From: Squalus acanthias
Taxonomy: Eukaryota
Direction of reading: 5' to 3'
Length of the DNA stretch: 64,000 nucleotides
NCBI GenBank assembly: GCA_030390025.1
Contig: CM059432.1
Span: 92,816,001-92,880,000 of the forward strand
The translations under genes and the position numbers were made by a program. The notes under the pieces are model-generated. The model was given only the letters and a program-made list of their open reading frames with translations, was not told the origin of the DNA and did not search any database. Positions 1-64,000 of the stretch are shown here, piece by piece; position 1 is the stretch's first letter, and every line of letters begins with the position of its first letter.

Positions 1-1084
1 GGTTAGTGACTAAATACCGTATTACCCCTGTGAAGCACCACACAGACAAAAGCTTCCACCCACTTCTTTGTCTTCTTAATCCCAAGGGGTAATGCTCACC
101 CACTCTTAGCTTGTACCCTCCTTTTATGCTGATTCACCATAGTAACAGTGAAAGAAGATGATGAAGATGATGATGAAAAGGAGGAGAAAGGGAAATGCAA
201 GTACTTCCTCGTGGATTATGAGGATGACAAAGGTGACGATGATAATGAAGAAGGAAAGGAAATCAGATTCAAGCCCATCCATGAGTTTTTGCAATAGCCG
301 TCTGTCCCATATTTCCTTGCCACAACATCCTCGATCTCATTCCCTGCATCACCTGTCTTTTCGCTACCATGCACCAGCTCAGATACTTTCACCCAGGGGA
401 ATGAAATAGTGTTAGCGATGACGTGGCATCAATTGATTCACAGAGCACAGGGGAGCCAGAGGAGTAAGCAATGGGTGAGGATGTGCCATCTTCCTATTGG
501 AGGCTGAGAAGAAGACTGCCCATGGCTTTGGAGTTATAGGACTCAGAACTCATGGGTACGGACATGAAAGAAGGATGTTTGAAGAATATCACACCAACGT
601 GGAGACTCTCAAGTCAGTCTCTGAGGACGTGTGGCAACAATTTTCATTTGTGGCAACATCAGAGAAGCTTTTCCTTCATTGCAGACATCAGTGAAGTTTG
701 TGGCAGCTTTATTGGAATCTGCAGCAGACCCCCGCCGAAAAAGCGGCCAGGGACCAGTAAGTGCCTCCACCTCCACCGAATACAGACTGCTGCCCTCGTT
801 CCACTTCCATTAGTAGCTTCGTAAAATCCCCAATTCCTCTCCTCGACCCTGAAATTCCAAGTCCTGTGACTTGCTGCTAGAAGTGCAACACAGTGAGACA
901 CACCTGCCCTATATCCACAATGTGACCCCACCAGAAATTGCAGGGTCAACTCATTAGAATATTACTGGAAGGGACAAAGGCGTGAGTGCCAATTGGTGAG
1001 ATGCACCTGGGAGGCCAATAGGCACAGGAGGAATGGACTATTAGGTGCAAGTAGCAAGAGACTGGCTAGTACAGTGGCCAGAAC

Positions 1085-1180
1085 CAGATGGAATGAAGTG
1101 CACATATAGTAACTGGCAATTCACTAACCCCCAGGGTTCTTCTCAAATGCAGGATGAAGTTTAATAACCTCACAAGTTAA
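1085..1180 (+). pseudogene. Decayed Myb/SANT-like DNA-binding domain (Harbinger-type accessory gene remnant)
   Basis: Manual translation with one frameshift gives WNEV/HIVTGNSLTPRVLLKCRMKFNNLT, matching the W..V...V.......R....C.KKFNDL pattern of Myb/SANT-like domains. Confidence 0.5.
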
Positions 1181-2603
1181 GCAAAGCTAAGTGTTATGGC
1201 TGCAAGCTGACGTTAACATATTTTTTGCACATTTCAGACATCAGACATATATTTATCCGAAAAGTGCATTCACAAACCTAAGGCGAACATCCTGAGCACT
1301 AAATGAACTGTAGTGGCAGTTGCACATGGAAGACTTCAATTAAATGGATACAGCATGCTGCAATCCATGCATGGCCATTGATGCCTCAGTACTTCTGTAG
1401 GAATTGTATAAGAGAAGTGATGAGAATTAAATAGCCTGTGACTGACAATAACAAGACTTCAAGATTGCACACAATTCCCAAGAATGACAGAATAGAGGAG
1501 GGACAGCAAGAGAAGGAGGTAGAGCATTCTAAGAACTCACTCAGTTAATGCCGTATGGGGATAGAAGCATGAGAGGGCCTGCACCCATTGTTGGTTTGTA
1601 CTGACCAAGTGCTAATAAGATAAGAACATAAGAAATAGGAGCAGGAGTAGGCCATTCGGCCCTTCGAGCCTGCTCCACCATTCAATAAGATCATGGCTGA
1701 TCTTCTCCCTCAACTCCACCTTCCCGCACTATCCCCATATCCCTTGATCCCTTAATATCCAAAAATCTATCGATCTCTGTCTTGAATATACTCAACGACT
1801 GAGCATCCACAGCTCTCTGGGGTAGACAATTCCAAAGATTCACAACCCTTTGAGTGAAGAAATTTCTGCTCATCTCAGTCCTAAATGGCCAAGCATTTAT
1901 TCTGAGACTGTGACCCCTAGTTCTAGACTCCCCAGCCAGGGGAAACATCTGCCCAGCATCTACCCTGTCAAGCCCTTAAAGAATTTTATATGTTTCAATG
2001 AGATCACCTCTCATTCTTCTAAACTCCAGAGAATATAGGCCTAGTCTTCTCAATCTCTCCTCATAGGACAATCCTCCTATCCCAGGAATCAGTCTGGTGA
2101 ACCTTTGTTGCACTCCCTCTAAGGCAAGTATGTCCTTCGTTAGGTAAGGAGACCAAAACTGTACACAGTACTCCAGGTGTGGTCTCACCAGGGCCCTATA
2201 TAATTGCAGTAAGACGTCTTTACTCTTATACTCAAATCCTCTTGTAATAAAGGCCAACATACCATTTGCTTTCCTAATTGCTTGCTGTACCTGCATGTTA
2301 ACTTTCTGTGATTCGTGTACAAGGACACCCAAGTCCCTCTGAATACAAACATTTCCCAATCTCTCACCATTTAAAAAATATTCTGCTTTTCTATTTTTCC
2401 CACCAAAGTGGATAACTTCATATTTCTCCACATTATATTCCATCTGCCATGTTCTTGCCTACTCACTTAACCTGTCTATATCCCTTTGCAGCCTCTTTGC
2501 ATCCTCCTCACAACTTAGTGCCCATCTAGCTTTGTATTGTCAGCAAACTTGGGTACATTACACTCGGTCCCCTCATCTAAGTAATTGATATAGATTGTAA
2601 ATA

Positions 2604-4066
2604 TGCTGTACACCAGGTACATCGACGACATTTTCTTCCTTTGGACCCACGGCGAAGGATCACTGAAAGGACTACACGATAACATCAACAGGTTCCATCC
2701 CACCATCAAACTCACCATGGACTACTCCTCAGAATCGGTTTCATTCTTGGACACACGAATCTCCATCAAAGATGGACACCTCAGCACTTCACTCTACCGC
2801 AAGCCCACGGACAACCTCCCGATGCTCCACTTCTCCAGCTTCCACCCTAACCACGTTAAAGAAGCCATACCCTATGGACAAGCCCTGCGAATACACAGGA
2901 TCTGCTCAGACGAGGAGGAACGCGATGGACACCTACGGACGCTGAAAGACGCCCTCGTAAGAACGGGATATGACGCTCGACTCGTCGATCGACAGTTCCA
3001 ACGGGCCACAGCGAAAAATCGCATAGACCTCCTCAGAAGGCGAACACGGGACACAACCAACAGAGTACCCTACGTCGTCCAATACTTCCCCGGAGCGGAG
3101 AAACTAGGCCATGTTCTTCGCAGCCTTCAACATGTCATCAATGACGATGAACACCTCGCTAAGGCCATCCCCACGCCTCCACTACTCGCCTTCAAGCAGC
3201 CGCCTAACCTCAAAAGTACCATCGTTCGCAGCAAATTACCCAGCTGTCAGGAGAACAGCGACCACGACACCACACAACCCTGCCACGGCAACCTCTGCAA
3301 GACATGCCAGATCATCAACACAGATACCATCATCACACGTGAGGACACTACCCACCAGGTACAGGAAACTCTTTATTAACCGGCACCCAAATATCCGGAA
3401 AGCTCTCTTAACCGGCAAAATTCTTGAGTAGGTAACCGGGGTTTTCCTTCATCTCTCGTTTAAGATTAACTTTAAAAAAAACCCCGAGGTGTTTGCCTTG
3501 TATCGGAGCGTGTAGATTGGGAGGGTAGGCAGCCCGGGTAGGCAGCGGACACGACAAATGGTCAGCTGGCGGTCCCCGGGGAGACGGAGCTCCGAATGCA
3601 GGTGCATGTCAATGTGTATGGGGCTCTCGTACGTTGGTAGATATAACTCTCCGTTATCCGGACTTTTTGATAAACCGGCACCACGCCGGTCCCGTCGGTG
3701 CCGGTTAATAAAGAGTTTCCTGTACATGGTACATACTCATGTGACTCGGCCAACGTTGTCTACCTCATACGTTGCAGGAAAGGATGCACCGCAGCATGGT
3801 ACATCGGCGAGACCATGCAGACGCTGCGACAACGTATGAACGGACACCGCGCAACAATCGCCAGGCAGGATTGTTACCTCCCAGTCGGGGAACACTTCAG
3901 CAGTCAAGGACATTCAACCTCGGATCTGCGGGTAAGCGTTCTCCAAGGCGGCCTTCGAGACACACGACAACGCAAAATCATCGAGCAGAAACTGATAGCC
4001 AAGTTCCGCACCCATGAGGACGGCCTCAACCGGGATCTTGGTTTCATGTCACACTACATGATGTAG
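2604..4066 (+). pseudogene. Penelope RT + GIY-YIG endonuclease ORF interrupted by a MITE
   Basis: Removing 3362-3722 plus one TA joins ORF 2603-3379 to ORF 3698-4066 in frame (...THQV|HGTYSCDSANVVY...). Confidence 0.9.
3362..3722. mobile_element. Non-autonomous Tc1/mariner-superfamily (pogo/Tigger-like) MITE, 361 bp
   Basis: Perfect 26-bp TIR CAGGAAACTCTTTATTAACCGGCACC (3362-3387 and 3697-3722); TA duplication at 3360-3361 and 3723-3724. Confidence 0.93.
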
Positions 4067-4374
4067 AGTCATCCAGACTCGAGTCATCGTTGGCTTGTTC
4101 ACAGATGTGATTTCCAGTTTTTTTTAAAAAGTAAAAAGCTTAACCATACAGACTGCAGCATTTGACACGTTGGACCCCCTGTGACCCCACCTCATTGTCT
4201 TAGCTGTATTTTGCTGTGTCTTTTATGTAATGCCTTCCTGACTGACCTGATTGTATCTCTGCCGAGGTGTGATGGAGGGCAGTCAGAAGGATTTACTGTA
4301 GTCGTCTGACATTGTATGCTACACATTGTCCTCTGTCTATATATGCTTTGCTGATTTGTATTCCTTCACTTTAC

Positions 4375-4400
4375 CTGACGAAGGAGCAGCGCTCCGAAAG
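4375..4400 (+). ncRNA. Hammerhead-ribozyme-like core in the Penelope pseudo-LTR
   Basis: CTGACGA-A-GGAGC-agc-GCTCC-GAAA fits CUGANGA / stem II / GAAA. Stems I and III were not confidently assigned. Confidence 0.6.
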
Positions 4401-5230
4401 CTCGTGATTTCAAATAAAACTGTTGGACTATAACCTGGTGTTGTGCGACTTCTCATAGATTGTAAATAGTTGAGGGCCAAGCACTGATCCTTGCGGTACC
4501 CCACTAGTTACAGCCTGCCAATGTGAAAATGACCCGTTTATTCCTACTCTCTGTTTTCTGTCCGTTAACCAATCCTCAATCCATGCTAATATATTACCCC
4601 CAATCCCATGAGCCCTAATTTTGTGTAATAACCTCTTGTGTGGCACCTTATCGAGTGCTTTCTGAAAATTCAAATACACCACATCCACTGATTCCCCCTC
4701 ATCTATTCTGCTAGTTACAACCTCAAAAACTATAACAGATTTATCAAACACGATTTCCCTTTCAGAAATCCGTGTTGACTCATATTATGATCAAAGATTG
4801 GAAATGGTTTCTCTATTTTGAGCTCATACTCTGAGGAAACCTTACATAAGCCCAACAGGAAGGAAAATGTGGACAGCAGGAAACTTGCTGAATTTCTCTT
4901 TCTTCTTATCTCCGCAGACATCAAAAGCAAGAAAGATGTTGCAGAGAGAGAGAAGGAACCAATGCCTGAAACATTCAACATCTGGCACTTTCAGCAGAAA
5001 TTGACACACTCCACCGTGAATCCTCTCACTTGCACTCTCCAGCCCAATTCCTCATCAGGGTAATACAGATAGTCCAGATGAGGAATTGACATAGGGTGAT
5101 TCACAGCTCACAAAGGTGCCAGAGGTATTGGAGCAGGAGCATAATGTACCCGAGTGGAGGCTTAGGAGATGTTAGACCATGGCTGTTGATCTGGATGATG
5201 ATCTCAGGGGTTCTGCCAAGAAAAGACAAA

Positions 5231-6002
5231 GGGGGAGAAATTTGGTTGGTTAGCGCCTCCCGTTAGCGCCTGGGGGGGCGCTAACGGGGTGCTAAGGGGT
5301 TAGCAACCGGGCGCGGTGAATGCAGCGACACCCATGAACTTCAGTGCCGGTTTAGCGCTGGCGCTAACTCTTACCGGCACTAACTCTTACCTCCTGGGCC
5401 TCTAGAGCCTCACAGATCGTGACATCATAAAGTGCGCAGCGCCCCGTTAACACCCAGGATGTGAAATTGCTTCCCACCCCCTGCTGTATCGCCGGGCGTG
5501 AACAACGGCAGGAAGAGGAGGCATTGTCAACTCAGCTGGCTGCTTGGGGAGCACTAATTAAAGGGAATGGTTTTCAGCTAGGCCAACCTTTATTATTTAC
5601 ACCAGTCTGGTGCCTGCTCAAAGTTTTTTATGTTTCATTGCTGCAAGATGTCCAAGCCCTCCACTTTGTGAAAGTGTTTGGGGCTGTAATGGCAGTCGCG
5701 CAGGTCGCCTTGCAATGCAGAACTGCCGACAAGTAGGTTGTGCACCATCATTGGCCCTTCCCTTTAAGCAAGGGAAGCAGCCTCTGATGCCTTTAGCAAT
5801 GCGCTCCAACTTGTTCAGCGCTCTGCTGCTACCGCCCCGTTCTCAGACTTTAGCACCCTAAGAGAAGTAGTTAGCGCTTGATTTAGCGCTCCGCTTCCTT
5901 CTTGTAGCGCTAAAGCTGAATTTCCCGGCAGGAGAGAATCATTAGCGCCTGGCACTACTTTTTCTACTTTTCAGAAGTTAGCGCCCAAGGAATTTCTAGC
6001 CC
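5231..6002. mobile_element. Putative Harbinger-type non-autonomous DNA transposon
   Basis: Imperfect TIRs GGGGGAGAAATTT and rc GGGCTAGAAATTC; AAA on both flanks; TTAGCGC/GCGCTAA motifs clustered in both subterminal regions. Confidence 0.6.
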
Positions 6003-6678
6003 AAAGGTTGCAGAGCATCAGAAGACACTGCAAACAGTCTCTGAAGATGTATGGCAGATGCAGAGTCCCATACTATCCTTTGAAGTACTATCAGCGAAGG
6101 GCTTCTCTGCAGTGCAGAGAATTCAGGAATGAGTGGCGGTTCCAGGAACGAGGGCCGTGAAATTCGGCACCTCAGCATCGGATGATAAAGCCAGTTTTGG
6201 AGGAAAAATGGTGGCCACCTCGCTTCCATCCACTTCTGGCGGGTCCCGTGGTGATGCCGTTTTCGACGTCGCCAGTCCATTCAACGCCCTCTGCAAATCA
6301 TGAACAGCTGAACATGCGTTCAGTAGCAGGAAGGACCCCCATCAGCACTATTTAAAGGAATCAGGAACAATTTGCAGCTAACTTGCTTTTTGGTTTGTAC
6401 TGGCTGTATGTAAGTTTATGCTGGGCGGCAGCAGTCTGGCTTGGCTGGCTGACAGGCAGCAGCAAGGGAACTAGCGGAGTGGCAGTGGTGGAGGTAGGAA
6501 TGCTGTCATCTTGAAAGAAGACAGCAGGTTCTTGCTCCATGGAGCCACTGCCACTCCCCCAGGGCGGTGCCGCAGCATTCATAGCCATCTGTTGGAGCAC
6601 AGATTGCTCGACTGCTGTGAGACCCTGCAAGCCCCTTTCCACACTCATAAACCCAGCCACAATGGCAGCAATCTGATC

Positions 6679-6761
6679 TTGCGTGGCGGCAAGCTGAGAC
6701 TGCATAGAGCAGTCTGAGCTTGCGTGGCAGCAAGCTGAGACTGCAGGAGAGCAGTCTGCGC
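6679..6761. repeat. Tandem duplication of ~41-42 bp
   Basis: TTGCGTGGCRGCAAGCTGAGACTGCA..AGAGCAGTCTG occurs twice, at 6679-6719 and 6720-6761. Confidence 0.85.
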
Positions 6762-6884
6762 ATCCACTGCAGCACTGAGACATTGGGTCACTTCCGCTTG
6801 TGCTACAATGGAAGCTGCGAGATCACCCATCACACCCAGCATCATGGTTGGGTCCACAAGTGTCCCAAAGGAGTTGTCCATCAT

Positions 6885-7233
6885 GGGTATGGTAGCATAG
6901 TGGTTATGTTACTGGACTAGTAATCCAGAGGCCTGGATTAATGATCTGGATGGGACATGAGTTCAAATGCCCACCACAGCAACTAGGGAATTTGAATTCA
7001 GTTAATTAAATAAATCTGGAATTTAAAGCTAGTATCAGTAATGGTGACCATGAAACTGCCGGATTGTTGTAAAAACCCATCTGGTTCACTAATGGCCTTT
7101 AGAGAAGGAAATCTGCCGCCCTCACCTGGCCTACATGTGAGCCTTAACTGCCCCGTGAAATGACCTAGCAAGTCACTCAGTTGTATAAGGCGGCTCACCA
7201 CCACCTTCTCAAGGGCAATTAGGGGTGGGCAAT
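6885..7233 (+). mobile_element. tRNA-headed SINE-like element made of the 5' region and 3' tail of the LINE family at 33264-37226
   Basis: A box TAGCATAGTGG 6893-6903; anticodon arm CTGGA-CTAGTAA-TCCAG 6912-6928; B box GTTCAAATGC 6961-6970. 6885-7185 matches rc of 36917-37226, and 7186-7233 matches the LINE 3' tail (rc of ~61885-61935). Confidence 0.85.
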
Positions 7234-7843
7234 TGGTTTGCCATTGCACCAAGCATTTCTGTGTGCATCACCCTTCTTCTGAAGGCTGCCCCATCGAAGT
7301 TATCATCTGAGTCCTTATGCAGCAGAACTTGTGTGCGAACTCGCCCTCTGGGAAGCTGGCACCTGAGCTACCCTTTCCCCCTGGCTTGGTTGCAGCCCTC
7401 TTCTGCCCGGTGACTCACCACATGCAGATCCTGCCTCTATACTACCCTCCAAAGTCCGCACACTGCCATTTTCTGAGCTGGTGCCTGGGAGTGTCAGTTC
7501 AAGTGACGGTGCCTCCACAATGTTGGGGACAGGCTGTGCTGGTGGCAGTTCTTGGGTATCTGAAAGGAGAAAGGCACAAGGGTCAGGTTGTGGCGAGGGA
7601 TGGGGAGAAAAGCAAGATGTGCATGCTTACACCATCAGCAGCTTGTAAATGAGAAGAGATTGTGGGATGTGAGAAGAAGGATTAGGAATGAGCATGCTGT
7701 CATCATCAGCAATGCTTTCACCCTCGCCGCTCACCACGGCCTCAGTGACAACCCCTTCAATTATCTCCAGCACTGTGTCCTCCAGCTCCATGAGGTTGTG
7801 AAGTCTGCTGTGGTTCCCGACGGTTATGAACCACCTTTGCCTG

Positions 7844-10655
7844 CATAGAAACATAGAAGATAGGAGCAGGAGTAGGCCATTCGGCCCCTCGAGCCTGCTC
7901 CGCCATTCGATGAGATCATGGCTGATCATCCAAACTCAGTACCCTGTACCTGCCTTCTCCCCATATCCCTTGATACCTTTAGCTTTAAGAAATATATCTA
8001 ACTCATTCTTGAATATATTTAATGACTTGGCCTCAACTACCTTCTGTGGTAGAGAATTCCACAGGTTCACCACTCTCTGGGTGAAGAAATTCTTCCTCAT
8101 TCCTGTCCTAAATGGCTTATCCTTAGATTATGACCCCTGGTTCTGGACTCTACGACCATCGGGAACATTCTTCCTGCATCTAGTTTGTCCAGACCTGTCA
8201 GAATTTTATATGTTTCGATGAGATCCCCTCTCATTCTTCTATACTCCAGCGAGTATAAGCCTAATCAACCCAATCTCTCCTCATATATCATTCCTGCCAT
8301 CCCAGGTATCAGCCTTGTGAATCTTCGCTGAACTCCTTCCATGGCAAGAACATCCTTCCTCAGATAAGGCGACCAAAACTGCACACAGTACTCAAGGTGT
8401 GGTCTCACCAAGGCCCTGTACAACTGCAGCAGGACATCCCTGTTCCTATACTCAAACCCTTTTGCTATGAAGGCCAACATACCATTTGCCTTCTTCACCG
8501 CCTGCTGCACCTGCACGCTTACCTTCAGCGACTGATGCACAAGGACACCCAGGTCTCGTTGCACTTCCCCTTCTCCCAATCTATTGCCATTCAGATAATA
8601 GTCTGCCTTTCTGTTTTTGACACCAAAGTGGATAACCTCGCATTTATCCACGTTATATTGCATCTGCCACGCTTCTGCCCACTCACCCAACCTGTCCAAA
8701 TCATCCTGGAGTTTCTCAGCATCCTCCTCGCAGCACACACGCCCACCCAGCTTTGTGTCATCTGCAAACTTGGAGATATTACATTTAGTTCCCTTATCTA
8801 GATCATTAATGTATATTGTGAATAGCTGGGGTCCAAGGACCAATCCCTGCGGTACCCCACTAGTCACTGCCTGCCACTCGGAAAAAGAACCATTAATTCC
8901 TACTCTCTGCTTTCTGTCCGCCAACCAGTTCTCTATCCAAGTCAATACCTTGCCCCCAATCCCATGTGCCTTAACTTTACACGCTAATCTCTTATGCGGG
9001 ACCTTATCGAAAGCCTTTTGAAAGTCCAAATACACCACATCTACTGGTTCTCCCTTATCTATTTTCCCAGTTACATCCTCAAAAAATTCCAGTAGATTAG
9101 TCAAGCACAATTTACCTTTTGTAAATCCATGTTGACTTTGTCCGATCCTGTCACTGTTTTTCAAGTGCTCAGCTATTACATCCTTTATAATGGACTCTAG
9201 CATCTTCCCCACTACCGATGTCAGGCTTACCGGTCTGTAATTCCCCGCTTTCTCTCTACCACCCTTTTTGAATAGTGGGGTAACATTAGCTACCCTCCAA
9301 TCCATGGGTACAGTTCCAGATTCCATCGAATGTTGGAAGATGATCAGCAATGCATCTACTATTTCTAGGGCCATTTCCTTAAGTACCCTAGGATGTAGAT
9401 TATCAGGCCCTGGGGATTTATCGGCCTTCAATCCCTTCAATTTCCCTAACACCATTTCCCTGCAAATACTGATTTCTTTCAGTTCCTCCCTTTCATCAGA
9501 CGCTATGTTCTCCAACATCTCTGGGAGGTTATTTGTGTCCTCCTTTGTGAAGACAGAACCAAAATATGTATTTAATTTGTCTGCCATTTCTTTGTTCCCC
9601 ATTATAACTTCCCCCGCTTCTGACTGCAAGGGACCTACACTTGATTTCACTAATCTTTTTCTCTTCACATATCTATAAAAGCTCTTACAGTCAGTTTTTA
9701 TGTTCCCTGCAAGCTGACTTTCATATTCTATTTTCCCCTTCTTAATTAATCCCTTTGTCCTCCTTTGTTGAATCCTAAACTGCTCCCAATCCTCAGGGTT
9801 ACCGCTTTTTCTGGCCAATTTATATGCCCTCTCCTTGGATCTTATGCTATCCCTAATTTCCCTTGTTAGCCACGGTTGAGTCACCCTTTTTGTTTTATTC
9901 TTATGCCACACTGGGATGAACAAATTCTGTAGTTCATCCATGCAGTCTTTGAAGGTTTGCCATTGCCTATCCACCGTCAACCCTTTGAGTGACATTCCCC
10001 AATCAATCCTACCCAATTCGCGCCTCATACCATCGTAGTTTCCTTTATTTAAATTCAGGACCCTAGTCTCTGATTCAACTACTTCACTCTCCATCCTAAT
10101 GAAGAATTCTATCATATTATGATCACTTTGACTCAAGGGGCCTCGTACAACAAGATTGCTAATTAATCCTTTCTCGTTACATAATACCCAGTCTAAGATT
10201 GCCTGATCTCTGGTTGGTTCCTCGACATATTGTTCCAGAAAACCATCCCGTAAACATTCTAGGAATTCCTCCTCCACAGTATTTTTACTAATTTGGTTAG
10301 CCCAATCTATATGTAAATTAAAGTCACCTATGATGACTGCTGTGCCCTTACTGCATGCTTCTCTAATTTCCCTTTTAATGCCGTCCCCAACCTCCGTATT
10401 ACTGTTTGGAGGTCTATATACCACTCCCACTAACGTTTTCTGCCCCTTGTTATTTCTCAGTTCTACCCATACAGATTCCACATCATCAGAGCTAATATCC
10501 TTCCTTTCAATTGTGTTAATCCCCTCTTTAACCAGCAATGCTACCGCACCTCCCTTTCTTTTTTGCCTATCTTTCCTAAATATTGAATACCCCTGGATGT
10601 TGAGTTCCCAGCCTTGGCCACCCTGGAGCCATGTTTCTGTAATCCCAATCAAATC
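7844..10655 (-). mobile_element. Young 5'-truncated CR1 LINE (APE+RT ORF2, 795-aa open stretch)
   Basis: ORF 8265-10652 with GITETWL, GDFN, SDH and FADD; (ATAGAAAC) tail at 7844; nearly identical to the copy at 57469-61716. Confidence 0.97.
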
Positions 10656-11461
10656 AAGAGAAAGGGAAGTGTTTCAGTGAATGTGGTGCAATGTGTTCGG
10701 GTTATGTGCCTGTCATGGTTGAATAGCTGGAAGTGTGTCCAAGGTGTGAGATGTGGGTGAGTCTTGCAGCAGTGGAAAGTATGTGAGAGTGAGGTGAAGT
10801 TGTGTGAGGTACGAGTCGTGATTGTCAGAGATTGTTGGTAGGTGAGAAATGGGAGTATTGTGCATTGAGTAGTGTGTGAGGCTCGTGATGCAGTTGGTGG
10901 GTATGGCACTTGAAGATGCATCCACTCGTGTGAGGTCATTAAACTTCTTGCTGCACTGAATCCAGGTCCTGGGAACAACACCCGCACAAATTTTGTGAGC
11001 TGCCTTTGAACGGGCGTGGGCACTTTGTGCTCCCCGCACCCGTGTTTACGCTTTATCCAATTTCAACCCCTAGTTCTTCTGTGGTGTTGCCACATGAGCT
11101 TGGCTTCCCGAGTTGCCTGCTGTTCCTCCTCTTCCTCCTTCAACAAATAAATCCCCATAGGGAAAAAACATTTTGCAATCTTCCACTTTATTTTTGGGAA
11201 ATTTTCTGAACAAGAAACAGTCTCAAGAGATACCTCCAAATGCACCTGGGAACCTGAAAAATAAAGTGGTAAATAATTTTTCACAAAGATCACTCCAAAG
11301 AATATTAATGATTCTCTTTGTAGCACAACAAAACACAGTGATTAGCCTTTAAAATACCAGCGTCGGCCTTCCTCAACTGCAGTTCTAAGATATCCCTGTT
11401 TTATAGAGGCGTATCTTAAATCAATGGATCATAGGCAGAAATGATGGAATTTAGAATGGAT

Positions 11462-11627
11462 GGGCCATGAAATTCTGTGGAGGTTCTATTGCGGGAGACT
11501 GACAGAACCCACAATCAATGGTGTAAATGGATGTTTTAAGTTGTTTACTTTGTTTCCCTGAGGTTCCGTCAGTTTCCCACCAGAGTTACAGTGTGACGCC
11601 GGTCGATACCCAAGGAATTTCAGGCCC
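11462..11627. mobile_element. Short foldback MITE-like element with Harbinger-like termini
   Basis: Ends GGGCCATGAAATTC and rc GGGCCTGAAATTCC; internal inverted pair GGAGACTGACAGAACC / GGTTCCGTCAGTTTCC; no clear TSD. Confidence 0.5.
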
Positions 11628-12939
11628 ATGATGTAATTTTGGCCTAAACCCATCATTTGTATGGGTTGCACTCTTGCTAGGGTGGATGCTCCTTACACCA
11701 TCGCTTACTTCCAACAGAATTTAGGGTGTTGCTTAAATGAAGCATTTGGCTGGCAGATCCTCTCTCATTCCCAAATTCCGCACCCCGACTCCCATAGATT
11801 CTCCAGGCTTATGCCCCACCAATCCATCAGAATTCCTGGGCCCTCGCATTTGTGTACTTACAGACTATTGTTTTACATACCACTTCTAGTTTTCTCTCAC
11901 TTATGATGTTCCCATTTTATTCTCAATTATTCTTTTTCTTTGACATTTACATCTCTCTTGAGGGTTTCCATACTTATATAAATGACTTTAGCTTCAGGTT
12001 TGTTCTATTGTAATTTCTGTCACACTCTGTGCTTTCCTGTAGGATTTTTGTTACAGTGCCTGTTGCTTTGAGATGTCCTTCCTTTTACTCTAGTACTATT
12101 CAATACTTGTTTCTTTAAGTTTAGTTTGGTTTCCTTAATCTCAATTATCACTAACTTTTGTTCTCTCTCCCTGTCCTTTTCCTTTAAGTGAAAAATTCAC
12201 TTCAGTCTCTCCTTCTTTCTGTCTTATTTCCTCAGACGATCTGCTCCTTGACCCTGGTGCTACTTTATTAACATTCTTTTCCTTCTTACACAGTTGGGGC
12301 TCCACCTCCTTCCTCTCATTCAGCTCACCCATCTTTCTGACTGTTTCATTAATTGTTTTCCCCCCCTAAGAGCTGGATTGAAAATTCTTGGGGCCCTGAG
12401 CACCAAGAACATTTGGAGCTTGTTCCGGTTCCACACACATAACCACACACAACCCGTCCCCCGTCACAATCCATTAATACACAAACGAGTAGTAAAATGC
12501 AGGATGAAATAGGTCTGTAGAATGTTTACAAGCTGCATTAATAACAAAGCAAATCATATCACAATATACTACAAATTAAACTGATCTAGCAGTTGCATGC
12601 AGTTTTTCTGCATTATGGTGAGTTTTACTGGAGGTCCCATAATTAGCTGCGGCCTCTGGGTACAGGCCCCATAGGCCCTTGCGTTAATCCATCCCTGCCT
12701 TTCCTCACTGCTGCTATTAGAACACTCACACACCCCACTGGGGAAAGGGGTCTCTGGCAAAACTTTTTAAAAGCATTCTACAAACGCCTGGAAGCAGCAG
12801 AACACTGTCCAATGGCAAGGTAAGTAGTTGACAAGAAGTTTGCTGGCAATTTCCATCAAATTATTTGACGACATCTCTCACTCACAACATTAGTCCAGAT
12901 TGGCAACATCATGCCCACTTAGGTGGCAGCTGTGCTCAT

Positions 12940-13160
12940 TGGGCACCATACCAGGGCAGTAGGCAGAAGAAGTACAACTGGCTTATTTGATGAAGATTTT
13001 CAAGCCCTCCTCCAAGAGGTACAAAACAAGAGCCTCCCACTCCTGGGTCTTGCTTTCACCAAGCTAGACACCAACATCACCTGCAGGGAGCTGGCACTGG
13101 CACTGATCAACTCCTCACATGCTGGACTGATCAACAATGCAGAAAGAAATGAAAAGACTA
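12940..13160 (+). pseudogene. Decayed Myb/SANT-like domain of a Harbinger element
   Basis: LFDEDFQALLQEVQ, followed in another frame by TDQQCRKK*KD* (the first stop falls at the conserved W). Confidence 0.6.
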
Positions 13161-13639
13161 ACATGTCACCACACTCTTCCTTTCCTCCGTGCCCATGGCA
13201 CCACCACACAGTTTACCCTCTTAAAGCAATACTCTCATTACTAATCTTCCACATAGCTCTGGATAAGAGCGCCTGCAACTCCCCTAAGATATATCAACTG
13301 CCTTGAATAATCCCAGAACACCTTCCTCCTTACACCCCCAAATCTCTCACCTTTCCCATCACAATTGCCACACACTCCTTAACTGACAGCCTTATCTTCA
13401 CACACACAACCTTCCACCCCCTTTGCTTGCAATACAGGAAATGTTTACTTTGAAATACACTGGACACTTGTCTTGTGATTTGTTATTTCTGAACATTACA
13501 GTAAATTAGGAAATAGACCATTCAGTAGGTCCAGACTTACACCACACAGGTGAAGATTCCTGATAAGGTCCGGCTGGGCTAAAGAGATCTGCTTTTGTTG
13601 GGTGCATAGAAGAAGGTAAGTCTGAGGTACTGCCACTAA

Positions 13640-13900
13640 ATCGGTAAGTTGATGAAGAAATCCTGCAGAATCTGCCCTCTGCTGTCCCCTGAAGCAGTGG
13701 GTAAGGACTCAGCCTGGTTTGCCTCACAGACAAGCTGGACCTCCTGGGAATGTAACCCCTTCCTATTCACATACGTTAGCGGCTGCTGGTTGGCACTTTC
13801 GGTGCAACGTGAGTGCCATCCTGGCATCCTGCACCCTGGGGAATCCAGCTGTCCTGTAGAAGTCTCTGGCTCTGAGCTTCTGCCACCTTGGGACAATGCC
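13640..13900 (-). pseudogene. PIF/Harbinger (HARBI1-like) DDE transposase remnant
   Basis: FYRTAGFPRVQ and YVNRKGLHSQEVQLVCE match the GFP.V.G.IDC and NRKG.HS.NVQ.VCD core motifs; convergent with the Myb-like remnant at 12940-13160. Confidence 0.8.
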
Positions 13901-13991
13901 AAAGTGGAGGAATTTGGCTGGTCTATGAAAGAGGGCATCTGTCACCTGCCAGATACATGTCCTGACAGTTCCCTGACTAATGTTGTACAGA

Positions 13992-14335
13992 TAGAAAGAC
14001 TTGCAGTTATACCGCGCCTTTCTCGACCACCGCATGTCCCAAAGCACTTTCCAGCCAATTAAGTACTTTTTGAAGTGTAGTCACTGTTGTAATGTAGGAA
14101 ACGCCTCAGCCATATTGCGCACAGCAAGCTCCCACAAGCAGCAATGTGATAATGACCAAATAATCTGTTTTTATGATGTTGGTTGAGGGATAAATATTGG
14201 CCAGGACACCGGGGATAACTCTTTTTCAAAATAGTGCCATGGGATCTTTTACACCCACCTGAGAGAGCAGACGGGGCCTTGGTTTAACGTCTCATCCAAA
14301 AGATGGCACCTCCAACAGTGCAGCACTCCCTCAGT
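13992..14335 (-). mobile_element. Deu-domain SINE fragment (SacSINE1/AmnSINE1-like) with L2-type 3' tail
   Basis: rc contains GTGCTGCACTGTTGGAGGTGCCATCTTTTGGATGAGACGTTAAACC...AAAAGATCCCATGGCACTATTT...GTGTCCTGGCCAATATTTATCCCTCAACCAACATC and ends GAAAGGCGCGGTATAACTGCAAGTCTTTCT; recognised from memory of DeuSINE consensus, not by search. Confidence 0.7.
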
Positions 14336-15019
14336 GGAAGGATACAGTAAAAGTAGACGACTGTTGTCACTTTAATTGCGACAGACAGCAGTTGGGGCAG
14401 TGGAGCAAATCTGCAAATATTCATCATAAAGTTGGTGGGAATTCCCAATGGCATCGTTGTAAAGGCACAGCCGTCAGATGCACAGCTCCTTGGAAATTTC
14501 CTTGCACTCTTCAGCTCACCAACTCCTCACGAATGTAATGATAGGGGAAGCTGTTAGCGCATTTTCTTTCCCGTGTAAACTTAACTGAGTGCAGGAGTGG
14601 CATAAACACTGGAAACTTGAACAGTGCAGCTATGCAACTGATCCCTGAGAGGTTTTATTGGGTGTAAGATTTGACCTGTTAAAAAAGATTGAGGAAACTT
14701 GCATTTTACACAATAACATTATAAATGTACCCAAATGTACTAAAACGCAAATTTCCTTGATCATTTCAGCCCAGTAACAGCATAACATGGTGTAAATTCT
14801 GACGATAAAGAGGAAATTCAGGGCCCAGATCTTTTTAATGCACTATGACCTTTATGTGCTTTTCTCACGTGTAACTTCCTGAATCTAGATCCTACTCGTG
14901 CACCCAAAGGTAGCTGCTGCAGTCTTCTAGTTCTCTTTTTCAGCTCTGTTTTATCTGGGCTCCGTGCTCTCTTTTTGATGCTGCAAATTTGGAGATTCCA
15001 ACAAATCGCCCTTACATAA

Positions 15020-15113
15020 ATAAAGAGAGAATATGCTGGAAATGCTCAGCAGGTCAGGCAGTATCTGTGGAGAGAGAAACAGAGTTAACGTTCCAGGTCG
15101 ATGACCTTTTGTC
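15020..15113 (-). mobile_element. Penelope pseudo-LTR fragment (second family)
   Basis: rc AAAAGGTCATCGACCTGGAACGTTAACTCTGTTTCTCTCTCCACAGAT, the same family as 22690-22745. Confidence 0.7.
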
Positions 15114-15128
15114 TCACTTACATATGTC

Positions 15129-16378
15129 CTAGAATCATAGAAATTTACGGCACAGAAGGAGACCATTCAGCCCATCATGTCTGTGTTGGCCGAAAAAGAG
15201 CTATCCAGCCTAATCCCACTTTCCAGTTCTTGGTCCGTTGCCCTGTAGGTGACACCACTTCAAGTGCATATCCAAGTACTTTCTAATTGAGGGTTTCTGC
15301 CTCTACGCTCCTTTCAGGCAGTGAGGTCCAGACTCCCACCACCCTCTGGGTGAAAAAAGGTTCTCCTCAACTACCCTCTAATCCTTCTACCAATTACTTT
15401 AAATCTATGCCCCCCTGGTTATTGACCTCTCTGCTAAGGGAAATAGTTCCTTCCTATCCACTCTATCTAGGCCCCTCATAATTTTATACACCTCAATTAT
15501 GTCTCTCCTCAGCCTCCTCTGTTCCAAGGAAAACAACCCCAGCCTATCCAAATCTTTCCTCCTGGCTAAAATTCTCCAGTCTTGGCAACATCCTTGTATA
15601 TCTCCCCTGAGTGCAATCACATCTTTCCTGTAATGTGGTGACCAGAACTGTTCCTCTATACTTCTCAGTATCCTGCCGTTTATTATGTATTCCCTTGCCT
15701 TGTTAGTCCTCCCCAAATGCATTTCCTCACACTTCTCCAGATTGAATTCCATTTGCCATATTTCTGCCCACTTGACCAGTCCATTAATATCTTCCTGCAG
15801 TCTACAGCTTTCTTCCTCATTATCAACCACACGGCCAATTTTTGTATCATCTGCAAACTTCATAATCATTGAAGTCTAAATCATTGATATATACCACAAA
15901 AAGCAAGTGACCTAGTACTGAGCCCTGCGGAACCCCACTGGAAACAGCCTTCCAGTCACAAAAACACCCGTCAACCATTACCCTTTGCTTTCTGCCACTG
16001 AGCCAATTTTGGTTCCAACTTGTCACTTTTCCTTGGAACCTATGGGCTTTTACTTTTCTGACCGGTCTGCCATGTGCGGCCTTGTCAAAAGCCTTTCTAA
16101 AATCCAGGTAGACTACATCAAACGCGCTACCCTCATTGACCCTCCTTGTTACCTCCTCAAAAAATTCAATCAAGTTAGAATCATGACTTTCCCATAACAA
16201 ATCCATGCTGACTTTCTAAATGATGATTAATACTGTCCCTCAGAAATTTTTCCAATAATTTTCCCACCATTGAGGTTAGGCTGACTGGCCTGTAATTACT
16301 CAGTCCAGCCCTTTCTCCCTTTTTAAACAATGGTACAACATTAGCAGTCTTCCAGACCTCTGGCACCACACCTGTACC
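15129..16378 (-). mobile_element. Decayed 5'-truncated CR1 LINE
   Basis: ORF pieces NYRPVSLTS, GVPQGSVLG and KFADDTK; TAGAATCATAGAA tail. Confidence 0.92.
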
Positions 16379-17479
16379 TGTCATCAGAGATTAGTAACCA
16401 TCATTGTTAAATATGGTGAGGAATATATAAGCATGTGGTCCCTGATAATCCACAGGCCTTTCCGGCATACTCCTAGAGAAAGTTTTTGGGGAGGGAGCCT
16501 ATTTCAGGCAGACCCTCCATCTACCCCAAACATACCCCCTTACTTGGCCGGAAGGAGGGAAATCCCAGGGTGGAAATTTCCTCAGCTCTAGCCTGGATTA
16601 CACCGAGCGGTTGATGCACCAGGAGAAATTAGCCTGTTCAGCGATGGATGTGGAGCCCATCTGGGGATCTAGGCTTGGGTCCTGGCCTGACCTCCGAAGA
16701 AAACCCGCCTAAGGGGGCCTTTGGGCCTTTTAAATCCCCTAACTTGGGCTGGGGCTTCTAGATAAGAAGTGAGAGACTGCCCAACACTCCATTACCCACC
16801 CTCACCCCACCCTGGCAGGAACCCAGGATGTTCCCATAGGGGCGAAGGTGCCCGCCAGTCAAATACGAATCAGGCATCCTCCCCTAACCCCGGATACTCC
16901 AGATTCCCAGTAGGTGGATCCTGGCACTTATGCCGGGATAGGCGGCTGACAGATTTTTAGGGTCATGGGGAATATAGTTTTTGAAATACTATTTGTTGAA
17001 TAACCTGTTACTTTTCTGTTTAAATTTGTTTACTTCATAATTTTGCAATAGATCCCAATCAATAGTGGTAATGCACAGTATTTAAACAGACAAGCAAACT
17101 GATATAATAAAAAGGTTAATATGCTTGTAGTCTGATTCATTTCTGTATTATTAAGATTAATTATCGAACAGAAAGCACTGACACAGACATCTCATCAACC
17201 AGATGAAACGGACCAATTTCCATAATTATGGATATTTTGATAATCCCTTGGCTGATTGGAAGAGAATGAAGGATGAAGGGTCATTCAGTTATTGCACCTG
17301 AACTGTTACAGACACAAGTTATCGACCAAGTGCAGGAATTAATAAAGAGAAGAGAATAGTGCAAAAATTAAAAAGTATGACAGTTATATTCTACATTTAT
17401 AGTAACTTAGAAACACTCATGAGAATCCATGTTGTTGTGATCAGCCTATCAACTACCAATTCCCTCAAACCACTCCAAA

Positions 17480-17649
17480 AGGCTTTCAAAAGGGAGTTGG
17501 ATAAGTACCTGAAGGAAAAAAATTGCAGGGCTTCGGGGAAAGGGCGGGTGAGTGGGAATAGCTGAAGTGCTCTTGCAGAGAGCTGGCATGGACTCGACGG
17601 GCCGAATGGCCTCCTTCTGTGCTGTAACCATTCTATGATTCTATGATTC
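17480..17649 (+). mobile_element. CR1 3'-end fragment
   Basis: FKRELDKYL C-terminus, GGGCCGAATGGCCT motif and (TTCTATGA)n tail. Confidence 0.85.
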
Positions 17650-19629
17650 AAAGCAGAAGGCTTTACCGCTCTCTCTCCATCTTGGGTCTCAGGGTGTGAC
17701 ATTTTCTTCAAATACCTCTGTGAGTGCAGCTGTTAACTGCGATCTTCTCCTTGGCAATTTTCTTCATATCATTCTCTGTCACCCTGCCAGATTGGATTAT
17801 GATCCCTCAGTCACCTTTCTCCAGGCTATTCCACAAAAATTGGGATTTAGTGGATTTATGGTTTTTCCTAAAACAAAATAACAGTTTGGCTGCTCAGAAT
17901 GTGAACTTAGTAAAATGCAGCAGGTCTTAGTAAATTGCAGCACATCCAACATGCTCAATATCGCCTTTAACTTGTTTTCACCTTAATAATTTGTATGTAA
18001 TTCATATTAAAGCTTCTGTGACTTTTCCTTGGTGGCGAGAAGTTGCAATTCTTTCATTTGTCCACTAGGTGAAGCTTTGCAGAAAGGAGCCTCTGGTTTG
18101 AGTTGCAGGAATTTTCTGGTAGGTCTTTGTTAACCAATCAGATTCTACAGAACCATCTGGAATCCTGACAGACTTATGACAGCATTTGTTACTGGGGTGG
18201 GTCCAATAATGTAGAAGGCTTGTGCTATTCAAAGCTGCAGTAAAATGTAAGGAGTGTTTTAGACTATTCTTTTCCCAGTGGTTACGTCTTCAAAATAATC
18301 AATAGGATTTTACAGTATCACCCTGATTTAGAACTCGTAGCACTATTTTTATCTGGATTTTTATGAGTCAGAGTGCGTTTCAGTTTACTATGTAGGGAGG
18401 ATCAAATGTCTTTACTTCGATTGGATAACATAATTTTTGTTTTATAGCAAGGACTTTGATCCGGTTTAAATTTCATTATGTTTTAGGGTTGGTGGAGCAT
18501 TAACACTATGGGTAGAGGGTTAGTTTTTCTGTAACTGTGGAGGCCTTAAAAAAGCAAAAAAAAATTTTGTATACAAAGAAATACCTAGCACATAGCTAAA
18601 CACTAATACATATAATCTTATTAATACTTTCCTGCCTTTTAAAATCTTCCACATTTTTATAAAGCAACTTATATCATTTTATTTGGTTAATTTACTATGT
18701 GAGAAATTGTACTGCCTGTGTCGTTTGTAGAATCCTGGAGTTACACACAACTTTAAACATTCAGGGCAAATGTTTCTTTACTTTCTGAGAACTAATTCTT
18801 AACTATTTTAAGACTTTTTTGTAACATGTGCAAGAGATAAGATGAAAATTATAGGATACTCGTCGATCTCCCCACATTGTACACGGGAATAAAGCAGGGT
18901 TAGAGGGTGAGGGTGGGGGTAGGGGGTGTAATTGGACTGGGGGAGGAGGGGGAGAGGCGAGGAGGGGAGGCAAAGAGGAGGTGTTAAAAAGCTGTGCAGT
19001 TGGACAAAGGCCAAAATGTTTTTGGGGGGTGGGGTTCCAAGGCTAAACTGTTTCTTGGTGGTGGAGGAGTTGGACAAAGGGTACAGGCCCTAAATGCTGC
19101 TTAGTGGGAGGAGGGGGGTTCCCAATAGCAAATTGCTGCTCAGAAAGCTGTACAGCCTGAGGAACAAAAGATGCCAGGAGCCAAGGGCAGAGGAACACTT
19201 GCCCTAGGATTAGCCAAAAGCTAAGAGGAAGGGAAAAACTGCACCAGGAACATTTGGGCTGGGGGGCCCTGAGTTATCAGTGAACACATCGTAGGCCAGC
19301 AGGGGCGAGGACAGTCCAGATATTAGCAGTGTTGGGACAACGGGAGCCAGCAGGGGCATTGGATTTGAGCAGCATGCATGCCAATGGCAGCGGCCTTGTG
19401 GACCCAGCAGCAGTATGAAGACAACACACCAAAAGCTGGGAGTAAGGCCACGAGAAACTGGAGCCTATGGATCTGGAACTTCAGGAAACCTGTACAGGGG
19501 AAAAATACGCAAAAAATTAAATTACATTTAAACATTCTTCTTACCTCCTTTCCTTGCCTATACTAACGTGACTTATTGAATGGAGGCTGTAAGACTTGAG
19601 ATGCTCCACAGTGATACTATGAACCTTGG

Positions 19630-20397
19630 GAAGAAACTAAAAAAGAGTAGGGTCAACTTGATCCAGAAACTCGCCGGATCCACATGGGGAGCAGATGCTC
19701 AAATCCTCCGTACGGCAGCACTCGACCTGGTGTACTCCACTGCTCTCCGGCATGGCTATCAAGTCCGCATGTCAAATCCGTTGATGTCCAGCTGAATTCT
19801 ACTCTGAGAATTATCACCGGTACATTTTTATCGACACTAACACCTTGGCTGCCCGTGCTTGCAAACACCACACTTACGCCGTGAATATGCAATCTCCAGA
19901 GAATACAACCGCTACACCAGCAAAGACATGCCGATCCAGGCCGACTTGAACAAACTACCACCAACCCGTCTCAAATCTAGAAGGCCATTTTGGACCGTCG
20001 CCGAAGCCCTTCAACGATCACCCCTCAGCCTTGATGACCGATGGCGAAATGCTTGGGAAAACTGCGACATACGGAATGGATTCCTTATAGAGGACCCCAC
20101 AGTGCAACCTAAAGGATCAAACCTTCCTCGCAAACAGTGGACAACCATCAACCGCCTCAGAGCCGGTCATGGTAGATGCTGCCACCTTCTCCATAGATGG
20201 AAGATTAAAACATCCTCATCATGCGACTGTGGAGCTCCTAATCAGACCCTGGAGCACATCATTGAGCACTGCCCTCAGAGGAAATTTGCAGGCAGCCTAC
20301 AAGATATCCACGCTGTTACACCGGAAGCTTTGGCATGGATATCCAACTTAGATATTGACATTTGATTTGCTTTGCTACTACCATACAAAAGAAGAAG
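19630..20397 (+). mobile_element. 5'-truncated Vingi/Ingi-like (I group) non-LTR retrotransposon
   Basis: KLAGSTWGADAQILRTAALDLVYSTA; C-terminal NRLRAGHG...CDCGAPNQTLEHIIEHCP zinc finger; short 3' UTR ending AAAAGAAGAAG; no RNase H seen between the RT thumb and zinc finger. Confidence 0.7.
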
Positions 20398-21099
20398 TGG
20401 ACAGAGCCTGAAAGTGCTTGCAGTTATTTTTACTATTGACTCCCTATACTGTAGTAGCTATTTTAGCAGCTAATGTCACAGTTAACATTGACAACCCTAT
20501 CACAGCGTCCCCTAGAGGTGTAGCAGGTACTGCAGATAGATGTTGCCACTTTTAAACTGTGTTTTCCCATAATGAAACCTGACATCTGAGATGGAATGTT
20601 GCAACACACTCAGCATTTTTAATATATAATAGATATTGTTCAGTCACCATTGTTGGTGGAGCCAGAGTGAAATGTATGCTCCCGCATGGTTGCAAAATCG
20701 AGTAGACATTGATCTTGCCAGATTATTGCCATGTACAAACCTCTGGCCTGGCTTTAAGGCGGCATTAGGAACTCTCACTAAAAACAGGCAAGAGCTTCAT
20801 TTTAATATTTAAATCTATTGCATGCATTAGTAAAGGGTAATAAGAATAACAGTAAAAGGGCAGTACTAACCCTGAGCTTCAGTGATGTTTCCAGGTTCAA
20901 TTTGGCACACTCACTCTATATTGTCTGGCCCCACTATGTCCAGCAAGACCTGTTCATAAGGACTGAGGGTCTGAAATGAGGGGTACCCTACAGTTCTGGT
21001 CTACTCCCCCATGTTATGTGTCACTTTGTCCTGCAGCAGAGAATAGCGCTGTGATGTTGGAAGTTTGAAGAGCACATAAAGAATGACAGCCAGCTGGCT

Positions 21100-21190
21100 T
21101 GGAACAGGAGTAGGCCATTCAGCCCCTTGAGCCTGTTCCGCCATTCATTTAGATCATGGCTGATCTGTATCTTAACTCCATCTACCTGCC
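21100..21190 (-). mobile_element. CR1 3' UTR fragment
   Basis: GGAACAGGAGTAGGCCATTCAGCCC...GATCATGGCTGATC, matching the other CR1 3' ends in the window. Confidence 0.75.
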
Positions 21191-21719
21191 TGGTGTTCCA
21201 GTTTCTGTGTGAGTAAATTAATATGCAGCATGCAGGGTAGTTGTGTGGTAAGCTTGTTTTGTGGGATCACCTTTTCAAATGGTCATGCAACAATAATCCC
21301 AGTTTGAATGGCAGAAATAAGGTATGCCCTGCTATAGTATGGGAATGTATGTGAAGCCTGGAAAGAGCTGCTTTAGGAACACAGGAATTGCTGGACAAAA
21401 AAGACCAAATCTCTGTCTAGTTTGGTAGTCGCATGATACAGTGATAATGGAGTTGTCAGGCATGACACGAGGAAAACCCCAGTGGTGGAGAGCTTTGGGA
21501 ACCACCTTTTTCCTCTTAGGCATGCTACACTTACCACATGCCATGTCTCTATCTGAAAATGTTATTTTCTGAAAGAAATCTATCTAATTTGTATTTGAAT
21601 GAATCGTTTGTGGGGGCTTATCATGCTGCCTCAGTCAGGTTGTACTAGGCTGAGAGGAAACTGTTTGTAGCCTGCCTCCTTTGCCCATCTACTTGATATA
21701 CTGCAATGCTGGCTACCCT

Positions 21720-21890
21720 TACCTTGGCAGACTTCCTGAGGTTATTAACTTTTTCCTCATCTGCTCCCACATCCTCTGGGTGTTTGTCACTGCAGTGACT
21801 CTGGTAACCAACTCCTGCCAAGCAGCCTAGATTTCTATTTGCTGCACTTCTTCTGTCAGCATCTCTGTCTGAAAATGGAGATTCTCTGCC
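21720..21890 (-). pseudogene. Decayed Myb/SANT-like exon (Harbinger type)
   Basis: AAWQELVTRVTAVTNTQRMWEQMRKK/NNLR followed by an AAG|GTAAGG donor-like site at ~21722. Confidence 0.6.
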
Positions 21891-22149
21891 CCATTAATTG
21901 CCGCCACTGAAAGAAAATCCAATGCCGAAGTCTCATAGTCTTAGCTATCATTACAGGTAGACTATTAATACGATGCAATTTGTTTTAAAAGTATTACTAG
22001 TGCATTATCTGGACAATAGCTTTATGTAACTAGAATGTATTTTGACCCTTAACATTAGACTACTGGTAGATCCAGGGAAATTCCATATATCCTTATGGTT
22101 ACTCACGTCAAGGTACAAAGGAACGCAACATACCTAGCAAGATGCATAT

Positions 22150-22445
22150 TTTTCTGTGGTTTAGGATCAGGAAAGACTATTTCCTCAGATTGGGAAGTCA
22201 GTAAGAAGGGCTTACAATTTAAAATTATCACTAAGAGAGTGAGGGGAGAGGTGAGGAGACACTTCTTTATGCAGAGAGTTGATCATGGAATGCCTTCCCA
22301 CAAGAATGGTTGAGGCAGAGACCATTGCAGGGAAAATTGGGTAAATAATTGAAGCAGATGAAAATAGGTCTATGGGGAGGCAGCAGGACAGTGGGATCAG
22401 TTTTGGATTGCTCTAGCAATGAGCAGGCACAGACACAATGGACCA
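22150..22445 (+). mobile_element. Old CR1 3' fragment
   Basis: EVRRHFFMQRV and 3' UTR similarity; similar to 37900-38200. Confidence 0.7.
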
Positions 22446-22820
22446 TTCATCAGAACTAGAAAAAGTTAGAGATGTAATAGATTTTACACCTCTTCTAGAC
22501 CCATCTTCTGTTTCTTTACTTGTCCTATTACCATCTCCTTTTGCTTTGTACAATCATACCTTTTGTCATTTAACCACTCCTGCCTTCCATCCTATCACAG
22601 ACCTTCCCTTTAGTTCTTTCCTCCCCTCCCCCCTTTCCCTGCCCCTGCACTTGCTTAAAATCTGTTATATCTCTAACTTTTTCCAGTTCTGACAAAAGGT
22701 CATCGACCTGAAACGTTAACTCTGTTTCTCTCTCCACAGATGCTGCCTGACCTGCTGAGGATTTCCAGCATTTTCTGTTTTTATTTCAGATTTCCAGCAT
22801 CTGCAGTATTTTGCTTTTGT
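22446..22820 (+). mobile_element. Penelope pseudo-LTR with inverted partial copy and hammerhead-like motif
   Basis: CTGACAA-A-AGGTC-atc-GACCT-GAAACGTTAAC at 22689-22720; 22446-22486 is an inverted copy of 22656-22696. Confidence 0.75.
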
Positions 22821-22849
22821 ATCTGTGTCTTTCATACGTACTCACAAGA

Positions 22850-23300
22850 TAGAGACATCATCAAGCAGTTCAGAGAGCTAAGTAAGTATATGGGTTATTT
22901 TAACTATCCTAAAATAGACTGGAATAAAGGTATTGCATCCGGTCAGAGTTGGGAATACTTTTAAGAATGCATCCAGGTCTGCTTCATAGATTAGTATGTT
23001 TTTAGTCGAATAAGGAAATAAGCATTGCTTGATTTAGTCTTGGGAAATGAAGTGGGAAAATAACTGACATGAGAGTAGGAGAACAATTGGTGAATAATGA
23101 TTACAACAAAGGTTCAATGTCAGAACAGAAAAGAATAATGGAGAGTCAAAGATAAGGGTGCTGGACTACAAAAAGGCAAAGTTCAGCGAGATAAAAGGAA
23201 TGTGGCCCAAATTAACTGGGTAAAAAAGTTAGTACACAAATCGTCAGATCAGCAGTGAGAAATCTTCAAATATAAGATGCACAGACTAAAATCAAAATAG
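22850..23300 (+). mobile_element. Old CR1 endonuclease-region fragment
   Basis: MGYFNYPKIDW (GDFN.P.IDW motif) and an LLDLVLGNE-like sequence, heavily decayed. Confidence 0.6.
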
Positions 23301-23303
23301 ATA

Positions 23304-26300
23304 TAAGAACATAAGAACATAAGAAATAGGAGCAGGAGGAGGCCATTCGGTCCCTGGAGCCTGCTCCGCTATTCAAGAAGATCATGGTTGATCTTCTACC
23401 TCAACTCCACTTTCCTGCACTATCCCCATATCCCTTGATTCCCTTAATATCCAAAAATCTATCGATCTCTGTCTTGAATATGCCCAATGACTGAGCCTCC
23501 ACAGCCCTCTGGGGTAGAGAATTCTAAAGATTCACTACCCTCTGAGTGAAGAAATCTCTCCTCATCTCAGTCCTAAATGGCCGACCCCTTATTCTGAGAT
23601 TGTGACTCCTGGTTCTAGACTCCCCAGTCAGGGGAAACATCCTTCCTGCATCTACCCTGTCAAGCCCTGTAAGAATTTTGTATGTTTCATTGAGATCACC
23701 TCTCATTCTTCTAAACTCTAGAGAACAAAGGCTTAGTCTACTCAATTTCTCCTCATAGGACAATCCCCCCATCTCAGGAACCAGTCTGGTGAACCTTCGT
23801 TGCACTCCCTCTATGGCAAGTATATCCTTCCTTAGGTAAGGAGACCATAACTGTACATAATACTCCAGGTGTGGTCTCACCAGGGCCCTATATAATTGCA
23901 GTAAGACGTCTTTACTGTTATACTCAAATCCTCTTGTAATAAAGGCCAACATACCATTTGCTGAACTGAGAAATAACAAGGGGCAGAAAACGTTAGCGGG
24001 AGTGATATATAGACCTCCAAACAGTAATGCGGAGGTTGGGGATGGCATTAAAAGGGAAATTAGAGAAGCGTGCAATAAGGGCACAGCAGTCATCATGGGT
24101 GACTTTAATCTACATATAGATTGGGCTAACCAAATTAGTAACAATACTATGGAGGAGGAATTCCTGGAGTGTTTACGGGATGGTTTCCTGGACCAATATG
24201 TCGAGGAACCAACCAGAGATCAGGCCATCTTAGACTGGGTATTATGCAATGAGAAAGGATTAATTAGCAATCTTGTTTTGCGAGGCCCCTTGGGTCGGAG
24301 CGATCATAATATGATAGAATTCTTCATTAGGATGGAGAGTGAAGTAGTTGACTCAGAGACTAGGGTCCTGAATTTAAATAAAGGAAACTACGATGGTATG
24401 AGGTGCGAGTTGGGTAGGATTGATTGGGGAATGTCACTCAAAGGGTTGACGGTGGATAGGCAATGGCAAACATTCAAAGACCGCATGGACGAACTACAGA
24501 ATTTGTTCATCCCAGTGTGGCATAAGAATAAAACAAAAAGGGTGACTCAACCGTGGCTAACAAGGGAAATTAGGGATAGCATAAGATCCAAGGAGAGGGC
24601 ATATAAATTGGCCAGAAAAAGCAGTAACCCTGAGGATTGGGAGCAGTTTAAGATTCAACAAAGGAGGACGAAGGGATTAATTAAGAAGGGGATAATAGAA
24701 TACGAGAGTAAGCTTGCAGGGAACATAAAAACTGATTGTAAAAGCTTTTATAGATATGTGAAGAGAAAAAGATTAGTGAAATCAAGTGTAGGTCCCTTGC
24801 AGTCAGAATCAGGGGAACTTATAATGGGGAACAAAGAAATGTCAGACCAATTAAATACATATTTTGGTTCTGTCTTCACAAAGGAGGACACAAATAACCT
24901 CCCAAAGATGTTGGGGAACATAGGGTCTGATGAAAGGGAGGAACTGAAAGAAATCAGTATTTGCAGGGAAATGGTGTTAGGGAAATTGAAGGGATTGAAG
25001 GCCGATAAATCCCCAGGGCCTGATAATCTACATCCTAGGGTACTTAAGGAAGTGGCCCTAGAAATAGTAGATGCATTGCTGATCATCTTCCAACATTCGA
25101 TGGAATCTGGAACAGCACCCATGGATTGGAGGGTAGCTAATGTTACCCCACTATTCAAAAAGGGTGGTAGAGAGAAAACGGGGAATTACAGACCGGTAAG
25201 CCTGACATCGGTAGTGGGGAAAATGCTAGAGTCCATTATAAAAGATGTAATAGCTGAGCACTTGGAAAACAGTGACAGGATCGGACAAAGTCAACATGGA
25301 TTTACAAAAGGTAAATCATGCTTGACTAATCTACTGGAATTTTTTGAGGATGTAACTGGTAAAATAGATAAGGGACAACCAGTGGATGTGGTGTATTTGG
25401 ACTTCCAAAAGGCTTTTGATAAGGTCCCGCATAAGAGATTAGCATGTAAAGTTAAGGCACATGGGATTGGGGGCAAGGTATTGACTTGGATAGAGAACTG
25501 GTTGGCAGACAGAAAGCAAAGAGTTGGAATAAACGGGTCTTTTTCCGAGTGGCAGGCAGTGACTAGTGGGGTACTGCAGGGATCGGTCCTTGGACCCCAG
25601 CTGTTCACAATATATATTAATGATCTAGACAAGGGAACTAGATGTAATATCTCCAAGTTTGCAGACGACACAAAACTGGGTGAGCGTGTGTGCTGCGAGG
25701 AGGATGCCGAGAAACTCCAGGATGATTTGGACAGGTTGGGTGAGTGGGCAGAAGCGTGGCAGATGCAATATAACGTTGATAAATGCGAGGTTATCCACTT
25801 TGGTGTCAAAAACAGAAAGGCAGATTATTATCTGAATGGCAATAGATTGGGAGACGGGGAAGTGCAACGAGACCTGGGTGTCCTTGTGCACCAGTCGCTG
25901 AAGGTAAGCATGCAGGTGCAGCAGGCGGTGAAGAAGGCAAATGGTATGTTGGCCTTCATAGTGAGAGGGTTTGAGTACAGGAACAAGGATGTCTTGCTGC
26001 AGTTGTACAGGGCCTTGGTGAGACCACATCTTGAGAACTGTGTGCAGTTTTGGTCGCCTTATCTGAGGAAGGATGTTCTTGCCATGGAAGGAGTTCAGCG
26101 AAGATTCACCAGGCTGATACCTGGGATGGCAGGAATGACGTATGAAGAGAGATTGGGTCAATTGGGCTTATACTCACTGGAGTTTAGAAGAATGAGAAGG
26201 GATCTCATTGAAACATATAAAATTCTGACAGAACAGGACAAACTAGATGCAGGAAGGATGTTCCCGATGGTCAGGGAGTCCAGAACCAGGGGTCACAGTC

Positions 26301-28081
26301 TAAGGATAAGGGGTAAGCCATTTAGGACAGAAATGAGGAGGAATTTCTTCACCCAGAGAGTGGTGAACCTGTGGAATTCTCTGCCACAGAAGGCAGTAGA
26401 GGCCAATTCAATAAATAGATTCAAGAAGGAGTTGGATATATTTCTTAAGGCTAAAGGGATCAAGGGATATGGGGAGAAAGCAGGGACAGGGTACTGAATT
26501 TGGATGATCAACCATGATCGCATTGAATGGCAGAGTAGGCTAGAGGGGCCGAATGGCCTACACCTGCTCCTATCTTCTATGATTCTATGCTTTCCTAATT
26601 GCTTGCTGTACCTGCATGTTAACTTTCTGTGATTTGTTTACAAGGACACCCAGGTCCCTCTGAACACCAACATTTCCCAATCTCTCACCATTTAAAAAAT
26701 ACTCTGCTTTTCTATTTTTCCTACCAACGTGGATAACTTCACATTTCTCCACATTATATTCCATTTGCCATGTTCTTGCCCACTCACTTAGCTTGTCTAT
26801 ATCCCCTTGAAGCCTCTTTGCATCCTCCTCACAACTTACATTCCCACCCAGCTTTGTATCATCAGCAAACTTGGATATATTACATTTGGTCCCCTCATCC
26901 AAATCATTGATATAGATTGTGAATAGCTGAGGTCCAAGCACTGATCCTTGCGGTACCCCACTTGTTACAGCCTGCCAACTCGAAAATGACCCGTTTATTC
27001 CTACTCTCTGTTTTCTGTCCGTTAACCAATCCTCAATCCATGCTAGTATATTACCCCCAATCCCATGAGCCCTAATTTTGTTTAATGTGTGGCACCTTAT
27101 CGAATGCCTTCTGAAAATCCAAAAACGCCACATCCACTGGTTCCCCCTTATCTATTCTGCTAGTTACAACCTCCAAAAACTCTAACAGATTCGCCAAATA
27201 CGATTTCCCTTTCATAAATCCGTGTTGACTCTGCCTAATCCTATTGTTATTTTCTAAGTGCCCTGTTACCATGTCCTTAACAATAGATTCTAGCATTTTC
27301 CCTACTATTGATGTCAGGATAACTGGTCTGTAGTTCCCCGTTTTGTCACTCCCTCCTTTCTTAAATAGTGGGGTTACATTTGCTACCTTCCAATCTGCGG
27401 GAACCGTTCTAGAATCTGTGGAATTTTGGAAAATGACAACCAATGCATCCACTATCTCTATAGCCAACTCTTTCAAAACCCAAGGATGTAGGCCATTAGG
27501 TCCATGGGATTTATTGGCTTTCAGTCCCATTAATTTCTCCAGTACTATTTTTTTACTAATACTAATTTCTTTCAGCTGCTCATTCTCGCTAGACCCTTGG
27601 TTCTCCACTATTTCTATTTTTCTCTGATGTCACCTTAGTCACTGATGCCTTATTACCTTTGTTACTCTCTCTGTCCCTTCCTCACCCACTCTGCTTATCT
27701 TTACCCAAAACTCTCTAGAGCCTTGACATTTCTCTCGCTGCTTTTAAATTTACTCTTTCCTGAATCCTCCCGCCTCCTCCCACTTCATTCGTTTAGAGCC
27801 CTGTTTAGTGTCCCAGTTATTCGGTTCACCAGGACACTGGTCCCAGCCCGGTTTAAGTGGAGCCCGTCCCAACGGAACAGCTCCCTCTTTCCCCAGTAGT
27901 GGTGCCAGTGCCCCATGAACTGAAACCCCTTCCTCCCATACCACTCTTTGGGCCATGCATTTAAACCTCTAATCTGTTTGTCCCTATGCCAATTTGCGCG
28001 TGGCTCAGTTAACAATCCAGAGATTATTACCTTTGAGGTTCTGCATTTTAATTTGGATCCTAGCTCCTGAAACTGCCTCAC
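23304..28081 (-). mobile_element. CR1 LINE split by an antisense CR1 insertion, with an internal deletion near 27625
   Basis: 3' part 23304-23962; RT part 26588-27625; ORF1 esterase C-terminus 27785-28081 (DGLHLN); TGCT duplicated at 23959-23962 and 26588-26591. Confidence 0.9.
23963..26587 (+). mobile_element. Young 5'-truncated CR1 with ORF2 open to its natural stop (24002-26497)
   Basis: 831-aa partial APE + RT frame; TTCTATGATTCTA tail; 4-bp TGCT duplication. Confidence 0.96.
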
Positions 28082-28756
28082 CTTATATTCCTATAAGGTA
28101 AAAATGCGATGCATCAAGGTATAGAGTTTGAGGGGCGAGGGATCGACTACATAAGTATAGATCTAGATTTAGTTAGTTTAATGTCAGTTATGGGCATATT
28201 CGTTAGCCTAGATTTTAATTCCCAGCGGGAGTCGTGCGAGTCGGGGTCGAGGCGAGTGGCAAACTGTCTGTCCCCCTGCAGCTTGAGGCCCAGGAGTTCT
28301 TAACTCTTGAGCCTCATCTGCATGCAGGCCATCAGTCTCCCGCCCAAACCCAGCGGGAACCCCTAACTGGCCGACAGGTGGGAGCGAGATTTCGGGCAGC
28401 AGGCGGGCACCACTGTCAACCTGAGGAAATGGTTCCCAGTACTAAGGTATATGGTCGGGGTGATTGGGAGGGGGTGGTGGAGGGGATAGTGGTCAGGAGA
28501 GGGAAAGGGAAACCAGAGGCAGGTGTAGGATTATTATTATTAATTTGTTTAGGAAAGTAACCCTATTACTAGTTCTAATCTTGAGTGGAGACAACAAGCA
28601 CAGAAACTGGTACTAAGATTACTAAACACTTTATTCGATTGTCCAAGAACAATAAGTAACAGCTCTAAACAATACTCACATCTGGGAACACGGTTCAGAA
28701 CGCAGATTAACCAAACTCTTGTTCTGGAGTGTCTACTGAAGCGATTCTTCCTTGTC

Positions 28757-31700
28757 TAGGTAAAAAGCGGGAAGAGGTCCTACAAGCAGAATTTAGGGAG
28801 CTAGGAGCTAAATTAAAAAGTAGGACCTCTAAGGTAGTAATCTCTGGATTGCTACCAGGGCCACGAGCTAATCAGAATAGAGAGAACAGGATAGTGAGAT
28901 TGAATACGTGGCTTGAGCAGTGGTGCAGGAGGGAGGGATTCAAATTCCTGAGGCATTGGAACCAGTTCTGGGGGAAGTGGGACCTGTACAAAAGGGACGG
29001 TCTGCACTTGGGCAGGACTGGAACCGATGTCCTCGGGGTAATATTTGCTAAAGCAGTTCGGGAGGATTTAAACTAATATGGCAGGGGAAGGGGAACCTAT
29101 GTAGCGAAACAGGGGGAAGTAATATGCAGTCAGAAACAAATGTTAGAAGGGTGAGAAACAATAGGGGAAGGCCGAGTAAACAAAGGCAAGAAACACAAAG
29201 GGCCATACTAAATCATAAGTCTAAAAGGACAAAGGATGTTAATAAAATAAGCCTAAAGGCTCTGTGTCTTAATGCAAGGAGTATCCGTAATAAGGTGGAT
29301 GAATTGACTGTGCAAATAGATGTTAACGGATACGATGTGATTGGGATTACAGAGACGTGGCTCCAGAACAATCAAGGCTGGGAACTGAACATCCAGGGGT
29401 ATTCAACATTCAGAAAGGATAGAATAAAAGGAAAAGGGGGTGGGGTAGCATTGCTGGTTAAAGAGGAGATTAATGCAATAGCTAGGAAGGACATCAGCTT
29501 GGAGGATGTGGAATCAATATGGGTTGAGCTGCAGAACACCAAAGGGCAGAAAACGTTAGTGGGAGTTGTGTACAGACCTCCAAACAGCAGTGGTGAGGTG
29601 GGGGAGGGTATGAAACAGGAAATCAGAGGTGCGTGCAAAAAAGGCACGGCAGTTATCATGGGTGACTTTAATATGCATATAGATTGGGCTACTCAAACTG
29701 GAAGCAAACTCGAAGTGGAGGAGGATTTCCTGGAGTGTTTAAGGGATGGTTTCCTAAACCAATATGTTGAGGAACCAACTCGAGGGGAGGCCATCCTGGA
29801 CTGGGTGTTGTGTAATGAGGAAGGACTAATCAGCAATCTTGTGGTACGAGGCCCCCTGGGGAAGAGTGACCATAGTATGGTGGAGTTCTACATTAGGATG
29901 GAGAAGGAAACAGTTAAGTCAGAGACCATGGTCCAGAACTTAAATAAGGGCAACTTTGATGGTATGAGGCGTGAATTGGCGAGGTTAAATTGGCAAGCGA
30001 TATTTAAGGGGCTATCAGTGGAAGGGCAATGGCAGACATTTAGAGATCGCATGGATGAACTACAACAATTGTACATCCCGGTCTGGCGTAAAAATAAAAA
30101 AGGGAAGGTGGCTCAACCATGGCTAACAAGGGAAATCAGGGATAGTATTAAAACCAAGGAAGCTGCATACAAATTGGCCAGAAGTAGCAGCAAACCCGGG
30201 GACTGGGAGAACTTCAAAACTCAGCAAAGGAGGACGAAGGGTTTGATTAGGGCAGGGAAAATAAAATATGAAAGGAAGCTTGCAGAGAACATTAAAATGG
30301 ACTGCAAAAGCTTCTATAAATATGTAAAAAGAAAGAGGTTAGTAAAAACAAACGTAGGTCCCCTGCAGTCGGAAACAGGGCAAGTCGTAATGGGGAACAA
30401 GGAAATGGCAGATCAATTGAACAAGTACTTTGGTTCGGTGTTTACTGTGGAGGACACACACAACCTGCCGGAAATAAAAGGGGTCGGAGGATCTGGTAAG
30501 AGGGAGGAGCTGAGGGAAATCCTTATTAGTCGGGAAAAGGTATTGGGGAAATTGATGGGACTGAAGGCTCAAAAATCCCCGGGGCCTGATGGTCTGCATC
30601 CCAGAGTACTTAAGGAGGTGGCCTTGGAAATAGTGGATGCATTGACGATCATTTTCCAACATTCCTTAGACTCTGGATCAGTTCCGATGGAGTGGAGGGT
30701 GGCCAATGTAACCCCTCTTTTTAAAAAAGGAGGGAGGGAGAAAGCAGGGAATTATAGACCGGTCAGCCTGACATCGGTCGTGGGTAAAATGATGGAAGCA
30801 ATTATTAAAGATGTCATAACAGACCATTTGGAAAGTGGCGACATGATAGGTCCAAGTCAGCATGGATTTGTGAAAGGGAAATCATGCATGACAAATCTTC
30901 TGGAATTTTTTGAGGATGTTTCCAATAGGGTGGACAGGGGGGAACCAGTAGATGTGGTGTATTTGGACTTTCAGAAGGCCTTCGACAAGGTCCCACACAA
31001 GAGATTGGTGAGCAAAGTTAAAGCACATGGGATTGGGGGTAATGTGTTGACGTGGATTGAGAACTGGTTGGCACACAGGAAACAAAGAGTAGGAGTAAAT
31101 GGGTACTTTTCACAATGGCAGGCAGTGACCAGCGGGGTACCGCAGGGTTCGGTGCTGGGACCCCAGCTGTTTACATTATATATTAATGATTTGGACGAAG
31201 GGATTAAATGTAATATCTCCAAATTTGCGGATGACACTAAATTGGGAGGCAGTGTGAACAATGAGGAGGATGCTAGGAGGCTACAGAGTGACTTGGACAG
31301 GTTGGGTGAATGGGCAAATGTATGGCAGATGAAGTACAATGTGGATAAATGTGAGGTTATCCACTTTGGTGGTAAAAATAGAGAGGCGGACTATTACCTG
31401 AATGGTGGCAGATTAGGGAAAGGGGAGGTGCAACGAGACCTGGGCGTCATGGTACATCAGTCACTGAAGGTGGGAATGCAAGTGCAGCAGGCAGTCAAGA
31501 AAGCAAACGGAATGATGGCCTTCATAGTAAGGGGATTTGAGTACAGGAGTAGGGAGGTGATGCTGCAGTTGTACAGGGCCTTGGTGAGGCCACACCTGGA
31601 GTATTGTGCGCAGTTTTGGTCTCCTAACTTAAGGAAGGACATTCTTGCTATTGAGGGAGTGCAGCGAAGGTTCACTAGATTGATTCCTGGGATGGCCGGA

Positions 31701-32164
31701 CTGACATATCAAGAAAGATTGGGTCAACTGAACTTGTATCCTCTGGAGTTCAGAAGAATGAGGGGGGATCTTATAGAGACATTTAAAATCCTGACTGGTT
31801 TAGACAAATTAGATGCGGGCAGAATGTTCCCAATGTTAGGGAAAACTAGAACCAGGGGTCACAGTCTAAGGATTAAGGGGAAGCCATTTAAGACTGAGCT
31901 GAGGAGGAACTTCTTCACCCAGAGAGTGGTGAATCTATGGAATTCTCTTCCACAGAAGGTTGTTGAGGCCAGTTCGCTAAATATATTCAAAAGGGAGTTA
32001 GATATAACACTCACAACTAGGGGGATCAAGGGGTATGGCGAGAAAGCAGGAATGGGGTACTGAGGTAGCATGTTCAGCCATGAACGCATTGAATGGCGGT
32101 GCAGGCTCGAAGGACCGAATGGTCTACTCCTGTACCTATTTTCTATGTTTCTATGTTTCTATGT
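28757..32164 (+). mobile_element. CR1 LINE with truncated ORF1 and intact ORF2
   Basis: ORF1 C-terminal half to 29076 (KVVISGLLP..DGLHL); ORF2 29124-32063; (TTCTATGT)n tail to ~32164. Confidence 0.97.
29124..32063 (+). CDS. CR1 ORF2: AP endonuclease + reverse transcriptase, 979 aa, uninterrupted
   Basis: NARSIRNK, GITETWL, YRPP, GDFN, SDH (APE); NYRPVSLTS, QHGF, DFQKAFDKV, GVPQGSVLGP, FADD (RT). True start codon uncertain. Confidence 0.93.
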   Translation: MQSETNVRRVRNNRGRPSKQRQETQRAILNHKSKRTKDVNKISLKALCLNARSIRNKVDELTVQIDVNGYDVIGITETWLQNNQGWELNIQGYSTFRKDRIKGKGGGVALLVKEEINAIARKDISLEDVESIWVELQNTKGQKTLVGVVYRPPNSSGEVGEGMKQEIRGACKKGTAVIMGDFNMHIDWATQTGSKLEVEEDFLECLRDGFLNQYVEEPTRGEAILDWVLCNEEGLISNLVVRGPLGKSDHSMVEFYIRMEKETVKSETMVQNLNKGNFDGMRRELARLNWQAIFKGLSVEGQWQTFRDRMDELQQLYIPVWRKNKKGKVAQPWLTREIRDSIKTKEAAYKLARSSSKPGDWENFKTQQRRTKGLIRAGKIKYERKLAENIKMDCKSFYKYVKRKRLVKTNVGPLQSETGQVVMGNKEMADQLNKYFGSVFTVEDTHNLPEIKGVGGSGKREELREILISREKVLGKLMGLKAQKSPGPDGLHPRVLKEVALEIVDALTIIFQHSLDSGSVPMEWRVANVTPLFKKGGREKAGNYRPVSLTSVVGKMMEAIIKDVITDHLESGDMIGPSQHGFVKGKSCMTNLLEFFEDVSNRVDRGEPVDVVYLDFQKAFDKVPHKRLVSKVKAHGIGGNVLTWIENWLAHRKQRVGVNGYFSQWQAVTSGVPQGSVLGPQLFTLYINDLDEGIKCNISKFADDTKLGGSVNNEEDARRLQSDLDRLGEWANVWQMKYNVDKCEVIHFGGKNREADYYLNGGRLGKGEVQRDLGVMVHQSLKVGMQVQQAVKKANGMMAFIVRGFEYRSREVMLQLYRALVRPHLEYCAQFWSPNLRKDILAIEGVQRRFTRLIPGMAGLTYQERLGQLNLYPLEFRRMRGDLIETFKILTGLDKLDAGRMFPMLGKTRTRGHSLRIKGKPFKTELRRNFFTQRVVNLWNSLPQKVVEASSLNIFKRELDITLTTRGIKGYGEKAGMGY

Positions 32165-33699
32165 CTTTGTCCTTCTTGATGATTGCCTCTCCTTTTTATA
32201 CAGTTTTTTGAGGCTTAGTCTTATGGTTGCTGACCCCCATAAACTGTTATCGTTATTTTTTTGTTGCAGTGTCCAGCAGGCAGGTGCACATCATGAACGC
32301 AGTGGGAAGCACTTGACCGCCATTTTAACCACCTACCCACCCTATTCCCATCAGGCAGGCAGCATTAAAACCAGCCCTTTAGAATCCATCATTTGAGAGA
32401 AAATTGATGATTCTTTAGAAATACATGTGTTAATCAAGGGTAGCTGGCACAAATTTGTTAATGGCATGTGATACTTCATGAATTTAAGAGTTTTTTAAGA
32501 TTGGATAGATAAAGAGAATGTACTGTATATCAATTTTCAGAAGGTGTCTCACAAGAGGCTTGTTAGGAAAATTCAGGCGTATGATATAAGAGGAAAGGTA
32601 ACAACATGGATAGAAAGTTGGTTGACATACAGGAAACAGAGGCCTAGAAATTGGTCCCTGCGCCAGAATGGGTAGGCCAGAGGCCCGACCCCTGCTGATC
32701 ATCCTCAGGCAGCTCACCGGCGAAGAACATTATAATTTGGGGCCGCTGCATTACCTGTATGTCTTGGGAGAAGAGGGGTGACTGGGAGAGGGAGGGATTT
32801 TCTTTTATAAAGTTAACTCTTTGGTGGCAGCCCGGTGCCAGCTTCATTCAGGGTAAACCAATTTAGTAACGGGGGCATCAATCAGGCATTATGCACCTCA
32901 TTGCATATGCGAAGGGACTAACGCCTCTTTTGATTCCTATGCCAATATGGTGATCAGCTCACATTCGGCGATAAATGTGTACAAGCCACCTGTTTTTTGG
33001 ACGCTTTATTGCTCATTTTATGCCTGTAAAACAGAATGTTGCACAGACAAGAGAAGGATTGAAAGTGGTGTACACCATGGAAATGTATCCTCTAATTATT
33101 TTTTTGGGCCGCGCGGCTCTTTTAACGGGCTGTGTGGCTCATTCAAAATTCTGTGCATGTGCGGATTTTCCATTTAAAAGCTGTTGAGCTGGCTGCACGG
33201 GACGTCCAGAGTAGCCGCGAAGCTTAAAGGGAACATTGCCACAGGGGTCAATGATACATCCGCTTTTGTTTTTTTTAATTCATTCATGGGATGTGGGTGT
33301 CGCTGGCATGGCCAGCATTTATTTCCCATCCCTAATTGCCCTTCAGAAGATGGTGGTGAGTTGCCTTCTTGAACCGCTGCAGTCAGTGGGGTGAAGGTAT
33401 TCCCACAGTGATGTTCGGGAGGGAGTTCCAGGATTTTGACCCAGCGATGATGAAGGAACGGCGATATATTTCCAAGTCAGGATGGTGTGTAACTTGGAGG
33501 GGAACTTGCAGGTGGTGGTGTTCCCTTGTGCCTGCTGCCCTTGTCCTTCTAGGTGGTAGAAGTCACGGGTTTGGGAGGTGCTGCTGAAGAAGCCTTGGCA
33601 AGTTGCTGCAGTGCATCTTGTCGATGGTACACACTGCAGCCATGGTGCGCTGGTGGTGGAGGAAGTGAATGTTTAAGGTGGTGGATGAGGTGCCAATAA

Positions 33700-34437
33700 A
33701 TGTTGGTGTTCAGAGAGATTTGGGTGTCCTCATGCAAGAAACACAGAAAGCTAGCATGCAGGTGCAGTAAGCAATAAGGAAGGCAAATGGCATGTTGGCC
33801 TTTATTGCAAGGGGGTTGGAGTATAAGAGTAAGGAAGTCTTGCGACAATTGTACAGGGCCTTGGTGAGACTACACCTGGACTACTGTGCACAGTTTTGGT
33901 CCCCTTATCTAAGGAAGGATATACTTGCCTTGGAGGCGGTGCAACAAAGGTTCACTAGATTGATTCCTGGGATGAGAGGGCTGTCTTATGATGAGAGGTT
34001 GTGTAGAAGGGGCCTATACTCTCTGGAGTTTAGAAGAATGAGAGGTGATCTCATTGAAACATTCAGGATTCTGAAGGGGATTGATAGGGTAGATGCTGAG
34101 AGGTTGTTTCCCCTGGCTGGAGTGTCTAGAACTAGGGGGCATAGTCTCAGGATAAGGGGTAGGCCATTTAAGACTGAGATGAGGAGGAATTTCTTCACTC
34201 AGAGGGTTGTGAATCTTTGGAATTCTCTACCCCAGAGGGCTGTGGATGCTGGGTCTTTGAGTATATTCAAGGCTGAGATAGATAGATTTTTGGACTCTAG
34301 GGGAATCAAGGGATTTGGAGATCGAACAGGAAAGTGAAGTTGAGGTGGATGATCAGCCATGATCTTTTGAATGGCGGAGCAGGCTCGAGGGGCTGAATGG
34401 CCTACTCCTGCTCCTATTTCTTATGTTCTTATGTTCT
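33700..34437 (+). mobile_element. CR1 3' fragment inserted into the tRNA-headed LINE
   Basis: ORF 33792-34337; (TTCTTATG)n tail; host sequence rejoins as GTGCCAAT..AAGCAGGCTGCT. Confidence 0.92.
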
Positions 34438-37147
34438 TAAGCAGGCTGCTTTGTCCTGGATGGTGTCGAGTTTCTTGAGTTGCATTCATCCAGGCAAGTG
34501 GAGAGTATTCCATCACACTCCTGACTTGTGCCTTATAGATGGTGGAAAGGCTTTGGGGAGTCAGGAAGTGAGACACTTGCCGCAGAATACCCAGCCTCTG
34601 ATCTGCTCTTGTTGCCACAGTATTTATGTGACTGGTCCAGTTAAGTTTCTGGTCTGTGGTTATCCAAAGGATGTTGATGAGGGATTCGGCGATGGTAATG
34701 CCGTTGAATGTCAAGGGGTGGTGGTTAGACTCTTGCTGTTGGAGATAGTCATTGAGTGGCACTTGTGTGGCGCAAATGTTACTTGTCCCTTATCAGCCCA
34801 AGCCTGAATGTCGTCCAGGTCTTGCTGCATGTGTGCATGGACTGCTTCATTATCTGACGAGTTGCGAATGGAACTGTGCAAACATCAGCGAACTTCCACA
34901 CTTCTGACCTTATGATGGAGGGAAGGTCATTGATGAAGCAGCTGAAGATGTTTGGCCTTAGGACACTGCCCTGAGGAACTCCTTCAGCGATGTCCTGGGG
35001 CTGAGATGATTGACCACCAACAACCACAACCATCTTCCTTTGTGCTAGGTATGACTCCAGCCAGTGGTGTTTTCCCCGATTCCCACTGACTTCAATTTTA
35101 CCAGGGCTCCTTGATGCCACACTCGGTCAGCTGCTGCCTTGATGTCAAGGGCAGTCACTCTTACCTCTCACCTCACCTCTGGAATTCAGCTCTTTTGTTC
35201 ATGTTTGGACCAAAGCTGTAATGAGGTCTGGAGCCGAGTGGTCCTGGCGGAACCCAAACTGAGCATCGGTGAGAAGGTTGTTGGTGAGTAAGTGCCGCTT
35301 GATAGCACTGTCGATGACACCTTCCATCACTTTGCTGATGATTGAGAGTAGGCTAATGGGTCGGTAATTGACCAGATTGGATTTGTCCTGCTTTTTGTGG
35401 ACCGGACATACCTGGGCAGTTTTCCACATTGTCGGGTAGATGCCAGTGTTGTAGCTGTACTGGAACAGCTTGGCTCGAGGCACAGCTAGTTCTGGAGCAC
35501 AAGTCTGCAGCACGACAGCCGGAATGTTGTCGGGGCCCATAGCCTTTGCTGTATCCAGTGTGCTTCGCCGTTTCTTGATATCACGTGGAGTGAATCGAAT
35601 TGGCTGAAGACTGGCTTCTGTGATGGTGGGGACCTCAGGAGGAGGCCGATATGAATTATCCACTCGGCACTTCTGGCTGAAGATGGTTGCAAACGCTTCA
35701 GCCTTGTCTTTTGCACTCGCGTTGTTGGGCTCCGCCATCATTGAGGATGGGGATATTCATGGAGCCTCCTCCTATCGTTAGTTGTTTAATTGTCCAGCAC
35801 TGCAGAGCTTTGATCTGATCCATTGATTATGGGATAGCTTCGCTCTGTCTATAGCATGCTGCTTCCACTGTTTAGCATCCATGTAGTCCTGTGTTGCCGC
35901 TTCCCCAGGTTAGCACCTCAGTTTTAGGTACACCTGGTGCTGCTCCGAGCATGCTCTTCTGCACTTCTCATTGAATCAGGGTTGGTCCCCTGGCTTGATG
36001 GTAATGGTAGAGTGAGGGATATGCCAGGCCATGAGTTTACAGAATGTGGTGGAATACAATTCTGCTGCTGCTGATGGTCCACAATGCCTCATGGATGCCC
36101 AATTTTGAGCTGCTAGATCTGTTCTGAATCTATCCCATTTAGCACGGTGGTAGTTCCACACAACACGATGGAGGGTGCCCTCAGTGTGAAGACGGGATTT
36201 CATCTCCACAAGGACTGTGTGATGGTCACCGCTACCAATGCTGTCATGGACAGATGCATCTGCGACAGGTAGATTGGTGAGGACAAGGTCAAGTATGTTT
36301 TTTCCCTCATGTTGGTTCTCTCACCACCTGCCGCAGGCCCAGTCTGGCAGCTATGTCCTTCAGGACTCGGCCAGTAGTGGTGCTACTGAGCCACTCTTGG
36401 TGATGGACATTGAAGTCCCCTACCCAGAGTGCATTCTGTGCCCTTGTTACCCTCAGTGATTATTCCAATTGGTGTTCAACATGGAGGAGTACTGATTCAT
36501 CAGCTGAGGAAGGGCGGCAGGTGATAATCAGCAGGAGGTTTCCTTGCCTATGCTTGCCATGAACCCATGAGACTTCATGGGGTCCAGAGTCAATTTTGAG
36601 GACCCCCAGGGTCACTCCCTTCTGACTGTATACCACTGCCGGTGGGACAGGACATACCCAGGGATAGTAATGGAGGAGTCTGGGACATTGGCTGAAAGGT
36701 ATGATTCTGTGAGTATGACTATGTCAGGCTGTTGCTTGACTAGTTTGTGGGCCAGCTCTCCCAATTTTGGCACAATTCCCCACGTGTTAGTGAGGAAGAC
36801 TTTGCAGGGTTGACTGGGCTGGGTGTGCCATTTTCGTGTCCGAAGCCGGTGTCAAGGTCAGTGTCGAGTGGTTCGTCCCGTTTCATTCTTATTATTGCTT
36901 TTCGTAGCGGTTTGTTGCAACTGAGTGGCATGCTAAGCCATTTCAGAGGGCAGTTAAGAGTCAACCACATTGCTGTGGGTCTGGAGTCACATATAGGCCA
37001 GACCAGGTAAGGGCAGCAGATTTCCTTCCCGAAAGGGCATTGTTTTTAACGACAATCCGATAGTTTTATGGTCACCATTACTGATACTAGCTTTTTATTC
37101 CAGATTTATTTAATTAACTGAATTTAAATTCCCCAGCTGCCATGGTG

Positions 37148-37222
37148 GGATTTGAACTCACATCTCCAGATCATTAGTCCAGGCTTTTGGATTACTAGTC
37201 CAGTAACATAACCACTATGCCA
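37148..37222 (-). promoter_or_regulatory. tRNA-type (Pol III type 2) internal promoter at the LINE 5' end
   Basis: A box TGGCATAGTGG (rc 37212-37222), anticodon arm CTGGA-CTAGTAA-TCCAA (rc 37187-37203), B box GTTCAAATCC (rc 37148-37157). Confidence 0.75.
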
Positions 37223-39748
37223 CCGTTCACGTTTTTGATGCATATGTAGATGATTTGGGCTTGAGTACAGGGAGAACAATCTCAAATTTCTGATAACATT
37301 AAAGGAATTTTGGCAAATAATGAGGACGACTGTAAAAGACTTCAGGAAGATATCGACAGGTTAACTGAATGGGCAGACAGATGGTAGATGCAACTTAGTA
37401 TGGATAAGTGTGAAGTAAAGTATTTTGGGGAAAAATAAACCAAAGAATGGGAGTATACACTTAATAGAAAGACACTGAAGGACACTGCGGATAAACAGAG
37501 ACCTAGGAATTACAATACATAATTGCTTGAAAGTGCAAGTGCAGGTAGATAAAGCCATAAAAAAGCCAATAGAATTTGTGTTTTATAAATAGGAACATAG
37601 AGTATAAAAGTAAAATTATGATTAATATATACAAAACATTGGTTAGGCTACAATTAGAGTGCTGTGTGCAGTTTTGGGCATCCATTATAGAAAGGACATT
37701 AAAACCATAGACACCATTCAGTACATAGATTCACCAGGATGTAGCAGAGATAGGAAATTATTTTCATGAGGAGAGATTTGAAATACTGGGACTATTCTCA
37801 CTGGAGCAAATGCTAAGAGGAGATTTAATAGATACTTCTAAAATCAGGAAATGTTTTGATGTGAACAGGGAAAGACTATTTCCTTTGTCTGGGGAGTCAG
37901 TGGCAAGGGAGTCATCAATTTAAAATTATTACTGAGAGTAAGGAGAGAGGTTGGAAGAAATGTCTTCATGCAGAGCTATTGGAGGATGGAACACTTTGCC
38001 AGAGGGAGTGGTTGAGGCAGAAACCATTGTGTCTTTTAAAGGAAATATTGATAAATATTTGTTGCAGAGGAAGATACAAGGCTATGGGGGGAGAGCAGGG
38101 CAGTGGGATCAGCTTTGGATTGCCCGAGCAAAGAGTTGGCAGAGACACAATGGGCTGAGTGATCTCCTGTGCTGTGAATTTCTATGGTTCTTTGGTTCTA
38201 TGGACTGGTATTGGTGGGCTGACAAACTGTGCAGCTGATATGTGTCAGTGGAGAGGAACAGTTCTCAGTCAGCCCAGTAATTAGAGCATTCTGCTTTCAC
38301 AGAGAGTTGATATTTCATACTTCTTGAGCCAAGTAAATATTCTTATATTGTTCCAGCCATAGAGCAGGGTTTGTTTCCAAAGCTGAGCATATAGCACCAA
38401 TTTGTTCATTTTGGCTTTCTAGCTGAAGAAAGAACTAGTGGATTTGAGAAGCAGCTGTGAGGGAAAAAAAGGAATCCAAGTTGAATAAAATTTCTGCTCC
38501 TTTAGAGATACTGTGCATTATATACCATTACTTTTTGTAATGTTGACACGCCTCTTTTTCCTTAATGCTGAAATAGTTCCTTTACTTGATGGTTTCAATT
38601 TACTCCCCACTCACTTAATTACCAAACATTTCCAATTGGAAACATGAAACCAACCTGCTAGCATACTGAAGCATAATAGAATTCTGCCTTTTGGATACAG
38701 TAGTGTCAACTCTCCTATATTGATGGATTTTGTGCATTTCATAAACTAACAGATAAATGTACAGGCTAATATTTGAATTGGAGATGTATCAGGTATCAGT
38801 TTGAAATGATACCTGATAGAGTGATCTGCACAGAGTGGTCTTAAACAGAGTGCTTCTAAGCAGACTGTTAAACTTGGGAATTTGGAGAGAGTGGGAGTCT
38901 CTGGGAAGTTCTGGGTGTTGTTTGAGCTGCTGCTGCAGAGAGAGAGTTCTCTCTGTGTGAGGAAGAGGTGTTTCTACTGCTGATACTGAGGTGCCTGAAC
39001 AGAGGAGAGGGAAGAGGGAGAGAAAAAGACCAGAAGAGAGCAATTCTCCATTGCCTCCCTTAATTGCCTTCTTGTTGGCTCTCCATTTTGGGAGAGGGAG
39101 AGAGGGGAGGAAGAGACTATCATGACAACAACCAGAAAGAACATCATCTGTTTGGAAGGAGGAAGAGCCAAATCAACATTTAACAACAACAACAGCTGAG
39201 TGTTTTGGTGCACTCTCCACAAGAGACTGTGACTTGTAGGTGGGGGGAGGAAAGAAGAAAAAGGCCGGACATCGTGGGTGTGTGTGTGTGTGGCTCTTGT
39301 TAATAAATGTGCCTCACACACTACTAATAAACACCCCTCCCCCATTGCCTGGCCCATCAATAAGACCTGGTGGAGGACTGTGCCTGGGCATTTCCAACTA
39401 TCCCAGGCGAAGACACCTTCTCCCCCCACCAGAAGAACATCATTGTTATAGACAGTGTGATTCCATCAGAGAGTGCACCCCTGCAAGCACCCACCCACCA
39501 TCGTGAGTGGCGACCCCGCCCCTGCGGCCTCCCTCCTTCCCCCTCCCTTTTCTTTTTCTCTCTCTCTCTGAGAGGCACCTCTATTCTTTTATTTGATTGA
39601 TTATTGAGCATAAAAAAGGGAGAAGTGTGTTTTCATTTGAGAACACCCTCTGCTCAAGGAACATAATACCTAAGGCCCCAATTACAAACATCGGGCCTGA
39701 GTCTTGGGGTGAGTGTAGCTCTTAAAAAAAAAAAAAGAACACCCATCA

Positions 39749-41846
39749 ATGGCAACTCCATCTTCGCTGGTGGCGGGGTCAGCGAGGACGTACGCGGGCG
39801 TGGCAGCAGCAGCTGCTCCTGCTGCCCCGTCACCTTTTAAACTAATCACAAAACAACATGGGGTCAAAAGCTACACTCACCCCAACATGACAATTGAGGC
39901 TTGCGTGAAAGCCATGGCTGGGGTTGTCGGCCCCTCAGCCATCGTTGCAGTCTCAAAGATGTACAGGAAGGCTGTGTTCTTCCTGAGTCGGAGCAGGCGG
40001 TGTCCCTTGCCCTAAATAAGGGGCTCACAGTGGGCAGGACTTTCCTGCCGGTGGACTCCCTTGAGGCCACAGCGCAGCGAATTGTACTCTCCAATGTCCC
40101 GCCCTTTGTCCCCGTTGAGCTCCTCCTCCCCCATCTACGTCAACTGGAGGAGGTGAGGTTGGGGATAATGCCGATCGCGCTCGGCTTCAAGGAGGCCAGC
40201 CTCTGTTACGTCTTCTCCTTCCGCGCTAGCTGAATACAAAGCTGGTGCGGGAGGAGGACACGGAGGATGCATTCTTAGTGCACCATGAAGGGACAGCCCT
40301 TCAGGACGTCGGATGGTGTGCGGTGCCACGCCTGTAAGGAGGTGGGGCACGTATGTAAAAACTGCCCCGCCTACAAGGCCACTAAAACACCTAAAGCGGC
40401 CGAGGCTGGCGCCGCCACCACTCCTCCTCCTGTTCCCGTCCAGGCGTCGGAACCACCATATGAGCGGGCGACGTCGGAGGCCAATACCAGCACGGCCTCC
40501 GGCAGGGGGGAGGGAGAGCGTCTGAGTGGAAGGAAGGAAGGCGAAAGAAAAAACATCTAGAGGCGAGTCCCTCAGACATCCCAAACGGCCCCATAACTGC
40601 GCTCGCCCCGAACACCGTGGCAACCGTGAGCGCGAGGGATCCTGTGCCCGAGCCCGTGACCGTACTCGCTCCTGCAGAGAATTTGAAACCCGCAGTCGGG
40701 CTCGGGCCTGGGAAAGAGACACAGAAGGAGGGAGCGGAGGTGGAGACCTCGGCAGATATGGAGGTCTCTCTACCTCTGTGTCCCTCCGGATTAAAAAGGC
40801 ACCGCTCCTTGGAAGCGGAGGAGGACCTAGAGGAAGGAGGTCCTTCCATCCAAGAGGAGTTGGCGCCCATCGCGGGTCCGGCGCCAACCCCCACCTCCAC
40901 CAACACGTGACGTCGGCGGGAGTCGCTCGTCCCTCGGGAGGGTGAGACAGCTCCGTCTCTCCGGCCTGTGCCTCCCGGGGATGGGGAAGAAGCCCTGCCC
41001 GTGGGGTGGGGGGGAGTCGCTGAACCTCCCACCGTCACTTTTGTTACTACAGCACCACAACTGTTACTCGTCGCCGGGTTGGGCGTTCTGGGGGCTGAGG
41101 CAGGCGAGGCCGATGAGGCTGACCTCGCCCAGTCACACCCTGACATCTCCCTGGAACTGCTCGACCTGGTGGAGGATTGTAATCAAAACACCCCGCCCGC
41201 TTGGGTGGTGGCGGGGTGGGGGGGAGGGCCCCCTATCTCCGTCTCTGACACTGGTGCCGGGTGTGTTGGAGGAACTGGGTATGGTTTTCTCCCCGGTTTC
41301 TCCACACGCCCCGGCACCTGAGGCGGGGGGAGACCCGAACCGCTGCCACCTCCTGGCCCAACACCCCTGGAGGAGCCCAAGGGGGACTCCTCCGCCGTCG
41401 ATCCTGGGGGTGGGATCGTGACAGAGGTTGGGCTAGCTGGTGTGGCCAAACCATTCGCTGTACCCTGTGCGGTGTACTGATCGGCCGCTGACGACGACCT
41501 CCGGGAGGAGGACGGGGGCTCGGTGGAGGGCACTGGGGATGATTTGGACTCCATCGCCAGTCAGGCGGTGGATGACCTCGTGCCCCCTACCAAGTCTCCC
41601 CTCATCCCCGTTGTGGAACTCTGGGAATTTCTGTTGGAATGCCTGAGTCGTCGCGATAAGATCCAGCTGGCCCTCGACAGGTGGTCGGTGCTGGCGCCGC
41701 TCATCAGGACCGTCCGCACTGCTGTTAAGACCCTGGGCGCGGACAAGGACGTGAGCCATCATGAGCTGCGCCGGCTGAAGACGTTCCTCACTGGGCTGCT
41801 GAGGGAGTGGAGGATAATGAGCGACTTCGCTCTCTCCCCACAGTAG
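39749..41846 (+). pseudogene. Tx1 ORF1 (gag-like, zinc knuckle), frameshifted
   Basis: MATPSS..IVAVSKMYRKAVFFL, LSNVPPF, VRCHACKEVGHVCKNCP, and a long Pro/Ala-rich region. Confidence 0.8.
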
Positions 41847-41876
41847 GTTAGGTAGAGGTTGCACTGTGCTCTTGTC

Positions 41877-44800
41877 ATGAAGATAACCATAGCCAGACTC
41901 AGCATCAATGGCAGCAGAGAGGCGCACTGCAGATTTATTAACTTCTTGTTCCTTTAGGAAGGGAAGTATGGGGGTGTGTTTCCTGCAGGAAACCCACACC
42001 GTTCCGGGAGACGAGGCTACGTGGCTCCTGGAATGGCAAGGACAGGTCCGCATGAGTCACCTCGCTACCACTTCTTGCGGGGTGGCTATCTTGCTGGAGC
42101 CACATTTTCAGCCGGAGATCTTGCGGGTCAAGGAGCCAGAGCCTGTGCCATGCCACTTGCTCCATCTCACTGTTGGCGTGCTGCTCCATCTAGTGAACAT
42201 GTACGCCCCCCAGACCGGTGCGGAACAAGTGTGCTTCTTTGAAGAAGTGTCTGCTCTTTTAGCTTTCATCGGCGTCGGCGAGTGAATTATCCTTGGGGGG
42301 GATTTCAACTGCACCGTCGAGGAGAAGAACCATTCTGGTGCCCCGCACAGTCGAGTCCTTTGACTTGGTGGATGTCTGGCGAAATCTCCATCCCGACTGC
42401 AGCGCCTTCACTTGGGTGAGGTCTGGAGGAGGAAGGTCCAGAATCGACCGCCTTTTCATTTCCTGGGCGTGCATCTCCTGCGTTCCGTTGGCTTCCATGC
42501 AGCCAGTGCTGTGCTCAGACCACCACCTGGTGTGGGCAGAGCTCGCTCCGCTCCGTGCGCGGGGGGGTCCGTGTACTGGCATTTTAACAACCTGCTGCTG
42601 GAGGACAAATGGTTCTGGGATTCGTTCCGTCGATTCTGGGCCGACTGGAGAAGGAAGCAGGGGGGGCTTCCCCTCCTTGAGGCTATGGTGGGACGTGAGC
42701 AAGGCTCACGTCCGTCTCTTCTGTCAGGAGTACGTGAAAGAATCGACCAAGAGGCGGGAGGCCCAGGTGGGGCGGTTGGAGAAGGAGGTGCTCGACCTGG
42801 AGTCCTGTCTCAGTCAAGTCGTCGAAGAACCGGCCCTGTGGAAGGTGTATGAAGAGAAGAGGGGCGCGCTGAAGGACCTGCAGCTCGTCGGGTCCTGAGG
42901 CGCGTACGTGAGGTCACGGATCCGGTTCCTCTAGGACCTGGACCGCCGCTCCCCCTTCTTCTACTCACTGGAAAAAAGACAGCTCTTGGGGCTGCTGGCC
43001 GATGACGGAGCTCTGGTCGCGGATCCTGAGGGCATCAGTGCCGGGGCACAGGCCTATTACGAGGCTCAGTTCTCTCGGATCCGTCCAGCGAGGATGCGCG
43101 CTGAGTTTTGTGGGAGAACTTGCCGAAGGTCGGCCCAGAGGGCGCCGAACAGCTGAATGCTCCGCTGAGCCTGGCGGAGCTGACCATGGTCAGCTCTCGA
43201 GGGGCAAGTCCCCGGGGCTGGACGGCCTGACCGTGGAGTTCCACAGGGCGTTCTGGGACGTCCTGCGGGGGGCGACTACGCGCGGGTCCTGTGGAAAAGT
43301 CTGGCGACCGGGGAGATGCCTCTCTCTTGGCGCAGGGCGGTCATCGTCCTGCTGCCCAAGAGGGGTGATCTCCGCCTGCTTAAGAACTGGCGCCCGGTCT
43401 CCCTCCTTGTCACGGATTACAAGATCTTTGCCAGGGCCATGTCTGCTCGCCTTGGCACCGTGCTGGCCCACATGATCCACCCCGACCAGTCCTACACGTT
43501 CCCGGGCCAGACCATCCACAATTACATCCATCTGGTCCGGGTCCTGGTCCACCATTCGCAGAGGGCTGGTCTGTCGGTCGCCTTCCTTTCCCTCGACTAG
43601 GAGAAGGCGTTCGACAGGGTGGATCACGAATACCTCTTCGGGACTCTGCGTGTATCCGGGTTCGGGACGCATTTCATCGCCCGGATTCAACTTCTGTGCG
43701 CTGCTGCAGAGTGTCTGATTAAGATTAATGGGTCTTTGACGGCGCCCCTTCGCTTCGGGAGAGAGGTGCGTCAGGGATGCCCCTTGTCCGGCCAGTCATA
43801 TGCCATCTGCATGGAGTCTTTCCTGCGCCTCTTGCGGAAGAGGTTGACGGGATTGGCTCTGCAAGAGCCAGGCGTGGAGGTCGTCCTCTTGGCTTACGCT
43901 GATGACGTGCTCCTCATGGTCACGGATCCCGTTGACTTGTGGAGGATGCGCAAGTGCCAGCAGGTCTACTCGGCTGCGTCCTCCGCCAGGATCAACTGGG
44001 AGAAATGTTCCGGACTCCTGGTGGGTCAGTGGCGGGTGCACTCCTTGCTGGAGGAGCTCGGGCCTTTTTCCTGGAGCACCACTCATCTCCTCTACCTGGG
44101 AGTCTACCTTAGCCCTGCCAAGGAAGCCTGGCCGGCGAACTGGCAAGAGCTGGAGGCCAAAGTCACCGCTCGCCTAGGGCGTTTTACAGGACTGCTCCAA
44201 GTGCTGTTCTACAACGGTCGAGTGCTGGTCATAAATCAACTGGTGGCCGCTATGCTGTGGTACCGGTTGGTCACTTTGATCCCTCCCCCTGCGTTTGTCA
44301 CCAAGATACAGAAGAAGCTTCTTCTAGGACAAAAGGAAGCATTGGGTCTCTGCCGCGGTTCTGAGTCTCCCGCTTAGGGACGGCGGTCAGGCGCTGGTGT
44401 GCCTTCGTACCCAGGCTGCGACTTTCCGTCTTCAGACCCTGCAGAGATACCTGTACGTCGAGGATCCTCCCAAATGGTGTGTACTGGCAACGTATTTCTT
44501 TCACCAGCTGCACGGCCTCAATTACAACACGCAGCTCCTGTTTGCAAACCTAGTGGGTACTCATGCCTCCTTGTGGGAGCTGCCTGTCTTCTACCAGGAA
44601 CTGATCAGGATCTGGAACAAGGTCGCCTACAGACGGAGTTCTCCCCCGTCAGGAGTGGCGGCTATCCTTCGGGAGCCGCTGCTCAGGAATCCGCACCTGC
44701 ATGACCACAGGTTCATAAGACTGGCGGAGGGCAGGGCTCTGTCTGGCACGGTGACCAGAGTCAGGGACCTACTGGATGGCAGAGGAGCAGGTTGGATGGC

Positions 44801-45706
44801 GCCAGAGGAGCTGGCGCAGCGCCTATCCTAGGCCGATGTCCGGCCAAAGCCATCGAGTCGCTAAAAGTGGCACTGGGCCCTGACTCCACTAGGTGTGTCA
44901 AGGAGGCTCAAGCATGTGGGGCGATCCCGTCCGAACTGACCTCCGTTCAGACGGAATTCCTCATCAGCACCCGGCCCCGAAACCTCCCTCAGGAGCTGGC
45001 GCCTCACAACTTGAGCCGTCTCCAGGAAATCCCTTCCGTGCCTTTCCATTCAGCATGGAGGGGTTTCCTGTACGGGCTGCTCTTGCACACCCTCCACTTT
45101 GTCATCCTCGTCTGCTGTCCGGACACGCCTTGGCACACCATCTTACCATCCAAAGGAGGCGGGTGTCCCCAATGGAGGGCTCTCTGCACGGGAGTCCTCC
45201 CTTTATGTATTTGGAACTTGGCCTGGAGGGTGTTGCGCAGGGCAGTCCCATGCAATAAGGTTTTAAGTCGGTTCACGGACTCCCAGGCCGCCTGCATTTT
45301 TTGCGGCCTGGAGGAGTCCGTGTTCCACGTTTATGCTGAGTGTGATAGGTTGCAGCCCCTCTTCCACTATTTGAAGGGGCTGCTCCTCGATTTTTGGCTA
45401 CACTTCAGTCCCACACTCCTGATCTTTGGTCACCTGGTGCGGGGGGGAGTGGGCAAGTCGGAGGGCCTCCTCATGGGACTGCTCCTAGGCCTGGCCAAGG
45501 TGGCCATCAACAGGTCCAGGCAGCGGGCGGTTCAGGGTGTTGTTCGGCCCGACTGCCTGCCTCTCTTCCTCACCTACGTTCGCGCCCGGGTGTCCCTGGA
45601 GATGAAGCATGCAGTGTCCACCGGCATGCTTGAGGCCTTCTGTGACCGGTGGGCACCAGAGGGACGAGGGTGCATCATCACCCCCGGGAATAAAATTTTA
45701 ATTTGA
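41877..45706 (+). pseudogene. Tx1 ORF2 (APE + RT + Cys motif) with multiple frameshifts and stops
   Basis: MKITIA.., FLQETH, SRIDR, SDH, KSPGLDGL, NWRPVSLL, VRQGCPLS, AYADDV, CIFCGLEESVFHVYAEC. Confidence 0.9.
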
Positions 45707-48235
45707 TTTGTTAAGTTTCCTTTAAACATTTTTTGTTAATTTACAGTCTTTATTGGTTGTGCTCCTTTAAAAAGGGGATGCATGCTTGACTTTAATTAGG
45801 TAATTGTCAGGAAGAAGAGTCAACACTTATAATTTGGGTGTGGCTCCAAGGAGTATAAAACTAACCAATATCTACTAATGCACAGATTGCTTCTAAACAG
45901 AATGTTAAAGTTGGGAATTTCGAGAGAGTGGGAATTCGGAGAAGAGGGGGAAGGAGGTGCTGCTTTTTGCCTCCAATATTGTCGTGCTTTGTGTTAGACT
46001 AAATTAAATATTTACCTGTATCTATAGGTTAAACTAGATCAAGTAATTAGTTAAAAAACTAAAATATAAGCTAAGTTAATTAAATACATAAACTCTAATT
46101 AAATAAATAAATAAAACAAGGCTATACAGGGATGGCAGTGCAGGTGGTGTGCCGCAACTGCAGCATATGGGAGTTTGTGGAGAGCATCAGGATCCAGGAC
46201 GACCACGTCTGCAGTAAGTGTCTACATCTCGAGGAACTTCAGCTCAGAATTGTTGAGCTGGAGTCCGAGGTGCAGACATTGCGGGGCATCAGGGAGGGGC
46301 AGAGTTACCTGGACACTTTGATCCAGGGGGTAGTCACACCCCTTAGGTTAGGTAGTGGTACAAGTCTGGTTAGTGGTCAGGGACAGGAGGGTATAACTGT
46401 GACTCAGGCAGGGTAAGGGGACCCCAGGAGAAGCCTTGGCCTTTGCCCCTATCCAACAGCTATGAGGTACTTGCTGCCTGTTTGGATGAGGGCAGAGTCT
46501 GTAGGGTGGATGAGGAAACTGACCATGGCACCGTGGTACAGGAGGCCATTCAAGTGGAGGGAGTGAAAAGGAATGTTTTAGTGGCAGGCGACAGTATAGT
46601 CAGGGGGATAGATACTGTTCTCTGCAGCTGTGACCGGGAATTCCGAAGGCTGTGTTGCCTGCCTGGTGCCAGGGCTAAGGACATCTCCTCGTGGCTGGAG
46701 AAGAATTTGGAGTAGGAGGAGGGAGGATCCAGTTGTCGTTATCCACGTAGGAACCAACAATATAGGTAGAACTAGGAGTGAGGTTCTGCTGAGAGTTTGA
46801 GGAGCTAGGGTCCAAATTAAAATGCAGAACCTCAAAGGTCATAATATCTGGGTTGTTACCTGAGCCACGCACCAATTGGCAGAGGGAGAAGCAGATCAGA
46901 GAGTTAAGTGCGTGGCTCAAAGAGTGGTGTGGGAAGAAGGGGTTTCAATTCATGGGGCACTGGCACCAGTACTGGGAAAAGAGGAAGCAGTTCTCTTGGG
47001 ACAGGCTCCACTTAACTGGGCTGGGACCAGTGTCCTGGCGAATCGAATAACTAGGATTGGAGATAGGGCTTTAAACTGAAAAGGGTGGGGTGGGGGTCAG
47101 GTGAGGGGAAATTTAGAAATCTAAAGAGAAAACCCAAGGCAATGCAGCAGTGTAGTGATTTGGGTAAAGATAAGCAGACTGTGACAGGAAGGGACAGAGA
47201 GGTTTAATGATCATCGTGCATCAGTGGATAAGGTGAAAGCAGGGAATAATGGTAGAAAGTTAAAATTAAAGGCTCTTTATCTGAATGCATGAAGCATTTG
47301 TAACAAGATAGATGAATTAGTGGCACAAATAGAGATAAATGGGTTTGATCCAATAGCCATTACAGAGACGTGATTGCAAGGTGCAAGATTGGGAACTAAA
47401 TATTCCACGGTCCTTGATGTTTCGAAAGGACAGGCAGAATGGAAAAAGAGGGAGGAGGGGTGGCCCTGATAATAAAGGATGACGTAAGGACAGTAGTAAG
47501 ATAGATCTTGGCTCGAAAGATTAGGAGGTAGAATCAGTATGGGTGGAGATAAGAAATAACAAAGGGCAGAAAAAACTGCTGGGAGTAGTTTATAGGGCCC
47601 CCAAACAGTAGCTATACCACTGGACAGAGTATTAATCAACAAATAATAGGAGCTTGTAACAAAGATAATGCAATAATAGTGGGGAAGTTTACTCTTCATA
47701 TAGACTAGGCAAATCAAATTGTCAAAGGCAGTCTGGCGGACGAGTTCATGGAATGCATTTGAGACAGTTTCCTAGAACAATACGTCACGGAACCAACCAG
47801 GGAACAGACTATTTTAGATGTTGTATTATATATTGAGACAGGATTAATTAGTAATCTCATAGTAAAGGATCCTCTGGGGAAGAATGATCATAATATGATT
47901 TCACATTGGGTTTGAGAGTGAACTTCTTAAGTCTGAAACTAGAGTCTTAAACTTAAAGCCAATTACATAGGTATAAGGGGCGAGTTGGCTAAAGATTGGG
48001 AAATTATATTAAATGTTATGACAGTAGATAAGCAGTGGCAAACATTTAAAAAAATATTTTAAAATTCTCAATGAATATACATTCCATTGGGAAGTAAAAA
48101 CTCCACAGGAAAAGTGGTCCATCCGTGGCTAACTAAAGAAGTTAACGATAGTATTAGATTAAAAGAGGCATATAATATTGCAAAGAATAGTAGTAAGCCT
48201 AAGGATTGGGAGAGCTTTAGAAACCAGCAAAGGAT

Positions 48236-51200
48236 AGAATCATAGAATGGTTACAATACGGAAAAAGGCCATTCGGCCCATCGAGCCCGTGCCGGCTCTC
48301 TGCAAGAGCACTTAAGCTAGTCCCACTCCCCCGCCCTTTCCCCGTAGCCCTGCAAATTTTTTTCCTTCAGGTACTTATCCAACTCCCTTTTAAAAGCCGT
48401 GATTGAGTCTGCCTCCACCACCCTTTCAGGCATTGCATTCCAGATCCTAACCACTCACTGAGTAAAGAAGTTTTTTCCTCATGTCGCCTTGGTTCTTCTG
48501 CCAATCATCTTAAATCAGTGTCCTCTGGTTCTCGACTCTTCTGCCAATGAGAACAGTTTCTCTCTATCTACTCTGTCCAGACCCCTCATGATTTTGAACA
48601 CCTCTACCAAATCTCGTCTCTGCTCTGAGAAGCACAACCCCAGCTTCTCCAGTCTATCCACGTAACTGAAGTCCCTCATCCCTGGAATCATTCTCATAAA
48701 TCTTTTCTGCACCCTCTCTAAGAGCTTCCCATCCTTCCTAAAGTGCAGTGCCCAGAATTGGACACAATACTCCTGTTGAGGCTGAACCAGTGTTTTATAC
48801 AGGTTCATCATAATTTCCACACTCTTGTACTCTATACCTCCATTCATGAAGCCCAGGATACTGTAAGCTTTTTTAACTGCTTTCTCAACCTGCCCTGCTA
48901 CCTTCAACGATTTGTGCACATATACCCCTTGGTCTCTCTGTTCATGCACCCCCTTTAGGATTGTACCCTTTAGTTTATATTTCCTCTCTTCATTCTTTCT
49001 ACCAAAATGTACCACTTCACACTTTTCTGCGTTAAATTTCATCTGCCACGTGTCCACCTGTCTATGTCCTCTTGAAGTCTATCACTATCCTCCTCACTGT
49101 TCACTATACTTCCAAGTTTTGTGTCATCTACAAATTTTGAAATTGTGCCCTGTACACCCACATCCAAGTCATTAATATATGTCAAGAAAAGCGGTGGTTT
49201 TAGAACCGACCCCTGGTGAACACCACTATATACCTTCTTCCAGTCCGAAAAACAACTGTTCACCACTACTCTATTTCCTGCCACTTAACCAACTTCATAT
49301 CCATGCTGCCACTGTCCCTTTTATTCCATGGGCTTCAACTTTGCTGGCAAGCCTATTATGTGGCACTTTGTCGAACGCCTTTTGGAATCCATGTACACCA
49401 CGTCAACCGCATTGCCCTCATCAACCCTCTCTGTTACCTCATCAAAAAACTCGATCAAATTGGTTAAACACGATTTGCATTTAACAAATCCGTGCTGGCT
49501 TTCCTTAATTAATCCACACTTGTCCAAGTGACTGTTAATTTTGTCCCTGATTATTGTTTCTAAAAGCTTCCCCACTACCGAGGTTAAACTGACTGGCCTG
49601 CAGTTGCTGGGTTTATCCTTACACCCTTTTTTGAACCCTCAGGCACCACTCTTGTTTCTAAGGAGAATTGAAAGATTATGGCCAATACCTCCGCGATTTC
49701 TTCCTTCACGTCTCTCAGCGTCCCAAGATGCATCCTATCTGGTCCTGGTGACTTATCCACTTTAAGTACAGCCAGCCTTTCTAGTACCTCCTCTTTATCA
49801 ATTTTTATCCCATCTCGTATCTCCTCTACCTCCTCCTTCACTATGTCTATGGCAGCATCTTCTTCCTTGGTGAAGGCGGATGCAAAGTACTCATTTAGCA
49901 CCTCAACCATGCCCTCTGCCACCATACGTAGGTCTGCTTTTTGGTCCCTAATCGGCCGCACCCCTCCTCTTACGACCTGTTTACTATTTATATGCCTATA
50001 GAAGACTTTTGGATTACCTTTTATGTTGGCTACCATTCTATTCTCACACCCTCTCTTTGCCCCTCTTATTTTCTTTTTCACTTCTCCTCTGAACTTGCTA
50101 TATTTAGCCTGATTCTCAGATGTATTCTCGACCTGACATCTGTCATACGCGCTCTTTTTCTGCTTCATCTTACTCTCTATCTCGTTCATCATCCAGGGAG
50201 CTCTGATTTTAGTTGCCGTACCTTTCCCCCTAGTGGGAATGTACCTCGACTGTACCCCAACTATTGCCTCTTTAAAGGCAGCCCATTGTTCCATTACAGT
50301 TTTGCCTGCCAATCATTGATTCCAATTTACCAGGGCCAGATCCATTCTCATCCCACTGAAATTGGCCCTCCTCCAATTAAGTATTTTTACTCTGGATTAC
50401 TCCGTCCTTTTCCATAGCTAATCTAAACCTTATGATACTATGATCACTGTTCCCTAAATGTTCGCCTACTGACACTTGCTCCACTTGACCCACCTCATTC
50501 CCCAGAACCAGAACCAGATCCAGCAATGCCTATTCCCTCGTCGGGCCGGAAACATACTGATCAAGAAATTTCTCCTGAACGCACTTCAGAAATTCTTCCC
50601 CCTCTCTGCCCTTTACACTATTACTATCCCAGTCTATATTAGGATAGTTGAAGTCTCCCATTATCACTAATCTATAGTTCTTGCATCTCTCTCTAATTTC
50701 TCTGCAAATTTGCATTTCCGTATCTTTCCCACTATTTGGTGGTCTATAGAATACACCTAGTAGTGTAATGGCACCTCTATTATTTCTTAACTCTAACCAT
50801 ATAGATTCTGTCCTTGACCCCTCCAGGACATCCTCTCTCGCTAGCACTGTAGCATTCTCCTTAACCAATACTGCCACCCCCACCTCCTTTTTTTCCTTCC
50901 CTATCTTTCCTTAACACCTTATATCCAGGAATATTTAATACCCAATCCTGCCCTTTTTTGAGCCAGGTCTCCGTTATTGCCACAAAATCATATTCCCATG
51001 TGGCTATTTGCACCTGTGGCTCACCAACCTTATTTACCACGCTTCGTGCATTCACATACATACACTGTAAATCTATCTTAGACCATCCTGTGTTCTCTCT
51101 TAGTCTGGCCCCACCTAATACCTCACTATTTCTTACTTTAGTGCTATCCGTCTCTCCCAATCCTTTGTGCCCTTTGTTTCTCCCATCTAATGCTACATCC

Positions 51201-52641
51201 TGGTGCCCATCTCCCTGCCAACTTAGTTTAAACCCTCCCCAACAGCACTAGCAAACCATCCACGAGGATATTGGTACCAGCTCTGTTGAGGTGCAACCCA
51301 TCCGGCCTGTACAGGTCCCACCTCCCCTAGAACTGGCCCCAATGCCCCAGGAATCTGAAGCCCTCCCTCTTGCAACATCTCTCCAGCCACGCATTCATCT
51401 GCTCTCTCCTATTTCCATACTCACTCACACATGGCACCGAGAGTAATCCAGAGATTAATACCTTTGAGGTCCTGCTTTTTAATCTCTTTCCTAGCTCCCT
51501 GAAATCTGCCTGCAGGACCTCATCCCTCTTTCTACCTATGTCATTGGTACCGATATGGATCACGACCTCTGGCTGTTCACCATCTCCCCTCAGAATGTTC
51601 TGCAGCTGCTCGGTGACATCCTTAGCCCTGGCAGGCAACATACCATCCTGGAATCACGTCTGTGGCCGCAGAAACGCCTGTCTGCTCCCCTAACTGTTGA
51701 ATCCACTATCATTATTGCTTTCCCTATCTTCCTTCTCCCCTCCACCCCACCGCCCTCCCCGTACAACTGAGTCACACATGGTGCCATGGCTGTACTCCCC
51801 AGAGGAACCATTGTCCTCACCAGTACTCAGAACAGAATACTGGTTGGAGAGCGAGATGTACTCAGGGGACTCCTGCACTACCTGCCTGGTCCTCCTCTTC
51901 TGTCTGGCGGGCACCCATTCCCTCTCTGCCTGCACACTCCTTAGCTGTGGGGTGACCACCACCTGAAATGTGCTATCCACGTAGCTCTCAGCCTCGCGGA
52001 TGCACCGCAGTGGCGCCAGCTGCTGCTCAAGCTCCGAAACCCAGAGCTCGAGCTCCTCCAATTGACGACACTTCCTGCACACGTGGTTGTCCAGGACATG
52101 GGAAGCATCCTGGAGTCCCCACATGGCACAGGATGTGCATTCCATGGGACTGAGCTGCCCCGCCATGCCTTTATTTATTTGACTATTAACTAACTTTACA
52201 GAAATTTAAGACTAAGATGTACCTAATTCAAGTTATTAATATAATATATTATTAACAGTTACTAATTTATTGTAGTATTAACAGTTACTAATCTCCAAGC
52301 TCCTGCTTTATCCCTAACCAGCTGTTTAACCCCGACCCCTAACTTGAAGAGCCCCTCTCCGACCACGTTCTTTAGCAGAACTTAGCAGAAATAAACTTTA
52401 AACTTAAAAAAAAACATTCACCAACTACTCACCAATCAGCTCCTTCCCTTTTAGGTTTGTTACTCTGACGTCGCTCTTTCAAATTCTGCCTGTGTTGAGT
52501 TGCTCCGCTCTCGCTTTATTCTCTTTATTCCCGCTCAGCTCTCGCTCCGCTCCCGCTCAGGTCCGCTCTTTCTGGTCTCGGGCCTGCTCTCTTTATCCCT
52601 GCTCAGCTCTCACTCCACTCCCGCTCAGGTCTGCTCTTTCT
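48236..52641 (-). mobile_element. Decayed full-length CR1 nested antisense in another CR1
   Basis: ORF1 pieces 51327-52166 (CTSC..CRKC, GTND); ORF2 pieces 48515-51160; ATAGAATC tail; repetitive 5' UTR at 52500-52640. Confidence 0.92.
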
Positions 52642-53768
52642 GGATGATGAAAAAATTGATGAAAAGGGAGAAAATAGAGAGAAAACTAGCAAGAAACAGA
52701 TTGTAAGAGCTTCTACAAGTATGTAAAAAGGAAGAGTAGCAAAAGTAAGCATTGGTCTCTTAGAGGCTGAGGCAGGAGAAATTATAATGAGGAATAAGGA
52801 AATAACAGAGACTTTAAACAAATATTTTGTATATGTCTTCACAGTAGAAGACACAAAAAGCATACCAAAATAGTGGGGAACCAATCGGCTAATGAGAGTG
52901 AGGAACTTAAAGTAATTAGTTGTCGGGAAAATGCTGGAATCCATTGTTAAGGAAATGGTAACAGGGCATTTAGAAAATCATAATATGATTAGGCAGAGTC
53001 AACATAGTTTTATGAAAGGGAAATCATGTTTAACAAATTTATTAGAGTTTTTTTGAGGATGTAACTAGCAGGGTAGATAAAGGGGAACCAGTGGATGTAG
53101 TCTTTTTGGATTTCCAAAAGACATTCGATAAGGTGCCAAATAAAAGGTTGTTATGCAAGATATGGGGTTATCGGGTTGGGGGTAATATATTAGCATGGAT
53201 AGAGGATTAGTTAATGAACAGAAAACAGAGAGTAGGGATAATCTGGTCATTTTCAGGTTGGCAGACTGTAACAAGTGGGCTGCTGCAAGGATCAGTGCTT
53301 GGGCCTCCGCTATTTATAATTTAAATTGATGACTTAGATGAAGGGACCGAGTGTAATGTATCCAAGCTGACAATACAAAGCTAGGTGGGAAAGTAAGCTG
53401 TGAGGAGGACACAAATAGCCTGCAAAGGGATATAGACTGGTTAAGTGAGTGGGCAATAAGGTGGCAGATGGAGTATAATCAGGGGAAATGTGAGGTTATT
53501 CACTTTAGTAGGAATAGAAAAACTGAATAATTTTTAAATGGTGAGAAACTATTAAATGTTGGTGTTCAAAAAGATTTAGGTGTCCTCGCACAGGAAACAG
53601 AGTTAGCATGCAGGTACAGCAAGCAATTAGGAAGGCAAATGGCATGTTGGCCTTTATTGCAAGAGGGTTGGAGTACAAGAGTAAGGAAGTCTTGCTGCAA
53701 TTGTACAAGGCTTTGGTGAGACCACACAAGGTGCACAGTTTCAGTCTCCTTATCTGAGGAAGGATATA

Positions 53769-54334
53769 CAGGAAACTCTTTGGTATCCGGCACTGACGGG
53801 ACCGGCGTGGTGCCGGTTGATCGAAAGTTCCGGATAACAGAGAGTTATATCTACCGAGGCTATTTTTAACAAAGAAAAATAAAAAAATCAAGAAATGTGC
53901 AGTATACAGTATTTGGGTACTCACCTACAGAATGTTGTGTTAAATGGATGGTGGAAGATGCTTGATTAAGTACAGTACTGCCAGTTGAGAGTAATCCATA
54001 ACTCTTTAATTACTTAACAGTAAGTGTGACTCCCGGCAGCGCGGGAGAATCAACTCCTGCTACTGCAGTGTTTCGGACTTCCGACAGCGCCAGGAGGCCG
54101 AGTAGTGGCACTTTTGAAAACTACCCCAAGTGACTAAATCGGCGTTCGCGGACTCGGGATCGGCAACATTGCCGGTTATTTGAGAGGAGTTTTCGGAGTA
54201 CTCGGCGTTCGCGGAGACTCGGACTGCGACTCGGCAACATTGCCGGTTATTTGAGAGGAGTTTTCGGAGGATGATTTTTGCCGGTTAAGCGAGAATTACG
54301 GATATTTGGGTGCCGGATAAACAAGAGTTTCCTG
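53769..54334. mobile_element. pogo/Tigger-like MITE, 566 bp, same terminal family as 3362-3722 in opposite orientation
   Basis: Imperfect TIRs CAGGAAACTCTTTGGTATCCGGCAC and GTGCCGGATAAACAAGAGTTTCCTG; TA duplication at 53767-53768 and 54335-54336; CR1 host rejoins as GGATATACTTGCC. Confidence 0.92.
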
Positions 54335-57300
54335 TACTTGCCTTAGAGGCGGTGCAACGAAGGTTCACTAGACTGATTCCTGGGATGAGAGGGTTGTCCT
54401 ATGAACAGCGATTGAGTAGACTGGGCCTATATGCTCTGGAGTTCAGAAGAATGAGGTGATCTCATTGAAACATTAAAAATTTTGGGGGGGATTGACAGGG
54501 TAGATGCTGAGGGGTTGTTTCCCCTGGCTGGAGAGTCTAGAACTAGGGGGCATAGTCTCAGGATAAGGGGTCGGCCATTTAAGATGAGGGGGAATTTCTT
54601 CACTCGGAGTTGTGAATCTTTAGAATTCTCTACCTTAAAAGGGTTGTGGATGCGGAATCGTTGAGTATCTTCAAGGCTGAGATAGATAGATTTTTAGACT
54701 CATGGGGAATCAAGGGATATGGAGATCGGGCGGGAATGTAGAGTTGAGGTCAAAGATCAGCCATGATCTTATTGAATGGCGGAGCAGGCGCAGGGGCCCT
54801 ATGTCCTACTCCTGCTCCTAATTCTTATGTTCTTATGATGGCCCAGAATTTGCTGCCAAAATAATGGCGAGTTTAATGGTGCTTGCCGTTATTAATGTGT
54901 AAATTGTCCATCAACTTGTGGCAAGGAAGAGATACCCCGTGAATTACGAATCACCACAATTTGCTGGACGATTTGCGCTGCTCCACTGCTAGCCTCGCGT
55001 AAATGGCAACTCGCCCTCCACCTCCCTATGAATTTCATGAAGTTGCTGCATTTGCACATTCATTTTCCATTATACTCACCACAGAAATTTAGGGCTGGTA
55101 CTTCAGAGCATCAGTACCCTTTTACTGGGTACCTATGTTCCTGCAAGCAATGCCAAGCAACTTCTCCATCCCAGAAAGGGAACAGTATAAACTGTGGAGT
55201 CTCATTCCTACTAGTAGTAAATTGTTAGAGATTTACAAAATTAAAATTTTTAAAAAAAATGTTTGTTACTTTTCCTTTCAGTCTCATTTTTCTCTTCTTT
55301 CCCAGGATATAAACACTGGAAAAGTGCCACGTTCTTCTGGAATGTTTTCAATACTGTTTATTATAAACAAACAACAAGTCAATGCTGAAAATGCATTTTT
55401 TATTATTTTAATCTTTTTCATTGACTCATATGCTGCAGTATTTGTATATTCTTATTGTTATGGCGGGCATCTTTACTAGTTCTGAGCCACATCTCATTTG
55501 ATCCGCTCTGATCTAGAGGGCGTCAATCATTTTCTCTGAAGGATATCATTATCCTTTTCCATTAACATTCCTTTATTATCGACACGAAATTTAAGCAGCA
55601 AAGGTGTTGTGCTGCTTGGAGAACTTAGAGTGAGTAAACTGGGAGTAACAACCGGAAGACTCTGATGGTGGCCTGGAGTTTCCTATTTCCACTTCCTGAT
55701 GCCAGTGCAAGACTTATCCAGTAGTTAGTGCTACGCTGGGAGTGCACCCAAGCCATGCAATGCTCAGGGTGAAGAAGATTGTGCCCCGCTCTAGCAAATT
55801 CTGAGCCGATGTCTTTCATAATGCAGTCTACTTCACTTAATTGTAACTCATTTTATCAAGAAGTCTGCTTAATTAATGTAACAACATTTTCTTTAGCATT
55901 GCTTTCTATTTTATTCTGTACCACTTAATTGCTTTTTACTTAAATAAGCGCTATCTCCCTGTTACCTTGGCTGTAAAAATCTGTGGGCCCACTCTTGCTA
56001 TAACTCCAGCAGAAGGCCCACGAATGAGGTTGGATCTCGGGTAGGCCAGGTCCTGGCCTGCACTTCCGATTTCCAGGAGGCCCTGTTACAGACGGAACCT
56101 CTGACTACACCAAATGTAGTTCCTTACATCCAAAAACGAAGAGGCTTACTGACCCTAGGCACAGCATATGTGGGACCCATCTTGGGGGTCCAAGAATTGG
56201 TGGCGGTATAAAGGATTTCAAAAAAAGGGCTGATGGGCAACATATTCTTGGCTTCCAGGGTGAAATGTCCTGGAGCTGGACAACGTTAATCAGGATTCCA
56301 GGCTTCCTGCAACAGGCAAGTGCAACCATAGTGGCACAGGCACCCATCCGGGGATACAAATCAGAGAATTTTCCCCGATGCCACTTACTCTGGCAGGATC
56401 AGTGGTGGAGACCCTGACGGGTAGAAAGATCAAATACCTATTGTTGTTCAGGACCCTTTTTCTGAGAGGAATGGGAAGAATCCGAGTCAGAAAAACTCAA
56501 TGTTATCTTTATCTTGGTGACGCCACACATGTATGATAATGCATTTTTATGCAATTCATACAATTGCAAACAAATGAATAAAGGTTACTCTCACAATTTT
56601 TCATTAGGAAAGTACCCCTTTAAGTAGCACTTGTGAATTATCACACCCATCTCAAAATAATCCAGTATGAAGCCAGATACCTAAATTAGATAAATGTAAT
56701 TCAAATTATGGTTTTATACTATAATATTACTAACAACAGCCTAAAATTTGACTCTTTGTATGCTTTAACAGCCTACTGCAAGTTTCAGTATTTCAGTGTT
56801 TAAGTGTCTTACAATACAACATCCACATCTAGCATCAATTTTATCAGCTGATAGTCTGAGAACATGAGCAAGAATTGAAAAACCCGAGTCTGGACCTAGC
56901 AAATGATACAGAAAATAGTAAATTTAAATGAAGCTGCCAAGGTAAGCTGACAAAACAGTTGTATTCATTAACTAGATGGCTCAAGTATGCAAGCCACAAA
57001 GTGTTGCCAGGCAGCCTGTTGCCAGTTTCCTGCTGGCTCTCCTCTATTTTGAGAAATGCGGAAGTACATAACAAGGTCAGGAATGGGGCTGTTCAATTAC
57101 AGTGTTCAGCTCCGTTCAACAATTCCTTTAGTAATGAAGCACCACATGCTAGCCTACAACAGAACTGGCCTGACAAGTGGCAGGAAACATTTGTGCCTTG
57201 ACTGACAGGTAATGACAACATTGAACAAGAGAAAGCCCGGCCACTTCTCCCTGATTTTTAACAGCACCACTATCGCTGAGTCTATCACCATCAACATCTT

Positions 57301-60300
57301 GGAGGTCACCATTGACCAGAAGTTTAACTGGATCGGCCATATCAACTGTTTGTATACAAGAGTGGGGCAGAGGCTGGGGGTCCTGCAATGAGTGACTCAC
57401 CGGATCTCTGAAAGCTTATCCACTATCGCTAAAGCTCAAGCCAAGAATGTGATGGAATACTCACCATTCATAGAAACATAGAAGATAGGAGCAGGAGTAG
57501 GCCATTCGGCCCCTCGAGCCTGCTCCGCCATTCGATGAGATCATGGCTGATCGTCCAAACTCAGTACCCTGTACCTGCCTTCTCCCCATATCCCTTGATA
57601 CCTTTAGCTTTAAGGAATATATTTAATGACTTGGCCTCACTACCTGCTGTGGTAGAGAATTCCACAGGTTCACCACTCTCTGGGTGAAGAAATTCTTCCT
57701 CATTTCTGTCCTAAATGGCTTACCCCTTATCCTTAGATTATGACCCCTGGTTCTGGACTCTCCGACCATCAGGAACATTCTTCCTGCATCTAGTTTGTCC
57801 AGACCTGTCAGAATTTTATATATTTCGATGAGATCCCCTCTCATTCTTCTATACTCCAGCGAGTATAAGCCCAATCGACCCAATCTCTCCTCATATGTCA
57901 TTCCTGCCATCCCAGGTATCAGCCTTGTGAATCTTCACTGAACTCCTTCCATGGCAAGAACATCCTTCCTCAGATAAGGCGACCAAAACTGCACACAGTA
58001 CTCAAGGTGTGGTCTCACCAAGGCCCTGTGCAACTGCAGCAGGACATCCCTGTTCCTATACTCAGACCCTTTCGCTATGAAGGCCAACATACCATTTGCC
58101 TTCTTCACCGCCTGCTGCACCTGTATGCTTACCTTCAGCGACTGGTGCACAAGGACACCCAGGTCTCGTTGCACTTCCCCTTCTCCCAATCTATTGCCAT
58201 TCAGATAATAGGCTGCCTTTCTGTTTTTGACACCAAAGTGGATAACCTCGCATTTATCCACGTTATATTGCATCTGCCACGCTTCTGCCCACTCACCCAA
58301 CCTGTCCAAATCATCCTGGAGTTTCTCGGTATCCTCCTCACAGCACACACGCCCACCCAGCTTTGTGTCCTCTGCAAACTTGGAGATATTACATTTAGTT
58401 CCCTTATCTAGATCATTAATGTATATTGTGAATAGCTGGGGTCCAAGGACCAATCCCTGTGGTACCCCACTAGTCACTGCCTGCCACTCGGAAAAAGACC
58501 CATTAATTCCTACTCTCTGCTTTCTGTCCGCCAACCAGTTCTCTATCCAAGTCAATACCTTGCCCCCAATCCCATGTGCCTTAACTTTACATGCTAATCT
58601 CTTATGCGGGACCTTATCAAAAGCCTTTTGAAAGTCCAAATACACCACATCTACTGGTTCTCCCTTATCTATTTTCCCAGTTACATCCTCAAAAAATTCC
58701 AGTAGATTAGTCAAGCACAATTTACCTTTTGTAAATCCATGTTGACTTTGTCCGATCCTGTCACTGTTTTTCAAGTGCTCAGCTATTACATCCTTATAAT
58801 GGACTCTAGCATTTTCCCCACTACCGATGTCAGGCTTACTGGTCTGTAATTCCCCGCTTTCTCTCTACCACCCTTTTTGAATAGTGGGGTAACATTAGCT
58901 ACCCTCCAATCCATGTTCCAGATTCCATCGAATGTTGGAAGATGATCAGCAATGCATCTACTATTTCTAGGGCCATTTCCTTAAGTACCCTAGGATGTAG
59001 ATTATCAGGCCCTGGGGATTTATCGGCCTTCAATCCCGTCAATTTCCCTAACACCATTTCCCTGCAAATACTGATTTCTTTCAGTTCCTCCCTTTCATCA
59101 GACCCCATGTTCTCCAACATCTCTGGGAGGTTATTTGTGTCCTCCTTTGTGAAGACAGAACCAAAATATGCATTTAATTGGTCTGCCATTTCTTTGTTCC
59201 CCATTATAACTTCCCCCGCTTCTGACTGCAAGGGACCTACACTTGATTTCACTAATCTTTTTCTCTTCACATATCTATAAAAGCTCTTACAGTCAGTTTT
59301 TATGTTCCCTGCAAGCTGACTTTCATATTCTATTTTCCCCTTCTTAATTAATCCCTTTGTCCTCCTTTGTTGAATCTTAAACTGCTCCCAATCCTCAGGG
59401 TTACCGCTTTTTCTGGCCAATTTATATGCCCTCTCCTTGGATCTTATGCTATCCCTAATTTCCCTTGTTAGCCACGGTTGAGTCACCCTTTTTGTTTTAT
59501 TCTTATGCCACACTGGGATGAACAAATTTTGTAGTTCATCCATGCAGTCTTTGAAGGTTTGCCATTGCCTATCCACCGTCAACCCTTTGAGTGACATTCC
59601 CCAATCAATCCTACCCAATTCGCGCCTCATATCATCGTAGTTTCCTTTATTTAAATTCAGGACCCTAGTCTCTGATTCAACTACTTCACTCTCAATCCTA
59701 ATGAAGAATTCTATCATATTATGATCACTCTGACCCAAGGGGCCTCGTACAACAAGATTGCTAATTAATCCTTTCTCATTACATAATACCCAGTCTAAGA
59801 TGACCTGATCTCTGGTTGGTTCCTCGACATAGTGTTCCAGAAAACCATCCCATAAACATTCTAGGAATTCCTCCTCCACAGTATTTTTACTAATTTGGTT
59901 AGCCCAATCTATATGTAAATTAAAGTCACCTATGATGACTGCTGTGCCCTTACTGCATGCTTCTCTAATTTCCCTTTTAATGCCGTCCCCCAACCTCCGT
60001 ATTACTGTTTGGAGGTCTATATACCACTCCCACTAACGTTTTCTGCCCCTTGTTATTTCTCAGTTCTACCCATACAGATTCCACATCATCAGAGCTAATA
60101 TCCTTCCTTTCAATTGTGTTAATCCCCTCTTTAACCAGCAATGCTACCCCACCTCCCTTTCTTTTTTGCCTATCTTTCCTAAATATTGAATACCCCTGGA
60201 TGTTGAGTTCCCAGCCTTGGCCACCCTGGAGCCATGTTTCTGTAATCCCAATCAAATCGTATTCATTTACCTCTATTTGTGCAGCTAATTCATCCACCTT

Positions 60301-60515
60301 GTTCCGAATGCTCCTTGCATTAAGACACAAAGCCTTCAGGCTTGTTTTTTTAACGCTCTCAGACCTATATGAATTATTATTTACTGTGACCATGTTTGAT
60401 TTAAACCGTTGAGTTCTTCGCCTTCTACTTTTGTTTTTCTCCTTCCTGTCTTTTGCTTTTATCCTTGTTTCCCTTTCCTCTGTCTCCCTGCTCAGGTTCC
60501 CAACCCCCTGCCACT

Positions 60516-61466
60516 TTAGTTTAAACCCTCCCCAACAGCACTAGCAAACACTCCCCCTAGGACAACGGTCCCGGCCCTGCCCAGGTGCAGACCGTCCCGT
60601 TTGTACTGGTCCCACCTCCCCCAGAACCGGTTCCAACGTCCAAGGAATTTGAATCCCTCCTCCTTGCACCATTCCTCTAGCCATGTATTCATTTGAAATA
60701 GCCTCCTATTTCTACTCTGACTAGCACGTGGCACTGGTAGCAATCCTGAGATTACTACCTTTGAGGTCCTATTTTTAAATTTACCTCCTAACTCCCTATA
60801 TTCTGCTTTTCGGACTTCATCCCGTTTTTTACCTATATCGTTGATGCCTATGTGCACCATGACAACTGGCTGTTCGCCCTCCCCCTCCAAAATGTTCTGT
60901 AGCCGCTCCGAGACGTCCCTGACCCTTGCACCAGGGAGGCAACACACCATCCTGGAGTCTCGTTTGCGGCCGCAGAAACGCCTATCTATTCCCCTTACAA
61001 TTGAGTCCCCTATCGCTATAGCTCTTCCACACTTTTTCCTCCCAGCCTGTGCAGCAGAGCCACCCATGGTGCCAGGAAGTTGGCTGCTGCTGCCTTCCCC
61101 TGATAAGTCATCCCCCCCAACAGTATCCAAAGTGGTATATCTGTTTGAGAGGGGGATGGCCACAGGGGACCCTTGCACTACCTGCCTGCACCTCTTACTC
61201 TGCCTGGTGGTCACCCATTCACTTCCTGCCTGTACACCCTTTACCTGCGGTATGACCAACTCGCTGAACGTGCTATCCACGACGTTCTCAGCGTCGCAAA
61301 TGCTCCAATATGCATCCATCCGCAGCTCTAGCACCGCAATGCGGTCTATCAGTAGCTGCAGCTGGATACACTTCCCACACACATGGTCGTCAGGGATACA
61401 GGAAGCGTCCCTGATTTCCCACATATAGCAGGAGGAGCATATCACGGGGCGGAGCTCTCCTGCCAT
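60516..61466 (-). CDS. CR1 ORF1: zinc-finger/leucine-zipper + SGNH esterase-like domain, 316 aa
   Basis: CSSC..CGKC, leucine-rich helix, GDS, PGA, GIND (canonical GTND) and DGLH. Confidence 0.9.
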   Translation of the reverse strand: MAGELRPVICSSCYMWEIRDASCIPDDHVCGKCIQLQLLIDRIAVLELRMDAYWSICDAENVVDSTFSELVIPQVKGVQAGSEWVTTRQSKRCRQVVQGSPVAIPLSNRYTTLDTVGGDDLSGEGSSSQLPGTMGGSAAQAGRKKCGRAIAIGDSIVRGIDRRFCGRKRDSRMVCCLPGARVRDVSERLQNILEGEGEQPVVMVHIGINDIGKKRDEVRKAEYRELGGKFKNRTSKVVISGLLPVPRASQSRNRRLFQMNTWLEEWCKEEGFKFLGRWNRFWGRWDQYKRDGLHLGRAGTVVLGGVFASAVGEGLN

Positions 61467-61553
61467 GACTTACCCTTTAATTAATTAATTAAAATTAAAT
61501 TAAATGAATCCCACCAATTTCACTTCAATTAAATGATATACTCAAGGGCCCTT

Positions 61554-61716
61554 TCCCGACACTGGCCTCTGTAAAAAGCCCACGAAAGTGAGTTTAACTA
61601 CTCACTGTGCTGCTGCTCTCTCCGCTCCCGACACTGGCCTCTGGAAAAAAGCCCGCGAAAGTGAGTTTAAATACTCACTGTGCTGCTGCTCTCTCCGCTC
61701 CCGACACTGGCCTCTG
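61554..61716. repeat. 72/73-bp tandem repeat (~2.25 copies) in the CR1 5' UTR
   Basis: Units start at 61554, 61626 and 61699 with TCCCGACACTGGCCTCTG. Confidence 0.92.
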
Positions 61717-61836
61717 GTGCAGCCAAGAAAACAGTTGAGAAGCTTGACACCATCCAGGACACAGCAATTAACTTAATCAGCCTTCTTGCCATTTAATATC
61801 CACCATCAGTGCACCCTGGCTGTAATATGTACTATC

Positions 61837-64000
61837 TTTTTTTTAAATCATTTATGGGATGTGCGCGTCGCTGGCAAGGCCAGCATTTATTGCCCATCCC
61901 TATTTGCCCTTGAGAAGGTGGTGGTGAGCCGCCGCCTTGAACTGCTGCAGTCCGTGTGGTGAAGGTACTCCCACAGTGCTGTTAGGTAGGGAGTTCCAGG
62001 ATTTTGACCCAGCGACGATGAAGGATCAGCAATATACTTCTAAGTCAGGATGGTGTGTGACTTGGAGGGGAACTTGGAGGTGGTGGTGTTCCCACGCACT
62101 TGCTGCCCTTGTCCTTCTAGATGGAAGAGGTCGCGGGTTTGGGAGGTGCTGCCGAAGAAGCCTTGGCGAGTTGCTGCAGTGCATCTTGTAGATGGTACAC
62201 ACTGCAGCCACGGTACGTCGGTGGTGGAGGGAGTGAATGTTTAAGGTGGTGGATGGCGTGCAAATCAAGGAGGCTGCTTTGTCGTGGATGGTGTTGAGCT
62301 TCTTGAGTGTTGTAGGGGCTGCACTCATCCAAGCAAGTGGAGAGTATTCCATCACACTCCTTACTTGTGCCTTGTAGATGGTGGAAAGGCTTTGGGGAGT
62401 CAGGTGAGACACTCACCACAGAATACCTAGCCTCTGACCTGCTCTTGTTGCCACAGTATTTATGTGGCTGGTCCTGTTAAGTTTCTGGTCAATGCTGACC
62501 CCCAGGATTTTGATGGTGGGGGATTTGGCGATGGTAATGCCGTTGAATGTCAAGGGGAAGTGGTTAGACTCTCGCTTGTTGGAGACAGACATTGCCTGGC
62601 ACTTCTGTGGCATGAATGTTACCTGCCACTTATCAGCCCAAGCCTGAACGTCATCCAGGTCTTGTTGCATGCGGGCATGGACTGCTTCATTATCTGAGGA
62701 GTTGTGAATGGCGCTGAACACTGTGCAGTCATCAGTGAACATCCCCATTTCTAACCTTATGTTGGACGGAAGGTCATTGATGAAGCAGCTGAAGATGGTT
62801 GGGCCTAGGACACTGCCCTGAGGAACTCCTGCAGCAATGTCCTGGGGCTGTGATGATTGACCTTCAAACACCACAACCATCTTCCTTTGTGCTAGGTATG
62901 ACTCCAGCCAGTGGAGCGTTTTCCCCCCGATTCCCATTGACTTTAGTTTTACTAGGGCTCCTTGATGCCACACTCGGTCAAATGCTGCCTTGATGTCAAG
63001 GGCAGTCACTCTTACCTCACCTCTGGAATTCAGCTCCTTTGTCAATGTTTGGACCAAGGCTGTAATGAGGTCAGGAGCCGAGTGGTCTTGGCGGAACCTA
63101 AACTGGGCATCAGTGAGCAGGTTATTGGTGAGTAAGTGCCGCTTGATAGCACTGTCGATGACACCTTCCATCACTTTGCTGATGATTGACAGTAGACTGA
63201 TGGGGCGGTAATTGGCCGGGTTGGATTTGTCCTGCTTTTTGTGGACAGGACATACCTGGGCAGTTTTCCACATTGTCGGGTAGATGCCAGTGTTGTAGCT
63301 GCACTGGAACAGCTTGGCTAGAGGCGCAGCTAGTTCTGGAGCACAAGTCTTCAGCATGATAGCCGGGATGTTGTCGGAGCCCATAGCCTTTGCTGTATCC
63401 AGTGCGCTCAGCCATTTCTTGATATCATGTGGAGTGAATCGAATTGGCTGAAGACTGGCTTCTGTGATGGTGGGGACCTCAGGAGTAGGCCGATATGGAT
63501 CATCCACTCGGTACTTCTGGCTGAAGTTGGTTGCAAACGCTTCAGCCTTGTCTTTTGCACTCACGTGCTGGGATCCACCATCATTGAGGATGGGGATATT
63601 CATAGAGCCTCCTCATCCTATTAGTTGTTTAATGGTCCACCACCATTCACGACTGGATGTGGCAGGACTGCAGAGCTTTGATCTGATCCGTTGATTGTGG
63701 GATCGCTTGGCCCTGTCTATAACATGCTGCTTCCTTTTTTTAGCATGCATGTAGTCCTGTGTTGCAGCTTCCCCAGGTTGGCACCTCATTTTTAGGTACG
63801 CCTGGTGCTGCTCCTGGCATACTCTTCTGCACTCCTTATTGAACCAGGGTTGGTCCCCTGGCTTGATGGTAATGGTAGAGTGAAGGATATGCCAGGCCAT
63901 GAGGTTACAGATTGTGGTGGAATACAATTCTGCTGCTGCTGATGGCCCACAGCGCCTCATGGATGCCCAGTTTTGAGCTGCTAGATCTGTTCTGAATCTG
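61837..64000 (-). mobile_element. Second copy of the tRNA-headed LINE family (RT and 3' tail), running off the window end
   Basis: ORFs 63613-63960, 62413-63603 (NYRPISLLS, DIKAAFDRV, GVPQGSVLGP, FTDD) and 62026-62412; colinear with 33264-36130. Confidence 0.92.

Follow-up and report, generated by a model that had tools for sequence, protein, structure and literature searches.

LINEs are normally Pol II transcripts, and as a working rule LINEs are taken to be Pol II mRNAs and SINEs Pol III non-coding RNAs. The closest described relatives of the element reported here are the elasmobranch Zenon LINEs of the CR1 group (SquAca_Zenon-1, -2 and -3, and CarCar, RhiTyp, ScyCan and HypSab Zenon-1), which are ~3.3 kb long, lack an ORF1, end in a poly-A tail, and represent the same family (Stuart et al. 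2026, PMC13343379). The main text of that paper has 0 matches for "tRNA" and "polymerase III", and its covered parts do not describe for these LINEs the head, the terminator loss, or the AUG-less start considered below. A whale shark preprint (10.1101/443036) names a "CR1-Zenon like LINE", with 0 matches for tRNA in the portion covered, and the portions covered of PMC7245038, PMC3747384, PMC7140322, and the supplement of PMC4824008 hold nothing on this element. More generally, a search of the open literature, with subscription journals, Repbase, and Dfam outside its scope, returned no description of a Pol III-driven coding LINE. Lepidopteran Zenon and Persaeus resemble the present family in having a 3.3-kb single-ORF parent and internally deleted derivatives that unite its 5' and 3' parts at variable break points but, in the parts of the report covered, differ in lacking both a Pol III promoter and any homology to tRNA, 5S, or 7S RNA (PMC6740152). 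RTE-1_DAn and the elements related to it are LINEs with a tRNA-like sequence, but they belong to the RTE clade (Kojima 2018, PMC5786205, as far as covered). Among SINEs, the tRNA-derived type (SINE2) shares with our element an A/B-box tRNA head, a conserved body, a LINE-type tail, and a terminator-free body, whereas SINEs are short and non-coding and the full Zenon element encodes an APE-RT protein; only the short derivatives of Zenon are themselves short, non-coding, and non-autonomous. The shark SacSINE1, one of the tRNA-derived SINEs, combines a Deu domain with a tail of the L2-2_CM type (PMC5499810).

The window analyzed here is a stretch of 64,000 nucleotides from Squalus acanthias. Judged by its sequence, the element on its minus strand at 33269..37230 is one copy of the 3.3-kb single-ORF (APE-RT) elasmobranch Zenon family, full-length but decayed (~90-93% identity to the family consensus) and split by the 3' fragment of an ordinary CR1 inserted in the opposite orientation (33701..34439, plus strand), which lies outside the Zenon family. 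An earlier sequence-only reading had recognized this element at 33264..37226, and its true 5' start is at 37230. The 5' part of the ORF (34440..36908, minus strand) comprises a basic N-terminal extension, APE, and RT, with stops and frameshifts in this copy, and the 3' part (33332..33700, minus strand) ends at the stop codon. As that reading held, there is no room for an ORF1, the first APE strand lying at 36788, ~440 nt past the 5' end. The 3' UTR (33269..33331, minus strand) consists of an AATAAA (33323-33318), a hairpin (33316-33302), and a short oligo(A) tail, with a fold z of -3.2 for the Zenon tail; the AATAAA, ~40 nt ahead of the tail, would also suit Pol II. A second Zenon copy (61836..64000, minus strand; 96% identity to the consensus, no T4) continues past the window end, and a SINE-type derivative at 6885..7233 (plus strand) has head and leader fused straight to the 3' tail. 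Target-site duplications were not evident around 8 full-length Zenon copies.

The family is thus already catalogued as Zenon (PMC13343379): by eye, the first 92 letters of SquAca_Zenon-1 are identical to the head of the youngest subfamily found here, and identity with the published elasmobranch consensuses extended over the first 400 letters, the portion compared. Each of three subfamily consensuses contains one 874-codon open frame with no stops, in which RT was identified by an RVT_1 match and APE by homology to Exo_endo_phos proteins. Codon differences between subfamilies include 39 synonymous and 23 replacement changes, and this single APE-RT frame was under purifying selection. As in described Zenon LINEs, copies end in short oligo(A), and the family has no ORF1 and a single APE plus RT ORF. 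In an RT tree of 41 rows, none of them a labelled Zenon RT, the Zenon RT paired with a whale shark protein (100/100) among single-ORF proteins including lancelet and brittle-star ones (99/97), apart from canonical CR1. A canonical CR1 identity was rejected on the lack of an ORF1 and on the separate clade formed by window CR1 and bird CR1, and an assignment to Daphne or L2 on motifs gave way to Zenon when the published rows were compared. The properties described below do not seem to be clade-wide, as 160 related metagenome and genome-bin loci, which we take to be host DNA, are mostly T4-rich. A leader profile found nothing among these 160 loci (best E 0.2), and ARAGORN found no tRNA in 102 related loci, an uninformative result as the same tool misses the Zenon head in 8/8 copies; an Rfam scan of 11 related loci is a similarly weak test of head presence. 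One locus (L124) has a B-box-like word with no A box before it, and the viral contigs searched held no relative.

The 5' end of the element (37140..37230, minus strand) is a tRNA-derived head, and the family begins sharply at head base 1. It carries an A box (TGGCATAGTGG, 37222-37212; by eye in 7/7 published elasmobranch rows), an anticodon-arm-like hairpin (37187..37203) with loop CTAGTAA (37198-37192), an extra, variable-arm-like hairpin (37166..37182, by eye), and a B box (GTTCAAATCC, 37157-37148), all on the minus strand. Both boxes and the loop had been noted from the sequence alone, and their positions bear this out. The anticodon-arm stem pairs are retained in 93-95 of ~100 copies, with A32G giving a G-U pair, and the extra-arm hairpin shows two compensatory pair differences between the S. 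acanthias family and the published CarCar row (by eye). The B box is perfect (GGTTCGAATCC) in 3/7 published rows, matches the window-copy variant in 3/7, and is one base short in 1/7. Overall tRNA similarity is weak: Rfam matches 37144-37223 with 21 bits against a gathering score of 29 (E 0.074), and ARAGORN calls no tRNA in the head, the same blank recurring in all 8 copies examined. When the head was aligned with 9 host tRNA sequences, drawn from Ser, Thr, and Arg tRNAs only, it scored highest with Ser(GCT) (66 and 63), followed by Ser(AGA) (54-59) and Thr(AGT) (52); within this set the tRNA-Thr(AGT) likeness first proposed is outscored, and a tRNA-Thr origin is not the closest match. The cloverleaf has been lost, with an unpaired acceptor stem and a broken T stem, while the A and B boxes are retained, as expected for a promoter role.

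This head is the 5' end of the Zenon family itself. Among copies picked by features other than the head, 8/29 selected by APE DNA and 8/30 selected by distant protein begin at head base 1, and the remaining ones are scattered truncations, none with common sequence further 5' of the head. By eye, the head also stands at the start of 7/7 published elasmobranch Zenon rows (4 sharks, 1 ray), none of which has a T4 within the 400 letters compared, whereas in the hagfish and coelacanth rows the head is absent (3/3) and T4 is present (3/3). By eye, all five species represented in these published rows retain the A and B boxes, with variable sequence between and past the boxes. A chance SINE beside a truncated LINE, the risk attached to the sequence-only reading, is therefore ruled out by the stacking of headless-picked copies at head base 1 and by the 7/7 rows: the consensus 5' end does carry the head. 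From these sequence features, it seems fairly likely that Zenon is an autonomous LINE whose captured tRNA-derived head acts as an internal Pol III promoter.

Short head-plus-tail elements with many junctions exist alongside the full-length copies. In a head-picked sample, enriched for short elements by the design of the search, the leader runs directly into the tail at 58 of 105 head loci, in 42 junction bins. One possibility, which we hold to be on the unlikely side, is that the LINE received its head and leader from the short forms, these being a separate and older SINE family and not products of deletion in the LINE. An older head subfamily (39 copies, 9.2% from its own consensus vs 5.3%) was found in short form only, and SINE-LINE template switching is an accepted route in the covered part of PMC4824008. 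Against such a descent stand the 42 junction bins among 58 elements, the several junctions that lie past the leader GCT codon, within the first part of the coding frame, and the young short elements, whose leader matches that of the young LINE. Both can be compatible, with a single ancient capture followed by repeated deletions.

Downstream of the head, the leader ends in a conserved core (36906..37057, minus strand; 165 nt in the consensus and ~15 nt shorter in the window copy) that is a candidate ribosome-entry element. The sequence-only reading saw no clear in-frame ATG in this copy, and this holds for the family, in which in-frame AUG is absent from the 43 codons preceding the first APE strand; AUG-less ORF2s also occur in other LINEs (5/29 examined). 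The leader contains 8-9 upstream AUGs and would thus be a poor substrate for cap-dependent scanning. Near the end of the core, a hairpin with a 5-pair stem and a 7-nt loop CT-AGC-AA in the consensus (36921..36946, minus strand; decayed in the window copy), which overlaps a mini-frame ATG-GCC-TAG, precedes a GCT codon (36906..36908, minus strand) that is complementary to the loop AGC, in frame with APE-RT, and a candidate start region. By eye, the published rows contain the hairpin in 5/5 species and GCT in frame in 4/5, the fifth being one base short; within S. acanthias, GCT is in frame in 64/87 copies. This arrangement recalls type 6 IRESs, as described in the parts covered of PMC10275262, PMC10516663, and PMC12221177, which start without AUG beside a GCU or ACU codon through anticodon-codon mimicry at their 3' end, types 6d and 6e being 142-168 nt long compared to 165 nt for the conserved Zenon block. 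A dicistrovirus-like element in LINEs has been raised as a hypothesis (Luke et al. 2013, PMC3894237, as far as covered). The Zenon leader differs from type 6 in having no match to Rfam IRES families at E 10 and in that no nested PKII/PKIII, L1.1, SLIV, or SLV motifs were identified in it. A hairpin of this kind, 12 nt before GCT, arose in 1/20,000 shuffles, a test defined after the hairpin was noticed. The proposed loop-codon pairing amounts to 3-4 bp, GCT itself included, and the sequences compared show no compensatory substitutions across it; stem pair 303-319 is A-C, G-C, or A-T, and loop position 309 varies. Neither the whole leader nor its core (z -0.2) folds better than shuffles, and the structure seen in the core is limited to a single long hairpin that includes a compensatory pair. 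Taken together, leader-end hairpin and in-frame GCT are suggestive of a dicistrovirus-like start.

Other start sites were considered as well. The near-cognate ACG found in S. acanthias was rejected because the remaining four species have ACA or AAA in its place, as was an out-of-frame ATG 22 nt past GCT, present in the published rows but ATA in 45/87 copies and with no slippery site seen nearby. A further candidate, limited to translation and on the unlikely side, is the AUG of ATG-GCC-TAG followed by stop read-through or re-initiation, with no tRNA mimicry. The UAG-CAA stop context is a leaky one. By eye, ATG-GCC-T is found in 7/7 published rows, with the AUG in frame in 3/5 species' rows; in S. 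acanthias the AUG is in frame in 58/87 copies with a good Kozak context, and the sole head subfamily without it (GTG in 29/39) was never seen preceding an ORF. However, a second in-frame stop, TAA, prevails six codons on in each of the three coding subfamilies (29, 30, and 15 copies), and the whale shark row keeps GCT, but not the AUG, in frame (by eye, possibly a consensus error).

The shortest functional Pol III terminators in HeLa cells are TTTT and TVTTT (PMC8466645, in the part covered), and the 3.3-kb Zenon sense strand is free of both. In the window, counting confirmed the earlier observation that the plus strand has no AAAA, and hence the sense strand no T4, at either copy: 33180-37333 (4154 nt) and 61732-64000 are its longest and second-longest AAAA-free gaps. 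The first copy has 0 T4, 11 T3, and 18 A4 in 3215 sense nt, and the second 0 T4, 6 T3, and 10 A4 in 2155. Ordinary CR1 is rich in sense T4, as that reading had also stated, with 6, 7, and 5 T4 in three long ORFs and four occurrences of the CR1 motif GGAATTTTTTGAGG; CR1 ORFs in the window are also mildly terminator-poor (0.69-0.81 of expectation). Counting T4 and TVTTT together, three subfamily consensuses contain 0 terminators in sense and 19-21 in antisense, and this absence has P=0.0018 under combined UTR and codon shuffles, 0.012 for the coding part, and 0.002 with third bases matched. For T4 alone, the comparison with codon-shuffled sequences foreseen at the outset found the consensus T4-free but gave P=0.13 for the coding part and 0.04 for the whole element, such that T4 absence alone exceeds chance only modestly, the signal coming from the T3 and TVTTT tests. 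There are 4 T3 runs where 10.7 would be expected (P=0.001), A3, C3, and G3 match expectation, and the Zenon ORF ranks lowest among 88 related ORFs for each of 7 T measures. The codon test is not independent of the T-run test, and the three subfamilies, with 7 T3 sites in common, form one evolutionary sample. Individual copies contain 41 T4 in 287,569 nt, at scattered positions. With an integral head and terminators missing beyond these nulls, the original proposal is partly supported, its Thr assignment being outscored, and we consider Pol III transcription of the Zenon LINE likely.

It is, by comparison, unlikely that the head is a SINE fused as a passenger to the 5' end of a Zenon LINE that Pol II transcribes from the leader or flank, with T-run poverty as a by-product of composition. 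This explanation draws on the normal Pol II transcription of LINEs, the lack of a tRNA head or Pol III promoter in lepidopteran Zenon and Persaeus (PMC6740152, portion covered), the AATAAA before the tail, and the non-significant codon shuffle for T4 alone (P=0.13). The sense strand is indeed T-poor (19-20%), as cautioned from the outset, with C-rich third positions, for which other causes could account. Yet only T-runs are depleted, only on the sense strand, and to a level below all 87 comparison ORFs; the A and B boxes are kept amid variable sequence in five species (by eye, in published rows), and 8-9 upstream AUGs with no in-frame AUG are a bad fit to scanning. Self-cleaving ribozymes make the 5' ends of R2 and some other LINEs, and RNase P reads the acceptor stem and T stem of its substrates. 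A role of the head as a processing signal, in which an RNase P-like cut ahead of it in a host-promoter read-through transcript gives the sharp 5' end, would fit an element that starts where a mature tRNA would begin, the paired anticodon and extra arms, and an uncapped RNA likewise in need of a cap-free start, but is very improbable given that the acceptor stem is unpaired, the T stem broken, and the missing terminators left unexplained.

Under the Pol III reading, the head would have been captured no later than in the common ancestor shared by sharks and rays. TFIIIC and TFIIIB would bring in Pol III at the head, and Pol III would read the entire element and halt at the first flanking T-run, such that master copies gaining a T-run would have dropped out and terminators been purged. 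Translation of the uncapped RNA may then begin without AUG at a site fixed by the structured leader, the conserved GCT or a position next to it being the most likely place. The resulting protein would attach to the oligo(A) and the 3' hairpin and use a nick to prime reverse transcription, and internal deletions would give ready-made SINEs. In its strongest form, Zenon would live outside the Pol II and cap system altogether, being made by Pol III, purged of terminators, and translated, in the manner of dicistrovirus IRESs, through an Ala anticodon-loop mimic at GCU with no cap, AUG, or initiator tRNA, and would have persisted since the shark-ray split while giving birth, by single internal deletions, to complete SINEs with head, conserved body, and tail; extrapolated from sequence to this extent, the whole chain is rather doubtful.

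If true, an abundant, long-lived LINE running on a SINE promoter would break the working rule that separates the two classes and would provide a natural translated Pol III transcript. With reporters, the 345-nt leader makes three questions testable: the AUG-less start of LINE ORF2 proteins, the function of conserved SINE bodies, and the way in which SINE head, body, and tail come to be joined. Should the leader be a compact cap-free ribosome entry site active in vertebrate cells, it would also be a tool, and the conserved body of SINEs would, if this reading is true, be explained as a ribosome-binding relic.

The LINE at 37230 to 33269 (- strand) is, judging from its sequence, a member of an already catalogued family: the sequence-only reading had asked whether it was described, and its first 400 letters match Zenon in PMC13343379. 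That source (Stuart et al. 2026) lists Zenon LINEs lacking ORF1 and bearing poly-A tails from five elasmobranchs, coelacanth, and hagfish. In a reverse transcriptase (RT) tree of 41 rows, a phylogeny that the same reading had proposed, the element is sister to a whale shark protein, separate from canonical CR1. When the published Zenon consensus rows were compared by eye over their first 400 letters (PMC13343379 supplement), all seven elasmobranch rows opened with the same tRNA-derived head and leader; letters 1-92 of SquAca_Zenon-1 were identical to our youngest head subfamily, and the three hagfish and coelacanth rows had no such head and contained T4 runs. As far as these rows go, the head is family-wide, common to sharks and one ray; the main text of PMC13343379 contains neither "tRNA" nor "polymerase III".

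The Zenon copy is interrupted by a CR1 3' fragment of opposite orientation (33701-34439), and the copy itself sits at an A-rich site in an older CR1 fragment (37231-38000 and 33230-33268), making three nested layers from older CR1 fragment through Zenon copy to later CR1 insertion. A third piece, with head and leader fused directly to the tail, lies at 6885-7233, and a stretch at 57067-57466 (+), with 68% identity to the RT end of the family, is a putative older or sister lineage. Broken frames of a different LINE type, with RT detected, occupy 41433-45706 and are presumably Tx1/L1-like by their motifs. By motifs of their own, a frame at 2594-3379 (+), without a Pfam match, resembles a Penelope-type RT end and one at 19841-20365 (+) an RTE-type C-terminus.

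The A box, the loop CTAGTAA, and the B box were located where the sequence-only reading had placed them, and Rfam gives a sub-threshold tRNA match in the head. tRNA-Thr(AGT) is not the closest match: among the nine host tRNAs compared (Ser, Thr, Arg), tRNA-Ser(GCT) aligns best. Genes for tRNA-Ser(GCT) form large tandem arrays (period ~1,620 bp) at G000:C26:39.0-44.4 Mb (genome and contig handles), with tRNA-Arg(TCG) within the units inspected and tRNA-Thr(AGT) copies close by. The window (C8:92816001-92880000) is drawn from a 3.7-Gb genome, in which a search using nothing but APE DNA gave 40 places; 8 of the 29 copies extracted besides the query start at head base 1, 12 within its first 9 bases, and 17 within its first 55, the remainder being scattered truncations. 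A foreign protein (42% identical) found 56 places, and 8 of 30 extracted copies start at head base 1, preceded by sequences unrelated to one another. There were thousands of first-look candidates (6,226 with the APE query), a figure that is not a copy number. With base-1 starts in both sets, the head belongs to the Zenon family, at its 5' end, and is not a chance neighbour. Contigs of four runs (four other organisms, run type guessed) cover 30 of 30 bins and include head-to-tail joints.

As first claimed, the sense strand is free of T4: the + strand has no AAAA over 33180-37333, a longer AAAA-free stretch than any other in the window, and the second longest lies at the second copy (61836..64000, - strand). 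A majority consensus built from 89 segments is likewise T4-free (T4 = 0, T3 = 7, A4 = 16). By itself this absence is weak evidence, with P=0.016 under base shuffle, 0.13 under codon shuffle, 0.18 under a first-order Markov model, 0.005 when host CR1 codon usage is applied, and 0.03 when third bases are matched. The shortest functional Pol III terminators in HeLa cells are TTTT and TVTTT (PMC8466645), and together these number 0 in sense versus 21 in antisense, with 5.2 expected (P=0.0018 over the entire element, 0.012 over its coding part); depletion beyond codon shuffling was clearer for both motifs together than for T4 alone. T3 runs are also scarce (4 observed vs 10.7 expected), while A3, C3, and G3 occur at normal levels. 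In a comparison with 87 related ORFs, each 1.8 kb or longer and from mixed hosts (84 on metagenome or genome-bin contigs, 3 window CR1s), the consensus ranks lowest on seven of seven T measures, and its T3 count over base expectation is 0.26 vs 1.09 +/- 0.16. The window CR1s are themselves somewhat terminator-low (0.69-0.81 of expectation). Young ordinary CR1 copies used as controls lie at 8265-10673 (-), 23861-26497 (+), 29052-32063 (+), and 57935-61469 (-); one window CR1 has an open APE-RT frame of 1003 codons and another an esterase (GDSL) ORF1 at 60516-61469. The 110 copies fall into three subfamilies (38, 47, and 25), which have the same seven T3 sites and therefore count as one sample. 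T4 runs acquired after insertion are scattered (41 in 287,569 nt of copies), and 16 of the 30 protein-picked copies are T4-free. Related invertebrate-type loci are rich in T4 and lack the leader, so that the terminator-poor trait looks specific to elasmobranchs.

Pol III dependence has reportedly been claimed for the human L1 promoter. Transcription of the Zenon element by Pol III is likely, and the overall explanation, a Zenon LINE whose tRNA-derived head serves as an internal Pol III promoter, is reasonably probable. The SINE-type promoter of this known LINE is apparently unreported, and the literature searched, outside subscription journals, Repbase, and Dfam, yielded no account of a coding LINE driven by Pol III; Luke et al. 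2013 refer briefly to a "pol III" promoter for LINEs and put forward IGR-type IRESs in LINEs as a hypothesis (PMC3894237).

The 43 codons that separate the last stop from the first APE strand contain no in-frame AUG, their only near-cognates are ACG and AAG, and 8-9 upstream AUGs lie in the leader; translation from a non-AUG or re-initiation start appears likely. In the published rows, a near-invariant block of ~165 nt closes with a GCT, which four species have in the APE frame, the row of the fifth being one base short (by eye; PMC13343379); the GCT is in frame in 64 of 87 copies of this genome. Twelve bases 5' of it stands a hairpin whose loop, CT-AGC-AA, has an anticodon-loop shape, with AGC complementary to GCT. 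The spacer between them is the variable part; it contains TAA in this genome and has one base fewer in the whale shark row, where an overlapping ATG-GCC-TAG is therefore out of frame. Among 167 head copies, the base pair 192-264 reads T-A in 90, A-T in 39, and A-A in 12; pair 303-319 is A-C, G-C, or A-T (the last in the ray row), the whale shark row has G-C (by eye) at pair 217-235, and the core differs between old and young heads at 8 of 165 positions vs 11 of 81 directly upstream (P=0.02). These variants and the low core divergence hint at selection on structure. Several points count against an IRES-like structure: the A-T/G-C variants belong to a subfamily found only in short form, loop position 309 is variable, a change at 239 disrupts one predicted pair, and predicted pairing probabilities for these helices are low in the young consensus. 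The leader gave no IRES match in an Rfam scan and no excess folding energy, and no compensatory change links the hairpin loop with the GCT codon; the anticodon-like hairpin arose in 1 of 20,000 shuffles, by a criterion set after it was noticed. True tRNA mimicry at the start is doubtful. In size, GCU at the start, and anticodon mimic, the leader resembles type 6d/6e IRESs as presented in PMC10275262, PMC10516663, and PMC12221177; at best it would function like a type 6 IRES, and we do not class it as one. Dozens of intact animal-type LINE ORFs, evidently host DNA, occur in bacterial (symbiont) genome bins (contigs L182-L242), and many bear a 2A-like peptide (…NPGP) ahead of APE, an arrangement already published (PMC3894237).

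Subfamily consensuses are open across 874 codons, and the most distant pair differs at 39 synonymous vs 23 replacement codons (28:16 and 13:12 in the other pairs); from such counts, the Zenon protein was evidently under selection. Among 105 head-bearing loci, a sample biased toward short elements, 58 have the leader joined to the tail, 18 extend into the ORF, 24 stop with no tail close by, and 5 lack the central head. The 58 leader-tail junctions spread over 42 bins, and 56 of them keep the leader to at least position 295. Eight short elements (loci L360, L361, L363, L364, L365, L369, L378, and L284) have one common junction (346 to 3162), and at least one deletion derivative has therefore amplified as its own SINE subfamily. 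Lepidopteran Zenon, as described in PMC6740152, likewise produces deletion derivatives, though these have no Pol III promoter, whereas in shark Zenon the deletion gives a complete tRNA-headed SINE.
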